Positions 1-64,000 of a stretch of DNA of 64,000 nucleotides are shown piece after piece (the stretch's first letter is position 1; each line of letters opens with the position of its first letter). The translations under genes were made by a program, and so were the position numbers. The DNA is from a virus (lineage: Duplodnaviria > Caudoviricetes). The DNA lies in the IMG/VR virus record IMGVR_UViG_3300037307_000169, positions 856 through 64,855 of that record; one strand, written 5' to 3'. Below the pieces are notes generated by a model. It was given only the letters and a program-made list of their open reading frames with translations, was not told the DNA's origin and ran no database searches.

Positions 1-18
1 ATTACGTTGCTTGATCAT
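1..18 (-). CDS. Start of the gene following the capsid gene (partial, MIKQRN..., runs off the left edge)
   Basis: GGAGG RBS, then ATG at 18-16 on the minus strand. Confidence 0.55.
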
Positions 19-69
19 GTGTGTGCCTCCGATAGTTGACCCCCCCGTGCGGGGATACTTACTGGAAGT

Positions 70-98
70 GCCCGGGCCACGTCTGAGGTGGCCCGGGC
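70..98 (-). other. Perfect 11-bp stem-loop downstream of the capsid gene (mRNA stabilising or processing hairpin, possibly a weak terminator)
   Basis: GCCCGGGCCAC(70-80)-7 nt-GTGGCCCGGGC(88-98). No U-tract follows on the minus strand. A second small hairpin lies at 103-116. Confidence 0.6.
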
Positions 99-145
99 GT
101 TCGCCCCTGAAGGGGCATCCTATTAGCCATCATGCGGCTTTAGGT

Positions 146-1465
146 TCAGGAGTAGAGCCCAGGTTCGGTGAGATCCTTGATGAGCGTCAAACAGTTTCTT
201 TGCTCGACGCCAAGGTTGGTGTAGATCCGCAGGAACTGATCCCACTCGTCGTAGCCGGCCCGCTGGTGGATCTGCTGATCCAGGTTGCCCCAGCCGAGCT
301 CGGTCATCTCGTACTTCTGAATGGCTCCATCGGGTTCGGCGTAGATCTTGTTGGGGGCAAGGTCCGGGTCGATGACGATCTTGACTGACCCGTCGCCGCC
401 GGCAAAAGTGAGTTCCTCGTAGCCACCCCGCAGGGAGGTGGGGGCAAAGCGGACATCGGGCAGCAGCAGGTTGGCGTACTTGCGCCGCTGGCCGAGGCCC
501 ATGCGCATGGTCTGCACCCGACGGCCGGAGCGGGTCCGGGTCAGGTCGAGCGCCTGCAGCATGAGGTTGAGGGTGAGCTCGCGGTTGACGCCGGAGTTTC
601 CGAGGACGTTTGCTTTCCAATACGGGTAGGTGGCGACCACAACATTTTCGAATGTCGACAGCAGGGTGCCGTCGTCGTAGATGCCATCGAGGCCGGTCAT
701 TTCGACCGGGGTGTTGGAAGTGGCATGGGTGGCCTCGCGGGCGCCCAAGCGGACCATGAAAGAGCCCGAATCAACCGTGTCAGTGGCAATGGTGTAGGAT
801 CGTGCCGCCACAATGGGATGGTTGGTTTTGTACGTACCGTCGTTTGGCTCCATCTCCGCCGTCTTGTTGGCATAGTCGACCGAGGAAACGCGGCTGGCGA
901 CCGCGGACTGATCGATCGCGGTGCTCTGGTAGAAATCGACCAGCATGCCGGGAACCACCCGGGCCATGCCGAGGTCGTTGTTGCAGGTGATCGTCCAGGT
1001 GGCGCCGGACGTGGTGAGGGCGTCGGAAGCCGCTGAGAGGGTCGCCAATAGGCCGAAACCGTCGCCGCAGCTCTGGCGGTTGAGATCGTTGATCAGGCTT
1101 TGGTAGATGTCGTCCACCGCATCGCTGAGCCCGTCGACGAATGCCGCCACGTCGCCCTTGGCCGCTTCGATCGCGGGGCCGGTCAGCCGCAGCACACCGT
1201 AGATGTACTTGGGCGTGATCTTCCCCTGATCGTACTTGCCGGCCAGCGGATCGGGCAGCATCTCCGATTCGCGCCGGGCGCCAACGCCTTGCGCGCGGGC
1301 GTAGCGGATGCCGAAGAAATAGCCCAGGCCGCGGGGGGCGCGGCCGGACTTGGAAAATTGGTTGTAGGTGGTGCGCTCGTCCACGAACTGCTTCTGCAGG
1401 CCGGTGCCGTAGACGTTTTTGAGCGTCTCCTGAATTGCGGTAAGCGAATGATAATCTATTGCCAT
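146..1465 (-). CDS. Major capsid protein
   Basis: 439 aa, directly after scaffold and portal, with RBS; size and position typical of an HK97-fold capsid protein. Confidence 0.85.
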   Translation of the reverse strand: MAIDYHSLTAIQETLKNVYGTGLQKQFVDERTTYNQFSKSGRAPRGLGYFFGIRYARAQGVGARRESEMLPDPLAGKYDQGKITPKYIYGVLRLTGPAIEAAKGDVAAFVDGLSDAVDDIYQSLINDLNRQSCGDGFGLLATLSAASDALTTSGATWTITCNNDLGMARVVPGMLVDFYQSTAIDQSAVASRVSSVDYANKTAEMEPNDGTYKTNHPIVAARSYTIATDTVDSGSFMVRLGAREATHATSNTPVEMTGLDGIYDDGTLLSTFENVVVATYPYWKANVLGNSGVNRELTLNLMLQALDLTRTRSGRRVQTMRMGLGQRRKYANLLLPDVRFAPTSLRGGYEELTFAGGDGSVKIVIDPDLAPNKIYAEPDGAIQKYEMTELGWGNLDQQIHQRAGYDEWDQFLRIYTNLGVEQRNCLTLIKDLTEPGLYS

Positions 1466-1493
1466 TTCGTTTTCTCCTCCGGGTCGCGGAGGA

Positions 1494-2315
1494 TCACTTG
1501 CGTCGTAACAAAGCGGTCAGCGACTGACTTGCGATCCGCCGCGCCTCAGTTAAATTTTTAGGCCCCTGGCCATCCACCGTAGTGGTGGCCGGGGCCGAAT
1601 CGCCAGGTGGCGGGACAACCGGGATCTGATCCTTCCCGGTGCGGTATGACTTTATGAGAGCTTCTTGCGCGGTCTTGGCAACCTTGACCGCATACTCGGT
1701 CAACACCCGTTTCGCTGCTTTGCGGTCCTTGATGTCAATGTCGTTCACGGGGTTTCCAACCCCCATGATCGCCGCAACAACCGGTTTCAACGGAGCTTCG
1801 ATATCTTTCATCTGGTCGATACTCGCGCTCACGAACCCAAAAAACCCGTCCAGGTTCTGCTTGGCCTGCTCGGCGCGCTCGCGTTCGCGCGAGGCCTTGC
1901 TGAACTTGTACTCGCGCTCATCGAGCTCGGCCTCCAGCCGGGCGATCGTCTGCTCCGGGGTCTCCCCCTCCTTGGCCTTTGATCGCTCCTCCTTGGCCCA
2001 TTCCTTACGGTACTTTTTCAGGGTTTCGCTGTCGCGGACCAGCTCATCCGGGTCGGCGTCGCCCAGCCTGCTCATCACCTTGGTCGACTTGCTCAAAAAC
2101 TCATCCAGCTCTTGCTTGGTGCTCAAGCCGTACTTGTCGAGGAGCTCGTCGATGGTGTCGCTTGCAGGCGGCAGCGCGACGCCTTTTTCCTGCTTTTTGC
2201 CGGCATCCCCGTCCTTGTCGCTCGCCGGCGCTGCAGCCGCAGCTGCCTCCGTCGACGGCGTCGGGCTGGCGGTCTTGGCCGCCAGGTCGATTGCCGTTGC
2301 ATCAAAAACTGACAT
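1494..2315 (-). CDS. Capsid scaffolding protein (putative)
   Basis: Charged helical protein with an Ala/Pro-rich N-terminus, immediately upstream of the capsid gene; AAGGA RBS before ATG 2315. Confidence 0.65.
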   Translation of the reverse strand: MSVFDATAIDLAAKTASPTPSTEAAAAAAPASDKDGDAGKKQEKGVALPPASDTIDELLDKYGLSTKQELDEFLSKSTKVMSRLGDADPDELVRDSETLKKYRKEWAKEERSKAKEGETPEQTIARLEAELDEREYKFSKASRERERAEQAKQNLDGFFGFVSASIDQMKDIEAPLKPVVAAIMGVGNPVNDIDIKDRKAAKRVLTEYAVKVAKTAQEALIKSYRTGKDQIPVVPPPGDSAPATTTVDGQGPKNLTEARRIASQSLTALLRRK

Positions 2316-2393
2316 GGTGCGTCCTTTCGTGGGTGCGCCCGACATCAAACGCTGGTGCGCGTTCGAGGCTTTGCGCGGTTATAAACGGGTTGG

Positions 2394-2678
2394 TTAGTCC
2401 TCGCCCAGGCCCATGTCGGTGATCTGCAGGCTCATGCTTTCGGACTTGCCCGAATATGAGTCGTTAATGCTCACCGCCCGGACCTCGGTTCGGACCCGAA
2501 AAAAAAGGACGTCGCCGACTTTATAGTCCGCGACGTCCATATCGAGCTTGGAGAGGCTGTCTTGCTGGAGGTCTATCTGCAGCCCCCATGGGTAATTAGA
2601 TTCAGAAAGTGTGGGAACTTCTTTCGCTAGTGTATCCCTCAACTTCATTTCGGACTTGGTTTTCTTTAGAGATATCAC
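2394..2678 (-). CDS. Capsid staple/decoration-like protein
   Basis: YPWGLQIDL...SLSKL...SLQITDM pattern resembles the small phage capsid staple family; GGAGG then GTG at 2678; lies between portal and scaffold. Confidence 0.6.
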   Translation of the reverse strand: MISLKKTKSEMKLRDTLAKEVPTLSESNYPWGLQIDLQQDSLSKLDMDVADYKVGDVLFFRVRTEVRAVSINDSYSGKSESMSLQITDMGLGED

Positions 2679-2733
2679 GGCGCCTCCACAATGTATGGTG
2701 TTAATTTTCCCACGCATACACTATGAAGTCAAG

Positions 2734-4911
2734 TTATTGGATAGCCCCCTCCCCATATTGCGCCGGCTGGTATCCGTTTGGCATCGGTTCCGCCCCTGGA
2801 GCGGCGGCGCCCTCTCCGGCAGCGGTCGCGGCGGCCTGGCCGGCGGCGCGCTCGGCCTCGAATTCGGCCGTTTTGCGCATCATTTCGGCCTCCTGCTGCG
2901 CCATTTTGGCATCTGCACGCTGCTTGTGGCTCTTGGCGTGCATGATCATCATGTCCTGCACCGCCTGGGGCAGCATCGCGAACTCCTGCGAAATAATGAA
3001 CCTGCGATGGGTCTCGTAATGGATCCCATCGTCGTCGAATTCGAACCGGGGGTCGTCTATGATGACGACCGGGTTGTCCACCGCGGGGTCCATCCACATG
3101 CCGATGAAGAGCCCGGGCATGGCCAGGAACTCGACCAGGCCGATGGTGCCGTCCGGCTGGGGCATTTCGTAGCTGACCAGCTCCATGTCGTCCATATTTT
3201 TGATTGCGGCGACCATCTCGTTTTCCCGCATGGCCCGTTGCAAATCGGCGGTGTTTTTATTCCGAAACCCACCCAGCCCCAGCCGGCGCAGCAGCTCATG
3301 CTTGTCCTCCGGGTCCATCGGGGCGTCGGGGGCGAAGAACCCTTGCTCTGTCAGTTTCAGGATCAGGTTGACCTGGCCGGCCCGGGTCGACGCGGCGCCC
3401 GAGGCGAGCTCGATTCTGACGTCCGTGTTGTTGCGCAGGTTGGCGCCCTTGAAAGGGATGACCTTGCTGCGGTTGCCGGCGTCCGGGATCTTGATCATCC
3501 GCTCCTCGGTGTAGACCTCCTGGGCGAGGATCAGCTGCTTGCGCTTGACGCGCTTGTAGGCCCGATAGAACCGGTCGACGTCGGGCAGGTGCCCCTGCTC
3601 GGCCGCGTCGCGCAGGATGTCCACCATGACCCCGGAAGCCTGGTTGCTGGGCGCCTTACCGCGCAGGACGTTCTTGGGGTCTCCCGCGGCGTCCTGAGCG
3701 TTTTGCATGTGGACCGCGCGCTCATCGAGCACCTGGCTCGGTAGCGGGGTGCCGCGGGCCACCTCGGGCTTAGCCCCTCCGGCGAGCAGCGCATCGTATT
3801 TGATCGCAATGACGCTTTGCCCGTAGCCGGTAATGCGCTTCATGTTGACGTCGGTCGGGATCCAGACGATGGGGGTGCCCACCCCTTTACGGTTGATCTC
3901 CAGGGCCTGGTCAATCGAGTTGATGGTGTTTTGCGGGCTGATCAGGTCGGATACGCCGGAGTCGCTCACAAACCGGCCGGGCACAAAATGGTAATGGAAA
4001 TCGGTGATGGAAAAATCCCACCGGCCATCCTTGTCCACCAGGATCGGCATGCGCTCGTGCTCAAAAATCGTGGTTGTACCGACCCGGGCGCAGTAGTAAC
4101 CCTTGGGGTGCTGCTTGGTCGGCCGGATCTCGACCTCCTTCATCAGCACCAGGTCTTCGTCTATGACATCAAGCGCAATGCCGATGCCGTCGCCCTTCCA
4201 GGGGCTGACGCCGGCGACCATGCTGGCGAGCTTGCGTTCGTACTCGACCTCGAGCTGGTTGACGTCGCTCGCGTTGACCTTCAATTTGAACGTGTCCTCG
4301 ATCCATTCCCGCGGCCGCAGGCTCTTGATGCCGATGTAGCGCTTGCGCCGCAGGGTGTCGCCCAGCATGTCGAAGCTGACCGAAAACGGGTTCATGGTCT
4401 GGCTGCACACGTTGCCGGTCTTGATGGCATTGCCTTCGCTATCGAAGACCCAAGCGTCATCGTCCATGCTGATAAACGTGCGGTCGAACGCAATCCCGCA
4501 GACGATCATCCAGACGGCGATGCGCTCTTTTTCGTCCAGGTGCTCCTCATCGTTGTAGGATTCGAGCCAGCGCAAAAACCCCTCGCCGGCCTCGGCCGCG
4601 TCGCGGTCCTCCTGGTCATTGGAATTAGGCCAAACCGCCATCTGGTAATCCTTGTTGAGGATCAAACCTTTCATCGACCGGACATAGTCGCGGATGATGT
4701 TGGCGACCGGCGTGGGCGTGTAGGGGGTGGGCATGATCTTGCGAAACGCATTGGCCCCGCGGACCCACTCAAACCACTGCTCGCCGAGATAGTACAAAAT
4801 GTTGCGGAACCATATGCGGTGCAGCATGCGCATGGGCTGGTTTTGCTGGGAATTTTCGTCGAAAAGGGCGGAAAAGATTTTGTCGAGTTTGGCGGGATCG
4901 TACTTGGCCAT
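2734..4911 (-). CDS. Portal protein (P22-like)
   Basis: 725 aa, downstream of terminase and upstream of scaffold/capsid; DLISPQNTIN and helical Q/A-rich C-terminus typical of podovirus portals; AGGAG RBS. Confidence 0.85.
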   Translation of the reverse strand: MAKYDPAKLDKIFSALFDENSQQNQPMRMLHRIWFRNILYYLGEQWFEWVRGANAFRKIMPTPYTPTPVANIIRDYVRSMKGLILNKDYQMAVWPNSNDQEDRDAAEAGEGFLRWLESYNDEEHLDEKERIAVWMIVCGIAFDRTFISMDDDAWVFDSEGNAIKTGNVCSQTMNPFSVSFDMLGDTLRRKRYIGIKSLRPREWIEDTFKLKVNASDVNQLEVEYERKLASMVAGVSPWKGDGIGIALDVIDEDLVLMKEVEIRPTKQHPKGYYCARVGTTTIFEHERMPILVDKDGRWDFSITDFHYHFVPGRFVSDSGVSDLISPQNTINSIDQALEINRKGVGTPIVWIPTDVNMKRITGYGQSVIAIKYDALLAGGAKPEVARGTPLPSQVLDERAVHMQNAQDAAGDPKNVLRGKAPSNQASGVMVDILRDAAEQGHLPDVDRFYRAYKRVKRKQLILAQEVYTEERMIKIPDAGNRSKVIPFKGANLRNNTDVRIELASGAASTRAGQVNLILKLTEQGFFAPDAPMDPEDKHELLRRLGLGGFRNKNTADLQRAMRENEMVAAIKNMDDMELVSYEMPQPDGTIGLVEFLAMPGLFIGMWMDPAVDNPVVIIDDPRFEFDDDGIHYETHRRFIISQEFAMLPQAVQDMMIMHAKSHKQRADAKMAQQEAEMMRKTAEFEAERAAGQAAATAAGEGAAAPGAEPMPNGYQPAQYGEGAIQ

Positions 4912-4919
4912 TGCAGCTC

Positions 4920-5831
4920 CTACTGCTTGGACACATGCACGTTTGTCGGCCCCTTGCCGGCCGGCCACGTAGCTACACCGAAGGGTTGGTTGTTGGTTGC
5001 CACCGGGTCGCTCGACCAGGCGATCGTCGACCGGCTTTTGGTCTGATCGTCGGGCGGATACTCGACGTTGTTACGATACCGTATGGCTCTCACCCCCAAG
5101 TGAAGCATCCGCTGGAGCGGCAGTCCCGTTACCAACATTTCGGTGGTGCTGACCTCCGCCAACTGTTTTGGCGTGTCACTCTCTCCGCCGCGCCAAAAGG
5201 TTTGATACTTGACCGTATCGCCTGCAGGCAACGCAGTGCCGTCGGTCGTTTTGGTTACGGGATCCCAGGCAATCCTGACTGTTTCGCGCAGGTGATACTT
5301 GAGCTGATCGTAAGCGATGCCCGAGGGCACATAGGCGAGGTCGCTGGTGATCAATAGCAGGTCAAGCTGGGCGCCGGCCTCGCGGCCCCGGATCACCAGG
5401 GTGTGCTGGCCGGCGGTCAGGTCGTAGTAGACCGGATCGAACTGCGGCGGGCTGCCGACCGGCGAGCTGCCTTGGTCGCTCACCCGGTCCCAGCCGAAAA
5501 CATTTTGACCCCCCTGGGTGTGCCAGGTGGTTTCCGGGCGGTCGTCGATTTTGACAAAAAACGAGTCCTTACCCCCGGTGCTGTCGAATAAAACGTGGCC
5601 CCATATGACATACCGCCCGGCGTTAACCGTGAAAACGTAAGTCGCGCTGCCGGTATTGGCGCCGGTTGTACTGATGACGGCCCCCTTTGATGCCGCAGCC
5701 ATAGCAAGCGACACCATCGGGGCAACCAGCACCCCGCTTTCGGCTTCCATCCAAATCGCCTGGCTCCAAGCTAGTCCACAAATCGCCGTCAGCAGTGCAA
5801 CTCCCAGCAACGCAAACAGACGCGGTTTCAT
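4920..5831 (-). CDS. Secreted protein with a carbohydrate-binding-like (WMEAESG...) domain and an FN3-like C-terminal domain
   Basis: Sec signal MKPRLFALLGVALLTAICGLAWSQA; xEAE start, LTAGQHTLVIRGRE and LDLLLIT motifs resemble CBM6/35 jelly rolls; VRIAWDP resembles FN3. Confidence 0.55.
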   Translation of the reverse strand: MKPRLFALLGVALLTAICGLAWSQAIWMEAESGVLVAPMVSLAMAAASKGAVISTTGANTGSATYVFTVNAGRYVIWGHVLFDSTGGKDSFFVKIDDRPETTWHTQGGQNVFGWDRVSDQGSSPVGSPPQFDPVYYDLTAGQHTLVIRGREAGAQLDLLLITSDLAYVPSGIAYDQLKYHLRETVRIAWDPVTKTTDGTALPAGDTVKYQTFWRGGESDTPKQLAEVSTTEMLVTGLPLQRMLHLGVRAIRYRNNVEYPPDDQTKSRSTIAWSSDPVATNNQPFGVATWPAGKGPTNVHVSKQ

Positions 5832-6089
5832 TTACGCCTCCAGCGCCTTGATGAACTGTTTCATTATTCCGATGGCCTGTTTTCTGGCGCCCAGGCGAAC
5901 CCCCAGCGGGATCGCAGTATTGCTAGGGCCGCTTTTTGTTTTTGGGAATGCCATTCGAAAATAGTTTTTGCCGTCGGCACCCTCGCGGCAAATGATCAGC
6001 GAAATGATTCCCTTGTACTCGTTCAGCATGATGCGCTCGTCATGCGAGCCGACCTCCAACACCATAATATCACCGTTTTCTCCAGCCAT
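5832..6089 (-). CDS. Hypothetical protein, possibly PC4-like ssDNA-binding
   Basis: 85 aa; RIMLNEYKGIISLIICRE loosely resembles the PC4/YdbC beta motif. Confidence 0.3.
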   Translation of the reverse strand: MAGENGDIMVLEVGSHDERIMLNEYKGIISLIICREGADGKNYFRMAFPKTKSGPSNTAIPLGVRLGARKQAIGIMKQFIKALEA

Positions 6090-6099
6090 TTGATCTTCC

Positions 6100-6285
6100 T
6101 CACGGTATGGGCACGGCCTGGATGTCGGCCGCGGCGTCCACTTTTTTGGGCACATCCGCCACCACGTAAAGCGTAACCCCCGGGCTATTTTTGATCGTGA
6201 CGTAGTATACCCGGATACAGCTGCAAAGCATCGCGGCCGCCAGGACCAAGGCTACTTTTTGGGCTTTTTGCGCGAGGGTTCCCAT
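6100..6285 (-). CDS. Small putative lipoprotein
   Basis: Hydrophobic stretch ending in LCSC (lipobox-like). Confidence 0.35.
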   Translation of the reverse strand: MGTLAQKAQKVALVLAAAMLCSCIRVYYVTIKNSPGVTLYVVADVPKKVDAAADIQAVPIP

Positions 6286-6413
6286 CCGTGATCAATTGCG
6301 TTCAGTAGGCGCGCTTGGCGCTTGGCGTTTCGCAGGGTCATTTTTTCGCCTTTTACCCCGGCGGGAGTTTCGACTTTCCAATTTTTGCCATCTTTTGAAA
6401 TTTTTGCCGGCAT
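6252..6413 (-). CDS. Small basic hypothetical phage protein
   Basis: GGAGG RBS; MPAKISKDGKNWKVETPAG...RLLNAIDHGW. Confidence 0.55.
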   Translation of the reverse strand: MPAKISKDGKNWKVETPAGVKGEKMTLRNAKRQARLLNAIDHGWEPSRKKPKK

Positions 6414-6651
6414 CCCACACCTCCGCTGCGGATTTATCATCGATCATAAATTCGAGCCCCGCTTTGCGCAGCTCGGGGGCGTTGGCGAGTTTCAGTAAAT
6501 ATCGGGCATACTTTTTTTGCTGGTAAGCCGTCCAAACTATCTGCACAAATTCGGGCTCTGCGCAGCCGTTGTCCAAAGCGACCTGCCGAACGAACGATTT
6601 TCCCTGTAGCTGCCCAGCCTCGACTTTAATGCGCATCGGGATGATGATCAT
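6292..6651 (-). CDS. Hypothetical protein
   Basis: GGAGG RBS before ATG 6651; in operon context. Confidence 0.5.
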   Translation of the reverse strand: MIIIPMRIKVEAGQLQGKSFVRQVALDNGCAEPEFVQIVWTAYQQKKYARYLLKLANAPELRKAGLEFMIDDKSAAEVWDAGKNFKRWQKLESRNSRRGKRRKNDPAKRQAPSAPTERN

Positions 6652-6756
6652 CAATTGCCTCCGCATTTGAATATCGCGAGTTTAAGCAGGCAAGCGCCTG
6701 CGGCGAACCAACACAACATCATTACCAGTATCACGATCTCAATTCTGCCAAGGCGC

Positions 6757-7023
6757 TTACGCGACCGGCATTCCAAGTCCGTCATCTTTCGCCACATCAT
6801 CCACCTCCTTAACATTGTAGACGCTCCGATCGTCTACAGGCGCAGAGACCCGCGTCAGCATTGCGTATTCGCGGGCATCCTTGGAAATGATGCGGTTCAT
6901 CATCTCCGCTCGTTCTTTGCTCGCGGCTTCCAGTATCTTAGCACGCTCCAGCATATTAATTACGAAGTAAATGGCCATCAGCACCACCAACGCGATAATC
7001 ACCAACAGCTCGGTTGTCGGCAT
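6757..7023 (-). CDS. Single-pass membrane protein
   Basis: N-terminal TM segment LLVIIALVVLMAIYFVI; directly after the terminase gene. Confidence 0.6.
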   Translation of the reverse strand: MPTTELLVIIALVVLMAIYFVINMLERAKILEAASKERAEMMNRIISKDAREYAMLTRVSAPVDDRSVYNVKEVDDVAKDDGLGMPVA

Positions 7024-7032
7024 GTTGTTCCC

Positions 7033-8493
7033 CTATTGCTCTGATTCCTCCTGCTCCTGGAGGATGCGGTCGAGCTCAGACCATACCGCACGGTGGTGCG
7101 GTTGTATCTGAGCGAGTTTTTCCTGCTTAACCTTCTCGGCGACGTTTTTTGCCACCAACACGTCCGGCGTGCCTTTCGCCCGGGCCATTACCACATGGCA
7201 GGCCTCGTCGTAAACATGGTCTTCTTGCTCGGTGTCGATGTCCTCCGGGCAATCCTCGTCCATGGCGAGGGCCGGCACCGTGCGAATAAAATGCTTGCAG
7301 GAGCTGTAGACCACCAGCTGCGGCAGCTCGTGCGGGCTGGCCGGCAGCGCCAGGCGCTCGCGGAACGCCCTAATCTTGAGCTCGCGGCTGGGATCCCCGG
7401 GCCGCAGGATGATCCCCTTGCCCGACAGCACCTCCGCCGTGCTCGGCCCCTGGCCGCCGCCGCGGTAGTCCGGCTTTTTATTCCAACAGTCCGGCCCCGC
7501 CAGGCGGACGATGGGCCGCCCGGCGATGCCCAACTTCTGCTCGCGCTCCAGGATGCCATCGGCAATCAGCGAGTCCTCCATCCGGCAGCCCTCGTCTTCG
7601 ACGCCATTCCAGCCGTACCACTCGCTGAACCGATAAAGCCTGTCGGAACTGTCTAACCACCACCAGCCAATGGAGAAGGGCTTTCCAAAGCCCCAATCCA
7701 TCGTCATGTAGATTGCCACGTAGGGCGGGACCGGGATCGGCGCAATGATGTGCCGCGGGGTGATGTTGAACGCTTGGCCGATGTAGACGTCCCAATCCCC
7801 CTTGAGCCAGGCCGCCCGGAGGATGGGGTCGCGGATGGACAACAAGCGCGCCGCATACTTGGGATCGTGTTGCACCAGGATGCGGTTGTCGCGCAGGCTG
7901 CTCTTGATGTAGACGCGGGAGATCCGGCCGGTTTCGTCGTGGAATACGGTCCCCGTTGGCAATCCGTCTGAACCTAGCCGGAAATAAGATTTTACTTGCA
8001 GATGGCCAGGCCCCCCAGGATTGCCCGTGCAGAAGATGTGCGTCGGGATGCCGTGCGGGCTCCGGTTGGCCCCCGCGAGCTTGTCCATCAACTTTACGAA
8101 AAAGGGAAAGTTGGTGCATTCGTCAACACTTATCTCGGGGTATTGATGCCCTTGAATATCTTCCAGCTGGGGCAGGCTCTGGAAGGCCATCATGGCGATC
8201 TGGGCGCCATTGCTAAACCGGACATAATTCGCCTGGTTTTCGCCACCTACGCGCTCCGCCGGCAGGCCTTTTGCGATCAGCTCATCCCACCGCCTGCGCA
8301 GCTCGTTGAAATCTTTGTAGCGCCGCCTGACGATGAGCCCGTTCCAATCACGCCCGTAGCGTTGCACGCCGCCGATCTGCCGGCCGATCAGGGCATCCGA
8401 CTTTCCGCCGCCGCGGGTGCCGCCATATAAAATCTCGTCCGCCGTGCAGGTGACGGCGAGTAGCTGCGGTCCAGGTTGAGGCGCCCAATACAT
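7033..8493 (-). CDS. terL: Terminase large subunit
   Basis: Walker A YGGTRGGGKS, Walker B ISVDE, TGNPGG coupling motif, nuclease MDWG and terminal DHVYDE. Confidence 0.95.
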   Translation of the reverse strand: MYWAPQPGPQLLAVTCTADEILYGGTRGGGKSDALIGRQIGGVQRYGRDWNGLIVRRRYKDFNELRRRWDELIAKGLPAERVGGENQANYVRFSNGAQIAMMAFQSLPQLEDIQGHQYPEISVDECTNFPFFVKLMDKLAGANRSPHGIPTHIFCTGNPGGPGHLQVKSYFRLGSDGLPTGTVFHDETGRISRVYIKSSLRDNRILVQHDPKYAARLLSIRDPILRAAWLKGDWDVYIGQAFNITPRHIIAPIPVPPYVAIYMTMDWGFGKPFSIGWWWLDSSDRLYRFSEWYGWNGVEDEGCRMEDSLIADGILEREQKLGIAGRPIVRLAGPDCWNKKPDYRGGGQGPSTAEVLSGKGIILRPGDPSRELKIRAFRERLALPASPHELPQLVVYSSCKHFIRTVPALAMDEDCPEDIDTEQEDHVYDEACHVVMARAKGTPDVLVAKNVAEKVKQEKLAQIQPHHRAVWSELDRILQEQEESEQ

Positions 8494-8499
8494 GCTGGG

Positions 8500-9189
8500 T
8501 TATTCAGATATCGAGATCTCGGGCATGTCGAGCGGCTGGTTGTACCCCAGCATCTCCTTGACCTGCCGCTCCCACTCCGCGAGCGGCATAGGTTCCACCG
8601 GGTAGCCGACCAAAATTTTGGTCTCCTTTACCGTCATGGTGCGCTGATCTTCACGGCCGCCAATCAGGCCATGGTACTGCGCCAGCATGTGGGCCGCCTT
8701 CAGCCTATCGAGCAGCTTATATTCCAGCGTGTGCTCGGTGATGTCACCGTTTTCACCGCCTGGGATGATGCGCGTCTTGCGCTTGACGCCGGCTATTAAT
8801 GCCTGGGCAACCCCGCGGTCCATGTCAGATAGCTCGCGCAGGCCGCCGCCTTCTTCGCGCGGGTTCTCCAAATCGCACGGGTTGCCGCGCATGACCCGGG
8901 ATAGCCAGGCGAGCGTTTCCTCGGCGGGAGCGACGTCAGCCTTGGCGCGTGCATTTCTGACTATATCCAACCACTTTCGGACTCCTATATGATCCAATAA
9001 TTTATAGGCGAGCCCTTTGGCATATGACTCACTGTACCCAGCGGCGATCGCCGAGGGCATCACCCGCTGGAAGGTTGGTTTGCCGATGTCGAGGTACGCC
9101 TCGGCGAATGCCCGCCACCGCTCCTCAAGCCTAGATGTTTTTGGGTTGCGTTTTTTTCCTTTGGTGCTCTTGGGCTTGCGTTTTGCCAT
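8500..9189 (-). CDS. terS: Terminase small subunit
   Basis: FAEAYL...SAIAAGYSESYA...LL HTH motif, KLLDRLKAAHMLAQYHGL C-terminal motif; directly upstream of terL. Confidence 0.85.
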   Translation of the reverse strand: MAKRKPKSTKGKKRNPKTSRLEERWRAFAEAYLDIGKPTFQRVMPSAIAAGYSESYAKGLAYKLLDHIGVRKWLDIVRNARAKADVAPAEETLAWLSRVMRGNPCDLENPREEGGGLRELSDMDRGVAQALIAGVKRKTRIIPGGENGDITEHTLEYKLLDRLKAAHMLAQYHGLIGGREDQRTMTVKETKILVGYPVEPMPLAEWERQVKEMLGYNQPLDMPEISISE

Positions 9190-9712
9190 AACGACCTCCG
9201 TCGCCGGGCATAATAGCCTTGACGCCATCAAACCCCGACAACCATCGTTCTGTATTTGCAATAATACCGGCCAGCTGTGGACCGATTGAAAATCGCTGGA
9301 CATTTCTCTCCAGCGACTGATCAAAATTTCCGTTTAGGTTGTTGAGTCTGGAGGCGATCATCCAGTCGGCTACCATCTCAACCAGGTCGACCAGGTTCAT
9401 GCCGTTGATGCCTTCGTAGTGATGCTCCGGGTGGTGCCGGTTGACATGGTAATGGTGCTGGATGGCGGGCGCCATGAGCGCGAGGGTTTCGTAATACTCA
9501 TCGGACCCGTATTCCATTTGAGCCATGGTGCATATGTATTTTTTGTAATAGTCTATTTCTGGCTCTTCCATCTTGCTTCGGTCGTGTTGGTTGTACCGCT
9601 GCCAAAGTTCGCCGATGACCTCGTTCAGGACCACGCGCACGCAGTTGATATGCCGCGTGATTTTTTCCTTGGCGGTGCATGGCTGCGGATATAAATCTCG
9701 CAAAGTTCCCAT
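9131..9712 (-). CDS. DUF5662-like His-rich (HD-related) protein
   Basis: HD.SK, HHYHVNRHHPEH and MNLVDLVEMVADW motifs. Confidence 0.75.
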   Translation of the reverse strand: MGTLRDLYPQPCTAKEKITRHINCVRVVLNEVIGELWQRYNQHDRSKMEEPEIDYYKKYICTMAQMEYGSDEYYETLALMAPAIQHHYHVNRHHPEHHYEGINGMNLVDLVEMVADWMIASRLNNLNGNFDQSLERNVQRFSIGPQLAGIIANTERWLSGFDGVKAIMPGDGGRYGKTQAQEHQRKKTQPKNI

Positions 9713-9894
9713 TATTCATCCAACTCTTTCAGCATCTTATTACGCTTGACGCCCTCGCCAAAATAGCCCTTGTTTTCGCGGGGTTTTTCCCTGGCGCGCT
9801 TGGCGAGCTCCTCCTCGCGCTTGCGGCGCTTTTCCTCTTCGTCCATCTCATCTTCGTCAACGGTTTTTTTCTTTTCCCAAAATCTCAGGTTCAT
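9712..9894 (-). CDS. Small charged hypothetical protein
   Basis: 60 aa, overlaps both neighbours by 1-4 nt. Confidence 0.55.
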   Translation of the reverse strand: MNLRFWEKKKTVDEDEMDEEEKRRKREEELAKRAREKPRENKGYFGEGVKRNKMLKELDE

Positions 9895-10460
9895 GTTGCC
9901 TCCAAAATACCCTCAAAAACAACGCACCAGCCCCTGTGGTTGATGATCACCTCTGACAGGTAGTCAGGGTTTACCCCCTGCCAGATCGGCAGAATCCCGG
10001 CCCCGTAGGCAAATTTGGCGGCCAATTCGGAGCAGACCGCCCACCCCCCGGTCGAAAATATGCGGGCGAGCGGCGGCAGCAGATGGAGGGCGAGACGGTG
10101 GCCGGCGTACCAGCGGCCCTCCAGACGGTAGATGGCGTCCCAACCTAGCGCAAACCGGTAGGGGTCCATCCGCTCATGGCGGCCGATTAGGATCTGCTTG
10201 CCACGGTAGGCCTGCAAAAAATTCTGTCGGCGGTTGGTCCAGAGTGCTTCGAACGTGATAGGCGGGTCCGGCCGAATGATGATGCCGGCATGGGAATACT
10301 TAGCGCAGCCGTCAGCGCTCCAAAAAGACTCAACCGCTATGATGGCGCGGCCGAGCAACATGGGGTTCGCGGCGCAAAATAGGTCACCGGCCTGCAGCAG
10401 TGGGCATTGCGACATTGCAAACCTGTTGCTTACCGACCTCTCCTTCGGCGCGGAATTCAA
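9891..10460 (-). CDS. Permuted papain-like (NlpC/P60, YiiX-like) amidase/peptidase
   Basis: LQAGDLF...YSHAGI (His first), then VCSELAA (Cys later): the permuted catalytic order. Confidence 0.8.
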   Translation of the reverse strand: MNSAPKERSVSNRFAMSQCPLLQAGDLFCAANPMLLGRAIIAVESFWSADGCAKYSHAGIIIRPDPPITFEALWTNRRQNFLQAYRGKQILIGRHERMDPYRFALGWDAIYRLEGRWYAGHRLALHLLPPLARIFSTGGWAVCSELAAKFAYGAGILPIWQGVNPDYLSEVIINHRGWCVVFEGILEAT

Positions 10461-10827
10461 TGTACGTGTTGAGGGCGGACAAGCTGCCGTAAATTTCGAT
10501 CAGCCGCATCTTGATGCCCTCGGGCAGCTGTTCATAGGTCTTGTTAATTGTCGCCCGCTTGGCATCCATCTTGACGCCCTCCGACAACGGGTGCTGTTTG
10601 TCCAGGCCCATGGTTTGGGTGGTGTAGGCCACTGCGGAATTGATTACATCGTTAAGATATAAAATTGCAGACTTGTCGCGCTGGTCCTCGTTGGCCAACT
10701 TTTTTTCCTGCTGGATTTGGCGCAGCTTCCACACCCCGTATGCGGCGGCGGCACTGATCAGCATCACGGCGCCGGAAACCAAAGCCTCGAAAACACGGGT
10801 CAACCCTTGGGTAATTTCGGGGGCCAT
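10384..10827 (-). CDS. Holin-like membrane protein (LL-H-like)
   Basis: One N-terminal TM segment then INSAVAYTTQ, similar to LL-H holins; lies in a membrane-gene cluster. Confidence 0.5.
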   Translation of the reverse strand: MAPEITQGLTRVFEALVSGAVMLISAAAAYGVWKLRQIQQEKKLANEDQRDKSAILYLNDVINSAVAYTTQTMGLDKQHPLSEGVKMDAKRATINKTYEQLPEGIKMRLIEIYGSLSALNTYIEFRAEGEVGKQQVCNVAMPTAAGR

Positions 10828-10837
10828 TATTGCATCC

Positions 10838-11350
10838 TCACACGGGCAGCGTTGCCAGGCGGCGGGCGTCGGCCACGATGACGTCAATCCCGGCGTACAG
10901 GATCTCCAGGTCGGATTCTGAAATCAGCGCCACGTCGGGAAATTTCAGAGTGAGCTCGGAAAGCAGCAGGTAGGTTCCCCCTAGCTGCTGGTTGAACTTC
11001 AAAATCTGCTTGGACAGCAACAGGTTGAGATCGGCGTAGGTCATCTGCCCGGCCCTAAGCCGGTCCTTCAAGTCGGTTCCCCATTGGGCCAGGGCGCCGG
11101 CCTTGTATAAATCCCACACGATGCCGACCTTTGCGAGGGCGACCGCGTATTTGAGCGCGTCGCACGGGTTGGGCACCCGCTCGCGGATGAGCGATGGACC
11201 CTTCTTGCCGGCGGTGAGCGCGTCGAGCTGCGCGTTGCATTCCACCGAGGTCTTCATGGGATCCGGCAGGGTGATCTGGATTGGCGTCTGTTGCCAGTTG
11301 GCGCAGCCGAGCAACAGGATGGCGATTAGGACCGGGCTAAATTTTATCAT
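10838..11350 (-). CDS. Lipoprotein (spanin-like or other envelope protein)
   Basis: MIKFSPVLIAILLLGC lipobox. Confidence 0.6.
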   Translation of the reverse strand: MIKFSPVLIAILLLGCANWQQTPIQITLPDPMKTSVECNAQLDALTAGKKGPSLIRERVPNPCDALKYAVALAKVGIVWDLYKAGALAQWGTDLKDRLRAGQMTYADLNLLLSKQILKFNQQLGGTYLLLSELTLKFPDVALISESDLEILYAGIDVIVADARRLATLPV

Positions 11351-11741
11351 GCGTCTTCTCCGGGCAGCTGGTATTTTTTTTGCCGTCTTCATGCAACTTG
11401 TCGCGACAGACTTCTATTTCCCGGACGCTTTTGATGGTCCGGGCGGCACGCAGCGTCATCGCCACCACCATGGTGGTCAGGCCGATTGTGGTCAAGACAT
11501 CTCTCAGATTCCAGATCATCCCGTGCATGCGCTCAACGCATGTGCTAGGGTCGATCAATAGGCAGTGCCGATAATACAGGTTGACGCCGTTCTGGATGGC
11601 GAACCCAAAAAAAATAGCCATAACCATCGCGTAGACGGTGCTGGCCCTTCCCAACACAAACCACCACCAAGCAAAGAGGAATCCCCCGTAGGCGCCGATG
11701 ACTGTTTGCACCAGGTCGATCCAAAATCCGATACGCCACAC
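11337..11741 (-). CDS. Multi-pass membrane protein (holin/antiholin candidate)
   Basis: Three hydrophobic segments and a charged C-terminal tail. Confidence 0.5.
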   Translation of the reverse strand: MWRIGFWIDLVQTVIGAYGGFLFAWWWFVLGRASTVYAMVMAIFFGFAIQNGVNLYYRHCLLIDPSTCVERMHGMIWNLRDVLTTIGLTTMVVAMTLRAARTIKSVREIEVCRDKLHEDGKKNTSCPEKTHDKI

Positions 11742-11963
11742 TCAATTGGCCTTTTCCGTCATGCAATCAATTGCGGCACGTAAAACGCATTCTGGATTTT
11801 TACGGGCAATTGTTAAAAACCACTCCCCTTCGTGATCCAAGGTTGCCCTGAAAAGCGCCTCGGCTTTTTCGTCCATTTTTTCTCGTTTGGCCGTCAACCT
11901 GGCTATCCGCTCCTGGAACTCGGCGTCACGGCTGGTAAAGCGGAATAGGCTTTGGAGTTTCAT
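11742..11963 (-). CDS. Small coiled-coil hypothetical protein
   Basis: GGGGGAG RBS before ATG 11963. Confidence 0.5.
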   Translation of the reverse strand: MKLQSLFRFTSRDAEFQERIARLTAKREKMDEKAEALFRATLDHEGEWFLTIARKNPECVLRAAIDCMTEKAN

Positions 11964-12232
11964 CTCCCCCCCCCTCCATTGCCAAGACGGGCTTGCACAA
12001 GTGTTTCCAATAACGTCAAGATTTTGGCCTGACGTTCTATGTCTGCCTCCGAGGCCCTTACCATGGCCGACATCGCGGCGTCCTTCGAAAGGATCAAGCG
12101 ATAAAGCAGGTAGATCACACCCATTAAAGAAAATATCGCGGGCGACGCTTTGAAAATTTCTACCCATAACTTCCAGTCTCCCAATCCCCCTGGCGCCTGT
12201 ACTGGCTCTTCCGCTGCCTCGGCCTCCGACAA
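11960..12232 (-). CDS. Small single-TM protein (start uncertain)
   Basis: WKLWVEIFKASPAIFSLMGVIYLLYRLI followed by a coiled coil; resembles small phage holins. Confidence 0.4.
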   Translation of the reverse strand: MSEAEAAEEPVQAPGGLGDWKLWVEIFKASPAIFSLMGVIYLLYRLILSKDAAMSAMVRASEADIERQAKILTLLETLVQARLGNGGGGR

Positions 12233-12252
12233 AACCCCGAGGAAGCATGGCT

Positions 12253-12609
12253 TTATTTTGCGATTTTTATCCCTCTCACGCCAGTAGGAATCACGAAGGA
12301 AAAAGGGGCTGCAGAGCTCCACTCCTCGACCGTGGTCTTGGCCCCCGTCACCGTGTCGGTTACACTGAACTGCATCAACGCCTGCGCCTCCCCGTTGTAG
12401 TTTCCGGGGGCAATCTGCCCGAAATCGAACCAGAGGTGCTGGTCCTGTGGTTGACCCTCTGTCCATCCGCCCCAATTCACGCCGTCTTGGCTGATGCGCA
12501 CCCGATAGCGGATGTGGTTTGGGTCAGGGTCCGATGCAACAAACGGGGAGGCCACTGCAGTGGCGACGGCCAGCACCAGCGCCAAAAACACTAAAAAACT
12601 TTTTTTCAT
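12253..12609 (-). CDS. Secreted small beta-sandwich (FN3-like) protein; first gene after the candidate late promoter
   Basis: Sec signal MKKSFLVFLALVLAVATAVA; AAGGAG RBS. Confidence 0.65.
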   Translation of the reverse strand: MKKSFLVFLALVLAVATAVASPFVASDPDPNHIRYRVRISQDGVNWGGWTEGQPQDQHLWFDFGQIAPGNYNGEAQALMQFSVTDTVTGAKTTVEEWSSAAPFSFVIPTGVRGIKIAK

Positions 12610-12635
12610 ACAATTGCTCCTTGGATTGGGTTTTT

Positions 12636-12699
12636 GGGCTGGGGGCGCCTGGGGGTGTGCTTGGAACCCCCAGCCCGTGTGGGGGAAGGAAACACCCCC
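12636..12699 (-). promoter_or_regulatory. Structured 5' leader with two interleaved helices
   Basis: 12699-12692 complements 12658-12651 (8 bp); 12676-12667 complements 12645-12636 (10 bp). Confidence 0.45.
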
Positions 12700-12707
12700 T
12701 GCAAGAT

Positions 12708-12745
12708 ATGGTAGTCGAAATCCTACCGCCTTGCAATTTTTTTTT
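12708..12745 (-). promoter_or_regulatory. Sigma70-type promoter for the lysis/morphogenesis operon, overlapped by an inverted repeat
   Basis: A-tract UP element, TTGCAA (12736-12731), 17-nt spacer, TACCAT (12713-12708); TGCAAG..GGTAG / CTACC..CTTGCA dyad at 12700-12735. Confidence 0.7.
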
Positions 12746-12965
12746 GACGGGGGATCTGGTGCTTTAAAACCAACCGGCCGTTGGTCCGGATCTCGCGCAC
12801 GGTAAAATTTCCCGGGTACAACGCAACCCCGTCCGGCTGTATGAACGCCACCCGCACATTGGCGCCGGTATGCAGCTGCCGCGGGTCAGCGATTAAAAGC
12901 CTGATCGGCGCAGATTTTGGCTTCTCGGGTTGCGGCGGCGGCTGCACGTTTACGTCTTCGCTCAT
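12723..12965 (-). CDS. Hypothetical protein
   Basis: AAAGGGG RBS; 80 aa. Confidence 0.55.
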   Translation of the reverse strand: MSEDVNVQPPPQPEKPKSAPIRLLIADPRQLHTGANVRVAFIQPDGVALYPGNFTVREIRTNGRLVLKHQIPRQKKIARR

Positions 12966-13164
12966 GTCTGTCCCCTTTGGCGGTGCTGGCCCACTCAAAA
13001 ATGGCCTCCCAGCTGAATTTGTAAATTCTGCCGACGATAAGGTAGTGCACCCCTTGCGTTATCAAGTTTTCGTCCACCCATCTGTAAATCGTCTGCGGGT
13101 TGACGCCCAGCCTGCCCCCGAGCTCGTTGGCTGAAATCCATTCGTCGGTCTTCGGATCACTCAT
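12886..13164 (-). CDS. Excisionase/MerR-like helix-turn-helix protein
   Basis: WISANELGGRLGVNPQTIYRWV...YLIVGRIYKF. Confidence 0.8.
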   Translation of the reverse strand: MSDPKTDEWISANELGGRLGVNPQTIYRWVDENLITQGVHYLIVGRIYKFSWEAIFEWASTAKGDRHERRRKRAAAAATREAKICADQAFNR

Positions 13165-13171
13165 GTCACAC

Positions 13172-13903
13172 CTACACGATGATTGGAATTGTAATGCCCT
13201 TGGACTTACAGTAATCGCCGATCTGCAGCCTGATCCAGTTGGCCATGTTTGCCCGCAGCTCGCTTTCCCGGGCAGGCCGGCACACATCCATGAGCGCGAC
13301 TCTCAACCCCTTATCCACCCGCAAAAAGCAGTCACTGGCGGGCGCCGGCAAGTCCGGCCACCAATTCGCAAGCGCAAGAGAAAAGAATTCCGGCAGCGAA
13401 TCCTGGCGCACCTCCACCCCGTGTTTCATGTACACGCGCTGAGTGGTGCCGTTGTCAATCGACTCGGTTTGATTGTCCTCGACCATGCTGCTGACGATCT
13501 GCAGCACCCGTTGCAGCTGCCCATCCCAGGCAAAGCTCTGTTTGGCGGCAATGATGAAGTTTTGCTGCGACATATACTCACCCCACCGCCAACGATTGTT
13601 GCTGGTACACTCGGCCTTGACCAGCGTCCAGCGCTGGTATTCGGTCTGGACCGATGAAACCAAACGCACCAACCGGCTGTTGACGACATGCACGATGAGC
13701 TTTGTTTTCTCGTCCAAACGGTCGATTTCATCGCTGACCGAGACGATATAGTCGACGACCCCCCGCAGCGTGTCGGTCACCAGCGGTTCGGGCGTTGGCG
13801 GCATCACCCGATACAGATCGCGGTTGCACCAGGTTTGCCCGTTGATATCCTCGATCACGGGGCGGTCCAGTTTTACCAGGTACTTCAACGCTTCTTTGAT
13901 CAT
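13172..13903 (-). CDS. Conserved phage protein (usual partner of the so-called replication terminator protein)
   Basis: MIKEALKYLV...TLRGVVDYI pattern; gene pair recognised from temperate-type phages. Confidence 0.55.
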   Translation of the reverse strand: MIKEALKYLVKLDRPVIEDINGQTWCNRDLYRVMPPTPEPLVTDTLRGVVDYIVSVSDEIDRLDEKTKLIVHVVNSRLVRLVSSVQTEYQRWTLVKAECTSNNRWRWGEYMSQQNFIIAAKQSFAWDGQLQRVLQIVSSMVEDNQTESIDNGTTQRVYMKHGVEVRQDSLPEFFSLALANWWPDLPAPASDCFLRVDKGLRVALMDVCRPARESELRANMANWIRLQIGDYCKSKGITIPIIV

Positions 13904-14322
13904 GCGTCACCTTCCTTTCGCGTGATCTCGCTCCATCCGCCGTCTCGGATCATCTGGCGCGTCGTGTCGTCTGCCAGCTTCCACCCGTTGTAGGAGGGGA
14001 TCGCTTTCTTGTTGAAGAGCTGCTGCTGCGCGTCGACATACTCGCGCGCCACGCCCCGGCCGCGTTCATCGATGCCGATGCGCAGCGCCGCACCGACAAA
14101 TTTCAGCCGGCCGTTAACCGCTTCCAGGTGGAATTCCGGGTATAGTTCATCGCGCCGGTTGTTGGGGGTCAGCTTCACGGTCAACTTGAGTTTCCGCGGG
14201 CTCGCGTCGTAGTTGGGGTCCATGCAGTTTTTCAGCAGGCGCTCGAGCGCTGCGTCGAACCGGGCCAACACGTCACCATCCATCCAGTTGTCGAGACTGA
14301 CATCAACGTCCTTGGTGGGCAT
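13900..14322 (-). CDS. Conserved phage protein ('replication terminator protein'-like family)
   Basis: FDAALERLLKNCMDPN...RKLKLTVKLTP motif. Confidence 0.6.
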   Translation of the reverse strand: MPTKDVDVSLDNWMDGDVLARFDAALERLLKNCMDPNYDASPRKLKLTVKLTPNNRRDELYPEFHLEAVNGRLKFVGAALRIGIDERGRGVAREYVDAQQQLFNKKAIPSYNGWKLADDTTRQMIRDGGWSEITRKEGDA

Positions 14323-14337
14323 CTATACCTCCTGTGG

Positions 14338-14868
14338 TTAGTTTATTTTTTTTCCGATCCCCGCGAGCAGGCCGGCGACCTTGGGCTCGACCGGCCCCAG
14401 GCGCTGCGGATCCCCGGCGCACACATCGAGCGCGCCGGCGTAGGCGACCTTGAACTCCTTGACGAACCACTTCGTCTCCTCCTCGGTCAGGGTTTCGCAG
14501 AGCGAACGCCAGTTGTACCGGCCGGCGAAGAGGTGCGCCGTGACCGGGTCGGTCCACTTGGGCTCGTGCAAATAGCCGTTGGTACGCATCGCCGCGACCA
14601 CGACGGCCGCCTGCTGCTCGGCGGAGGACTCGATCGCCGGGCGGGGGTCGACCCGCTCGAGGATCTCCGAGATCTTGGGAAACCATTTCGAAGTTTTGAT
14701 ATGCGCCGTGAATGCCCGCTTGATCTTGTCGATCGGCAACCCATCCAGCGCGTCATGGTACATCTCGATCACCTCGGGCTCGAGCTTCGCCTGGTAGTAG
14801 TTGAGTGTCGCCGCAAGTATCACGTCCAGCTGCCGCTGCCTCTCTCTCCTCTGCCTGTCTGCGCTCAT
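14338..14868 (-). CDS. Helicase loader/inhibitor-like protein (G39P / DUF6475-like)
   Basis: YHDALDGLP...AFTAHIKTSKWFPKISEI; directly downstream of the initiator gene. Confidence 0.7.
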   Translation of the reverse strand: MSADRQRRERQRQLDVILAATLNYYQAKLEPEVIEMYHDALDGLPIDKIKRAFTAHIKTSKWFPKISEILERVDPRPAIESSAEQQAAVVVAAMRTNGYLHEPKWTDPVTAHLFAGRYNWRSLCETLTEEETKWFVKEFKVAYAGALDVCAGDPQRLGPVEPKVAGLLAGIGKKIN

Positions 14869-15679
14869 ACTCCCTCCGTGCGAACGGTTCCATGCGCTGC
14901 CGCCGGGGATCGGCCGCCCGGCCGGCGTTGTGTTTGAGCGGGAAGAGCCCCTGCCATCCGCTGCGGATCGACGTCTCGATGATCTCGCGCTGGTCGCCGC
15001 AGTGCGCCTGCAGGAGCGCGATGGATTTTTCGACCGCCTTCTCCGTCAGCGGTTTCTTGATCTCCGACCGGTGGGCCACAAAATCGTCCCAGGACTTGGC
15101 GTCGAGCCAGCCGTGTCCGTTCTGCTGCAGCTCGTCTCCGGTGGGTGGGTTGTACTTGGCGGGAGGTTTCTTGGGTTTTGCCGGTGGTCCCCCCGAAGGG
15201 GGGGTAGGGGGGGTTCTAGTTACTGTTTCTGTTTCTGTTTCTGGAATGGCATACCCTATGGCTAACCGTTCCTGTAACCGTACCACCAACGGTTTATGAT
15301 ATGGTTTTGTCAACCATTCCAAAATACCTGAAAATTCAGAAGGAACCGCCGGAAGCGCGTTTACGATGTTAACACACGCTATCGAATGCTTCTCATTTTG
15401 AACCGGATTGTACTTCAGGTGATTGCGCACAAAAACGAGTTGAGTCTCATCATGGTAAAAAATAAACCGTTCAGCTAACAGTATGCCAAACGGTATAGCT
15501 AACCGTTCCGATCTCCAGCCCAAATCACATTCAATATATTTTTTTGGTAATCGATACAGGCCGATAGAGTTGGAATGAGGCGATGAAATTATGTAGAGGA
15601 AAAGCAGTTTGGCGTCGTCTGAAAGGGTTAAAAATTTTTGATCATGCCACACCTGGCAAAATAAAGCCTGATACCTCAT
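14753..15679 (-). CDS. Phage replication initiator (replisome organiser)
   Basis: W.D.KF..LSDDAKLLFLYIISSPHSNSIGLY N-terminus, ETETET linker, C-terminal WDDFVAHRSEIKKPLT...SIRSGWQGLF domain. Confidence 0.85.
   Translation of the reverse strand: MRYQALFCQVWHDQKFLTLSDDAKLLFLYIISSPHSNSIGLYRLPKKYIECDLGWRSERLAIPFGILLAERFIFYHDETQLVFVRNHLKYNPVQNEKHSIACVNIVNALPAVPSEFSGILEWLTKPYHKPLVVRLQERLAIGYAIPETETETVTRTPPTPPSGGPPAKPKKPPAKYNPPTGDELQQNGHGWLDAKSWDDFVAHRSEIKKPLTEKAVEKSIALLQAHCGDQREIIETSIRSGWQGLFPLKHNAGRAADPRRQRMEPFARREYERRQAEEREAAAAGRDTCGDTQLLPGEARARGDRDVP
15261..15509. repeat. Iteron-like AACCGTT repeats inside the initiator gene (candidate origin)
   Basis: GCTAACCGTTCC at 15261 and 15498; AACCGTT-like copies at 15276, 15288 (reverse), 15465 and 15489 (reverse); AT-rich spacer between the clusters. 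Confidence 0.55.
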
Positions 15680-15709
15680 CCAACACCCCCGATCGTGTTT
15701 GCGTGGATT

Positions 15710-15738
15710 AGACTACCCTGGCCGCACCTGGATGTCAA
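15710..15738 (-). promoter_or_regulatory. Leftward sigma70 promoter (replication operon)
   Basis: TTGACA (15738-15733), N17, TAGTCT (15715-15710). Confidence 0.65.
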
Positions 15739-15760
15739 TGACACTTTTTGTCATCATACT

Positions 15761-15801
15761 CTCGCGAGAGTCTCGCGAGTGACTCGCGAGTGGCTCGCGA
15801 G
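15761..15801. repeat. Four CTCGCGAG palindromes at an exact 11-bp period
   Basis: Copies start at 15761, 15772, 15783 and 15794. Confidence 0.95.
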
Positions 15802-15828
15802 TCTTTGTCACATCATGTCATTTTTTTA

Positions 15829-15857
15829 TTGACATTGGACCCGCAAAGGACTACTAT
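15829..15857 (+). promoter_or_regulatory. Rightward sigma70 promoter (early operon)
   Basis: TTGACA (15829-15834), N17, TACTAT (15852-15857). Confidence 0.8.
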
Positions 15858-15899
15858 AGGCCACCCTGGAATTCAACCCCAAACAAACAGGAGGTGCTT

Positions 15900-16157
15900 A
15901 TGTTGGAGTCTTGGAACGGAGTATATGTCAACGTCTATCCCGCCGAAGTCTATTCCCGCCATCTTCGCAGCGATCATCCCTTCACCCGCAAGCTCCACCG
16001 CGACCGCGAGCTCTACACCATGGGCATGGCCCGCCTGGCCAAGCGCGCCCGGCTGTTTCACCGCACGGCCTGGTGGACCGAGCGCCGCCGCGAGCTCAAT
16101 CAACTGATCTGGACCACCTGCCCGGTGTGCTGCAACCTGCGCGCCGGCGTGTTTTAG
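15900..16157 (+). CDS. First early gene, hypothetical
   Basis: CAGGAGG RBS; 85 aa; C-terminal CPVCC. Confidence 0.7.
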   Translation: MLESWNGVYVNVYPAEVYSRHLRSDHPFTRKLHRDRELYTMGMARLAKRARLFHRTAWWTERRRELNQLIWTTCPVCCNLRAGVF

Positions 16158-16167
16158 GGAGGGTCCA

Positions 16168-16473
16168 ATGCTCAGCAAAATGATCAAGTATCGCAGAGTT
16201 TTTGGTTTCGAGGAGGGCAAGCCGAGCATCGAGGTGCCCTGCCAGGAGTCCGGCGAGCCGCTGCCCGATTACGCCGACCTGGTTGCCAAGCTGCAGCTCG
16301 AGGTCGAGCTCGGCAACCTGGTCGACCAGGGCGTGCGCAAGTATGAGTTCGGCTGGGTCGCGCAGCGCTTGGTCTGCGCCTGCGGCAGAGTGGTCTCTCT
16401 GGAGACGCAAACCAACCGGTGCCCCTGCGGGCGCCAGTATGGCCTGACGGGCCAATGTATAGGGGGTGTTTGA
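16168..16473 (+). CDS. Hypothetical protein with a C-terminal Zn ribbon
   Basis: CACG...CPCGRQYGLTGQ; GGAGGG RBS. Confidence 0.65.
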   Translation: MLSKMIKYRRVFGFEEGKPSIEVPCQESGEPLPDYADLVAKLQLEVELGNLVDQGVRKYEFGWVAQRLVCACGRVVSLETQTNRCPCGRQYGLTGQCIGGV

Positions 16474-16727
16474 TGGAAAAAAAAGAATTCGTTCGCCTGA
16501 TGATGATCGCCAGATTTTGCGACGTGGGAAAGTCGTTAGATTATTTAGCCGGGTACCAACGCGGCTTGCGTCGCACTTACCACGGTAAGGCCTTTGGAAC
16601 GGAGGAGGAGCACGCGAAGTATTTGTCCTTGGTCGATGACATCGACCCCGCCAGGGTTGAGCTGGGCCGCGGATATCGTGACGGATTGCAGGGTAAATCC
16701 ATAATTCCACTGAGAGGTGAGCAATGA
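16473..16727 (+). CDS. Conserved small phage protein
   Basis: DYLAGYQRGLRR.YHG..FGT.EEH...GRGYRDGL motif; TGATG coupling to the upstream gene. Confidence 0.65.
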   Translation: MEKKEFVRLMMIARFCDVGKSLDYLAGYQRGLRRTYHGKAFGTEEEHAKYLSLVDDIDPARVELGRGYRDGLQGKSIIPLRGEQ

Positions 16728-17110
16728 TCCAGCAGATAAAGCCCATTACTATCTTTCGCGGCGAAGAGATCCTCGCGCACCACACGACCGCAAGCCCGCT
16801 ATCGCACTATGGCCAAGCGGTTTGGGTGGTCGAGGTTTATGAGCCGGACCCCGGGCCGGCGACCTGGCGGCAGAACGATATCAGGATCGACATAGTCGTC
16901 CTGGAGACGCGCGGCGGCTGGCTGGTATGCCGGCAGCCGGACGGGAACCTGTGCGGCATCATCTGGTCCGATGGGAGCTACCACGCGGACCTGATTGTGG
17001 ATGCGGCAGGCCGGCCGTGCAAGCGGCTGGAAAAAAACGGCAGGTATCAGGTGCGGCACACCGTAAAAATATACGACGACCCGGACGACCTGGGCGCAAT
17101 ACTTTTTTGA
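16724..17110 (+). CDS. Hypothetical protein
   Basis: GAGGTG RBS; ATGA overlap. Confidence 0.6.
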   Translation: MIQQIKPITIFRGEEILAHHTTASPLSHYGQAVWVVEVYEPDPGPATWRQNDIRIDIVVLETRGGWLVCRQPDGNLCGIIWSDGSYHADLIVDAAGRPCKRLEKNGRYQVRHTVKIYDDPDDLGAILF

Positions 17111-17119
17111 AGGGGGTGG

Positions 17120-18013
17120 ATGATGGCAACAGAAAAGAAGAGAGGGTGCGGCTATCGCAAAATCGGCGGGTTGTACCTGGTGACCGACGGCGGGGGGAGC
17201 CCCTGCGACCGGCTGCCGTTTGAGCTCGACGTGTGCCCCACCTGCGGCGGGGGCATCAAGCCGGCGCGGGGCTGGAGCTGGTTCAGCCCTGCCGGCCTGT
17301 TTCTGGACGACCACCTCGGCGGGATCGGCGCCGAGACGGTGATCGGCGAGGGGGATTTCAGTGAGCACGAAGGCTTCACCCCCTGCAGCTGCCCGGACGC
17401 CTGCCCGGTCTGCCACGTCCGCAAGCACTTTGAATGGAGGTCCGACGACGGCGCCGACGGACCCGATAAGGACTATATCCGCGCGGGCCTGCTGTGGGTT
17501 GGCGAGCAGCACTATCCCCGCCCCCAGGATTTCGCGGCCGAGAGCGCTCTGCAGGGCATCAGCCGGAGGATATCGACGCTTCCGAAGGGCTTTATAGTGG
17601 GGCATACCTGGGTATTCCTGGCTCACCGAAAGTGCAGCCGCGGCCCCCGGGCGTGCCCTGACTGTCAGGGCGGGGGCCTGCCGCAGCCGGACGCGGCGTT
17701 GACGGGAAATCTATTCTGCCCGCGCTGCAAAGGGTCGGGGACCGATGAGCCCACGTTCAAAGGTATTTTCATGGCGTTCCGGCCCCAGCGCATCGAGCGC
17801 GTCGTCAAGCAGTCCGAATACGATCACTTCAAGGCGCTTTTTGCGGCGCACGTACGCACGGTCCTCGAAGGCGGCAAGTGGTATAATTTCGTTCCCGACC
17901 AGGACGAAATCTTCTGGCGTCTCAAGCGCGACACCGACCGCGGCATCACCCTGGTCCCGGTACCCGATGACGACCCCGATCATCAACCCCGCAACGGCAA
18001 GGAGGACGACTGA
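17120..18013 (+). CDS. Cys-rich conserved phage protein (several Zn-binding motifs)
   Basis: KRGCGYRKIGGLYL N-terminus; CPTC, CSC/CPVCH, CPDC and CPRC motifs. Confidence 0.65.
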   Translation: MMATEKKRGCGYRKIGGLYLVTDGGGSPCDRLPFELDVCPTCGGGIKPARGWSWFSPAGLFLDDHLGGIGAETVIGEGDFSEHEGFTPCSCPDACPVCHVRKHFEWRSDDGADGPDKDYIRAGLLWVGEQHYPRPQDFAAESALQGISRRISTLPKGFIVGHTWVFLAHRKCSRGPRACPDCQGGGLPQPDAALTGNLFCPRCKGSGTDEPTFKGIFMAFRPQRIERVVKQSEYDHFKALFAAHVRTVLEGGKWYNFVPDQDEIFWRLKRDTDRGITLVPVPDDDPDHQPRNGKEDD

Positions 18014-18255
18014 TGGCGAAATTCGGCAAATGCACCAAGTGCCAGTTGCTTCTCAACTGGCCCGAGAACGTCAACATCGAGCAGATGCAGTGCCCGTGCG
18101 GGCACAAGCTGGTCTCCTCGGACTACGGGGACGTCCAGCGGCTGCCGGTCAAGTGGTATGGCCGGGTCATCCCCGTGACGGGCCAGATCGGACTTTACAC
18201 GCTCGCGGAAGCAAACTACATCGGCGACGATCGGCGTCGCAGAAAGAGGCGGTAA
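18013..18255 (+). CDS. Small Zn-ribbon protein
   Basis: CTKC...CPCG; coupled start and stop. Confidence 0.6.
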   Translation: MAKFGKCTKCQLLLNWPENVNIEQMQCPCGHKLVSSDYGDVQRLPVKWYGRVIPVTGQIGLYTLAEANYIGDDRRRRKRR

Positions 18256-18881
18256 TGGATAAGCTCAGCAAGATCGAAGACCAATCGACCCGGATGAAGT
18301 CCACCTGGCAGGCACGGTGCGTCCTGCACGCGCTCGTCAAGGCCGCCGACCACGCGCCGTCGATCAGATCCTGCGGCAGCTACCCGATTGAGGCGCAAAT
18401 CATTAACCTCAAGAGTGCCATTAAAATCGCGCTCGACGCAGCGACCGAGGTGGTGCGAGCGCTGGCGGAGCATAAGGGCAACACGCCGTTTGTTCTGGCC
18501 CTGGCCCTGATCCTGATCTGCAGCTCGCCGGCCGCGGCGCAGTCGCAGTATTTCCGCGACTATGCGGCGTCCGGCCAGATCAGCACGTACACTGCGCCGC
18601 GTGACGCGCCGGCCTGGGGTCCGGCCAATCCGTATCCGCCGGTCGGCAACGACCAGGGCGCCGGCGACAGCGCGTTCGCCGCGGGGGCGTTTCCGGTCTA
18701 TCGCTATCCGCGCATGACCTCTGAACCCAACATCCCGGGGCCGACGCTCTTCCTGATGCCCGACGGCGGCACCTGGACGATCAACCCGCCGGCGATCGAC
18801 GGGTTCCTGCCGCCGCCGATCTACACGCCTCCGGACCGCGACGACTACTATCGGCATCACCGCCGCGGGCGCAGATATTAG
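18255..18881 (+). CDS. Hypothetical protein with an internal hydrophobic/signal-like segment and a Pro/Tyr-rich tail
   Basis: TAATG coupling; FVLALALILICSSPAAAQ segment. Confidence 0.5.
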   Translation: MDKLSKIEDQSTRMKSTWQARCVLHALVKAADHAPSIRSCGSYPIEAQIINLKSAIKIALDAATEVVRALAEHKGNTPFVLALALILICSSPAAAQSQYFRDYAASGQISTYTAPRDAPAWGPANPYPPVGNDQGAGDSAFAAGAFPVYRYPRMTSEPNIPGPTLFLMPDGGTWTINPPAIDGFLPPPIYTPPDRDDYYRHHRRGRRY

Positions 18882-18940
18882 TTGTAATTGCTGACTGTTT
18901 ATAGTAGTTAAATGACAAACCAACCAAAGGGGGTGTACTG

Positions 18941-20221
18941 ATGGAAAATTTGCTGGAAGCGATCAAACCCAAGTTGACCGAAGAGGAAAACGCCCAACTG
19001 CTCGCCCTGATCAACAAGCAGGTCGTGGCGCTCGGCACCGACCGCGCTTTCGCCCTGCGCGACAAGCGCGGAGAAATCGTCGCGTTCAAGCAGCGCGTCC
19101 GCCTTTCCGGAGCGGACGGCACGCTGGTCAAGATCAAGGGCAACTGGAGCGTCTCGGCGCAGGGCTTCGAACTGCTCGCCGAGGCGAGCGGCACATGCGT
19201 GATGACGCCGGAAAAGCTGTTTGTCGACGGCGAAATGCGCGGCAACCCGTGGGTCTGCCGCGACGAGCATCACCGCATAGTCACCGTCTACGCCCGCGCA
19301 ATTGCTTTTCGTTTCAGCTCAAAGGGCCTGCCGATCGTCAGCGACTGGCTGACCACCTACGACAGCCCGAACTATCGGCTGACCGATCTCCTGGCAAAAG
19401 CCAAGGATACGCCCAAGGTTTTCCGGCTGCTGCCCCGCGGCATAGAACCGGAGGAGGAGTATACGCAATCCGGAGCGCGGGTCAATCGCACCTGGGCGAG
19501 GTACTATTTCGACCCGGCCTGCGATTTGTGGGTGGACACGAGCTCGCCCGAGGTGCTTGACTGGCATAGCTCGATCATCAACCGCGAAAAAAAGAGCCTT
19601 GACTACGCGCAGACCTTCGCCAGGCGGAATGCCGTCAAGCACCTGCTGGGGATCCACAAGGCCCCCGAGGGCTGCAAGGGCGATTGGGATTTGTCGGTGC
19701 TCTGCTGGCGCCCGGTCGACGGCAGCATTCTCAAGTGGGATATGACCCGCTACATTGAGACGCGCAGTCGGGTGCAGCACCTGTCCTCTGGAGGATCCTT
19801 CGAGTTGAGCGAGGTCATCCATGGCCAGGAAGAGATCGGCGAAACCGACGACGACACGATCGACGTCGATGAACCGGATACTACCGCGACCGCCCCGGCG
19901 GCCACCAACGGCGCCACGGCGGAACCTCAAGGTGAAGCGGCGCAACCGCCGCCCCCGGCAGAGGCCCCGGCCCCCAAGCCGCCGGCCTCTCCGGGGAAAC
20001 GCAAGGTGAAGGAAAAGCCCGAGGGCAGCGACGAGGCCAGGGGCAAACTCAGCAACCTGCTGGGGTTCCGGGGCTTCTACAAGGACCAGTGGGTCGCGGC
20101 TCTCAAGCTGGCCGAACTGCCTGCCGACTGGACTCCGAGCGTCCAGGACGAGGCCACCATGGACCGCATGCTCGACGCGCTCTCGCGGGCGCTGGATAGC
20201 TTAGAAGGGGGTGCAGAATGA
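18941..20221 (+). CDS. Putative single-strand annealing/recombination protein
   Basis: AQTFARRNAVKHLLG motif and an acidic, Pro-rich flexible tail; heads a recombination module. Confidence 0.45.
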   Translation: MENLLEAIKPKLTEEENAQLLALINKQVVALGTDRAFALRDKRGEIVAFKQRVRLSGADGTLVKIKGNWSVSAQGFELLAEASGTCVMTPEKLFVDGEMRGNPWVCRDEHHRIVTVYARAIAFRFSSKGLPIVSDWLTTYDSPNYRLTDLLAKAKDTPKVFRLLPRGIEPEEEYTQSGARVNRTWARYYFDPACDLWVDTSSPEVLDWHSSIINREKKSLDYAQTFARRNAVKHLLGIHKAPEGCKGDWDLSVLCWRPVDGSILKWDMTRYIETRSRVQHLSSGGSFELSEVIHGQEEIGETDDDTIDVDEPDTTATAPAATNGATAEPQGEAAQPPPPAEAPAPKPPASPGKRKVKEKPEGSDEARGKLSNLLGFRGFYKDQWVAALKLAELPADWTPSVQDEATMDRMLDALSRALDSLEGGAE

Positions 20222-21219
20222 TCGAAAGAATCAGGCTTAATGAGTTCAAGGGCTCGACCGTGGACGTGCCGGTCGCCCCGAAGATGCTGATCGTCGGTCC
20301 CAACGGGTCCGGCAAAAGCAGCATCGTCCAGGCCATAGAGTTGGTCCTGACCGGCAGCATCACCGGGATGGCCAAGTCAACGGCCGCCATCGGCGACGCC
20401 GGCGGCGCCCCGTTTTCAGTCGAGGCGACGATCAGCGGCACCGACTTCAACCGCACGTTCCGCAGGTCGGGAGACTCCATCGTGCAAACGGTATTTGTGG
20501 ACCGAATGAAAGTAAATCAGCAGGCGTTCGACCGGCAGCTAGGCGAATGCCAGGCGCCGGCGATCTGGCAGCCGGAGTCCTTTTTCGCGTTGAGCCCTGG
20601 GCAGATGATCGCCAAGCTGGTGGGGATGTTTGGCGGCTATGACGACCAGCTGGATAAACTCTCGGCGCAGATCGAGACGCTGAAATCCAAGCTCGCCGCC
20701 AAGCAAGCCGGCGTGCGCGAGTCCGAGGCTCTTCTCGGGCGCCTGCTGCAGCAGTCGGCCAAGATAGGCATCAACGCTCCCAGCGGCTCCTTGGCAGAGG
20801 TTCAGGCCGAAATCCGCACGCTCTCCGAGGAGCTCGAGCGGGACAGGCAAGCGCTCGCCGATGCGCGAGCGGAGGCCAAGGCGCAGGAGTTGGCGCAAAA
20901 ACTGGAAGAGAAAAAAGCCCCGCCCGCCCCGCCCGCCGACCCGCCCCTGCAGACCACCAAGGGTGCGCAGATCCCGCTCCAGGATCCCGCCGCCGCCCGC
21001 CAGGCCGAGGAGCATCTCAAGCAGAAGCTCCGCCACACCGTGGCCGCCGAGCGAGCCCCTGCAGGGGTCAGCTGGAAGCAGGTCGCCTTCGACGTGCTCG
21101 TAGCGGTCGAAAAGGCACATGCTGCGGTCGAGTGCCCGGCCTGCAAGCAAGGGTTGGTTGCAGGCACCCTCAAGGTTCAACGGATGAAGTTGGAAAGGCT
21201 GGTGAAAAATGGAAATTGA
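20218..21219 (+). CDS. Rad50/SbcC-like ATPase, N-terminal half
   Basis: IRLNEFKG start, Walker A GPNGSGKSS, Q-loop WQPESF, coiled coil, CPAC near the C-terminus. Confidence 0.8.
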   Translation: MIERIRLNEFKGSTVDVPVAPKMLIVGPNGSGKSSIVQAIELVLTGSITGMAKSTAAIGDAGGAPFSVEATISGTDFNRTFRRSGDSIVQTVFVDRMKVNQQAFDRQLGECQAPAIWQPESFFALSPGQMIAKLVGMFGGYDDQLDKLSAQIETLKSKLAAKQAGVRESEALLGRLLQQSAKIGINAPSGSLAEVQAEIRTLSEELERDRQALADARAEAKAQELAQKLEEKKAPPAPPADPPLQTTKGAQIPLQDPAAARQAEEHLKQKLRHTVAAERAPAGVSWKQVAFDVLVAVEKAHAAVECPACKQGLVAGTLKVQRMKLERLVKNGN

Positions 21220-21772
21220 CCTGCTGCAAAACAAAGTCAAGGCGGCTGAGCAGCGCCTCAGTCAGCTGCGGGCCACCGAACGCATTTTTTTGGAGCGCTC
21301 CACCTATGATCGCGAAGCCGCCCGGACAAAGGCTGAGCTTGAAGAGGCCAAGAAGAATATCGAGATCGAAAAGACGGTCCTGTCTGGTGTAGTCGCAGCG
21401 CGTGACGATCTCGTCAATAAAGCGATCTCCATTATGATAACCAAGCTCAAAGCCGCGCTGCCGGTGGGTGAGCCCATCCTCGATATCCAGGACGGCCGGG
21501 TCGATATCGGCCTGTCGATCGACGGCCAACGGCGCCCCTACCGGGCGCTGAGCGGCGGCGAGAAGGTGAGCTTCGACTTGGCCATGTCCGTGGCCATGGG
21601 CGCCGATCTGATCATCAAGGAGGTGTCAGAGCTCGACAGCGGCCGGCTCTGCGATACCCTGGCGCAACTGGAAGCCGCACGGCCGCAGGTGATCCTGGTC
21701 AGCTGCCACGATCTCGCCGACCGGTTTGCAGGATGGACAAGGTGCGAAACTCCCGTGTCAAAATCGCAGTGA
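21209..21772 (+). CDS. Rad50/SbcC-like ATPase, C-terminal half
   Basis: Coiled coil, ABC signature LSGGE, Walker B-like LIIKE, D-loop ELD, H-loop QVILVSCH. Confidence 0.75.
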   Translation: MEIDLLQNKVKAAEQRLSQLRATERIFLERSTYDREAARTKAELEEAKKNIEIEKTVLSGVVAARDDLVNKAISIMITKLKAALPVGEPILDIQDGRVDIGLSIDGQRRPYRALSGGEKVSFDLAMSVAMGADLIIKEVSELDSGRLCDTLAQLEAARPQVILVSCHDLADRFAGWTRCETPVSKSQ

Positions 21773-22170
21773 AGCGCAAGCCCGACGGAAACGGGCTGCA
21801 GGTGCTCGATACCACGGCCTACCGTGCGCTGGTCGAGGGCCTGCAGCCCAACCGGACCTATGCCATGGTCATCAAAGAATGGCGCGAAAAGACCGTATCC
21901 GACCCCCTGCGGCGCTATCACTTCGGGGTGGTGCTCGCCATGATCGCCGACTATACCGGCCACAGCACCGAGGCGCTGCACGAGTTTTTCAAGCGCAAGA
22001 TTTTGGGGGTCGAGGTCGATCAATTCGGCATCGAGCAGGTGCGCTCGGTATTCTCCGACAGCTCCGATCTGCCGGTGGCCGAGAAACAGGAGTTCATCGC
22101 CGAGGTCCGCCGGTGGGCGGCGGAATTTTTGAACCTTTACATACCCGAGCCGGAAAGGGTGGTGGCATGA
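21733..22170 (+). CDS. NinB/Orf-like recombination mediator (start uncertain)
   Basis: RRYHFGVV..MIADYTGHS.E.LHEFFK...EFIAEVRRWAA..L.LYIP.P. Confidence 0.65.
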   Translation: MDKVRNSRVKIAVKRKPDGNGLQVLDTTAYRALVEGLQPNRTYAMVIKEWREKTVSDPLRRYHFGVVLAMIADYTGHSTEALHEFFKRKILGVEVDQFGIEQVRSVFSDSSDLPVAEKQEFIAEVRRWAAEFLNLYIPEPERVVA

Positions 22171-22391
22171 TCACGAGCAAGATCTTCGGCGAGCTGATCG
22201 AGCTCGCCCGAGTGGATGCGATCGAGAAGGTGAAGCTCTACGACAAGACCAACCAGGGCATCGCGCTGTATGAGCGCGTGAGCAAGACCGTGCCCATGCC
22301 TACGCTTTTCCGCGGGGATCCGCTGCCGACCTACCTGCGGATGATCTACACCGGCGCCCGCGGCCTGCTGGTGAGGATCGAGGGACTATGA
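22167..22391 (+). CDS. Hypothetical protein
   Basis: ATGA overlap; 74 aa. Confidence 0.5.
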   Translation: MITSKIFGELIELARVDAIEKVKLYDKTNQGIALYERVSKTVPMPTLFRGDPLPTYLRMIYTGARGLLVRIEGL

Positions 22392-22657
22392 AACGGTTGC
22401 CGGCGTACCTGGAGTTTATCCGCCTGCAGCCCTGCCTGCGCTGCGGACGCAAGGGCGGCGAGGCCCACCACGAGCCCTTCGGCCTGAACGCGGTGGGATC
22501 CAAACCGCCGGACACGCACGCCGTGCCGCTTTGCCCGGCCTGTCACCGCATCCGCCACCAGGTGGGCCAGGAAACATTTTGGGACGGCCAGGTGGAAAAG
22601 ATCCTGCCGCACATGCTCAGATATTTGACCCGGTTTTTTTGCGGCGAAAGACGTTGA
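22388..22657 (+). CDS. DUF968-like HNH/Zn-finger nuclease
   Basis: YLEFIRLQPCLRCG...AHH...D..AVPLCPACHRIRH. Confidence 0.8.
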   Translation: MKRLPAYLEFIRLQPCLRCGRKGGEAHHEPFGLNAVGSKPPDTHAVPLCPACHRIRHQVGQETFWDGQVEKILPHMLRYLTRFFCGERR

Positions 22658-22669
22658 CACGCGATGACA
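22654..22669 (+). promoter_or_regulatory. TTGACA and a TGACA-N5-TGACA direct repeat upstream of the helicase gene
   Basis: tTGACAcgcgaTGACA followed by an AT-rich stretch; no clean -10 at N17. Confidence 0.35.
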
Positions 22670-22704
22670 CTTAATGCATTTTAATTACACATGGGGGTGT
22701 GAAA

Positions 22705-24480
22705 ATGGAGATACTTGATCTGCAGCAGGCCGCCGCCGTGCGGTCAAATTCCCGCTTCACGATGGTGTCCGCCGGCGCTGGCGCCGGCAAGACCCGCGTC
22801 CTCACCGAGCGCATCGCCTACCTGATCGAAAAACGCAAAGTGTCACCCAGCGAGATCTTGGCCGTCACCTTCACCCGCAAAGCCGCTACCGAAATGGCCC
22901 GCCGGCTGCGCGAGCGGCTGCGCGCCGGCCTGGTCGCCAACCTGCGCGTGGGCACCATGCACGCCGTGGCGCTGCGCTATATCCGCCAGCTGGGCGCGGG
23001 CGAGCTCAAGCTGCGCATGAACCAGCTCACGGTCTACAATCAGTGGGAAACCGATTTTCTCTCGAAGGATCTCGCCAAGAGCGTCAAGGCCCAAAGCAGC
23101 TACCGCGCCGAACTCGAGCGCTATTGGGACACCGGCGAGCACCCGAAAGAGGACTCGCCGAATTTTCGGTTTTGGGAGATCTGGCGGGCGATCCTGCGGC
23201 GCAATAACGCCATGACCTACGGGGATCTGATCCTCACCGCGATCGAGCTCATCCCCGAGATCACCAGGGCGCCGCTATCCCACGTCCTGGTCGACGAGGC
23301 GCAGGATCTGAATCACATCCAGTGGCGCTTCCTCGACCTGCTCCTGCAGGCGAGCGGGGCGGAGTTTTTCTGCGTCGGCGACATCGACCAGGCCATCTAT
23401 GAATGGCGCGGCGCCCTGCCGCTGCGCATGCTGACGGTCGCCGAGAAGTGCGAGGTGCATACGCTCGAAAACAATTATCGGTCGACCCCCGCGATCGTGG
23501 TGGGGGCCAATCAGCTGATCGAGCACAACGAGAACCGGATCCCCAAGACCATGCACGCCTACAAGACGGAATGCGGCAAGTATTTCCTGGTCGACGGCAT
23601 CGACTCAAAGTCCGCGGCGCTGCTCGCCAACAAGATATCCGATCAGGGGCGGATCCCCACGGCGGTGCTCTCGCGGACCCATGTGCTGCTGGCCAAGATC
23701 TCGAAGGAGATGACCGAGCTCAACATCCCGCACCACCACTGCAGCGGCGACGGCCGGATCATGGAGTCCGAGACGTTCCGCCGACTGCACGCCATCTGCA
23801 AACTATTGCTCAACCCGTACGACGATTTCTCGTTCACGCTGGCCCGCGAGGTGCTCGGCATCGAAAACTCCGAATACCTCAGACTGCTGACCCAAACGGA
23901 GCAAACGCCCTTCCTGGCCTGGCTGGAGTCGATCAGCCCCGGGCCGGCGGAGGACGAACGGCGCGGGATGTGGAAGGCGTTTTTTCAGATCGGGCACAAG
24001 TGGACGCCGCAGGCGCTCGCCGGATCCCTGCTTGACCTGGTGGAAATGCAGGGGAGCATAGATCTCGACACGGCCGAGCGCGCCCTCAAATTTTTGCTCG
24101 CCTACCAGGGTTCGACCCTGCAGGGATACCTCGACTGGATTGCGACCTACGACCTCCAGGAGGCCGTCGAGACCGAGTCCGACGCCGGCATCCAGCTGAT
24201 GACCGTCCACGCCGCCAAGGGGCTTGAGTGGGACAACGTCATCCTGGTCGGCTGGAACGAGGGCATCCTGCCAAGCCGCCAGGCGCTCGACAGCGGCCTG
24301 GCATCGCGGCTGGAGGAGGAGCGGCGCATCGCCTACGTCGCCATGACCCGCGCCCGCGATACGCTGGTCATCACCTCGCGGCCGACTGTCACAGAGGCAA
24401 AGGGCCGAACTTACCTCAACCCGGTATCACGGTTTATCGATGAGATACGACTGGCCGAGACGCCCAACGCGGTGGCTTGA
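22705..24480 (+). CDS. UvrD/Rep-family SF1 helicase
   Basis: AGAGAGKT, VTFTRKAA, VDEAQD, VGDIDQAIYEWRGA, NYRST, TVHAAKGLEW and EERRIAYVAMTRA motifs. Confidence 0.95.
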   Translation: MEILDLQQAAAVRSNSRFTMVSAGAGAGKTRVLTERIAYLIEKRKVSPSEILAVTFTRKAATEMARRLRERLRAGLVANLRVGTMHAVALRYIRQLGAGELKLRMNQLTVYNQWETDFLSKDLAKSVKAQSSYRAELERYWDTGEHPKEDSPNFRFWEIWRAILRRNNAMTYGDLILTAIELIPEITRAPLSHVLVDEAQDLNHIQWRFLDLLLQASGAEFFCVGDIDQAIYEWRGALPLRMLTVAEKCEVHTLENNYRSTPAIVVGANQLIEHNENRIPKTMHAYKTECGKYFLVDGIDSKSAALLANKISDQGRIPTAVLSRTHVLLAKISKEMTELNIPHHHCSGDGRIMESETFRRLHAICKLLLNPYDDFSFTLAREVLGIENSEYLRLLTQTEQTPFLAWLESISPGPAEDERRGMWKAFFQIGHKWTPQALAGSLLDLVEMQGSIDLDTAERALKFLLAYQGSTLQGYLDWIATYDLQEAVETESDAGIQLMTVHAAKGLEWDNVILVGWNEGILPSRQALDSGLASRLEEERRIAYVAMTRARDTLVITSRPTVTEAKGRTYLNPVSRFIDEIRLAETPNAVA

Positions 24481-25300
24481 GGGCCGCACGCTCAACATAT
24501 CCGTCCCGTTCACCTGGAACCTGCCGCAGCTGCGACGCGAGCTGCAGCAGCGCATCCTGGAATGGGACCGCGTCGTGGTAGGCGGACCCGCCGTGGAGCT
24601 CATGCCGACCTATTTTGAGCACATGCCGTGGGTGTCGGTGGGCAAAGAAAGCCCCGGAGTCCTGCAGCGCATCAACCCGTTCGCAACCAAGACGACCCGC
24701 GGTTGTAACCGCAGCTGTCCCTTTTGCGCCGTGCCGCGGATCGAGGGCCGCCTGCAGGAGCTGCCCGACTGGCCGGACCTGCCCATCCTGATCGACAACA
24801 ACTTTCTCGCCGCGAGCGAGGCCCACATCGAGCGCGCCGTCACGCGCTTATCCGAGTGGGGGTATGCGGATTTCAATCAAGGAGTCGACGCCCGCAAGCT
24901 GACGCCCGATCTGGCCCGCCAACTGGCGAGGATCAAGAGCCCGATCATCCGCCTGGCCCTCGACAACATCGCCTATTGCGACGCCTGGCAGGCAGCCGTC
25001 GACAATCTTTTGTCGGCCGGCGTGCGCAAGCGCTGCATCCGCAGCCTGGTGCTGATCGGGTTCGATTCCGACCCGCAGGAAGCCTGGAGCAGATGCCGTT
25101 ACATCGAGTCAAAGGGCATCAAGCCGGCGCCAATGTGGTATCACGCGCTAGATTGCAAGCACCACAATAGCATCACGGCCGAGCAGCGCTCGCGCGGGTG
25201 GAACGACTACGAGCGCCGCCGGATCATGCAGTGGTTTTACCAACACAAAAAAGCGACAGGGGGTGTCTATGGTGACGTGGAAAACAGAGCTGAGAATTAG
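24440..25300 (+). CDS. Radical SAM protein with a B12-binding-like N-terminus
   Basis: TTRGCNRSCPFC (CxxxCxxC), VVVGGPAV, DNNFL and DFNQGVDAR motifs. Confidence 0.85.
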   Translation: MRYDWPRRPTRWLEGRTLNISVPFTWNLPQLRRELQQRILEWDRVVVGGPAVELMPTYFEHMPWVSVGKESPGVLQRINPFATKTTRGCNRSCPFCAVPRIEGRLQELPDWPDLPILIDNNFLAASEAHIERAVTRLSEWGYADFNQGVDARKLTPDLARQLARIKSPIIRLALDNIAYCDAWQAAVDNLLSAGVRKRCIRSLVLIGFDSDPQEAWSRCRYIESKGIKPAPMWYHALDCKHHNSITAEQRSRGWNDYERRRIMQWFYQHKKATGGVYGDVENRAEN

Positions 25301-26000
25301 GTGTTGCAGGAAGTTGCTGCGGGCGGCCGGAGGGCACGTCTCGGGTTACGAGCTGATGTACAGATTACAAGGCAAGACCGGCACAAAATACGAGAGGGCC
25401 ACTCTAAGCCACGAGTGGTGCCGCTTCAGACGAGAGCTTGTGGCCATGAAACTGATCGAGCGTGTCGGAACGCGCTTCTACAGGGCCATCGATATTCCAG
25501 GGTTGAAGGCTGTGCTGGCGACGCTGAAAGATGAAATGGAAGAGGATCTCGAAAATGATTTCGATGAGAGGGGCACGCCCGAAAACAAAGCAACCGCCGA
25601 CGTTGAACGCTCAGTCATGAACCTCGGCAAAGCAGTTAAGAGCGTAGATGAATTATTCGAGGAAATCGCCATGCTCAAGCGGCTGGCCGGTTCCCATCTG
25701 AACCGCATCCTGGAGCTCGAGGAGACGCTGAACGACCCGACCAGGCGCCTGGTCAACAAGGCCATGGCCGACAAGATCCTGGAGCAGCGCAAGGAGATCG
25801 CCGAACTGATCGATGAGACCAGGCCGCTGCGGGAGTTAATCACTGCGCAGAAGGCCAGGATACACGAGCTCGAAGTCGAGAACGCCAAGCTGTGGCATGA
25901 TATAGACGCAATGTCAGACCCGGCCCACAAAATTCCGCCCGAGGATAAAAAACTGCTCGACGACCTGGGCGTGGACTTGAACGGACAGGAGGCCGCGTGA
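25269..26000 (+). CDS. Hypothetical protein (possible winged-helix N-terminus plus coiled coil)
   Basis: GGGGGTG RBS; long heptad-rich C-terminal half. Confidence 0.55.
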   Translation: MVTWKTELRIRCCRKLLRAAGGHVSGYELMYRLQGKTGTKYERATLSHEWCRFRRELVAMKLIERVGTRFYRAIDIPGLKAVLATLKDEMEEDLENDFDERGTPENKATADVERSVMNLGKAVKSVDELFEEIAMLKRLAGSHLNRILELEETLNDPTRRLVNKAMADKILEQRKEIAELIDETRPLRELITAQKARIHELEVENAKLWHDIDAMSDPAHKIPPEDKKLLDDLGVDLNGQEAA

Positions 26001-26749
26001 TGGCGACGCGAATTGAGTGGTGCGATGAAACCTGGAACCCGGTCACCGGCTGCGCGCCGATCAGCGAGGGCTGCGATAATTGCTATGCGCAGCGCATGGC
26101 GAACCGGCTGCGCGGGCGGTACGGATACCCGGCAGAAAAACCGTTCCGGGTGACGTGGCATGCTGACAGGCTGGCGAAGCCGGAGCGCTGGCGCCGGCCG
26201 CGCCGGATCTTTGTTTGCAGCATGGGCGATCTATTCCACGGCGACGTGCGCGTCGAGTGGATAGATAAGATGCTTGCCGTCATGGCCGAATGCCCGCAGC
26301 ACACGTTCATGGTGCTGACCAAGCGGGCGATGAATATCGAAAGCAAGTTGTACGGTGAGGCGCCGTGCCGGTTCCTCGGAGCCGGGGGCTGCCTGCCGAA
26401 TCTGTGGCTAGGGGTCACGGCCGAGAATCAGTTCCGCGCCGATAAGAACGTGGCCGAGCTCCTCAAGATCCCGGCGGCGCTGCGGTTCGTTTCGGCGGAA
26501 CCCCTGCTGGGGCCGGTGGACCTTGTATCGGCCGGACTGCGGCCAATGAATATCGATTGGGTCATCTGTGGCGGCGAGACTGGACCCGGAGCCCGGTTGG
26601 TCCATCCCGATTGGGTCCGGTCCCTGCGGGATCAATGCGTTGCGGCCGGGGTGCCGTTTTTCTTTAAGGGCTGGGGCGATGTCGGTCCGCTCGTTAAACC
26701 GTACCGCCGGGTGCTCGACGGACGCGAATGGAACGAGGTGCCGTGCTAA
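26000..26749 (+). CDS. DUF5131 (phage Gp37/Gp68) protein
   Basis: IEWCDETWNPVTGCAPISEGCDNCYA, FVCSMGDLFH, FVSAEPLLG, WVICGGETG and VPFFFK motifs. Confidence 0.95.
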   Translation: MATRIEWCDETWNPVTGCAPISEGCDNCYAQRMANRLRGRYGYPAEKPFRVTWHADRLAKPERWRRPRRIFVCSMGDLFHGDVRVEWIDKMLAVMAECPQHTFMVLTKRAMNIESKLYGEAPCRFLGAGGCLPNLWLGVTAENQFRADKNVAELLKIPAALRFVSAEPLLGPVDLVSAGLRPMNIDWVICGGETGPGARLVHPDWVRSLRDQCVAAGVPFFFKGWGDVGPLVKPYRRVLDGREWNEVPC

Positions 26750-27207
26750 GTGCAAAAGCATCGCAGATAGAAATCATAGCATGCCCACCTCATTGGATAG
26801 TAGGGCAAGATGGTGAGCCAGAGCTCAAAAAACTTTACAACCGCCATTATTCTGCGCGGCATTACAAGGATGGAAGGAAGCCAAAAAAATTCGTTGGGCC
26901 AGGAGAACATATCGTTTTGACGCTGCCAGATCGCAGCGCAATTTTCGTATGGAGAAAGTTCTTAGATGAAAGCGGCCAAGAAGGAATCAACTGCTCAATT
27001 TTCAGAAATGAATCAAGTTATCGGTCATCTGACCTTATCCGAGAGGCTGACGCCATTGCTGATTTCTGCTGGCCTGGTGAGAGGCACTACACGTACGTTC
27101 GGCCGGAGGCTGTTAAATCGAGGAATCCAGGCTGGTGTTTCATTTGCGCCGGATGGAAGCGTTGCGGCCGCACCAAAACAAATTTGCTTATTTTAGAAAA
27201 GGAATAA
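26743..27207 (+). CDS. Putative Mom-like GNAT-fold protein
   Basis: RHYS...FVGPG..., CSIFRNE...SSDLI, YTYV...NPGWCF..AGW...G.T; parallels the Mom SYAD..G..Y.A.NW layout; lower GC than flanks. Confidence 0.45.
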   Translation: MLSAKASQIEIIACPPHWIVGQDGEPELKKLYNRHYSARHYKDGRKPKKFVGPGEHIVLTLPDRSAIFVWRKFLDESGQEGINCSIFRNESSYRSSDLIREADAIADFCWPGERHYTYVRPEAVKSRNPGWCFICAGWKRCGRTKTNLLILEKE

Positions 27208-27215
27208 GAGGATTT

Positions 27216-27440
27216 ATGAATACACAAGAGGAATGGCCACGGCAGCTGACCTGGGAACCGTATCCACAAGGCAGCAATAACTGCAAGCGCGCCAGGGTGC
27301 CGGGCGGATACCTGGTGGGCGTGGTGATCGATTTCAAAAAAAACACGGCATTCGCCATGGCGTTTGTCCCCGACTTCCGGTCTCCTGCGGAGCTCCTGCA
27401 GAACTCCTGCGGGACTCCTGCGGAACCCCTGCGGAGGTAA
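27216..27440 (+). CDS. Small conserved phage protein (RARVPGGYLV...AFVPD)
   Basis: GAGG RBS; the 3' end is formed by the 11-bp repeat array. Confidence 0.6.
   Translation: MNTQEEWPRQLTWEPYPQGSNNCKRARVPGGYLVGVVIDFKKNTAFAMAFVPDFRSPAELLQNSCGTPAEPLRR
27382..27436 (+). repeat. Five direct repeats of CTCCTGCGG-like units at an exact 11-bp period
   Basis: Copies at 27382, 27393 (CTCCTGCAG), 27404, 27415 and 27426 (CCCCTGCGG); the last copy supplies the GGAGG RBS of the next gene. Confidence 0.9.
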
Positions 27441-27442
27441 CT

Positions 27443-27775
27443 ATGGAAAAAATTACACAGGTATTCCGAATTCTCCCGGACGGGTCTGTCACAACCAACA
27501 AGATGGTGCTGACGGTGGTCGAAACGGCCCGGGCTTTAGGCTACGGGCACGGCACGATGCGCAACAAGCTGCAGGCCTGCCCCGAGGATCCCCTCGGCTG
27601 CGGTTTGAGCCCGGTAAGGATCGGCAAATCCATCCGATTCCTGGTCGCAGACATCGTCCAGGCGGTCCAAGCGGCGCAAGCCGAACGGGACTCTGCCCAA
27701 AAGTCCAGCGCCCGGCCTGCGGCCTCTAATGCAGCGAGAAAGGCAAAAAAGCGAATTAGGAATTCCAAAACCTAA
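27443..27775 (+). CDS. Excisionase/AlpA-like HTH DNA-binding protein
   Basis: VLTVVETARALGYGHGTMRNKL...PVRIGKSIRFLVADI. Confidence 0.75.
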   Translation: MEKITQVFRILPDGSVTTNKMVLTVVETARALGYGHGTMRNKLQACPEDPLGCGLSPVRIGKSIRFLVADIVQAVQAAQAERDSAQKSSARPAASNAARKAKKRIRNSKT

Positions 27776-27830
27776 TTAGGATTCCTAAAGCCCTTGAAAC
27801 AACAGTTTAAATATAAACCTACATATGTAG
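27753..27830. repeat. Cluster of palindromes in an AT-rich non-coding junction
   Basis: AATTAGGA twice; perfect CCTAATTAGG (27771-80) and CTACATATGTAG (27819-30). Confidence 0.6.
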
Positions 27831-28011
27831 ACACGCCGCCGGCGAGGCCTGGGAGCTGCGCAGGAAGGGGACCGGCAACCCGATGCCTGGCCGGGGCGAC
27901 GGGTGGCTGATCCCCCAAAACTACGTGCATCCCTAATAAAATTCATTTAAAATTAATGAGTTGTCTAATTTTCAGCAGCTAACGCTATGAAATAATTGGT
28001 AATCTTTTTTA

Positions 28012-28040
28012 TTGCATTTGCCCCTGTAGTATATTATAAT
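28012..28040 (+). promoter_or_regulatory. Near-consensus sigma70 promoter
   Basis: TTGCAT (28012-17), N17, TATAAT (28035-40). Confidence 0.85.
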
Positions 28041-28075
28041 GATTACAATGGTTTAACACACTATGGGGGTGTGCC

Positions 28076-28261
28076 ATGAAAAAGAAATTGGTATTGTCGG
28101 GCCTGGCCTGGGTCGACCGGCGCCATGCCTGGGTGCCGGTCTTCAACGCCCGGCAGCTGCGCAGAGGCAAGTCAAAAGGACAGTGGGCAATAAAATACCG
28201 GGCTTCTGCGCATTCGTTCCGCCAGGCGGTGGTAACCGAGATCAGGCCGGTCAAAAGCTAA
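28076..28261 (+). CDS. Small basic protein under its own promoter (moron-like)
   Basis: GGGGGTG RBS; 61 aa, Lys/Arg-rich; converges on the end of the late operon. Confidence 0.65.
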   Translation: MKKKLVLSGLAWVDRRHAWVPVFNARQLRRGKSKGQWAIKYRASAHSFRQAVVTEIRPVKS

Positions 28262-28614
28262 ACACTTTTGCTGATCATCCAGGCGTTGGCAGCGGTGATA
28301 GTGTCGACCGATGCCGTCAAAACGCTTTTTACCCAAGGGCCGTGGTGGATAAGCGTCAGCAGGTAGGCGTTGATCGTAGAGGCTGCTGCAGCCGACGCCA
28401 CATCCGCTGCCGTGGCTTCGATCCAGGGGCCATTCCTGGTGGGGCCGACAAATAGCTCGATTTTGATTGTCCCCGTGCCGGTGTGGTATTCCATGATTTC
28501 TGTCGGCAGGCCTTTTTCACTCATGTCAAAATACCCTTCAACAATAAGGCCAAGGCCGGCCGTGAATACATGGTTGGCAGGCAACAGGTTGTCGCAACAG
28601 ATCAGCTTTTCCAT
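28258..28614 (-). CDS. Hypothetical protein, last gene of the late operon
   Basis: AGGAGG RBS; 118 aa. Confidence 0.7.
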   Translation of the reverse strand: MEKLICCDNLLPANHVFTAGLGLIVEGYFDMSEKGLPTEIMEYHTGTGTIKIELFVGPTRNGPWIEATAADVASAAAASTINAYLLTLIHHGPWVKSVLTASVDTITAANAWMISKSV

Positions 28615-28626
28615 TTCATATTCCTC

Positions 28627-31600
28627 CTATTTCAGCTGGTTAAAAACGTCCCGCAGCGTAGTGGCGGCGGGCTCATCGATTTCGGGCTTTTCCCCCGGGG
28701 GCTGGCGCGATCGACGCTTGGTCTCTTCGTGCGCTAGCCCCTGATAGACCCGGTTGTACCATTCGGTGGCGATCTCCACCCGCCGGCGCTCATCAGGACT
28801 CAAGCTGTCGAGGAACCCCTGCCGGTCTTTTCTCGACAACAACCCCAACGGGTGGGCGCGCTTGATCGATTGCTCCAGGCCGCGGCTGGTGTCACCGGGG
28901 AAGGACATATAGTGCCGCAGGTATTTCTCGGCGGATTTCAGATCCCCCATGCGCAGGCTCTGCTTGTAGTAGTAAAGCGCGTTGCTTTTGTCCGGGTTGT
29001 CCAGGCCCAGCGTTTCGCTGCGGTAGTCGCGCACTAGCTTGACGCTGTCGAAGTAGGCCATCTCGCCGGGGTCCGCCGTGTAAAGGGCAAGCGCCATGAG
29101 ATCGTTTATAAGCTGGCCGCCGATCGTCCCGCCGCGCCGCGGCCGTTGCATTGGCATGCCGGAGGGCACGGCCCAATCGACGGCGCCGGCTGCCCAATTG
29201 TAAACTTCCCCCAAACTGAACGTCCGCGAGACGTACTCCAGCCGGTCCCGGATCGGCCGCGGGTTGAAGGGGTCGGGGTAGTAGGACCGCTCGAGCAGCA
29301 GCTCCCCGGGCATTTTCCACTGCGGCCCCAGCGCCCCGATGATCTTTTTGGGCGTAGCCAACGCGGAGTCCTTGGCGATGTCGGTGATCGACGTCTTGCC
29401 GTACCACAGGTCCATGACGTCTTTCGATAGATCCTCCATGCCGAACCAGGACAGTGCATCCGAAAAGGCCCCCTGGACGCGCAGGCTGACGATGCTGCCG
29501 TCCTCCCGGCGTCCGAGGATTAGGTGCAGCTGCCGGCGCTGCTGCTCGCCGAGCTCCTCCTCCTCGTCGGGGAAGAACGTGGCATTCCACAAAGATGCCA
29601 GGGCGAAAAAGCCCATCATCTTCATGGCGAGCTTGGAGGTCTTCCAGGCGGCCCGGGTGGCGACCACCCCGACTATTCTGGCAGCTGTCCCGGCCCCCTG
29701 GCCCTCGTGGCGGACATTGCGCATCATCCGTACGTACCGCGGGGCGTTGACCTCCATCCAGGCGTAAAAAGGCAGCAGGTGGCGCCGGATCCATTGGCCG
29801 GCGTGGGTGATATTGCCGTAGTCTCCCAAAAGCTCGCGCGCGAGCTTCGCGGCCTTGCGGTCGATGTCCTCGATGCCGTCGATCTCGGCCTTGTTGCTCG
29901 CCGCGTAAAGCGTCTGCCCGTCGCGCAACGCATCCCGGAAAAAACGGAAGGCGGCCAGGCGCAGCAGGTTCTCCCGGTATTGGGTAAAACTTTTGAAACT
30001 CCTCCAGGTCCGGGCGATCCAGGTGGGTTCGTCCCCGGTCAGGGCCTCCATGTGCTTTTTGAAAGCCAGTTGTCCGGCAACATCGGATACCTCCTGCACC
30101 GACCATCCGGACCCCAGCACCTCGAGGGAATAGGCAAGGTCGAGCTCGTCGCGCAGCGCCTGCGGCATCTGCTTGCCCTTGATATCTTTGTAGAGATCCC
30201 GGATGGCCGCCGGCAGGTAGTGGGTGATAATTTTGGGGCGAAAGGCGAACGTGATATCGAGGTCGCCCGAAAAATTGTTGAGGTTGTACTTGATGACCCG
30301 AAAAGGGCTGATCAGGGTCCACTGCTTCCAGGCGGCCATCACCCGGGCGGAAGCCTTGCTCAGCCCGTGGTCGTCGTGGACCACGTCGAACCCGTCGAGC
30401 GTCTTGGCGATATCGGCCGGTATGATCCAGGCGACGTCCCGGCCGCGAGCGAGGATCTGCCGGGCTTTTTCGAAGGTTTCCTGGTCGAGCACCGCCTCCT
30501 TGGCCTGGATATCCGCAGCCAACCGGTCCGGTATCGACCAGGCCTTGTACCAGGTCTTGCCGGGCGCCGGGATCCACTCGGTGTATCCGGCATAATTCGG
30601 GTCCGTGCGGATGATTCGCGCCGGCGTCAGGAATTTATCCTTAAGGGTCTCGCGGATCTGGTTGTTGCGCTCGCGCACCGATTTGAAAACGCTGCCGGCC
30701 CACGGCGCCCCGGGCAGGTCGTTCGCCATCAGGTGCGACATAAACTTAAATAGCCGGCCGCCCTCCATCAGATCGGACGGCATCTCGAATTGATAGTTCT
30801 CCCCGAGGTCTCTTTTCCGGTCCTTTTCGTCTTGGAACCATTCGGCCAGGCCGTCGATAATGTCATCGTACTCGGGGGCGCCGCGGAGCTCGCCCTTGTC
30901 GGCCATCTTGCCGAGGGCGCCGATGGCCCGGGCGACCGCTTTGCCGTACTTGGCGAGCGGATCCAGATCGGTGCCGCGGATGTCCTGGTAGGTGGTGCCC
31001 GCCGGCAGCTGCGCCAGGACCGGCGCATAGAAGGCCTCCAGGTTCCTGCTCTTGGCCAGGCTGCGCAGGCTGCCGGTGATATCGATCAGCTCGCGTAGTT
31101 TGTCCATGACCGAGCGCGTCTCCAGCTGGGCGAGCGCCTGGGCCAACCACTCGTACTCGGTCTCGACATACTTGGTGTTGTAGTCCTGGACCGATCCCTG
31201 GCGTTTCATCTGCCAGCCCTTTTTCTTCAGCCGCAGATCATCGGCGCCGAGGCCTACGCCGGAGTATTTCTCCCCCAGCTGGTCGAGGGCATGGTACTGC
31301 AGAACCTGGTGGTGCCAGTAGCGGTCATCCTCGAGCACGGTTTTCGGCAGGAGCTCGGCCGCCACCAGGGCCTCTTTGATCTTGACCTGGAACCGCCGCC
31401 GGCGCTCCAGGGCGGAGTTGACCGCGGCGTCCCCCTGCGCCAGGGTCCGCAGATAATCGCGATAGCGCACCGCGCTTTGCTGGGTGAAGCCAAAGGGCAG
31501 CGCTTCTTTTTCCGACAGCAGGCCGCTCTCGATGTCGCGGACCATGTCGTCCATGATGAGCGACAGCGAAAACACCTCGTACTGTTTCGGCTTGAGTCCG

Positions 31601-34600
31601 GCGACGATCCCCTGCAGCATCTGCATGGCGCGCCGGGTGCTGTTTTCGGGGTTGGCCTGGTGGGTGCGCAGGATGTCGGCAACCGTGGCGTGCTGTGTGG
31701 GATCGAGGAACGGACGATGACGCGACATCTCGTGCCACCGCTCGCGCAGGTTCTTCCCCTGCAGCTGCAGCCAGGTCGGCACCGGCAGCCCGTGGCTCGA
31801 TTTGAGACGCTTTTTTTCCTCGTCGGTCAAGCCGTCGTAAATGTCCGCCTCGATGTCTTCGTCGGTGGTGGTTGTACTCGACGGCACGGCCTCGCGGAAG
31901 GCGTCCAGGTAAACCCGCGAAACCGGGTCCAGGCGTTTGACCGAAAAAAGCGGCAGGCCCCGGGTGAGGGCCGCCGCCTTGATTTCCTCGGAGATGTCGA
32001 ACCCAAATACCGGCGCGTAGTCGCTCGCCAGGTCGAGCTCGGGAAAGTCGGGCTCTGCGCCTAGCTCTGCCGCAATGTCAAAATCTTGAGCCACGCGCAC
32101 ATTGATCGGCCGGACCTCGGCGCCGCCCCAAATTTTCCGGCCGAAGAAATCCTTCGCCAGGGTGACCAGCCGTTGATCGTAAAATTTGCGCATCCCCTCC
32201 AGGCGCGGCAGGTACTCGCCGTTTTCGGGCTTCGCCTGCATCCGCTCCCATAGCGTCGTGGTGATCCGCTCCACGTATTCGGGGAACTTGTGCTTGTACT
32301 CCTGGCGCTTGCGTTCCATGATGATGCTGACAATACCGGCCAAGTCGGTTTTATCCGAGACATGGCGCCCATCGATCTTGTTGATCACCTCTTCTATCTG
32401 GTCCGGGGCGAACTGCTCGAAGATCGCCCCGCTATGCTGCTCGGTGCCTTCGACTGCGAAAGCCGGCGCCAGGACGCGCTTGCGATCGTCGCTCGGCTTG
32501 CCCACCACAATCTGCTGGGCGTCGTAGGTGGGCGACTGGCTGCCGATGTGGTTTGCGTGCCAGGAGACATCCTTTAGGTCAAGACTGATAAATCGATCGT
32601 CCTCGCGCAGCGATAAGGGCACGCCGCTTTGAGCGAGCGCCAAGGCTTTGTTGGCCGGCACGACCTCACCCGGCGTCATCCCCCGGTAGTCGATCTTCCG
32701 CCAGACAAACCGCTCGGACCCCCATTGCTCATACTGCTGCAGCCCGGAGGCCCAGGCCACGCGATCGAAATTATTCTCGGCCGCATAGATGGCCATGCGC
32801 TTGAGCGCGACCAGGGGCCAGGTCTGTTTGAACGGAATGTCGGGGGGATTTTCTCTGAGCGTTCTGCGTTCCTTGGCGGCGTCCTCCGCAATCATCCGGC
32901 TGTCATAGCCGCCGTCCCGGCCTATGACTTTATTGTCTGCGCTGAGATAGATCACGTCGTAACTGCCGGCAGCATTCTTGATGATTTGATATTCAACTTC
33001 GTCGGCGCCGGCCGGCCGGTACCCGAACCGCTGTCCCTTCTGGTGCCAATCGGACTGGATCTCGTAGATGAAGAGCACCTTTTTTCCGTCGTCGTCCACG
33101 CGCTCATCAAAGCGGATCCAGCAGAGCACGTCGCGCTCGGGGCTGAAGTGCGTCCCGTAGAATCCGGTTTTCATCGCCTCCCCGAGCCGCCAGTACGATG
33201 CTCGGAGCTCCATGAATTTTTCATAATCGTCGCCCAGCTCCTTTCGGAGTTTGGCGTCCGTTGCCGGAAAATCGCCGACGCTGTCTACTCTCGTTACCAC
33301 CGAAACCATCTGGTCGGCCTCCGACGTTCGCATCCCCACGTTTTTAAGCATCGAGTGCATGGCATTGCGCGTCGTCACGCGCTGGACGGCAACATGCTCC
33401 GAGGGCGAATACTTGAGCACGATCTCGCGATAGTTGGCGCCGCGCTCGCCGGCCATGCCGTACTGGTCGTACCGGGGGCTGCCGTCGGTTTCGGCGCGGT
33501 CCGGGTCGCCGACGTAGTGCTCGTTGGTCCACGCGGTGACCTCGTCTTCGGTCTTGAACGGCCCGACCCATTTGGCCGGCTGATCCACCCGCTGCACACT
33601 CGTTCGCACCTCCAGATAGAAACCGTTATTTGCGGGGTCAATGTGGTTTGTGCGCTCATGCATGATGAGCCAATAAAAGGCCCCGGGAATCATCGGGTGC
33701 GGCGTGTAGGCCTGCTTTTCGCCGACGAACGATTCGGGATCGATGCGCCACTTGACCCCCCAGCGATATGGAAAATTTTCCAAAATCTCGATATCGTAAT
33801 CCACGTCCCGCACATCCCCCGCCCAGCCGTAGATTAACTCGGTCACCGGCACGGTGTGGGCTTTGACGTAGGCCACGATCTCGTCCCGCGTGACCTTGTC
33901 GTCCTTCGAGTACGCGTCGAAAAACTCCTCGAGCGCCCAGGCGAACTCCTCCTGCTTGAACCGCCCCTGCTTCTGCATGTTGGCCAGGCTTGCGGCCATC
34001 TGCCCCGCGGTGGCCCTAACCGGCAGGCCGCGCTTGGGATCGGTCACGGCGTCCATCAGCTGGCTGAAGAACGGACTCACCCGCCGGACCGAAAAAAGCG
34101 GCATCCCGCCCATGGCCTTCTGGCGCATGGTGTCGTTGATATCAAGGGAATGAACCATCACAGGCTGCAAGCCATATGCGTTAATATTGATTTCACCCAC
34201 CCGCGCCTTGCCCCACGTTTCACTCCCGAAAAACTTGTTGGCCTCGGCCGGCAAAATCCGGTCATAAAACCCGGCCATGCCCGTATCAGATATTACGATG
34301 TCTTCGTTTTTGAAAACTCCAGACTGATCAGAGCTTTCTATAATTTTCTCGCCCATCGTTTTGCCGATGGCATCGTTGACGCTTATTTTTGTTTCGGTGG
34401 TATGAACAATTTTTTTATTTTTCCAAAATCCTTCAATATGAATTTCGTCTGCAGTTTTTGTCCAGCGGATTTCATCCACTCGTCTTCTCAGCGCCCCCTC
34501 ATAGCGCTGCACCTGCATTTCGCCTGTGGTCCAGGCAATTTTGTCAAACCTATTTTCGGCGGCATAACGCACCATGCGCTTGAGCACCAGCAGCGGCCAA

Positions 34601-37600
34601 GTCTGCTTGAACGGGGCGTTCGGCATTAAATCTAATTTGGGTTGCTCCATTGTTCTAGTGTCGATGTACTGTTTTTGCAGCTCCAGAAAATCTTTGTATT
34701 CCTGGCTTGCCATTACCGTTTTGCGAATTTCGAAATATTTGGGTTCAGGCACGTAGGCAGCTAACGATTTAATATAATTTTTCTGTTCGTGATATTTTAT
34801 GATTTCAGGATTGTACCAATCAAAACTCACTTGGTATCCCGCGATGTTTCTGATCTTCTCCGCATTTTGGTAAATTTCTTGGTTTTTTAAACTTTGCATT
34901 TGAATGGCGCGCGTCAGCTCCTCATTGCGCGCGACAATTTCTTTTGTTATATAAAAATATCCTTTGGGCACTAGTTTTGCCGCTTCGGCGATCGATATAT
35001 TTTTTTCAGCGGCGATGCGTTTGATTTCTTTGCGGCGCGCATTGAAAGCCTTTTGATGCCAGTCACTTTGGATTTCTTCAATAAAAAGGATTCGTTCACC
35101 GTCAGCGGTTTCGCGATGATTAAAACGCACATGCGCCAAAACATTTTTTTTTCTATTCCAATGCGTGCTTACAAATTCCTTATCCTGCACGGGTGATTTT
35201 AGAATCAGCAAAAGTTCGGTATAATAAAGTCCTCCTGGCAGCTGATGTTCACCGTAGATGGTTGCATCGCCCTTACTTATATCTGCGGCAATCGTTTGGG
35301 AAATAAAATTTTCTGCATCTTCGAGCGAATCAAAATCCCCTCTTTTTTCCAGCGCAGAAATTTCGACGTGGAACGCCTCGTCATCCTTGTCGGAGTATAC
35401 GTCAGCGAAGATGCCGTTCGCATAATACGTCCTGTGGTAAATTTTTCGGCCGTGCATGACCTCCCAAACGCCGCCAGATGTCTCCAGCTCGATTTCTTCG
35501 TCCAGTTCTTGTTCTTCGCTTTTGTATTCCTCTATGGCTGCTTCAAGGGCTCTTTGAGCTTCTTCTGACCCCCACATATCCCAGGCTTCATCGACTCCGG
35601 CATCGATTTCTTTTTCGGGGATCATATCAAATACCTGCTCGTTGGTTATATTGAACTCTTCGAGCAAATCGTCAGGATGATCAGGCTTTTCGTCTAATTC
35701 CACCGTTTTTTCATCATAGGTATAGGTATAAACTTCGACTTCGTCTCCGTCCTCATCTGTCGACGTTTTAACTTCTTCCGTTTCTTTTATTTTTTCAAAT
35801 AAAATGTATTTTTCTTCTCTAATTCTTTCATACCAGTATTCTCCTTCACCAAAATAATAATCGCGCGCTTGCTCTCGATAGTTTTCTTCAAACTCCTCCA
35901 AAAATTCTTGCCGGTTAAACGGCATTTGTGTTTGATAGCTTCGTATTTCCTTCTCTACAATTATTACGGGTTGCGCAGCATTGATCACGTCCGTTGCAGA
36001 AACCTTAGTGCCGACCGGTTGCGCATCGAGCCATTCGAGCAGCTCCGACCACTCGAGCTCTTCAGCCTTGAACTTGCCTGATTTTGCCCAGCCCTTGATC
36101 AGGCTGGCGAAGTTGGCGGCTGTGCTGGTTTTTGGCAGCTGGCCGGGGCGCGCCAGAAATTCTTCCATGGAGGAATACCACACCGGACGCCGAACCGAGG
36201 CGAGAAGATCTCGCTTGCCGATGCTTTTCGCTCCTTTTGCGAGTTGTTTCACTCCGCGGGCAGCTATATCGCGCAACTCAGCGCCGGTGTAGTAACTTCC
36301 ATGGTTGCACGAGCTCTGGCAGTCAAAGCACGCATCCAGGCTGGCGCCGGCGGCGCAGCACAGGCTCGATTCATCTTTTGCCAACTGGCCGGACAGGACG
36401 CTGAAAATCTTTTCCTGCTGCGCCTTGGTGTAATTTTCCTTGATGTATCTTTCGACCTTCGTGTAATCGGTCCCTTCGCCGACCTGGTCCGTCCCGCGCT
36501 CGAGCTGCCGCAGGATCCGCCATTCGCCGTCCACCTTGCGGATGGCGATCGGGTCGCGGAAATTGAGCGCCACATCCGAAACATCCTTGCCCTCGACCTC
36601 GCTCCACATGCCCGGCCGCATCACCGCGTGCATCCAGGTCTGCAGCACCTCGGGCGTGTGGAGCGCGTATTCGGCGATCTCCTTGGCCGTGCTGACGACC
36701 CCCCGCGGCAGGATGCGCACGTCGGGGTATTTCTTGGAGGCTTTCTTCAGCTGGTCCCAGCTCCAGCCGTACTTGCGCCACACGCGGCCGTTGATCACCC
36801 TGGCCTCGCATCCCATCTCTTCGCGGATGAATTTGGCGGCCGGCTCCAGCTTTCCCGCATTGATCATGTCGATGACCTGCGTCGCCTTCATCGCCGACCC
36901 CGGCAGGTTGTCCTGTTGGCTCACTTCGATCCAGTACGGGTCGATGCTCGGCTGGACGATCACCTCGCGAGCCCCCGGGACTTTGTTTTTGATCAGCCAT
37001 TGCATGATCTTGATCGTGTCGTCCTGCTTGGTAATGATCTTGAGCGGCAGCCCGCGCATGTGCGCATGCCGGACAATGTCCTCCATTTGGAACCGCTCGG
37101 ACCAGGTGAGATCGCCCATGCCGTTTACCCGCAGCCCGCCGGTGGCAGTCAACTTGCGGACCTCGGCGTCGGAGATCTGCAGTAGCTCAGCGGTGTACAT
37201 GGCCGACCGGTAGAAATTGATCGCGCGCCCGTTCTCCATGGTGCCGATCATGTAGCAGCCGTCGATATAGCACCCGTGGCAGCCAACGATCAGCATCGGG
37301 CACATGGTGTTGATGTTGAGCGCCGCATAAGTTTTGTGAGAGCGTTTCAGCGGGCGCGCGAGGGCGAAGCCCTTGTCGGGGCGCTGCTTGGTCCCGAGGG
37401 CCTTGATCGAGGTGCCCAGCTCAGAGCGGCCGGCCGGCACGTTGCCTTCGTAGGCCATCTCGATTGATTTGACGATGGCCTTGCGGAAGTGCTCGCGCGC
37501 CGTCTCGTGCATGTTGTCGAGGTAGGTCTGCGTCAGCGTGCGCAGGCCGCCGATCAGCCGCGGGCGCTGGCCGCCGATCGGATAAAACTGCGAGGCGGTC

Positions 37601-40600
37601 GGCCCGGGGATGTTGGTGACGGTCGTCATCTCCATCGGATGCGCGAGCAGGTTGCCGTCGGCATCGAGCATCGGGACGTGGGTGCGCGCCTGGATGGCGC
37701 GGATCCGGTCGCGCAGGTAGGGCCGCTCCTGCAGGCGGTTGTTGATTGCGATCGCGTTGCCTTGCGGCTGGCCGGTGCGGGTGAGCCTGAGCTCCTCGTC
37801 GATCGCGGTCAGCTCCTCCAGGTCGCGCGAAATGGCGAGATCCTGGACGTTGAAAAGCCCACGCTCCATTGCCCGGCGGATGTCCGACCGGCGCACGCTG
37901 AACTTGGCCTCCATGTGCTTGGTGGTAATCTGCGCGGATTTCAGCATCTGCGAGGTTTCTTCCAAGTCCTGAGACGGCTCGGCGATCCACCGGTCCTTGG
38001 CTGCACCGGAGATTGTGCTCTGAGACGTGCCGCGCACGACCACGTCTAACCACATTAAATCTTGACCGGTCAGCGCGGTCACTCTTAAAAAAAACGACCG
38101 GGTCCGCTCGGTTTCGTTGGCGTCGGTCACGTTAATGAATGCCACGACCGCGTTGGTATACTCGGCCGCCTTTATGATTTCGGTCGCCGCCTGGGGGCCG
38201 CTCGACGGCTCGATGCGCAAAAATCCCACCGCTTGATTCTGCGCGTTCGCAAACAGCACGCCGGTCTTGTACATCAAGTCATTGTTTTTCAGATATTCGA
38301 CAAGGTCTGCCGGACCGTTCATTTTTTGGGTTTTGGCCAATACGGGTTTGACCAGATAGCGCTCTTTAACGGGCAGCAGGGTTTTGCGGACGGTCGGCCG
38401 GATCGGATACGTCACACCCGTCATGTAGTTGCCGACCGGGTTGACGGTGCCCCAGGAGGTACGCGCTATGATCAGCGCCTGGTACTGCAGCCCGGCTTGC
38501 TCGGCCAGGATGAACCCGCGCTCGGCGACGTTGACATCGGCGCCGCTGGGCAACGGATGCCCGGAGGGATGATTGTGAACGAAGTAGACTTTAAACGCCC
38601 CGGGGATCCGGGCCGCGCGTCCGATCATCTCGATTGTGTGGATATTGGCTGCGCCCTTGGTGCCCTTGGTATGCCGGTGGATTTCGAGGATGGTGCCGTC
38701 TTCCCCGGTCACCACCATGAAGGCATGCTCCTGCGCGCTTTTGCGGATGGCGGCGATGGCGCTTGCGACGTCATCGGCATCGCGCGCGATGTTGCCGGCC
38801 GCGGCGATGTAGCCCGTTGTCTGCACGCGGATCCCCTGCAGGGCGGTGAGCTCGGTTTTAACTTCGGGCAGGGGCTCCGCCCCTTCGATCGTCGCGTAGG
38901 CGGGCAGATCGGTGAACTGGATCTCTTGTTGCTTGGCTTTTTTCTTGGAAGGCTCAGAAGACTTTTTGACGCTGAATGCAGCCGGTGGGGCGAGGTAGGT
39001 GTCGGCCTCGTCGATTAACCCGTCGGAGCGTGTTTCTTTGCTAGGAAGCTCGCCGCGCTCTGCACGTAGTCGCTCATCTGCTTTGCCTGCAAAGGATTCA
39101 AGCGACGCGAACTTAGCAAGATACTTAGCCTCTCCTTCCGTGAGAGCGGCGAGGTCGCCGGCGATGTCGAAATCTGCGAGAATTTGCCGCGCTTTTTCCG
39201 GGTCAAACTTTTTCTGTAGTTCTGCAAGGGTACCCTCCCGCGGCGCGATTTGGGTGGAATCTTTTTGAGCGGTGAGTGACGTAGATAATACCACCGTGCC
39301 GCCGGCATTGTCAATGAAGTGCCGGAGCTCGGCCATGGTGCCGCCCTGCGTGATCGCATCATCGACCAGGATGTAGTCGCGGTTGGGCGCCACCGCTCCG
39401 ATAAACGCCGGCCGGAAAAGGATGCGCGCCATGGCGTCTTTGCCGGTGCGCTCGCCCTTGGACATATTGACGATATCGGTGGTCAGATCGAGTCCGGTGA
39501 GCTCGGCCAGGCGGAAGGCGTAGGCGAGCGGGATCATGTTGACCCGCCCTTCCTTGTTGGCCGCCTCCCATTCGATCACCGGCACCAGGATAGCCCCGGG
39601 GTAGCGCCGGCCGATCTCTTTGGCCCGGTCGACCTTGACCAGGTCTTTCACCAGCCGCTGCGCCGCGGCGTAGTCGCCGTCGTCTTTCGCGGCGCGATAA
39701 TCCGTGTGCCGCTGCATCATCGGCGTGGTTGTATGGATGACGGCCCGCGGGAAACCATCCGGCCAGGCCAGGACGTTTTTGACCGAGAACCGCCCTTCGT
39801 CGTCGGAGCTGCGGTTGACCCACGCCGCGGTCTTGATCATCTGCTCATCGAGTCGGCCCTCGGAGGCCTCGATCGCCTCGCGCAGCAGCTGCGCCTGGTA
39901 GCCGGAAAGCATCAGCGTTTGCAGGGCGTCGTCGGACAAAGTTTCAGACGCCCCGAGCGCAGCATTGGCCGCCAGGATTTCTTCGCGCAGCCGGCGCATG
40001 GCCGCGACCTGGTCGGCCGTGGCCTTCTTCCCGAATTCCCATGCCTCCTGGGTGGTGGCGAAAACGGGGACGCCCGTCTTGACCGAGAGCTTTGGCGCGC
40101 CGGGTTTATTCAGGCTCTTTTTAAGGGCGCCGACCAGCGCCTTGATTTCTTCCTCAGAAACCGATGTGCCGGCCTTGGCAATGCGGGTATGCGGAGTGTG
40201 GGCCTCGATATTGCGGACGACTGCTTTAATTTCGTCGCGGATAGGAACCCCAAGGACTCGGTTTTCGGTGACGTTTATGTCCCTAACCATGACCTGCCAA
40301 TCTTTCGGCCATTCCATTCCGGCACGGCTGGCCAAAAAGAGTAGCTGCTCCATTTTCATGGTTCCTTCCAAGTCGACATAGACCAGCTTGTCTCCGTATA
40401 AGTCGCCGGATAGAGCAGTTTTAAACCCGGCCTCGTTAAGGGCGACGACCAGGTCTGCCACCTTGGGGTTGAGCGGGGCATCCTTCCGCACCTGGTCGGC
40501 AACGCCCTTCGGCAGCCGCTTGAGGTGCTCTTCATCCGGCCGTTTCTTCATGGACGCCAGCAGCTGCGGCTTGTCTTTCGAGGGCGCCAGGTTGAACCGG

Positions 40601-41499
40601 CTCTTGATCTGCCAGGGGTAGAACGCCACCCAGCTGATGCCGCCCTCCACATCGTTTTCATACTGGATGCCGTCATAGCCCTGGTCGATCAGGTCTTCTT
40701 TCCAGGCCGTCGCGATGTCGTGGGCGAGCTCCTGCTGGACCGGTCCCGCGTCGTCGTACCGGTCGCCGATGTAAGTGTAGACATCCTCGTAGACCTCCCG
40801 CCGGAATTCGGGGTCTTTGTCGTACCGGTCCCAAAATCCTTCAGTGTCCTCGACCTTGTAACGGGAATTCAGCAACCACGTCGGCGTGTCCTCCACGTAC
40901 TCCTCGAGGGCATAGTGGGTCGTCGGTATCGACCGCATGGCCTGTTGGAGCTCCTTCTCGGTTGTGACCAGCGGCCGCTCGATGGACAGGTAGACCGGAT
41001 AGACCCGGCCGGTTTCCTTGTCATCCTTGCGCCCGTAGATGCCCCGGGCGAACTGATTGGCGACCAGGGGCGTCTCGGCAAAATGCGCGCCGAGGAAGGC
41101 CGTGGGATCGGCGCCGCTGGCGCGCTCGGGCCGGTCCTCGTTGACGTCGGCTGGCTGCGGATCAGTGTCGAACGCATCGAAGTCTACCGGGTAGGTGGTC
41201 CCGTGATAGAGAATCTTGGGCCGGCCCTGTGCGTCCACCGCCTTACTTTTGCCGAACCAGCGGTTGAACGCGCTCGCCCCGGTGCCCTGGTAGTCCTGCT
41301 CGAGCTTGCGCGTGATTTGGGCCTCGATGTCGGCGAGGTCGTCCTCGACCTGCAGGCGGAACTCCTTGACCGCCTCGACCGCGGCTTTCTGCGCGGAGAG
41401 GCCCTCTTCGTCGCGGAGATCCTCCACCATGCCGTTGATGATCGCCTTCTCATGCTTGCCCAGCTTGTGCCGTTCCAGGCATTTTTTCAGGGTGCCCAT
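28627..41499 (-). CDS. Giant polyvalent ejection/internal virion protein (ART-like, PRTase, JAB, radical-SAM-like, duplicated EIQSDW modules, helical C-terminus)
   Basis: 4290-aa uninterrupted ORF in the late operon. Motifs: WFGKSK.VD...YHGT and GYDGI..QIKS (ART-PolyVal-like); ILVDDAITQGGT (PRT); VHNHPSG..PS..D (JAB); CPMLIVGCHGCY; EIQSDWHQK twice. Confidence 0.85.
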   Translation of the reverse strand: MGTLKKCLERHKLGKHEKAIINGMVEDLRDEEGLSAQKAAVEAVKEFRLQVEDDLADIEAQITRKLEQDYQGTGASAFNRWFGKSKAVDAQGRPKILYHGTTYPVDFDAFDTDPQPADVNEDRPERASGADPTAFLGAHFAETPLVANQFARGIYGRKDDKETGRVYPVYLSIERPLVTTEKELQQAMRSIPTTHYALEEYVEDTPTWLLNSRYKVEDTEGFWDRYDKDPEFRREVYEDVYTYIGDRYDDAGPVQQELAHDIATAWKEDLIDQGYDGIQYENDVEGGISWVAFYPWQIKSRFNLAPSKDKPQLLASMKKRPDEEHLKRLPKGVADQVRKDAPLNPKVADLVVALNEAGFKTALSGDLYGDKLVYVDLEGTMKMEQLLFLASRAGMEWPKDWQVMVRDINVTENRVLGVPIRDEIKAVVRNIEAHTPHTRIAKAGTSVSEEEIKALVGALKKSLNKPGAPKLSVKTGVPVFATTQEAWEFGKKATADQVAAMRRLREEILAANAALGASETLSDDALQTLMLSGYQAQLLREAIEASEGRLDEQMIKTAAWVNRSSDDEGRFSVKNVLAWPDGFPRAVIHTTTPMMQRHTDYRAAKDDGDYAAAQRLVKDLVKVDRAKEIGRRYPGAILVPVIEWEAANKEGRVNMIPLAYAFRLAELTGLDLTTDIVNMSKGERTGKDAMARILFRPAFIGAVAPNRDYILVDDAITQGGTMAELRHFIDNAGGTVVLSTSLTAQKDSTQIAPREGTLAELQKKFDPEKARQILADFDIAGDLAALTEGEAKYLAKFASLESFAGKADERLRAERGELPSKETRSDGLIDEADTYLAPPAAFSVKKSSEPSKKKAKQQEIQFTDLPAYATIEGAEPLPEVKTELTALQGIRVQTTGYIAAAGNIARDADDVASAIAAIRKSAQEHAFMVVTGEDGTILEIHRHTKGTKGAANIHTIEMIGRAARIPGAFKVYFVHNHPSGHPLPSGADVNVAERGFILAEQAGLQYQALIIARTSWGTVNPVGNYMTGVTYPIRPTVRKTLLPVKERYLVKPVLAKTQKMNGPADLVEYLKNNDLMYKTGVLFANAQNQAVGFLRIEPSSGPQAATEIIKAAEYTNAVVAFINVTDANETERTRSFFLRVTALTGQDLMWLDVVVRGTSQSTISGAAKDRWIAEPSQDLEETSQMLKSAQITTKHMEAKFSVRRSDIRRAMERGLFNVQDLAISRDLEELTAIDEELRLTRTGQPQGNAIAINNRLQERPYLRDRIRAIQARTHVPMLDADGNLLAHPMEMTTVTNIPGPTASQFYPIGGQRPRLIGGLRTLTQTYLDNMHETAREHFRKAIVKSIEMAYEGNVPAGRSELGTSIKALGTKQRPDKGFALARPLKRSHKTYAALNINTMCPMLIVGCHGCYIDGCYMIGTMENGRAINFYRSAMYTAELLQISDAEVRKLTATGGLRVNGMGDLTWSERFQMEDIVRHAHMRGLPLKIITKQDDTIKIMQWLIKNKVPGAREVIVQPSIDPYWIEVSQQDNLPGSAMKATQVIDMINAGKLEPAAKFIREEMGCEARVINGRVWRKYGWSWDQLKKASKKYPDVRILPRGVVSTAKEIAEYALHTPEVLQTWMHAVMRPGMWSEVEGKDVSDVALNFRDPIAIRKVDGEWRILRQLERGTDQVGEGTDYTKVERYIKENYTKAQQEKIFSVLSGQLAKDESSLCCAAGASLDACFDCQSSCNHGSYYTGAELRDIAARGVKQLAKGAKSIGKRDLLASVRRPVWYSSMEEFLARPGQLPKTSTAANFASLIKGWAKSGKFKAEELEWSELLEWLDAQPVGTKVSATDVINAAQPVIIVEKEIRSYQTQMPFNRQEFLEEFEENYREQARDYYFGEGEYWYERIREEKYILFEKIKETEEVKTSTDEDGDEVEVYTYTYDEKTVELDEKPDHPDDLLEEFNITNEQVFDMIPEKEIDAGVDEAWDMWGSEEAQRALEAAIEEYKSEEQELDEEIELETSGGVWEVMHGRKIYHRTYYANGIFADVYSDKDDEAFHVEISALEKRGDFDSLEDAENFISQTIAADISKGDATIYGEHQLPGGLYYTELLLILKSPVQDKEFVSTHWNRKKNVLAHVRFNHRETADGERILFIEEIQSDWHQKAFNARRKEIKRIAAEKNISIAEAAKLVPKGYFYITKEIVARNEELTRAIQMQSLKNQEIYQNAEKIRNIAGYQVSFDWYNPEIIKYHEQKNYIKSLAAYVPEPKYFEIRKTVMASQEYKDFLELQKQYIDTRTMEQPKLDLMPNAPFKQTWPLLVLKRMVRYAAENRFDKIAWTTGEMQVQRYEGALRRRVDEIRWTKTADEIHIEGFWKNKKIVHTTETKISVNDAIGKTMGEKIIESSDQSGVFKNEDIVISDTGMAGFYDRILPAEANKFFGSETWGKARVGEININAYGLQPVMVHSLDINDTMRQKAMGGMPLFSVRRVSPFFSQLMDAVTDPKRGLPVRATAGQMAASLANMQKQGRFKQEEFAWALEEFFDAYSKDDKVTRDEIVAYVKAHTVPVTELIYGWAGDVRDVDYDIEILENFPYRWGVKWRIDPESFVGEKQAYTPHPMIPGAFYWLIMHERTNHIDPANNGFYLEVRTSVQRVDQPAKWVGPFKTEDEVTAWTNEHYVGDPDRAETDGSPRYDQYGMAGERGANYREIVLKYSPSEHVAVQRVTTRNAMHSMLKNVGMRTSEADQMVSVVTRVDSVGDFPATDAKLRKELGDDYEKFMELRASYWRLGEAMKTGFYGTHFSPERDVLCWIRFDERVDDDGKKVLFIYEIQSDWHQKGQRFGYRPAGADEVEYQIIKNAAGSYDVIYLSADNKVIGRDGGYDSRMIAEDAAKERRTLRENPPDIPFKQTWPLVALKRMAIYAAENNFDRVAWASGLQQYEQWGSERFVWRKIDYRGMTPGEVVPANKALALAQSGVPLSLREDDRFISLDLKDVSWHANHIGSQSPTYDAQQIVVGKPSDDRKRVLAPAFAVEGTEQHSGAIFEQFAPDQIEEVINKIDGRHVSDKTDLAGIVSIIMERKRQEYKHKFPEYVERITTTLWERMQAKPENGEYLPRLEGMRKFYDQRLVTLAKDFFGRKIWGGAEVRPINVRVAQDFDIAAELGAEPDFPELDLASDYAPVFGFDISEEIKAAALTRGLPLFSVKRLDPVSRVYLDAFREAVPSSTTTTDEDIEADIYDGLTDEEKKRLKSSHGLPVPTWLQLQGKNLRERWHEMSRHRPFLDPTQHATVADILRTHQANPENSTRRAMQMLQGIVAGLKPKQYEVFSLSLIMDDMVRDIESGLLSEKEALPFGFTQQSAVRYRDYLRTLAQGDAAVNSALERRRRFQVKIKEALVAAELLPKTVLEDDRYWHHQVLQYHALDQLGEKYSGVGLGADDLRLKKKGWQMKRQGSVQDYNTKYVETEYEWLAQALAQLETRSVMDKLRELIDITGSLRSLAKSRNLEAFYAPVLAQLPAGTTYQDIRGTDLDPLAKYGKAVARAIGALGKMADKGELRGAPEYDDIIDGLAEWFQDEKDRKRDLGENYQFEMPSDLMEGGRLFKFMSHLMANDLPGAPWAGSVFKSVRERNNQIRETLKDKFLTPARIIRTDPNYAGYTEWIPAPGKTWYKAWSIPDRLAADIQAKEAVLDQETFEKARQILARGRDVAWIIPADIAKTLDGFDVVHDDHGLSKASARVMAAWKQWTLISPFRVIKYNLNNFSGDLDITFAFRPKIITHYLPAAIRDLYKDIKGKQMPQALRDELDLAYSLEVLGSGWSVQEVSDVAGQLAFKKHMEALTGDEPTWIARTWRSFKSFTQYRENLLRLAAFRFFRDALRDGQTLYAASNKAEIDGIEDIDRKAAKLARELLGDYGNITHAGQWIRRHLLPFYAWMEVNAPRYVRMMRNVRHEGQGAGTAARIVGVVATRAAWKTSKLAMKMMGFFALASLWNATFFPDEEEELGEQQRRQLHLILGRREDGSIVSLRVQGAFSDALSWFGMEDLSKDVMDLWYGKTSITDIAKDSALATPKKIIGALGPQWKMPGELLLERSYYPDPFNPRPIRDRLEYVSRTFSLGEVYNWAAGAVDWAVPSGMPMQRPRRGGTIGGQLINDLMALALYTADPGEMAYFDSVKLVRDYRSETLGLDNPDKSNALYYYKQSLRMGDLKSAEKYLRHYMSFPGDTSRGLEQSIKRAHPLGLLSRKDRQGFLDSLSPDERRRVEIATEWYNRVYQGLAHEETKRRSRQPPGEKPEIDEPAATTLRDVFNQLK

Positions 41500-41699
41500 T
41501 ACTCCTCCTCACTGATCAACACGATGATGTCGACAATCTCGTTGTCCTCGCGCCGCAGGCGTTCGCGCAGCGGCCCGGGCTCGACATCCACGCCGAGGGC
41601 AAGCGCGTCCCTCGGCTTTTCCTCCGCGGCTTCCTCGCCTACGGGCGGGAAATACGCGGGGGCGAAATAATTCGCTGGAAAATAGTTTCGGGGAAACAT
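41499..41699 (-). CDS. Small structural-region protein
   Basis: MFPRNYFPANYFAPAYFP repeat; coupled to neighbours. Confidence 0.6.
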   Translation of the reverse strand: MFPRNYFPANYFAPAYFPPVGEEAAEEKPRDALALGVDVEPGPLRERLRREDNEIVDIIVLISEEE

Positions 41700-42308
41700 T
41701 TAGAGATCGAGTGTCACTGTCAGCCTGTTGCCGCCCGCATCCACCGCGGCGGTGATTAGGTCTTTGGAATCCTCCAGGTCGCGGATCTTGATGAGCGAGG
41801 TGCCGGCCCCGGAGAGTTGGCCGGCGAGCGCCGCGCTGATCACCTGCATGAGCTGCGCGGCCGTGATTGTGCTGCCGATCAGCACCTCCGACCAAACGGC
41901 ATCGGCGACTTCAGCGGCGCTCGGGGCCTCGCCGCCCGAGGTCGAAAAAGCGATCGCCTGGACCGGCTGTTGATAGTTGACCCGGATCACATAGTCGCCG
42001 GTTGTGTTGATGAACGGATCGCCGCCTCCGCTCACCAAGATAACGCCGTCGGTGACGGCTAACGTGTGATCGGCTTCCTGGGGTTTGATCCGCCAACCGT
42101 TGATCAAGTAGGCATAAACCGGAATCTTGGTGCCGGCGCCCGGATCGATGTCATCGCCGCCGACGGCCAAAAAAGCCGGCGGGTATTTCGCGTTGTCGGA
42201 CAGCGCAATCCAGTCCACCCACCGGCTCCACACGTCCCGGACCGACATCGTGGTCGTACCGGCCGTCAGGGTTATGACCTTGCTGCTGCCGTCGAAGGAG
42301 TATCCCAT
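41700..42308 (-). CDS. Virion structural/tail-associated protein
   Basis: 202 aa, beta-rich, in the tail module. Confidence 0.6.
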   Translation of the reverse strand: MGYSFDGSSKVITLTAGTTTMSVRDVWSRWVDWIALSDNAKYPPAFLAVGGDDIDPGAGTKIPVYAYLINGWRIKPQEADHTLAVTDGVILVSGGGDPFINTTGDYVIRVNYQQPVQAIAFSTSGGEAPSAAEVADAVWSEVLIGSTITAAQLMQVISAALAGQLSGAGTSLIKIRDLEDSKDLITAAVDAGGNRLTVTLDL

Positions 42309-42314
42309 AACCCC

Positions 42315-42644
42315 TCAAACTTTATGGCATGCGCTGCACGGTACCGAGCGATCGGCGTGTTTTTGATGGTACTTGGTTTGCCATAAAGCGATCACCTTTT
42401 TGGTTGACCCCGGGTGGCAGCGCGCGCAGCTATCGAACGCATTGGCTGCGCTGGGCGAGACGACTACCGGCGCGCCCTGATCAATCCAGCAGCGCGGGCA
42501 AAGCGAATTCCACAACGGCGTGAACTCGCCCTCGAAGCAGTGCAGCCGGCCGGCCTCTTCGATGCATGGGACAAACCCGCTCTGCAGCGCCATAACTGAG
42601 GTGGCGCTTGCGGCCAGTAGAAATGCGACGATCGTTTTCTTCAA
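42315..42644 (-). CDS. Secreted small multiheme c-type cytochrome (2 x CxxCH, cytochrome c3/c7-like)
   Basis: AAGGAGG RBS then TTG; Sec signal MKKTIVAFLLAASATSVMA; CARCH (aa 73-77) and CSACH (aa 103-107); HQKH distal-ligand pair; degenerate CPRCW. Confidence 0.85.
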   Translation of the reverse strand: MKKTIVAFLLAASATSVMALQSGFVPCIEEAGRLHCFEGEFTPLWNSLCPRCWIDQGAPVVVSPSAANAFDSCARCHPGSTKKVIALWQTKYHQKHADRSVPCSACHKV

Positions 42645-42654
42645 GCGGTCCTCC

Positions 42655-44277
42655 TTACGCCAGATAGGCGCGATCGGTCTCGGCCGTCAGCGTGATCGAA
42701 ATCGATTTGCTTTGGTTGATGGTCCCGGTGGCCACAACCGGCTTCGCGCTGCCGGGGTTGCCGGCCACGACCGTGACCTCCGCGTCGGTGCCGGGGGTCC
42801 GGCCGCCCTGGTTGTTATTCGAATAGTCGAAGGTAAACGCGATCTGTGCGGCGCTGATCGTCCCGGCGATGTCCACGGCGTCCTTGTCGTCCACCGTCAC
42901 GGCCCCGGACTCGCCATAATCGTTGCCGGCGCCGGGCAGTGTGGTGAAAAACGCCCGGTAATAACCGCCCACCAGGTTGGCGCTGAAATTGAGGTTGCCC
43001 GCTGAAGCGTAGGGGTACTCGCGCGAGGTTCCCGTGTTGTCCCAAAAAACGATGCTGTTAAGATCGGCCGCCCGGATCCCCTGCACCAGCACGCCGGTCC
43101 CGCCGCCGTTGGGGTTGGTCGGCGTGTAGAACCCGCACTTGAGCGAATCGCCGACGAAGTTGAGCAACAGCCCGGCCGTGGCCCCGGTCACGCTCCCGGA
43201 CACCGCGTTGATGTTGGAGTTTTGCCGCAGCAGGTACTGGATCTTGGTGTAGATCTCTTTTAGGGTTGCCGAGACAGGCGTTGCCCGTTGCGCCGTGAAG
43301 GACAGGTTCGACCCGCTGGCGATCGTGCCGGTGACTGTGATGGTGGTGGCCGTGTTGGACACGATCGGGAAGGTGGCGTTTTTATCGGTCCCTTCGTAGA
43401 TGGTGAGGACGCCGCCGGCAAACTCGTTGACGGTCATGGCGCTGCCCGCACTCGTCAGCACCGACGCCCCACCGGGGGCTGAGCCGTCCACGCCGGAGTT
43501 GGTGCCGACGTCGATCACGATGCCGAAACTGCGCGAAGTGGTGGAGTCGATGTCGCGGGTAAACGCCTGCCCGAAGTATTTTGCGTTGATTTGCGTGTAG
43601 GGCGAGTTGGCCGCGACGTTGACGTCGGTGTCCTCGATGTTGAGATCCAGCCCCACCGCGATCGGCAGCGCGACCTTGTAGGCGCCCGTCCCGGTTTCGC
43701 CGACGTCCCCCAAGACCTTTTCATCGTAGAGGTATTGGTATTCCCGGCAAAACATTTTGAAAAAAGCGCGCTCGTCGAAATTGCCGTTGCTCGCATCCCC
43801 GTAGACCTGGATCGCCTCGTTCGGCGCGTCGGTGAAGGTAAAGTTTGCTTTGGACCCTGTGCTGGTGCGCTGGTAATAGAACTGCGCCCCGCTGGGAAAA
43901 CCCGATGCCAGCGCGACCATGCCGACGTACTGGCGGTTCAGCACCCCGGCCACACTGTACTCGCTCCAGCCGGCATCGCGGATCATCTGCCGGGTCGCGT
44001 CATTGCTCGGTTTCCACCCGGTATATTTTCCGCCAGGATCCTGGCCGAAAACGTACTGACCGGACCGGGCGTCGAGGACGTTCATCGGAAAATCGAACGG
44101 CTGATACGTCGTGCCGCTGGACCAAAGGTCAATGAATTTGGCCCAAAGGGCGTTCCCGCTAACGCCGTCTTTGGCGACCAAATTTCCTGCCACGTTCAGC
44201 GTGAACGTCTTTGCGCCCGTATCCATAGTCAGCTCGGTGCCAACATTGAGATCATCGGGATCAGTAATTTTTGCCAA
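42655..44277 (-). CDS. Virion structural protein (tail-associated)
   Basis: 540 aa, Gly/Thr/Ala-rich beta protein in the tail module. Confidence 0.6.
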   Translation of the reverse strand: MAKITDPDDLNVGTELTMDTGAKTFTLNVAGNLVAKDGVSGNALWAKFIDLWSSGTTYQPFDFPMNVLDARSGQYVFGQDPGGKYTGWKPSNDATRQMIRDAGWSEYSVAGVLNRQYVGMVALASGFPSGAQFYYQRTSTGSKANFTFTDAPNEAIQVYGDASNGNFDERAFFKMFCREYQYLYDEKVLGDVGETGTGAYKVALPIAVGLDLNIEDTDVNVAANSPYTQINAKYFGQAFTRDIDSTTSRSFGIVIDVGTNSGVDGSAPGGASVLTSAGSAMTVNEFAGGVLTIYEGTDKNATFPIVSNTATTITVTGTIASGSNLSFTAQRATPVSATLKEIYTKIQYLLRQNSNINAVSGSVTGATAGLLLNFVGDSLKCGFYTPTNPNGGGTGVLVQGIRAADLNSIVFWDNTGTSREYPYASAGNLNFSANLVGGYYRAFFTTLPGAGNDYGESGAVTVDDKDAVDIAGTISAAQIAFTFDYSNNNQGGRTPGTDAEVTVVAGNPGSAKPVVATGTINQSKSISITLTAETDRAYLA

Positions 44278-44290
44278 TTTTTAAACCCTC

Positions 44291-46570
44291 CTAAGCAATA
44301 TAGAATCGGTCAACTACCTGTGAAATCGGCACACTCGCGTCCGCGTTGCTCTTGGTGTAGGCGCGAATATAGAACGGCACATAGCCCGCCTTGAAAACAC
44401 CAATGTCGATCAAATTGCCCGCCTCGCTCGCCGGGTAATCGTAGACGTAGGACGTGCCGGCGATGTCCTGCGAGGACTCGATCACCGTGGTGGTGCCGGC
44501 CGCGTAGATCACCACGTCGCTGCCGGAGACGATCGGCGAAAGGGTCAGGTTGCGGGCGTTGACCACGGTCACGGTGGCGCCGGCCGTGCGGATGCTGGGG
44601 GTGGAGCCACCGCCGGTGATGGAGATCGTCATGCTGCCGGATGCGATGTTAATGTAAATCGCCTCATTGCCAGTGCTGCCGTTGCTTGCCGCGTAGCCGC
44701 TGAACTGGCAGCCGTTGAGCGAGAAATCCGCCGCCGATCCGCCGATCTCGATGGCGTGCCCGGTGCCGCCGGAAATAAAAGTGCCCCGAATGATGTCGGC
44801 CGCGTCCGCCGGGGAGTCCGCCGATACTTTGGTGCTCTTGAAACGGCAGTCCGTCAGCACCGCGCTATTGAGCGTAAAGGTCGGGCAGCTGATAAAGTTG
44901 ACGCTGGTCAACCCGACGGTGCTTCTGAGCGTGACGGTCGCATTGACGACTGTCGTGCCGCTGAAGTCGAGCGTTGCGCCGGCATTGTGACTGCTGTTGA
45001 ATCTCCAGTAGTAGGACGACTCGGAAGTAAACACGCAGTTGGTAAACTTGATTGTGTCGCCGCTCAGCCCGTAGAACTCGATTCCCAGGTGGTTGTTGTC
45101 GACGTGGAAATCAAGGTAGTTTGCTTCGTCGGCCTTGCGCGGGTATTGGAAGGTGCGCAGGTCCACCAGGAAGTGGCTCGCGTCCGCCCCGCCGAACTGG
45201 AAGCGCGACCAGAGCACCGCAGCTGAACCCGTGCGTTGAAAAATCGGGATCCCGCCGGTGCCGTAGTTGGCGGCCCTTTCGATGTCCAAAAACTCAAGCG
45301 GGACGCCCGAGGTGCCGCCGAGGATCTGCGTTTGGTTCAAGAGCCACAGCTGCGAGAAATCCAGCTGCGTCGCCCCGAAGTAGGCCTGCGCCGCCCAATA
45401 GATATCGTTGATCGCATTGTAGGCGAGCGTCCCGCTCGCGGCATAAGTGGTGTCGCTCGTGCCGTTCACTTGAACGGCAAAATTTTGCATATTCCACGGC
45501 GAGGTGGTTTTCGAAAGCTGCCCGCCGATGCACCAGAACTTGTAGTCATTGTCGGCGTCGGCGATGCCGATCAGCACCCCTCCGGTATTTGAAAGTCCTA
45601 CATCCAGGTAGTCCCGCGGAGATGTAAACTGCCACATTCCGAAGATCACCCCGGCCCCGGCCGTCATATCAACGGCGGAAGTGAAGGTAAGCTCCTGTCC
45701 GTAGAGCGTGCTTGTTGAAGATGTCGCGTTGAACCGCACCACACCGTGGAACGGGTTGTACCCAACGTCTGCGGTGTTGGTTGTATAAGCAATGTAGGTA
45801 AGAGTCTTGGCCCCGACCGTCGTTATGTCTAAAGGAGCGGCGGTTTTAAGCGACCCCAGATTGACGCCCGACACGTTGTTGTTGAGAACGCCCAAGAGGG
45901 TCGCCCCTGCGGTTGCGTTTCCGACATAGGGCGATACAGCCGTGTTGTTGGTGTCGTCCTTGATTGAAACTGAAAGCCCTCGCGTGTCATCCGCAGCGGA
46001 CCCTGAAAATACCGTAGGCGTATAGCATGCGCCGGCTGTTTTCTGAAACGTGTAGCCGACCGCAATCGAGTTTGCCCCGGTGTCGCCACCGAAAAGCTGC
46101 ACGATCCCAGGCAGGCAGAAAAGCCCGTAAACCGCATCTCCGCCAACCATATGGATAACAAGCTCGTTGTTTTGCGTGGTGGTAACGGATGCCCCGGTAA
46201 ACGGAAGAGAACTATCGTCGGCGCCTGTCGAAACCGCTTGATCGATTGCATCTGAGCCATTCGTGGTCGAGCCATCCCAATATTGCCCGCGGATGGCGAT
46301 CACAACCCCGATGCAGGTTTCCGAGGTCAATGTGAAGGTGACGGTTTCGCTCGAGCTCGCGGCCCGCTTGGTGTAAATGCCGTTGGCGGCGCCGGTGCTC
46401 AGCACGGTGGTCGCCGCGTACCAGCCGGCGGGCGTGGTGAAGGCGCTGTTGGTATCTTTGTTAAGACAGGCGACCAGCAGATCACCCGCCTGGTGTGCGG
46501 GCATCTGCATGACCATGCTTGCCGTGGCGGCTGTATAAATCGTTACCGCGTAATCAACGATGTAGGCCAT
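44291..46570 (-). CDS. Tail fibre/spike-like protein
   Basis: 759 aa, Thr/Gly/Ala-rich; beta-helix-like repeats (FTNCVFT, LTDCRF, LNGCQFSG) near the C-terminus. Confidence 0.65.
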   Translation of the reverse strand: MAYIVDYAVTIYTAATASMVMQMPAHQAGDLLVACLNKDTNSAFTTPAGWYAATTVLSTGAANGIYTKRAASSSETVTFTLTSETCIGVVIAIRGQYWDGSTTNGSDAIDQAVSTGADDSSLPFTGASVTTTQNNELVIHMVGGDAVYGLFCLPGIVQLFGGDTGANSIAVGYTFQKTAGACYTPTVFSGSAADDTRGLSVSIKDDTNNTAVSPYVGNATAGATLLGVLNNNVSGVNLGSLKTAAPLDITTVGAKTLTYIAYTTNTADVGYNPFHGVVRFNATSSTSTLYGQELTFTSAVDMTAGAGVIFGMWQFTSPRDYLDVGLSNTGGVLIGIADADNDYKFWCIGGQLSKTTSPWNMQNFAVQVNGTSDTTYAASGTLAYNAINDIYWAAQAYFGATQLDFSQLWLLNQTQILGGTSGVPLEFLDIERAANYGTGGIPIFQRTGSAAVLWSRFQFGGADASHFLVDLRTFQYPRKADEANYLDFHVDNNHLGIEFYGLSGDTIKFTNCVFTSESSYYWRFNSSHNAGATLDFSGTTVVNATVTLRSTVGLTSVNFISCPTFTLNSAVLTDCRFKSTKVSADSPADAADIIRGTFISGGTGHAIEIGGSAADFSLNGCQFSGYAASNGSTGNEAIYINIASGSMTISITGGGSTPSIRTAGATVTVVNARNLTLSPIVSGSDVVIYAAGTTTVIESSQDIAGTSYVYDYPASEAGNLIDIGVFKAGYVPFYIRAYTKSNADASVPISQVVDRFYIA

Positions 46571-47231
46571 TTGTCACCTTGTACGAATAGCCGCCATAGT
46601 GGCCAAGTTTGATGTTGCGGTTCAGCCAGATTTTCCCGCCGAAATTGCGCCACCTGATGCAGAAGGAAACGTCCTCCGGGTATTGGTGGTGATTTTTTTT
46701 GATCGGCGAGTAGAAATCGGGGATGAGCCGGTTGGGCCAAATGCTGTAGACTGGCTCGGTGTGGGGCGCCAGTTGCAGAAAGAGCTCCCTGGTCAACAGC
46801 TGAAACCCGGCACCGACCTGCATTATCTCCGTGATCGATTCCGCGGTCGTTTCATCGCATGGTTCGAAACAGAGCTTGCCCGTGATGTTTTTGTACGAGT
46901 ATGCCCCGCAGGCAAAATCGACGCGCATGTCGAGCAGCTTGAGCACGTCCGCCGGCGCGAACTGGATATCGGCGTCGATGCACATCAGGTGCGTGTAGCC
47001 GAGGTCCAAAAAACTCGTTGCGATGTGGTTGCGCGTCACCGGCAGGTTGCTCTCGTTCGACGGGGTGAGGATCTCACTTGCAATCCCATGGCCGGCGAGC
47101 AGCTTGCCGGCCGAGAAGATCGAGTTCGCCGTGTAGCTGTGTATCCAGCCGCCATAGCACGGCGTCGCAAACAGGATGCCGACTTTCGCGGCGGCGGGTT
47201 TGGCTACGGTCAGGTCACGATTTTCAGCCAT
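46554..47231 (-). CDS. GT-A fold glycosyltransferase (family 2-like)
   Basis: ILFATPCYGG, RNHIA..FL, THLMCIDADI (DxD), GAGF.L, EDVSFC and LGHYG motifs. Confidence 0.85.
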   Translation of the reverse strand: MAENRDLTVAKPAAAKVGILFATPCYGGWIHSYTANSIFSAGKLLAGHGIASEILTPSNESNLPVTRNHIATSFLDLGYTHLMCIDADIQFAPADVLKLLDMRVDFACGAYSYKNITGKLCFEPCDETTAESITEIMQVGAGFQLLTRELFLQLAPHTEPVYSIWPNRLIPDFYSPIKKNHHQYPEDVSFCIRWRNFGGKIWLNRNIKLGHYGGYSYKVTNGLHR

Positions 47232-47240
47232 GCCAAAGCC

Positions 47241-47699
47241 TCACACGTACGGAAGGCCCATTCGGCGGGCCACCATCAGCCGAAAAGTTTCCAGGTTGAA
47301 CGCCGTGCCTGGGCAGGTTTTGTTGGCAAATTCCCGGTGCCCGTAGATGTCCCGCGGCAGCAGGCCGAATGCATGGCACAGCCAGGTGCAGAGCTCGACC
47401 CCGCGCAGGAGCTGGCTGGTGTGCGGCGGAGCCGCGTCGAAGTTGCCGACGAAGCACACCCCCAGGCTGTCCTGGTTGTGGTCCCGCGTGTGCGCGCCGG
47501 GCTCATCCGGCATGCGGCCCATCAGCACCTCGTAGCTGCCGGCGGCGTAGCCCTGGTCCGGCAGGAGCTCGATGCCGAAGTGATAGCCGATGTCGTTCCA
47601 GGCGCACTCGCCCATGTGGTAGCGCCGGATGGCGTTCCAGCTGACGGTGAGCCCGTCCTTGGTGGCCGAATGGTGCAGGATGATCTTGGTGGGCGTCAT
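47241..47699 (-). CDS. N-acetylmuramoyl-L-alanine amidase (endolysin, Amidase_2)
   Basis: IILHHSA, WNDIGYHF, GAHT, SLGVCFVGNF and GHREFANKTCPG motifs. Confidence 0.93.
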   Translation of the reverse strand: MTPTKIILHHSATKDGLTVSWNAIRRYHMGECAWNDIGYHFGIELLPDQGYAAGSYEVLMGRMPDEPGAHTRDHNQDSLGVCFVGNFDAAPPHTSQLLRGVELCTWLCHAFGLLPRDIYGHREFANKTCPGTAFNLETFRLMVARRMGLPYV

Positions 47700-48100
47700 G
47701 CGATCGATCTCTTCACCCGAACGATGTTGCCGTAGCCGTCGCGGACGATCTCATAGGTGATCTCCCGGTCATCCCGGGGATGGAGCACGGTGATATTTTG
47801 CGTGGCCGGGGGGGCGATGCGTTCCTCGGCCAGGCTGGAGAGGGTCGCCGCGACCTGCAGCTGGATGGTGGCGAGCCGCTCGAGCACGTCGGAGATCGTC
47901 TCGACCCCGGGCGAACGCTGCCGGTCGATCATGCGCTGGGTGGCGACGTGCAGGTCCACCAGGTGCTTGATGGCCTGGCCCACCTGGTCGAGCACGTCCT
48001 CGATCTTGACGCCGGCCGCGGCCTTGCGAGGGGTCCGCGGTTTGCCCTCGGACACGATGACGGCCCGGGAGAGCTCCTCCTGGGTCAGGATTCTAGGCAT
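47696..48100 (-). CDS. Hypothetical protein
   Basis: 134 aa; ATGA coupling to the endolysin gene. Confidence 0.6.
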   Translation of the reverse strand: MPRILTQEELSRAVIVSEGKPRTPRKAAAGVKIEDVLDQVGQAIKHLVDLHVATQRMIDRQRSPGVETISDVLERLATIQLQVAATLSSLAEERIAPPATQNITVLHPRDDREITYEIVRDGYGNIVRVKRSIA

Positions 48101-51100
48101 TCGAGCAACCTCTCTGCAAAATTTTTCTGGCGCGTGAGCTCTCTCACCGCGACGTCCGCTTTCTCTTTGATCTTGTAAGCCTTGCCCTCTTCATCGAGCG
48201 CGGATACTTCGACCTCGATCTCGGGCAGCATGCGGTTGCGGTTCTCGGCAATCCAGGCCGCCTGGTTCGAGACCGTGACCTGGCCGGGTCCGCGCTTCAT
48301 GGATGCCAGGATATTCTTGCTGCGGGCGTCGAACGGCCCGGCGTTGAAAACCGACTTGATCTGCTCCGGCCGAAAGACGACATAAGAGTCTTCGCCGTTG
48401 GCAGCGACGTAAGCCTCATATTCAGCCTGCAAGCGTTCGTACTCCTTGTACTCCGATGTTTTTTGCTCATCTAAAGACAAAGAATTTTTATGTTTTTTGG
48501 GGATCGCTTCATACGCATCCCGGGCCGCTTTGAATAACGCGGCGCTGCCGGAAACCTCGCCCGAATTCTTATAGACAAACCCGTCATAGCCGCGCTGTTC
48601 GAGCATGTCGCGCAGTTGTGCCAATGTCCGGTATTGCTTTAAATCAACATCTTTGAATTCTGGCGTAGACTTCAAGATTGATTTGACGTTGTCGTAATCC
48701 CACCATCCGGGATCATTCGTGCGCAGCGGGTTGGTCAGGCGGATGTAAACCGGAATGGTGCGCCCGCCTTCCTCTGCTCCGGCATAGGCACCCTTCACAT
48801 TGCCAAGTCTGCGCTTGAATTCGAACCGGTCCTCGGCCTGGCCTGCAGTGCCGAAGTGGATCCCGATATCGCTTCTGCGCCGGCGGAACTGATCGAATTC
48901 AAAAAACGTGGTATGATAGACCGGAACGGGCTGACCGTTCTCATCGACCACCGTCGACTTGCCAAACCATTTTTTGAATTCCGGCGTATCGGTTTTGACC
49001 GACGCTTTCATCTGCGCCGGCTCGGCGTCCATCACCTCGACCAGGTCGTTCGGGCCGAGGTTGACCGTCTCGCCGTCCTGCAGGACGACCCCGAAAGGAT
49101 CGCTTTCGACGACGTGGTAGACGTCCCAGCCCCGGGCCGACTTGCCATCCAGGATGACCAGCTGCTTGCCCTCGGGCAGATCCTGGGCGCGGACCGTCCG
49201 GTAGGCCCCCTCCGGCGGCGCCTCGGCCTCCCAATCCATCTCGTGCTGCAGCCGGCGCTCCTGATCGGTCTGGAAGGTCGGCAGCTTTTCGCGCTCGCCC
49301 TCGCGCATGACCCGGCCGCGGCGCATGGCCCCGGGCACCCGCAGCACATCCAGCAGGGATTCCTCGGGACCGAGCCAGCCCTCCTCGCGGAGGATGTCCT
49401 CGGCCCGGTCGATCTTTTCTCCGCCTTTGCGGGATAAGGCGATCTTGACCGAGGGCATGTCCTTCAGTTCGCCCTTGAAATTGAGGAAATTTATGCCCCC
49501 CATGGCCCGGATGCGCCCGCGGAGCGTCGTGACCCGCTCCCCGGTACGGACACTGGCAGCCATGTCCTTGCGTTTAACCTTGGGCCTCTCCGGCCGCTTG
49601 GTGGCGAGCTCCGCCCGGACCATCTGGATTTTGGAGGGGTAGTCGATCTCATCGTCGCCCGGCACGTCCGCCAGCCGCTGCTTCTGCTCAGGGGTGAGCG
49701 TTTTCCAGAGCTCGTCGAATTCCTCTTGGGGCGTTTTCGCGGCCGGCTGCGCCTCCGGTTTCGGCTGTGTTTCAGTGGGCTGAAGCTCAGCCTCGATCCG
49801 TTCGGCCGCCTCCCATTCCTCCTCGGTGATCTCGGTCCGCCGCGTCTTGGCCGGTGCGCTCTTGGTGACCATCTTGGCCTCGGCCGCCTTGGGTCCGAGG
49901 GCCTCGCCGACGGCTTCAAGCCCCTTCTGCAGGACGCTCTTTTCTTTTGGTTGTACCGGCACCGCGGTCGCGTCGGTCACCTCCCGGGCTCTGAACTCCT
50001 TGAAGACCTTGGCGAGCGCCGCCTGGGTCTCATCCAGGTTTTTCACCAGCTGGGGATCGGCCCGTCCGCCTAACCGCGCCATGACCTCGCGGATCTTCTC
50101 GACCAGCTTGTGGACGATGTCGGCAAGGCTGCCGGCGAGCTTGGGATCCTCTTCGTTGAGTTTCTGCCAGAACTGCTCGTTGCTGAATTGCTGGCCGGCG
50201 AAATCGGCGAGCAGCTCCTCCCGCGCGAGGGCCTCCTCGAGGGCGAGGGGTTTGAGATTGATCGCCTGGCGGCCCTCGTTTAAGACGTCCAGCCAGGCCT
50301 GCGCGCCCTCGGAGGCCTGCGCCACCGCGGAGAGCTTTTCGTAGAGGTCCGGCGCCTTGGCCTTCAGGCTGTGCAGGGTCTCGTGGCCGAGCACGGTGAG
50401 ATAGGGATCGGCCGCCCGGGCGTTGACGAAAATGGTATCCGAGGTCTCGTCGTAAACCCCGTTCAAGTTGTCGGCGGCCCCCGCGGCGTCGAAAAAGCGC
50501 ACCTTGCGGCCGAAGGCCTCGCCCACCCGCTGCACGCTCGCCGCGACCTCGGTGGGCGCCGACGCCGAAACCTTGATCTCGGCACCTTCCTCCAGGTGCT
50601 TTTTCAGGTAGCCGGTCAGGGCCTGGAGGTCTTCTGCGCCCGCGGCGGTGAATGCCGCCTTCGCGCCTTTCTCCTGGCCTTCCGTGTAGATCCCCTCGAG
50701 CCCCTCGCGCAGGGGGCCTTCCTCCATCTCCTCGATCATGGCTTTGAGATCGGCCGGCTTCATCACCCCGGCTTCGAGGGCCTTCTGGATGGTGTCCACA
50801 TGCTCCTGGACAATGTCCTTACCGCGCAGCATGCCGGCAGCGCCCCCCACGCCGGCGAGCATAACGCCGCCGGTCGCCCCGAGGGCCGCGGCCTTGAGAG
50901 CCTTGGCCTGGAATTCGCTGCTGCCGTAAACCTCAATTGCCTTTTTGGCGATCTCCTCGGCGGATGCGTCGGGGTTCTTGGCGTAAATCTCGGAGAGCTC
51001 CTCCGGGTATTGCTGCAGGTATTCCTCAACGCCCTCGCCGGCGCCCGAAAATATCAGGTGCTTCAAAACGTCGGCCACTTTCTTGGGCAGGTGCGTACTT

Positions 51101-52098
51101 TTCGCAAACGCACCCCAGGCGCCGCGGAAAAACTTCAGCCCCAGCAGGTTGCCGCCGAACTCAAGCGGGGTGGAGAGCATCGCCTCGATGGCCGCGGCGT
51201 CATAGGCCACCTGGTCGTCGTAGCCCTTTTTGACCTTCTCCCGGTAGCTCGCCCCGAAAATTTGGGCGTAGGTCATCGGCAGGCCGGCGGCCGGGGCAAG
51301 GGCGGTGATCCCCATGGTCGGCGCGAACCGGGCGAATCCCTTGACGGCCTCCTCCAACCACTTCGCTACCGGCCGGTCGTCCCCGTAGACGTCCTCGGCC
51401 TCCGGCAGCGATCGGGTAAACGCCTGCAGGCTCTCGGCGGCCTCGGCCCAGGACTTGCCGGCGTCCTCCACGTAGGATTGACGCAGGGCCTTCTGCTCCT
51501 CGGTATCGAAGCGCTCGGGCATCGGGTGGCCATACTGGCGGGCGCGCTCGACCCGGCGCTGGTACTCTTTTTCCAACTCCGCGTCGGTGTCGAACTTCTC
51601 CAGGTTCCGGCGGGCCTGGTTGCTAAACCCCGCCGCGGCCATAGCGAGATCGCCGATCCCTTGGATCCCCGATATGCCCATCCCTTTGATGATCTGGAAA
51701 ACCTTACCGATCTCCCCGGCGTCCTCGCCTGCAGCAAACCCTTCGGGGCTCTCGGCGGCCATCGCGGTCGCAAGCGCGTCGGAGGTCTGCGTGTCGGCGA
51801 CGGCCTGCTCCCACAGGGCATCGAGATCCTTGCCGGTCTTGGTGTCATAGTTGCCGACGTAGCGCTCGGGGCTGTCATCGGCTTTGAACTGGCTCGGCCA
51901 TTTGTAGACTCCCTCCTCGTTGCGCTCGGGCTCGGCGCCGGCGCGAAACGCGGAGCGATAATCATAGTGGTGGTCGGGATGATACGGGTCGGGATCCAGC
52001 CCGGCGATCGCGGACCACTTGCCATACCAATCCTGGAACTCGGCCTCGTCCGGGGGCTCCGCCTCGTCCCACAATCTTTCGAGCTCATCCTGGTTCAT
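48085..52098 (-). CDS. Large polyvalent ejection protein (zincin-like HExxH and ART-like domains)
   Basis: 1337 aa; LGHETLH; FKKWFGKSTVVD..G.P..VYHT...GIHFG...VYIRLTNP...GYDG...YVVF.PEQIKS. Confidence 0.75.
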   Translation of the reverse strand: MNQDELERLWDEAEPPDEAEFQDWYGKWSAIAGLDPDPYHPDHHYDYRSAFRAGAEPERNEEGVYKWPSQFKADDSPERYVGNYDTKTGKDLDALWEQAVADTQTSDALATAMAAESPEGFAAGEDAGEIGKVFQIIKGMGISGIQGIGDLAMAAAGFSNQARRNLEKFDTDAELEKEYQRRVERARQYGHPMPERFDTEEQKALRQSYVEDAGKSWAEAAESLQAFTRSLPEAEDVYGDDRPVAKWLEEAVKGFARFAPTMGITALAPAAGLPMTYAQIFGASYREKVKKGYDDQVAYDAAAIEAMLSTPLEFGGNLLGLKFFRGAWGAFAKSTHLPKKVADVLKHLIFSGAGEGVEEYLQQYPEELSEIYAKNPDASAEEIAKKAIEVYGSSEFQAKALKAAALGATGGVMLAGVGGAAGMLRGKDIVQEHVDTIQKALEAGVMKPADLKAMIEEMEEGPLREGLEGIYTEGQEKGAKAAFTAAGAEDLQALTGYLKKHLEEGAEIKVSASAPTEVAASVQRVGEAFGRKVRFFDAAGAADNLNGVYDETSDTIFVNARAADPYLTVLGHETLHSLKAKAPDLYEKLSAVAQASEGAQAWLDVLNEGRQAINLKPLALEEALAREELLADFAGQQFSNEQFWQKLNEEDPKLAGSLADIVHKLVEKIREVMARLGGRADPQLVKNLDETQAALAKVFKEFRAREVTDATAVPVQPKEKSVLQKGLEAVGEALGPKAAEAKMVTKSAPAKTRRTEITEEEWEAAERIEAELQPTETQPKPEAQPAAKTPQEEFDELWKTLTPEQKQRLADVPGDDEIDYPSKIQMVRAELATKRPERPKVKRKDMAASVRTGERVTTLRGRIRAMGGINFLNFKGELKDMPSVKIALSRKGGEKIDRAEDILREEGWLGPEESLLDVLRVPGAMRRGRVMREGEREKLPTFQTDQERRLQHEMDWEAEAPPEGAYRTVRAQDLPEGKQLVILDGKSARGWDVYHVVESDPFGVVLQDGETVNLGPNDLVEVMDAEPAQMKASVKTDTPEFKKWFGKSTVVDENGQPVPVYHTTFFEFDQFRRRRSDIGIHFGTAGQAEDRFEFKRRLGNVKGAYAGAEEGGRTIPVYIRLTNPLRTNDPGWWDYDNVKSILKSTPEFKDVDLKQYRTLAQLRDMLEQRGYDGFVYKNSGEVSGSAALFKAARDAYEAIPKKHKNSLSLDEQKTSEYKEYERLQAEYEAYVAANGEDSYVVFRPEQIKSVFNAGPFDARSKNILASMKRGPGQVTVSNQAAWIAENRNRMLPEIEVEVSALDEEGKAYKIKEKADVAVRELTRQKNFAERLLECLES

Positions 52099-53294
52099 TC
52101 CGAAACCTCGGCCTCTTCCACAATCCGTTTCGTGCCGTCGGCGTATCGGCCCACCAGCGTGCCGTCGCGGAGCTTGCGGATTTCAAGCGGCGGGCCTTCC
52201 GGTCCGACCTTGACGTTGAACCCCGAAACCTTGGCGGTCTTTTCGCCTTCCTTGCCGGCCGGCTTTCCCTTCGCGCCGGGATCGGCGGGCATGGGCCGGC
52301 TGGTCTCGATCCGGTTCTGTTCGGTGTCTGATTGCCTCGCGCGTTCTTCTTTCTCCTGCTTGGTGCGATAGCCCGGGTCGTTTGCCATCAGGTAGGCATG
52401 CTTTTGCTGGTAAAGCTCCTTGAGCTGCTGGCCCAGCAGCTGCAGCATTTGCGACTGCTCGGGGGTGATCTTGCCGCCATCGCCCTTTGCAATGGAGTTC
52501 ATATCCTTAAGGATGTTGCGTTCGGCCGTGGCCATTTCGCGCTGGGTGCGCAGCAGTTCGTTATTTGCCTTGGATTGCTTTTCCTGGTCTTTTTCGTAGC
52601 GCTCCCGCCACTGCTTCTCGCGCTCGGCTACTTTCTTGGCCGCGGCCTCGTGCTCCTTCTGCTCGTTGTCAAACATCTTGGTCATCTGGTTGTAGAGATC
52701 GATCTTGGTCTTCTTGTCGCTTTCAACCCGCTCCTTGACGTAGGCGCGATATTTCTTCACCTCGTTGTCCCAAAACTGCCGCTGCTTTTCGTCCATCCGG
52801 TTGCGGTCTTCCCAAATCAGCCGGCCGCCGAAAACGTTGCGAAACAAATAGGGCAAGTCCGTGGCGGTCGCTTTGTCGACTTCCTTTATCACGTCGATTT
52901 CAAAGGGGTTGCCGCCGATCTGGTTGAAAACCGACCGCTCGAATTCGCGGCGGTTGTATTCGGGCGTTATTTGACCCGCCCGCGGCTGGCCATACGGGGC
53001 GTTCGATTTATCGGGCGGCCCTCCTGCAGGGGTAGGATGCACCACCTTGCCGGTCCCCTCGTCCAGATAGCTGCCGTCGATCGCCTTGCCGCCCCAACGA
53101 GCGAGCGCGTTCTCCTGCTCCATGCGGGCGAGGTCCGGGTTGTGCACGTAGGCCTTGACGTTGGTGTCCCGCAGCTCCACCTGGTCCGCCGGCAGTCCGC
53201 TGCCGGGGACAACCGAGACCGCCCACTCCCCGGGGTTCTGTGGGGCTCCGACCATCTCCTCGCCGCCTGCTTCAAAGTTTTCGCGCAGCTTCAT
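52095..53294 (-). CDS. Putative ejection protein
   Basis: 399 aa, charged and helical, in the block after the tail genes. Confidence 0.55.
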   Translation of the reverse strand: MKLRENFEAGGEEMVGAPQNPGEWAVSVVPGSGLPADQVELRDTNVKAYVHNPDLARMEQENALARWGGKAIDGSYLDEGTGKVVHPTPAGGPPDKSNAPYGQPRAGQITPEYNRREFERSVFNQIGGNPFEIDVIKEVDKATATDLPYLFRNVFGGRLIWEDRNRMDEKQRQFWDNEVKKYRAYVKERVESDKKTKIDLYNQMTKMFDNEQKEHEAAAKKVAEREKQWRERYEKDQEKQSKANNELLRTQREMATAERNILKDMNSIAKGDGGKITPEQSQMLQLLGQQLKELYQQKHAYLMANDPGYRTKQEKEERARQSDTEQNRIETSRPMPADPGAKGKPAGKEGEKTAKVSGFNVKVGPEGPPLEIRKLRDGTLVGRYADGTKRIVEEAEVSE

Positions 53295-53303
53295 GGCTGT
53301 CTC

Positions 53304-54155
53304 CTACCAATAGCGATATGCAGGGGAGTTTATCCCGTACATCGGATCACGGCCCCGTTTCATGTTGTAGCCGGCCTGGAAACTCGGGCCGATCTCGCGG
53401 GCGCCCCATGCGTTGAGCCGCACCACCATGGGCACTCCGCCGGTAGCCGATTCGCTGCTGTCGGTTTGCGTGATCTTTTCGGCGCTCTGCAAGTATTTTT
53501 CCCAGCGGTTTTTATAGTCGGCCATGATTTTTTCATAGTTCGCTCTCCAGTTGGCCATGGCTTCTTCTTTTTTGAGGTTGAGCTCCTGCATGTGCTCGGA
53601 GCGCGCCTGGGCGCCGGCGCCCGACATGGCCTTTTCAAGCCCGGTCCCGTAGCCCTGGAGGGCCTCGCGGATCGTCATGCGGCGGACGTTGGGGTTGTCG
53701 GTGTGGACGTTCATCGCCCCCTGCAGGCCCTCGCGCAGCATGCGCACGGCCGGGGCCGCCCCCTGCTGGGTCAGCGCGCGGATGCGCCGCTTGTCGATCT
53801 CGGGCATCTTGAGTTCGGGGGTGTCCGGCATCGAGGGAGCCTCCTCGGTAAATCTCAGCCGCTGCACCGTGGTGGAGCTCTTAAACCCGCCGCCGCTGCT
53901 GCTGCCGCCGCCGGACCGCGATGCGGTTCTGCCGCTGCTGCTTTTTTTGAAATCCGACGGGGAACCATAGGCCCAGGTCCAATCGTTGTTGGTCATCAAG
54001 GGTCCAGAGCGCCGCGTGTCGCCTCTCATGCCGTACGGGTCATCTTTAGCGCTGCTGGCACTTGATGCGCTTGCTGAGCCATGGCCGGAATCGCTTCCAT
54101 ACGAGCTGCCGCCGCTGCCTTGCTGATAAGTTTCGTAAAAACTTGAATAGCCCAT
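53304..54155 (-). CDS. Putative ejection/pilot protein
   Basis: Gly/Ser-rich N-terminus, helical C-terminus; AGGAGG RBS. Confidence 0.55.
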   Translation of the reverse strand: MGYSSFYETYQQGSGGSSYGSDSGHGSASASSASSAKDDPYGMRGDTRRSGPLMTNNDWTWAYGSPSDFKKSSSGRTASRSGGGSSSGGGFKSSTTVQRLRFTEEAPSMPDTPELKMPEIDKRRIRALTQQGAAPAVRMLREGLQGAMNVHTDNPNVRRMTIREALQGYGTGLEKAMSGAGAQARSEHMQELNLKKEEAMANWRANYEKIMADYKNRWEKYLQSAEKITQTDSSESATGGVPMVVRLNAWGAREIGPSFQAGYNMKRGRDPMYGINSPAYRYW

Positions 54156-54163
54156 GCCTCCTC

Positions 54164-54667
54164 CTATTTGCCACACCCGTTACACGCAGATTGAGTCTTT
54201 ATGTCGGCATATCGTCGACCGACAACCGGATTGTCCCGCCGCCCGGATCGGTATTGCTCCACCAATTCGGCATAAATCGGGCTATATAGTTTCAGCTCCT
54301 CTTGAGGCTTGCGCTGCGAGAATTCAGTGAACCCGCACGCCATCAAAGATGGGCAATACCATGAGGACTGATAACCGCCGCCGACCTGGTTGCAGGGCAT
54401 CGTATTGACCGGTGCGATATTGAGCATCCCGCCACAGTCAGGGCACCTCCGCGCGAAATACCGCAGGTCACGCACCAGCTCTATTTTCTGCTTTTGCGAT
54501 TCAACTATCGCGGCTTTTTGCGTCATCACTCGATTGTCGAACCACCGCATAAAATCGATCAATTCAACTTCGTGGATCAACATCAATCGCATGACATTAA
54601 ACGTATCCATGAGCGTTGCGAACTGGAACGCTTCCATGGCATCTTCAAAAACTTTATTCACGGACAT
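54164..54667 (-). CDS. Zn-finger-containing protein
   Basis: RRCPDCG...YCPSLMACG. Confidence 0.6.
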   Translation of the reverse strand: MSVNKVFEDAMEAFQFATLMDTFNVMRLMLIHEVELIDFMRWFDNRVMTQKAAIVESQKQKIELVRDLRYFARRCPDCGGMLNIAPVNTMPCNQVGGGYQSSWYCPSLMACGFTEFSQRKPQEELKLYSPIYAELVEQYRSGRRDNPVVGRRYADIKTQSACNGCGK

Positions 54668-56091
54668 TCCCAATCAGAATTACTGCACCAAGAGGTGCAA
54701 ATGCAGTCGATTTCATCCCAACCGTAATAGTAACGATGAGCGCAAATACTATCCCCGGATGCAAAACTTGGATCTGGCTGCCAAATCACGCACGGTTTGC
54801 ATCCCCAAACAGGACTGCAGGTTGTATATTCTACGCAATGTCCACCTGCCGGGGTTCCGCAATAACCACTCGCGCAAGCGACACCCCACTCCACTCCCGT
54901 GTTGATTCCATACCAGTTTGTCAGAGTTCCACCGCACTCGCACCTTTTGAATCCCGAGATAATTCCATGCTGTCCCCAACTGTGAGGCCAAGTAGAATAT
55001 TGCGCATACCCGCAGGTTACGCATTGAGAATTTAGCTTCCCATTCCAATCAGTCGTAGTGTCTCTAAGAACCCAAAGGCCATTAGTGCAGCGCAACGTCC
55101 AAACAATTTTGGTGCCACATTTATCTTCAACTTGGATTTGAACCGGGCCGCACGCCAAGCTGTTGGCATAAACCATGGCGGTATTGCCAGCGGATGCTCC
55201 CAGCGAAAAATTATCCGAATTGGACGCCTCCAACTTTGTCCATCGGTAAGGCGGCAGCCCGCCCTTGACCGCAAGCAGCGCATACGAAGACGGGGTGATC
55301 GATTCTGGAGTAATCCCCGTGTCAAACTCGAGTTCGGGATCCGCCGGGCACTGCTGGATGGAGGCCCAAGTCGAGCAGGATGAACCCGACTGCGTATAGG
55401 CCACCAGCACCACCATGATGAGCCCGGTTTCTTTCGAAGGCTTATAGCGCGCGATCCGCTCGGCGCTCTGCGCCTTGATGATGACCGTGCATTCTGGCGA
55501 ACTGGCCCACGGACGCGGGTTGTTGCCCGTGCGCCCCAGGATATCCTGGCCAGCCGAGGTGCAAAGCGCAACCATGCTTTTATCGCTGATAATCGTGGCC
55601 GGACCGAATACTGCGAGTGAAACGATCGAATCGTCCCGGCGGGCGAGTTTGGCATAGGCGGTCTCGCCGGCCTTGATGACGGTGGGCGTCAACGGCTGTG
55701 CGAAATCGCAGCCCAAGAACGGCGTTTTGTCCTTGGGCCTGCAGGTAACTCGTTGGTCAATGCCGCCCCCGCCAACCTCCAGGCCGGTGGCCGGCCCCTC
55801 AACGCACCCATCAACCGGCGGCGTGTCCGGGTCGTTCGGGTCGTTCGGTCCGGTCGGAGGTTGGTTCGGCGGACGATAGGGCGGCGGATCCCACGGGTCG
55901 AAGCGATATTCCATCTCAGGATAATCATCGTCGCCGACGTAGGGTTTCTTGCTTTCCGAATGGGGCACCCTGCGGATGCGGTCCATGGCGGAGTGCGAGA
56001 CGCCCTTCATTTTCTGCACGTAGGGCCGTTTGCCCATGTACAGCTTGCGGGCGAAGTCGCGGTCGCCGGTTGTATTGATCGGTTTAGGCAT
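54658..56091 (-). CDS. Tail-region protein with Ig-like repeats and a Cys/Trp-rich C-terminal domain
   Basis: 477 aa; VKGGLPPYRW Ig-like motif; 16 Cys in the last ~145 aa. Confidence 0.6.
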   Translation of the reverse strand: MPKPINTTGDRDFARKLYMGKRPYVQKMKGVSHSAMDRIRRVPHSESKKPYVGDDDYPEMEYRFDPWDPPPYRPPNQPPTGPNDPNDPDTPPVDGCVEGPATGLEVGGGGIDQRVTCRPKDKTPFLGCDFAQPLTPTVIKAGETAYAKLARRDDSIVSLAVFGPATIISDKSMVALCTSAGQDILGRTGNNPRPWASSPECTVIIKAQSAERIARYKPSKETGLIMVVLVAYTQSGSSCSTWASIQQCPADPELEFDTGITPESITPSSYALLAVKGGLPPYRWTKLEASNSDNFSLGASAGNTAMVYANSLACGPVQIQVEDKCGTKIVWTLRCTNGLWVLRDTTTDWNGKLNSQCVTCGYAQYSTWPHSWGQHGIISGFKRCECGGTLTNWYGINTGVEWGVACASGYCGTPAGGHCVEYTTCSPVWGCKPCVIWQPDPSFASGDSICAHRYYYGWDEIDCICTSWCSNSDWECP

Positions 56092-56500
56092 CGGTCAGCG
56101 TGAAGATCCCGGCGGCGTTGAATTCGATGGCAGCCGCTGCGCCATTGGGTATTTTAAGCGCTCCGAAATCCAGAAAGCATAGCAGGGGATCGTTTGCGAC
56201 GCTGTCGTCATAGATCACCCCGTAGCGAAACGACGGCGTCAGCGCCGCATAGGCGACATCGTTGGCGTCGAACTTGACCACCGCCCCGGTCCGGGTCATG
56301 CTTACATTGGCAAGCGTCGCGCCCCCGGCCGTGTAACCGGCCCCCGTGATCTGGTCCCCGGACACGTCGCTCAAAAACTCGTCGTTGGCTTTATCCGCGG
56401 AATGAGCGGCGCCGAGCAGCATCAGCTTGAACGTGTGCGAGGGGAGGATGGTTCCGTCCAGCAGCTTTTTCTTCGTCTTGTCATAGATGAAGTCGGCCAT
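56084..56500 (-). CDS. Phage tail-associated protein
   Basis: FKLMLL...GYTAGGATL...FDANDV...RYGVIYDD..DPLLCFLDFG family pattern. Confidence 0.75.
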   Translation of the reverse strand: MADFIYDKTKKKLLDGTILPSHTFKLMLLGAAHSADKANDEFLSDVSGDQITGAGYTAGGATLANVSMTRTGAVVKFDANDVAYAALTPSFRYGVIYDDSVANDPLLCFLDFGALKIPNGAAAAIEFNAAGIFTLTDA

Positions 56501-56910
56501 TATTCATCCCCTTCAAAAGTGATCCGCGGCGAAATGGCCTCGAAAACAATCCGCGGCGAAATGGCCTCGATGTCGATCTTGCCGAGCGTGGTATCGGCCG
56601 AGGTGGCAGGCAGAACGCCCAGCGTCACCGATGTCGGATAGATTTCGATCACCAGGCCGATCGCGGATTGAGGACTCGCGGTGATCCCGACAAGCGTCGG
56701 GGCGGCGATCGACCAGAACCACGCATAGGGATGGACTTCCCCGGGCGGGATCGGCGTATCCTCGTCGAACCCGAGATCCCCGTTGGCCATGTACTTATTC
56801 TGCCAGGTCTGCAGGCGGAGCCCGAATTGCGAGCGCTCATTGCTGCCGGCAGCACCCGATAGGTTGATGGGGTTCTGCGCGGCAAGCGCTATGTTTTGCA
56901 GCAGCGCCAT
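56500..56910 (-). CDS. Structural-region hypothetical protein
   Basis: TAATG coupling. Confidence 0.55.
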   Translation of the reverse strand: MALLQNIALAAQNPINLSGAAGSNERSQFGLRLQTWQNKYMANGDLGFDEDTPIPPGEVHPYAWFWSIAAPTLVGITASPQSAIGLVIEIYPTSVTLGVLPATSADTTLGKIDIEAISPRIVFEAISPRITFEGDE

Positions 56911-58142
56911 TATCCCCACCCGAGATCCACATACCCCTGGAACTGCGTATTCGCCGCCACGGCCGCGCCGGCAAACAACAGAAACCCGAGGCACGCCCCA
57001 TCGACGATTTGAGGCAGGCTGGGCAGCTGGTTCAGCAGGTCGCGTTCGGCCGCCTGAAACGCGGTGGTCAGCGGCAGAGTCGCGAGCGGCTTGCAGAGCA
57101 CCAGGTTGCCAATGGCGCCGGAGCCGGCCGCCATGGCTGCCGACAGCTGCACGCTCTGCACCGATTTGACTCCGGCATCCCCCGCAGCGAGCGGCAAAAA
57201 CGGCCCAAAGTTGCTCGCGGCGGTTCCGCTATGTAGGATGTGCCCGGCAATCGCGGAGACCGTCAACGCCACGACCGCGACAAGCCCGCGGCCGGAGGTG
57301 GACCCCGGGTTCGTGTAGGACATGACCAGGTTCGCCGGCGTCGCCCCGGGGGCCTCGGAAACCGACAGAAACGCCCGGACCCCCTTGCCGTCGGTGTAGC
57401 GCGGCAGGGTCGCGGTGTTGGTCAGGGTCTGCGAGGTGTTGACGTTTAGATCGATTCGCGGATAACACCCCAGCAGATCGACCAGCATCAGGACCGAAGG
57501 CGCGCCGGTCGCGGCGTTGGTCCAGGCGCCCATGTTGAGGATGTGCTTGGTGTCGGTGGACACGTTGCCGCCATGGTAAAGCTGGTGCTGATCGGCGTCC
57601 GAATAGGGCTTGAACGCCTTGACCTCGGTGACCGACACGTTGTCGATCGTCCCGCCCACGGTCGATGCGCCGCTGATCGAAAGCGGCGCGTTGGAGGTTG
57701 CTCCGCAAACGATGCTCTCACGATACGTGCCGTTGGCCGCCCGGGCGGTGCCGGCGGTGCCCCCCAGGCTGACCTGGAACGAACCCGACCCGGTATAGCC
57801 GGCGAGCGTGTAGGCGACCGAATAGGTGGTCCCCTGGACGCAGGCGGTATTCTGATCGATCGAGTCGGTAGACCCGCCGACGGTGCGGGTCACCAGGCCG
57901 GAAGCCGGCGTGTAGGCCCACTGCCCCCCGAGGGTCCAGCCGGTCGCCGATCCCCAAAACCCGCCGTTGGTGATAAAATCGCCATGGACGTGAATTTGCG
58001 GGTAGCCGTCAAAATAGAGCAGGTCGTACCAGCGGCCCGCGGTGAAGGCGTTTGCACCGGAGCCCTTCATAAAATCCGCCCGCCAGAACTTGGCGTTCGC
58101 CGTGAGCTCGGACAGAAAATCGTTGAAACTCGAAAATCCCAT
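56910..58142 (-). CDS. Virion structural protein, paralogue B (with an inserted domain)
   Basis: Shares PRYTDG.GV..FL, LP.I.DGA.L.FL and a terminal WG with 58152-59000. Confidence 0.7.
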   Translation of the reverse strand: MGFSSFNDFLSELTANAKFWRADFMKGSGANAFTAGRWYDLLYFDGYPQIHVHGDFITNGGFWGSATGWTLGGQWAYTPASGLVTRTVGGSTDSIDQNTACVQGTTYSVAYTLAGYTGSGSFQVSLGGTAGTARAANGTYRESIVCGATSNAPLSISGASTVGGTIDNVSVTEVKAFKPYSDADQHQLYHGGNVSTDTKHILNMGAWTNAATGAPSVLMLVDLLGCYPRIDLNVNTSQTLTNTATLPRYTDGKGVRAFLSVSEAPGATPANLVMSYTNPGSTSGRGLVAVVALTVSAIAGHILHSGTAASNFGPFLPLAAGDAGVKSVQSVQLSAAMAAGSGAIGNLVLCKPLATLPLTTAFQAAERDLLNQLPSLPQIVDGACLGFLLFAGAAVAANTQFQGYVDLGWG

Positions 58143-58151
58143 GTCGTCCCC

Positions 58152-59000
58152 CTATCCCCAAATGACGGTCATATCGCCGATGATCTGCGTTGACGCCATG
58201 CTGCCGTTCGGGTCGATCAAAAAATTCAAATGCGCGCCGTCGTAGATCCTCGGCAGTTCGTTTTTATTTAGCAAAAAGTCGACCTCGCACGACGCCCCTA
58301 TTTCGCGGATTTTGATCTCGGCGAGCGGGCGCGCCAGCACCAGAGCAAACATGCCGACGCTGACTGAGGAAAATTCGATGTCGGTCGCGTACTTCACGCC
58401 CTTGCAGCGCTGGATCTGCATGAACGCCCCCGAGCGCCCCGCGGCGGCCCCCGAATGCACGATGGTCCCCTGGACGTTGGTGGTGGCGAGCGTGGTTATA
58501 CCGGTCTTGTTGGTCGTCACGTTAGCGGAGTTGGTGTAGCCTACCCAAACCGAGCCCGCACCCGTGTAGGCCCCCATTGAAACCAGAAACATATAGACCC
58601 CGAGCCCGTCGGTATAGCGCGGCAGCGTGATTGGGTTAAACAGGTTCTGCGGCCCGGCAGTCGATATGTCGATATAGGGGTAGTAGAGCAGGAAGTCGCA
58701 CAGAATCAGCCGCGCCGGGACCACGCCGGCCGAAACCGAGCTCACCGACAATTTGTGCAGGCGCTTTTCGAGCGGCGCCACGTTACCGCCGTGCCAAATG
58801 CCGGAGCCGGCCGGGAAGGCGTTGGCCGTGTAAGGCGTCCCGTTGTAAAGGTTCGGGTAGGGTGTGCCCGGGGATTGCGACAGATCAAAGAAAAGTCCGG
58901 CTGCAGAGGCAATGGAAGGCGCATACCGGAACCCGGTGTACCAATGCTGCCCCTGCTCGTAGCAGTCGTCCACGAGTTTTTTGATGGACTCGAAGCCCAT
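58152..59000 (-). CDS. Virion structural protein, paralogue A
   Basis: MGFESIKKL start parallels MGFSSFNDF of the neighbour; shared motifs. Confidence 0.7.
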   Translation of the reverse strand: MGFESIKKLVDDCYEQGQHWYTGFRYAPSIASAAGLFFDLSQSPGTPYPNLYNGTPYTANAFPAGSGIWHGGNVAPLEKRLHKLSVSSVSAGVVPARLILCDFLLYYPYIDISTAGPQNLFNPITLPRYTDGLGVYMFLVSMGAYTGAGSVWVGYTNSANVTTNKTGITTLATTNVQGTIVHSGAAAGRSGAFMQIQRCKGVKYATDIEFSSVSVGMFALVLARPLAEIKIREIGASCEVDFLLNKNELPRIYDGAHLNFLIDPNGSMASTQIIGDMTVIWG

Positions 59001-59344
59001 CAGTCGCCGCCTTCCTCGGGCTCGATGTTGAAAAGCGCCTGGCGCCTGAATTTCATGTTGGCCCCGAACGTGCTGGAGGTGTACTCGCCCCAAACGGTGA
59101 TCACCCGCGCCGCCAGCGAGCCCTTGAACGTGATCAAATCATTTTCGCTGAGAGGGATATACATGACCGACGCCAGCCCAACGGTAATCTCCTCATCTGC
59201 GTGCTCATTGATCACGTTGCCCCACCGGTCGGTCAGCTTCCAGTGTACCTCGGTCGGAGCGAAGAGATTGTCGAATTCATCGTAGAATGTCAGCCGGATG
59301 AAATAGGCATTTCGCTCGGTCGCAATCTTGGCGATGGTATCCAT
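59000..59344 (-). CDS. Small beta-sandwich structural protein (BppU-like)
   Basis: 114 aa; coupled to neighbours. Confidence 0.5.
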   Translation of the reverse strand: MDTIAKIATERNAYFIRLTFYDEFDNLFAPTEVHWKLTDRWGNVINEHADEEITVGLASVMYIPLSENDLITFKGSLAARVITVWGEYTSSTFGANMKFRRQALFNIEPEEGGD

Positions 59345-59517
59345 CAGCCCCCCTTGTCTTCTTTCAAAATGCCGTGTTTCGGCTTGCGCCAGAATCCGGT
59401 GGCATTCAAAGGCGGTTCCGGGCCGATCTCCTTGCATTCGAAAAACTGCGTGCGCCAGGAATCGGCGACGACCACGCGCCTCTCGCCGCGGGGCTTATCT
59501 TCTACCTGGGCTCCCAT
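59344..59517 (-). CDS. Small hypothetical protein
   Basis: 57 aa; fills the gap between tail genes. Confidence 0.4.
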   Translation of the reverse strand: MGAQVEDKPRGERRVVVADSWRTQFFECKEIGPEPPLNATGFWRKPKHGILKEDKGG

Positions 59518-61904
59518 ATTTTGACCGCCGCTCCTATTTCGTAGAGAATCATTTTTTCCTGGCGCGAGGCGTTGCTGAGCCGGATTTTGATCAGGTCTCC
59601 CACCGCCTCGCACCGGAACCTATGCCGGCGCGAGCTCTCGCCCGACCGCTCGCCGGTCATGGTCAGCGCCCGGGTGAATTTCAGGTTGTCTCCCTGCAGC
59701 ACGTCCAGCCGGCACACGCCGGCGTTTTGGGCCTTGAACCGGATCAGCAGCTCATGCAGCTGCAGCACCATCGCCTTGCGGGTGAGCACCTGGGTAATGA
59801 TCATCTCAACGGGCGTCGACACATCGTCGATGCCATAGTTGAGCTGGTAGACGGTTCCGTCCGCCGTTCCGCCGCCGACCTGCACAACGGGATACTGCGT
59901 GCCGGCCTTGGACTCGATGTTGGTCATGCACGCCAACGGCTGCCCCGGTTTGTCGAAACTCCAGGTCTTGGTCACCAGGTCAAAAACGGGAAATACGTTC
60001 GGCACGGTCGCGCTCGACCCCGACACCAGGCCGATGCGGATGACGTTATGGGTCGGGTCGTGGTCCAGCCACATCTGGTCCTCGTACCCATAGCGGATGC
60101 ACTCGGGCCGGGTGGGGTCGAAGTAGTTCTGAATGTCGTCGGAGGTGATCGAGACGGTGACCCCGTCCGAGACGCACACCCCATAGCGCGACAGCCAAAA
60201 GGCCAGCGTCTTGAGCGTCTCATCGGTTTTGGTGGCGGTCAGCACGCCGTCCACGACCGCGATCGCCTTGTGGTTCATGCCGCCGATCTTGGAGGTCAAG
60301 ACCAGCTTGCCGAACGTGCTGGGGCTGTAGCCTTCGAAGATGGTCACGCACCCGCCCTCGACGCCCAATTCGGCTTGCCAAACCATGAGCTCGTTGTGGA
60401 ATCGCCGCATGCCGACCACCCTGTTGGCGCGGCCGTCGCCAGCCTTGAGAATGCCGTAGTCCGCACCGTTCAGGACCATTGGCTGATCCTTGGCGCTGAC
60501 GTAGATGTAGGCCCCCCAGCGGTCGAAGGAATAGCAGGCGCGGTCCTTCCAAACCGCGTTGCAGCTGCTTTTGCCGAGGTCCAGGATGTCGTAGTAGGGC
60601 ATGCCCTGGATGGCGATCGTGGTGTTGTCCTGGATCTGATTGGCAAAGGTCAGCTCGTACCAATAGGCATAGTAGATGGTCGTGTGCAGCTGGTGGGGCT
60701 GAGCGGGGACGCGGCTGAACGTTACCCAGCCGGCCTGCGTGATACCGGAGCTGCCGTCGGTCCAGGCGCCGACGGTGGTGAACGCATACCCGTTCCAATA
60801 CTTCAAGGTGGCGATGGAGTTTCCGGCCGCGGTGGGCGTGCCGCCCGGGTCGAGATAAATCGCCTCGACCGGGCTCGAAAACCCGATGTAAACCTTTTTG
60901 CCGGCTGCGAGCTCCGAAAGGTCCACCGATCCCGCGGCCCACACCTCGTACTGGCTGTCGCCCTCCACCTGGACCTCGACGGCGTAGTCGGGCACCGAAT
61001 TCCAGACGTTGACGATACCGGTCCATTGGGTGTCGAAGCTGACCTCGGACAGGCGCACGGTCGCCGACAGCTGCGCGCTGAACCGCAATTGATACCACCA
61101 CCCGCACGTTCCGAACGCATAGCGGGTGATAATGTCGGCCGGCGGCGTCCATGAAATTTTACCGCTCTTCCCGAGGGTGGCGCTGCTGACTTCGGTGGTG
61201 TCGGTGGTTGTACCGACGCTGGTCCAGCTGCCGTTCCAGTAGAAAACCGACATGGTCGACGCATTGGTATTGGCCGAGGCCACCGTGAAATTGAACGCCT
61301 TGACCGGCATGCAGGTGCGGATAAAAATGCACTGGAAAGCGGCGTAGGTGTTGATGGCGTCGAGAATGGCGACGGTCGCATCGGCGCTGTCGATCACCTG
61401 GTCGGAGTAATCTTCGCCGCCCTGCGGGATGGTGGGAATGGCGGCCGAGCCCTTATAGACGACAAACTTTTCTACGGGCGTCTGGTCGCCGGCATAGATC
61501 TGGTGCTGGTCTTTGCCGTTTGAAAATATCAGCTTGTCATCGATGACGCCCCACGCGGCGGGCACCTGGCCGGCGGCGCCGTCGAAGATGACGTTGCCGA
61601 AGGCCCCCGTGGTGACCGTCGGCGGTTCGTTCGTCGCCTCGAGGATGTCGCCGTCGCTCATCTGCGCGTAGAAATGCTTTTCCGATCGGTGGGTCTTTGA
61701 AAACTGATAGAGCGTCTTGACCTGGTTGGTGCCGTCGGCGACCGTGTGCAGCTTGCGCTGGCCCGGGCGCTGCTCCATGCCTGAATCGCCGTTGCGGATA
61801 TTCTGCGCGAAAGAAAACGCACCATACGGCAGCAACGCCTCGTCCCGGGCCGTGACGCAGCCGCCTTTAGCCTGCACCCCATCGATCTTGGTGAGATCTT
61901 TCAA
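59502..61904 (-). CDS. Tail tube/nozzle (P22 gp10 / T7 gp12-like) stabilisation protein
   Basis: 800 aa beta-propeller-like protein after the adaptor; typical N-terminal AQNIRN..GMEQRPG and C-terminal GDLIKIRL. Confidence 0.75.
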   Translation of the reverse strand: MKDLTKIDGVQAKGGCVTARDEALLPYGAFSFAQNIRNGDSGMEQRPGQRKLHTVADGTNQVKTLYQFSKTHRSEKHFYAQMSDGDILEATNEPPTVTTGAFGNVIFDGAAGQVPAAWGVIDDKLIFSNGKDQHQIYAGDQTPVEKFVVYKGSAAIPTIPQGGEDYSDQVIDSADATVAILDAINTYAAFQCIFIRTCMPVKAFNFTVASANTNASTMSVFYWNGSWTSVGTTTDTTEVSSATLGKSGKISWTPPADIITRYAFGTCGWWYQLRFSAQLSATVRLSEVSFDTQWTGIVNVWNSVPDYAVEVQVEGDSQYEVWAAGSVDLSELAAGKKVYIGFSSPVEAIYLDPGGTPTAAGNSIATLKYWNGYAFTTVGAWTDGSSGITQAGWVTFSRVPAQPHQLHTTIYYAYWYELTFANQIQDNTTIAIQGMPYYDILDLGKSSCNAVWKDRACYSFDRWGAYIYVSAKDQPMVLNGADYGILKAGDGRANRVVGMRRFHNELMVWQAELGVEGGCVTIFEGYSPSTFGKLVLTSKIGGMNHKAIAVVDGVLTATKTDETLKTLAFWLSRYGVCVSDGVTVSITSDDIQNYFDPTRPECIRYGYEDQMWLDHDPTHNVIRIGLVSGSSATVPNVFPVFDLVTKTWSFDKPGQPLACMTNIESKAGTQYPVVQVGGGTADGTVYQLNYGIDDVSTPVEMIITQVLTRKAMVLQLHELLIRFKAQNAGVCRLDVLQGDNLKFTRALTMTGERSGESSRRHRFRCEAVGDLIKIRLSNASRQEKMILYEIGAAVKIWEPR

Positions 61905-62764
61905 AAGACAGGCCCTCCGCCTTGGATGGGCTCAAACTTGGTAAACATCTCCGCCGCATCCTGGTCGTCGTCTTCCATGGAAGCAAACTCGGACAGCACC
62001 GACCTCAACATCTCCTTAAACGCATCGAGCTCTTTCGTGCTGGGCGGTTCTTTGGCGAGGGGGTGGAGTTTGCACAGGATGACTGCCTGCGGCGCGATCA
62101 GCAGATGCGCCCACTCGGGCAGTTCAGGGACCAGGCCATAGAGATCGCTGGCGACGGTGTCGAAGCCGTTCGTGGTGGCGACCCCTGCAGTGTAATCCGT
62201 GATTTCGCATTCCCAGCCGGAGCTCTCGTTTTCGACGATCATCCCGTTGTAGTAGCCGTCGGTCACCGCGCGCTGCTTGGCGTCGAGAGCAATTTCATCG
62301 ATTCCATCGGCGGCGGCGCGGCCCATGTGCAGCTTGCGGGGTTTGGGCTTGTAGATCAGCGAATAGGTCGAGCTGACGCCGTCTTTATCCAGGTGCAGGT
62401 TTTGGCCACGCTGATAATACAGCCGCTCGGAACCGGTTTGGTCCGTGAGCCGTCTTTCGATTTGAGATATCGGAAAAACTTTTTGACCGTATTGGTCCCG
62501 AAACAAAACGAGTTTACCAAAGTCGGCAGGCAGGGCGAAAACCGAATTGACCCCCGTAATGCTCTGCTCCTTGATAAACTCGCTTGGGCGACGTCTCAGG
62601 ATAAGCGCGAATAGCTGCGCAACGGCGTCGTTGATGCGGTCGATGATCCACTCATTGGCGTAGCCGCCTACATTGTCCTCCCCGCTGGCGAGCGCCTCGT
62701 CGAACTCTCCGATACCATACCGGACGTCCCGGACCAGCCGATAGCAATTTTTATATGTTGGCAT
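61901..62764 (-). CDS. Head-tail adaptor (tail tubular protein A-like)
   Basis: IIDRINDAV...LP.DF..L...LPEWAH.LI pattern; precedes the nozzle gene. Confidence 0.7.
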   Translation of the reverse strand: MPTYKNCYRLVRDVRYGIGEFDEALASGEDNVGGYANEWIIDRINDAVAQLFALILRRRPSEFIKEQSITGVNSVFALPADFGKLVLFRDQYGQKVFPISQIERRLTDQTGSERLYYQRGQNLHLDKDGVSSTYSLIYKPKPRKLHMGRAAADGIDEIALDAKQRAVTDGYYNGMIVENESSGWECEITDYTAGVATTNGFDTVASDLYGLVPELPEWAHLLIAPQAVILCKLHPLAKEPPSTKELDAFKEMLRSVLSEFASMEDDDQDAAEMFTKFEPIQGGGPVF

Positions 62765-62780
62765 CGCCTCTCCATTGGGA

Positions 62781-63518
62781 TCAGTTAGCGGCCGCCTCCA
62801 GTGGCTGGCCGAAGAACCGCTCATGCCGATTCGCCACCTCTTTGCGGACGGTTTCTGGCATCAGGCCGAGACGGTCGCGGTTTTGAGCAAGCCATTTCTG
62901 GAAGCTCGCCCGGTTGTACGTCCGCAGCTTCTGCAGCAGATCTTCCTCATCGATCGTGTCCATGGGGGCGAGATCGTAGGCGGGTGCGGGCGCATCCGGC
63001 GCGGCCTGCGCCGCCATGAGCGTGCGCATCATCTGGCGCATTTCATCCATCTCGCTGCGCAGCGCCTGCAGGCTCGCGTCCTTTTCCCGGGCGACCTCCT
63101 CGGCCTGCTGCAGCTTGCCGATGAGCTCGGCCTTTTCCTTGGTGAACTCATCGGTCTGCGTGTAGGGCTCGAAGAGCTTGAGCCCCAGCTGGTCGGCGTA
63201 GCGCTTGATGTGCTCCGGCACCTCGTTGATGGCGAGCTTGCGCTGGATGCGCCGCTCCTGCTCCTGGTTGAAATCAATCACCTGCTTGCGCCGGAACTCC
63301 AGGTTCGCCCGCCGGCCCTCCTCGGAGCGCCGCTCTTCGACCCCGTTGGTTTCATCCCCGTATTCGAGCTTGATCAGCCCGCGCCGGCCGAGCTCGGAGA
63401 GCGCGTGGTTGCCGCGGGCGTCGTCCACCCGGATGCGCTGACCCGGCTGCAGCTGCATGAGCTCGCCCGAAAACCAAAACTCCAAAACTTCATCTGGTAC
63501 CGGATTCTTGATGACCAT
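62781..63518 (-). CDS. Hypothetical protein (coiled coil)
   Basis: AAGGAG RBS; 245 aa. Confidence 0.65.
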   Translation of the reverse strand: MVIKNPVPDEVLEFWFSGELMQLQPGQRIRVDDARGNHALSELGRRGLIKLEYGDETNGVEERRSEEGRRANLEFRRKQVIDFNQEQERRIQRKLAINEVPEHIKRYADQLGLKLFEPYTQTDEFTKEKAELIGKLQQAEEVAREKDASLQALRSEMDEMRQMMRTLMAAQAAPDAPAPAYDLAPMDTIDEEDLLQKLRTYNRASFQKWLAQNRDRLGLMPETVRKEVANRHERFFGQPLEAAAN

Positions 63519-63569
63519 TGTTTCTCCTTGCCGCGCGCCTGGGATCCGTCTGGAGCCAGGCAAACGACT

Positions 63570-64000
63570 TTACTTGATGGTTGTGCCCTTCGGCTTGAGA
63601 TCGACCCGCCGATAGGCCTGGTTATGTTTTCCGCCCGAGGCGGAGTCGAATTGAGCCGCGGCGCGCATGAGCTGGATCTTGTCGTCCTTGGTGCGGTCGC
63701 GGATCTCCTCCTTGCGTTTGCGCCGGCGGTGCTCGCGGTCGCGCTCCATGTAGAGGGCCGCCTCTTTCAAACGGTCCTTCATCGGCACCCGCTGCAGATC
63801 GGATTCCTGCAGCTTGCGCAGGTCGCGTTCGTCGGGATGGCGGAAGCCGCCGCCCTCGGCCTGGATCAGCCAGACGTTGACGGGCTCGCCGACCGGCCGG
63901 GCGTAAGTGATTACGAAGTGCTCATGCTCCGGGACAAACTTGCACCCCAGCTTGGGGTCGAGCTTTTTGAGACGCGCGACGAAATCGCGGTCGGGTTGCG
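63570..64000 (-). CDS. Hypothetical protein, 5'-truncated by the window edge
   Basis: Open frame from the edge: ...PDRDFVARLKKLDPKLGCKF...RRVDLKPKGTTIK. Confidence 0.7.
   Translation of the reverse strand, partial: QPDRDFVARLKKLDPKLGCKFVPEHEHFVITYARPVGEPVNVWLIQAEGGGFRHPDERDLRKLQESDLQRVPMKDRLKEAALYMERDREHRRRKRKEEIRDRTKDDKIQLMRAAAQFDSASGGKHNQAYRRVDLKPKGTTIK

What the first reader, a model, noticed from the sequence alone, without database searches (positions are those of the whole stretch)
42315..42644. Phage-encoded, exported di-heme c-type cytochrome embedded in the tail gene module
Seen: a 109-aa ORF with a strong AAGGAGG RBS, a Sec signal peptide, two CxxCH motifs (CARCH, CSACH), an HQKH pair before the last motif, a degenerate CPRCW and an extra Cys pair. 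It sits between two structural genes with only 10-nt and 6-nt gaps, so it is very likely on the late transcript. Known: CxxCH plus export is the substrate of periplasmic heme attachment, and HxxH...CxxCH is the cytochrome c3/c7 pattern of sulfate- and metal-reducing Desulfobacterota. Inference: the phage makes a periplasmic redox carrier late in infection. It could reroute host respiration, mask a cytochrome receptor (exclusion), or poise redox for lysis or assembly under anoxia. Periplasmic maturation argues against it being a normal virion part, despite its location.
Basis: partly seen in the sequence, partly recalled or inferred. Interest (0 to 1): 0.88.

Follow-up and report, generated by a model that had tools for sequence, protein, structure and literature searches.

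The report
Phage-only exported two-heme mini-cytochrome
A 65-kb phage, probably of sulfate-reducing or syntrophic Desulfobacterota, carries a small exported protein with every sequence hallmark of a two-heme c-type cytochrome; it is a mobile add-on gene found so far only in a few unrelated phages, and its job in the host periplasm is untested.

Summary
ORF 42315-42644 (-) encodes a 109-aa protein with a Sec-type signal peptide, two CxxCH motifs, an HxxH pair, a degenerate CPRCW and two extra Cys. It has a strong RBS and 10-nt and 6-nt gaps to its neighbours. It is the only one of 533 open segments in the window with two or more CxxCH.

The family is tiny: eight distinct sequences, none with a cellular orthologue. 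All six full-length members aligned keep C73, C76, H77, H93, H96, C103, C106 and H107. That is the residue count needed for two bis-His c-type hemes. The HxxH-x6-CxxCH spacing matches cytochrome c7 (3h4n). Family scores are consistent but below threshold (Pfam 18.9 bits against a cut-off of 25; hhalign 85%). Apo structure models were uninformative.

The gene is an insert. 19 related viral loci and MW202577 have the two flanking virion genes directly adjacent and no cytochrome. Copies 63-69% identical sit in two otherwise unrelated phages (GC 47% and 37%), in other gene modules. Third codon positions are saturated.

A related prophage lies in a Desulfatibacillum chromosome contig.

Best reading: a host-matured periplasmic electron carrier. 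Its physiological role is unknown. This scan had already flagged the same family on two other phage genomes.

The parts
42315..42644 (-). CDS of the 109-aa exported di-heme-type protein (TTG start, TGA stop)
   Evidence: Homologues at 63-79% identity and at 34-44% identity. Codon positions 1 and 2 are conserved while position 3 is saturated.
42650..42656 (-). Shine-Dalgarno AAGGAGG, 5 nt before the TTG, overlapping the stop codon of the upstream gene
42588..42644 (-). Sec-type signal peptide, residues 1-19, predicted cleavage after V-M-A
   Evidence: Read from the sequence. The n/h/c regions and A/V-x-A before invariant L20 are kept in all six aligned members.
42474..42587 (-). N-terminal conserved region (residues 20-57) of unknown fold: predicted beta-hairpin, C27, invariant C36 and the degenerate CPRCW (42486-42500)
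   Evidence: Invariant G23, P26, E29, G32, C36, P43 and P50. Strands at 27-30 and 33-36 in the AF2 model. CPxCW and C27 are lost in distant members. No family or fold match.
42414..42428 (-). Heme-attachment motif 1, C73-A-R-C76-H77
   Evidence: Invariant C, C and H. P0005 carries a CX4CH variant at this site.
42357..42368 (-). H93-Q-K-H96, the predicted distal (sixth) heme ligands
   Evidence: Both His are invariant. The spacing HxxH-x6-CxxCH is the same as in cytochrome c7 3h4n residues 17-33.
42324..42338 (-). Heme-attachment motif 2, C103-S-A-C106-H107
   Evidence: Invariant. Aligns to CxxCH of c7, c3, NrfH and OcwA.
42655..44277 (-). Upstream neighbour, a 540-aa virion protein like the Syn5 gp53 'structural protein' (context, not part of the cytochrome)
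   Evidence: tblastn against Syn5 gp53 gives 33% identity and E 1e-23, and against MW202577 'structural protein' 62%.
41700..42308 (-). Downstream neighbour, a 202-aa conserved partner of the 540-aa gene (context). In relatives it directly follows the 540-aa gene.
   Evidence: 57% identical to the gene after the structural protein in MW202577. 56 IMG/VR loci carry it, 19 of them with direct adjacency.

Best explanation
The gene encodes a small pre-protein that is exported by Sec. Its signal peptide is cut after residue 19. The host's cytochrome c maturation system (Ccm or Ccs) then attaches two hemes covalently, at C73xxC76H77 and C103xxC106H107.

H93 and H96 supply the sixth ligands, so both hemes would be low-spin bis-His, as in class III (c3/c7) cytochromes. 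By analogy with c7, H93 would pair with the C-terminal heme and H96 with the first heme. This would make a closely packed di-heme electron-transfer unit. It is preceded by a roughly 40-residue conserved region of unknown fold that may dock it to a partner.

The gene is a mobile accessory gene. In this phage it was dropped, with its own RBS, into the 8-nt spacer between two conserved virion genes, so here it is read with the late operon. In other phages it sits in other modules.

The most likely role is a periplasmic electron carrier that plugs into the host's periplasmic cytochrome network during infection.

Shown: the gene, its conservation, its motif set, its mobility, the insertion and the host clade of a close relative.

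Inferred: export, heme attachment, ligand pairing, co-transcription and the physiological role.
For: - All eight predicted heme-binding residues are invariant in six full-length members that are only 36-70% identical to the window protein. They make up 8 of the 18 invariant columns.
- One distant member has CX4CH in place of the first CxxCH. From memory of Desulfovibrio c3, that is a known c3 heme-site variant.
- Signal peptides are conserved.
- Five of six members give weak Cytochrom_c3_2 and Cytochrome_C7 hits, and no other family recurs.
- There is an ungapped match of H-x-x-H-x6-C-x-x-C-H to cytochrome c7 3h4n residues 17-33.
- hhalign against 12 c7 domains from Desulfobacterota MAGs gives probability 85%, E 6e-6.
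- All ten nearest Atlas clusters are small multiheme cytochromes, scoring 0.90-0.93.
- In 401 Desulfobacterota genomes the only weak hits fall in eight-CxxCH cytochromes. Two of these carry a CxxCH...SHKxH...CxxCH unit in the same order.
- The gene is an insert. Homologues of the 540-aa and 202-aa genes are adjacent, with 5-116 nt between aligned ends, in 19 IMG/VR loci and in MW202577, with no cytochrome in any of 56 loci. The junction in L016 is TAG-GGGGAGAC-GTG.
- Copies 63-69% identical occur in two otherwise unrelated phages, in other modules.
- Gene GC tracks each genome: 58.8, 45.3 and 32.4%. Third codon positions are 29-45% identical against 69-83% at positions 1 and 2. This points to long residence under purifying selection.
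- A related prophage (MCP 82%, portal 66%, TerL 73%) lies in a 138-kb Desulfatibacillum MAG contig that also carries chromosomal genes.
- That MAG and four other MAGs with related terminases encode c7-type cytochromes and PF01578 cytochrome c assembly proteins.
- From established knowledge, System I (Ccm) attaches heme to nearly any exported CxxCH.
Against: - No family model reaches its curated cut-off. Cytochrom_c3_2 scores 18.9 bits against 25, and Cytochrome_C7 scores 11.9 against 24.8.
- PDB sequence hits are individually non-significant.
- Because the motif residues drive all the weak matches, these lines of evidence are not fully independent.
- One close homologue (P0003, 96 aa) lacks H96 and the second CxxCH.
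- No cellular orthologue was found. The usual AMG logic, in which a phage copy boosts a host pathway, therefore has no named pathway to lean on.
- The hosts of the GC 47% and GC 37% phages are unknown, so a common redox partner is not evident.
- There are no expression or biochemical data.
Confidence: 0.6

Rival explanations
1. It is a true exported di-heme protein, but its job is not to carry electrons for host metabolism. It would instead act for the phage at the envelope. Candidate roles are blocking superinfection by binding or mimicking a periplasmic or outer-membrane cytochrome or pilus receptor, timing or assisting lysis through redox state, or disabling a host envelope defence. The conserved N-terminal region would be the targeting part.
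For: - The family is phage-only, with no cellular orthologue. That is atypical for metabolic AMGs, which resemble host genes. Examples are the NapC/NirT cytochrome of amoC-phages (bioRxiv 10.64898/2026.06.18.733297) and the Methanoperedens virus multiheme cytochromes (bioRxiv 10.1101/2023.08.02.551345).
- It has a conserved non-cytochrome N-terminal region.
- It occurs in phages with GC from 37 to 60%, so probably in different hosts.
- In L072 it is followed by a one-TMD holin-like ORF.
- In the window it lies in the same late operon as the amidase at 47241-47699.
Against: - No consistent neighbour is shared by the three contexts.
- The gene has no promoter of its own for expression from a prophage. 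Classic exclusion morons usually have one.
- Bis-His hemes point to electron transfer rather than binding.
- Nothing tested here distinguishes this reading from the carrier role.
Confidence: 0.25
2. It is not a heme protein. It would be an exported Cys/His-rich protein stabilised by disulfides or by a metal such as Zn, Cu or Fe, and the CxxCH motifs would be incidental.
For: - Six further Cys/His positions exist (C27, C36, C49, C52, H35).
- All Pfam scores are below threshold. TNFR_c6, a Cys-rich domain, gives a weak hit at E 0.089.
Against: - The His directly after both CxxC pairs and both His of HxxH are invariant. By contrast the CPxCW pair and C27 are lost in distant members.
- The number of His (four) equals the number needed for two bis-His hemes.
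- The spacing equals that of c7.
- No Zn-finger or disulfide family was hit repeatedly.
- All Atlas neighbours are cytochromes.
- From established knowledge, an exported CxxCH is a Ccm substrate by default.
Confidence: 0.1
3. It is a virion (tail or fibre) component or an assembly factor, as its position between structural genes suggests.
For: It lies between a Syn5 gp53-like structural gene and that gene's conserved partner, with 10-nt and 6-nt gaps.
Against: - A cleavable Sec signal would send it out of the cytoplasm, where tailed-phage virions assemble.
- It is absent at this junction in 20 related phages.
- Its homologues sit in a replication module and at an operon boundary in other phages.
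Confidence: 0.03

Closest known systems
Cytochrome c7 (triheme, PpcA family of Geobacter and Desulfuromonas; PDB 3h4n; Pfam PF14522)
   Same: Small, Sec-exported and periplasmic, with all hemes bis-His. The signature H-x-x-H-x6-C-x-x-C-H has identical spacing: an ungapped alignment of residues 92-108 to 3h4n residues 17-33. hhalign to c7 domains gives 85%.
   Different: It has two hemes, not three. The other CxxCH lies before the HxxH rather than after it. It has an extra conserved N-terminal region of about 40 residues. The Pfam score is 11.9 bits against a cut-off of 24.8. It is known only from phages.
Tetraheme cytochrome c3 / class III cytochromes (Pfam PF02085, PF14537; for example the dimeric c3 1gyo)
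   Same: Low-complexity fold built around bis-His hemes. This is the best Pfam hit, Cytochrom_c3_2, with E 2e-3 here and 1.8e-4 for a relative. Residues 69-108 align to 1gyo residues 48-85. One member has a CX4CH variant, as at c3 heme sites (the c3 fact is from memory).
   Different: It has half the hemes, scores below the gathering cut-off, and has a different N-terminal part.
Di-heme units inside eight-CxxCH cytochromes of Desulfobacterota (unnamed ORFs at L085 and L086)
   Same: Same order and similar spacing, CxxCH - about 20 residues - SHKxH - 5 residues - CxxCH. These are the only cellular hits in 401 genomes, at 21-27 bits. They are a possible source of the C-terminal module.
   Different: The cellular proteins are 250-775 aa with eight hemes. 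Only residues 70-109 match, and no cellular protein matches the N-terminal region.
Reported virus-encoded c-type cytochromes: the NapC/NirT multiheme cytochrome of amoC-phages (bioRxiv 10.64898/2026.06.18.733297), the 5- and 6-heme cytochromes of Methanoperedens viruses (bioRxiv 10.1101/2023.08.02.551345), and soxD among phage sulfur AMGs (PMC8190135)
   Same: A virus carries a c-type cytochrome gene that needs the host's maturation machinery.
   Different: Those are host-like genes that group with host homologues. This family has no cellular orthologue in the searches run, is much smaller, and moves between unrelated phages.

Membership tests
c-type cytochrome (covalent heme c protein) | CxxCH heme-attachment motif(s), with the His conserved | tested here: met
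   Two motifs are present. C73, C76, H77, C103, C106 and H107 are invariant in six full-length members.
c-type cytochrome (covalent heme c protein) | Export to the compartment where heme is attached (signal peptide) | tested here: met
   An n/h/c signal peptide with A/V-x-A is conserved in all members. This is read by eye, because no SignalP run was possible.
c-type cytochrome (covalent heme c protein) | Covalently bound heme on the mature protein | not testable with these tools
   This needs expression with Ccm, a heme stain, mass spectrometry and UV-vis spectra.
Class III multiheme cytochromes (c3/c7; PF14537, PF02085, PF14522) | Score over the curated Pfam gathering cut-off | tested here: not met
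   PF14537 scores 18.9 bits against 25, and PF14522 scores 11.9 against 24.8. The best among relatives is E 1.8e-4, still below the cut-off.
Class III multiheme cytochromes (c3/c7; PF14537, PF02085, PF14522) | Two His axial ligands per heme (one extra conserved His per CxxCH) | tested here: met
   H93 and H96 are invariant, giving four His for two hemes. The HxxH-x6-CxxCH spacing equals that of c7 3h4n.
Class III multiheme cytochromes (c3/c7; PF14537, PF02085, PF14522) | Profile-level or fold-level similarity to c3/c7 domains | tested here: inconclusive
   hhalign gives 85%, E 6e-6, over 41 columns. Atlas neighbours score 0.90-0.93. The AF2 apo models had pLDDT of only 62-66, and their fold searches gave no match above Z 2.4.
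Cytochrome c7 proper | Three hemes in about 70 residues | tested here: not met
   There are only two CxxCH. The third Cys pair is CPRCW, has no His, and is not conserved.
Host-derived auxiliary metabolic gene (AMG) | A recognisable cellular homologue or pathway from which the phage copy derives | tested here: not met
   No full-length cellular relative was found in any of these: the 1.84-billion-protein representative search (five hits, all small or viral-type), the GTDB pattern scan, five MAGs with related prophages, and 401 Desulfobacterota genomes. The correct wording is 'not found in those searched'.
Phage moron / mobile accessory gene | Present or absent between conserved flanking genes, and found in different contexts in other phages | tested here: met
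   It is absent at the same junction in 19 IMG/VR loci and in MW202577. Other contexts are seen in L001 and L072.
Phage moron / mobile accessory gene | Own promoter and terminator | tested here: not met
   No flanking promoter-like or terminator-like site was found, and the intergenic gaps are only 10 and 6 nt.

The most novel reading that the evidence does not exclude
The mini-cytochrome belongs to a class of phage-specific periplasmic redox effectors. In this reading a di-heme module borrowed from host multiheme cytochromes was fused to a phage-evolved targeting hairpin. The phage would use it to tap, short-circuit or sense the host's periplasmic electron-transfer chain. Possible uses are draining the c3 pool to sustain energy supply late in infection, or reading redox state to time lysis or exclude rival phages. 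Its spread across phages of different hosts would mean that it acts on a widely shared envelope feature.
Probability: 0.2. Interest if true: 0.8.

Novelty: new variant of a known kind. Interest (0 to 1): 0.6.

Why it matters
Virus-borne c-type cytochromes have only recently been reported, and those described are host-like multiheme genes. This one is a minimal two-heme protein of about 90 mature residues. It has no cellular counterpart in the searches run, is kept under purifying selection, and has been passed between unrelated phages.

If it is matured and redox-active, phages of anaerobes place their own electron carrier in the host periplasm. That bears on how viruses steer sulfate-reducing and syntrophic metabolism. 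It would also offer a very small, easily expressed di-heme scaffold for biochemistry.

It is directly testable with standard E. coli Ccm co-expression.

Tried and rejected
- **Structure route.** AF2 gave poor models from a 6-sequence alignment (full length, pLDDT 66) and from an 8-sequence alignment (mature part, pLDDT 62). Foldseek against the PDB and VIA-align wide gave no match above E 1 or Z 2.4. This is uninformative: it shows neither a cytochrome fold nor a Zn or disulfide fold.
- **Family libraries.** PHROGs gave no family for the protein. tblastn against 50,697 GenBank phage records gave no match.
- **Contig context.** The contexts of P0003-P0006, and the longer contigs holding P0002 (87 kb) and the window's own protein (66 kb), could not be read.
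- **Metagenome scans.** The scan with P0008 found nothing.
- **Hosts of the other two phages.** Relatives of an L072 gene fall in bins of inconsistent taxonomy (Opitutales, Methanomassiliicoccales), which look like mis-binned phage contigs. The L001 helicase found nothing.
- **Tail module in the MAGs.** The 202-aa gene was not found in the five MAGs with related terminases, so those prophages do not share the tail block.
- **Other readings considered and rejected.** A prepilin-type signal (G|F) was considered for the conserved LQSGF, but the hydrophobic segment precedes the motif rather than following it. A spanin or lipoprotein reading fails because there is no lipobox. P0007 (400 aa, repeats, E 3.8e-4) was judged a spurious Cys-motif match.
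- **Not run.** Complex prediction was not used because no protein-protein binding claim is made.

Full report
**1. What is there**

The window is almost all of a 64,855-bp IMG/VR virus record that CheckV rates as complete.

On the minus strand, 42644-42315 encodes a 109-aa protein with a TTG start. AAGGAGG lies 5 nt upstream and overlaps the TAA of the preceding gene. The next gene starts 6 nt after the stop.

The protein has these features:
- A typical Sec signal peptide: MKK, a hydrophobic core, then VMA|LQ.
- CARCH at residues 73-77.
- HQKH at 93-96.
- CSACH at 103-107.
- A degenerate CPRCW at 49-53.
- Two further Cys, at 27 and 36.

Two CxxCH in one open frame is not a chance feature here. 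This is the only one of 533 six-frame open segments of 60 aa or more in the window with two or more motifs. None of 2,252 such segments in 397 kb of related phage DNA has two.

**2. The family**

An exhaustive phmmer search of 1.84 billion representative proteins found only four others. Word-seeded searches of 5.8 billion clusters added three, and a cluster look-up added one near-identical copy.

No member carries a name or a precomputed Pfam domain. Those with long contigs are on viral contigs.

In the alignment of the six full-length members (36-70% identity to the window protein), 18 columns are invariant. Eight of them are C73, C76, H77, H93, H96, C103, C106 and H107. That is exactly the set needed to bind two hemes covalently and give each a second His ligand.

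By contrast, the CPxCW pair and C27 are lost in the two most distant members. One of these has CX4CH in place of the first CxxCH. From memory, that is a variant known from Desulfovibrio c3.

One caveat remains. P0003 (96 aa, 79% identical, on a 2.4-kb contig) ends early and lacks H96 and motif 2. It may be a broken copy or an assembly error. Its DNA could not be fetched.

**3. Similarity to known cytochromes**

| Test | Result |
|---|---|
| Pfam Cytochrom_c3_2 | E 2e-3, 18.9 bits, cut-off 25 |
| Pfam Cytochrome_C7 | 11.9 bits, cut-off 24.8 |
| Members scanned one by one | 5 of 6 hit both families, 3 of 6 hit Cytochrom_CIII; no unrelated family recurs |
| PDB sequence search | weak hits nearly all multiheme cytochromes (OcwA 6i5b, c552 5ze8, GSU1996 3ov0, NrfA, STC, NrfH, dimeric c3 1gyo, c7 3h4n) |
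| hhalign vs 12 c7 domains from Desulfobacterota MAGs | probability 85%, E 6e-6, 41 columns |
| ESM Atlas | ten nearest clusters all small NrfB-, c7- or c3-type cytochromes, 0.90-0.93 |

The c7 match is an ungapped alignment of YHQKHADRSVPCSACHK to residues 17-33 of 3h4n. The H-x-x-H-x6-C-x-x-C-H spacing is therefore identical. The hhalign match pairs the two CxxCH of the family with two consecutive heme sites.

These lines are not independent, because the motif residues drive all of them. They are consistent, though, and no rival family appears.

Apo AF2 models were poor (pLDDT 66 and 62). Fold searches returned nothing. So the structural test is inconclusive, not negative.

**4. It is an insert**

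The upstream 540-aa gene resembles the Syn5 gp53 'structural protein' (33%) and a 'structural protein' of MW202577 (62%).

In MW202577 the next gene, 6 nt downstream, is the homologue (57%) of the window's 202-aa gene. There is no cytochrome between them.

Of 56 IMG/VR loci that carry the 202-aa gene, none has a cytochrome homologue. In 19 of them the 540-aa homologue ends 5-116 nt before the 202-aa gene. These include the closest relative, L016 (83% and 67% identity). Its junction reads TAG-GGGGAGAC-GTG.

The window has the cytochrome gene, with its own RBS, in that spacer. No promoter-like or terminator-like site flanks it. Here it is presumably read through with the late operon: terminase, portal and capsid genes, the amidase, fibre-like genes, and the polyvalent ejection proteins.

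**5. It moves between phages**

A 69% identical copy lies in IMGVR_UViG_3300043267_000097 (L001, GC 47%). There it sits among helicase, DUF4326 and primase genes.

A 63-67% identical copy lies in IMGVR_UViG_3300037851_000757 (L072, GC 37%). It sits at the end of an operon, followed by a one-TMD holin-like ORF, and is next to divergently read replication genes.

Over the 20 kb around its copy, L072 shares only one other detectable protein with the window.

Each copy has the GC content of its own genome: 58.8, 45.3 and 32.4%. Third codon positions are 29-45% identical, against 69-83% at positions 1 and 2. The copies are old, ameliorated and under purifying selection.

**6. Host**

TerL relatives in GTDB genomes are mostly in Desulfobacterota MAGs: Desulfatibacillum 73%, then Syntrophus, Syntrophorhabdus, Desulfobacteraceae and Syntrophales.

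In the Desulfatibacillum MAG the TerL, portal (66%) and capsid (82%) genes lie together at about 17-27 kb of a 138-kb contig. At 95-110 kb the same contig carries trpC, trpD, a molybdopterin oxidoreductase and two-component genes. That makes it an integrated prophage in a bacterial chromosome.

The five MAGs searched (Desulfatibacillum, Syntrophus, Syntrophorhabdus, Desulfobacteraceae and a 'Deltaproteobacteria' bin) encode c7-type cytochromes and cytochrome c assembly proteins. They have no homologue of this family.

In 401 Desulfobacterota genomes the only hits, at 21-27 bits, cover residues 70-109 inside eight-heme cytochromes. Two of these show CxxCH...SHKxH...CxxCH in the same order. This hints that the C-terminal module came from such proteins.

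**7. Mechanism and rivals**

The best reading has these steps: Sec export, signal cleavage, attachment of two hemes by host Ccm or Ccs, bis-His ligation by H93 and H96, and electron transfer in the periplasm.

- Molecular identity: about 0.8.
- The claim that it is an inserted mobile accessory gene: about 0.95.
- The physiological role as a carrier feeding or draining the host's periplasmic cytochrome pool: only about 0.4.
- The whole statement: 0.6.

The main rival keeps the heme protein but gives it a phage-specific envelope role, such as exclusion, lysis timing or counter-defence. It is favoured by the lack of any cellular orthologue and by the conserved N-terminal region.

A non-heme Cys/His protein is unlikely, and a virion part is very unlikely.

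**8. Novelty**

The literature held here reports virus-borne cytochromes only as host-like genes:
- Methanoperedens viruses. [quoted passage not shown]
- A NapC/NirT gene in amoC-phages.
- soxD among the phage sulfur AMGs of PMC8190135.

No paper on this small family was found.

This scan had already noted the same family on the L001-type phage (e1-3291880) and the L072-type phage (e1-5351702). An earlier follow-up reached the same 'phage-only two-heme mini-cytochrome' reading, with c7 3h4n as the closest known. My result was reached independently before I read those notes, and it adds a third genome. It also adds the clean insertion junction, the amelioration and selection evidence, and a Desulfobacterota host link.

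I class it as a new variant of a known kind, with interest 0.6.

Noticed in passing
window 28627-41499 (-) and 48085-52098 (-): Two giant late proteins, 4290 aa and 1337 aa, both carry the ART-PolyVal ADP-ribosyltransferase domain (PF18760). The larger one also has a RadC-like JAB domain. They look like polyvalent ejection proteins.
   Followed up: partly
window 41700-46570 (-); L016-L071; L003: The block of a 759-aa fibre-like gene, a 540-aa Syn5 gp53-like gene and a 202-aa gene recurs in dozens of IMG/VR contigs of very different sizes, from 4 to 334 kb. Only the C-terminal roughly 85 residues of the 759-aa protein are conserved in most of them. None of the three has a PHROG or Pfam family.
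   Followed up: partly
G001:C3 about 16.9-27.5 kb (L009) and 95-110 kb (L093): A close relative of this phage is integrated in a 138-kb chromosome contig of a Desulfatibacillum MAG (capsid 82%, portal 66%, TerL 73%). It has neither the cytochrome nor the 202-aa tail gene.
   Followed up: partly
P0003 (96 aa, on a 2,427-bp contig): This homologue is 79% identical but ends ...KYHIKLSE. It lacks H96 and the second CxxCH, so it may be a frameshifted or decaying copy.
   Followed up: no
L072:10334-10633 (+): In the GC 37% phage the cytochrome gene is followed, after 9 nt, by a 99-aa ORF with one transmembrane segment and a highly charged tail, which looks holin-like. The next ORF (84 aa) is Cys-rich.
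   Followed up: no
window 46554-47231 (-) and 47241-48100 (-): An Amidase_2 endolysin (PF01510, E 4e-15) sits inside the late structural operon. It is flanked by a 134-aa ORF with no family hit and a 225-aa phrog_1574 protein of unknown function.
   Followed up: no
L085 (G186:C221) and L086 (G210:C298): Desulfobacterota ORFs of 363-372 aa with eight CxxCH motifs contain a di-heme unit whose order and spacing mirror the phage protein's C-terminal 40 residues: CxxCH, about 20 residues, SHKxH, 5 residues, CxxCH.
   Followed up: partly
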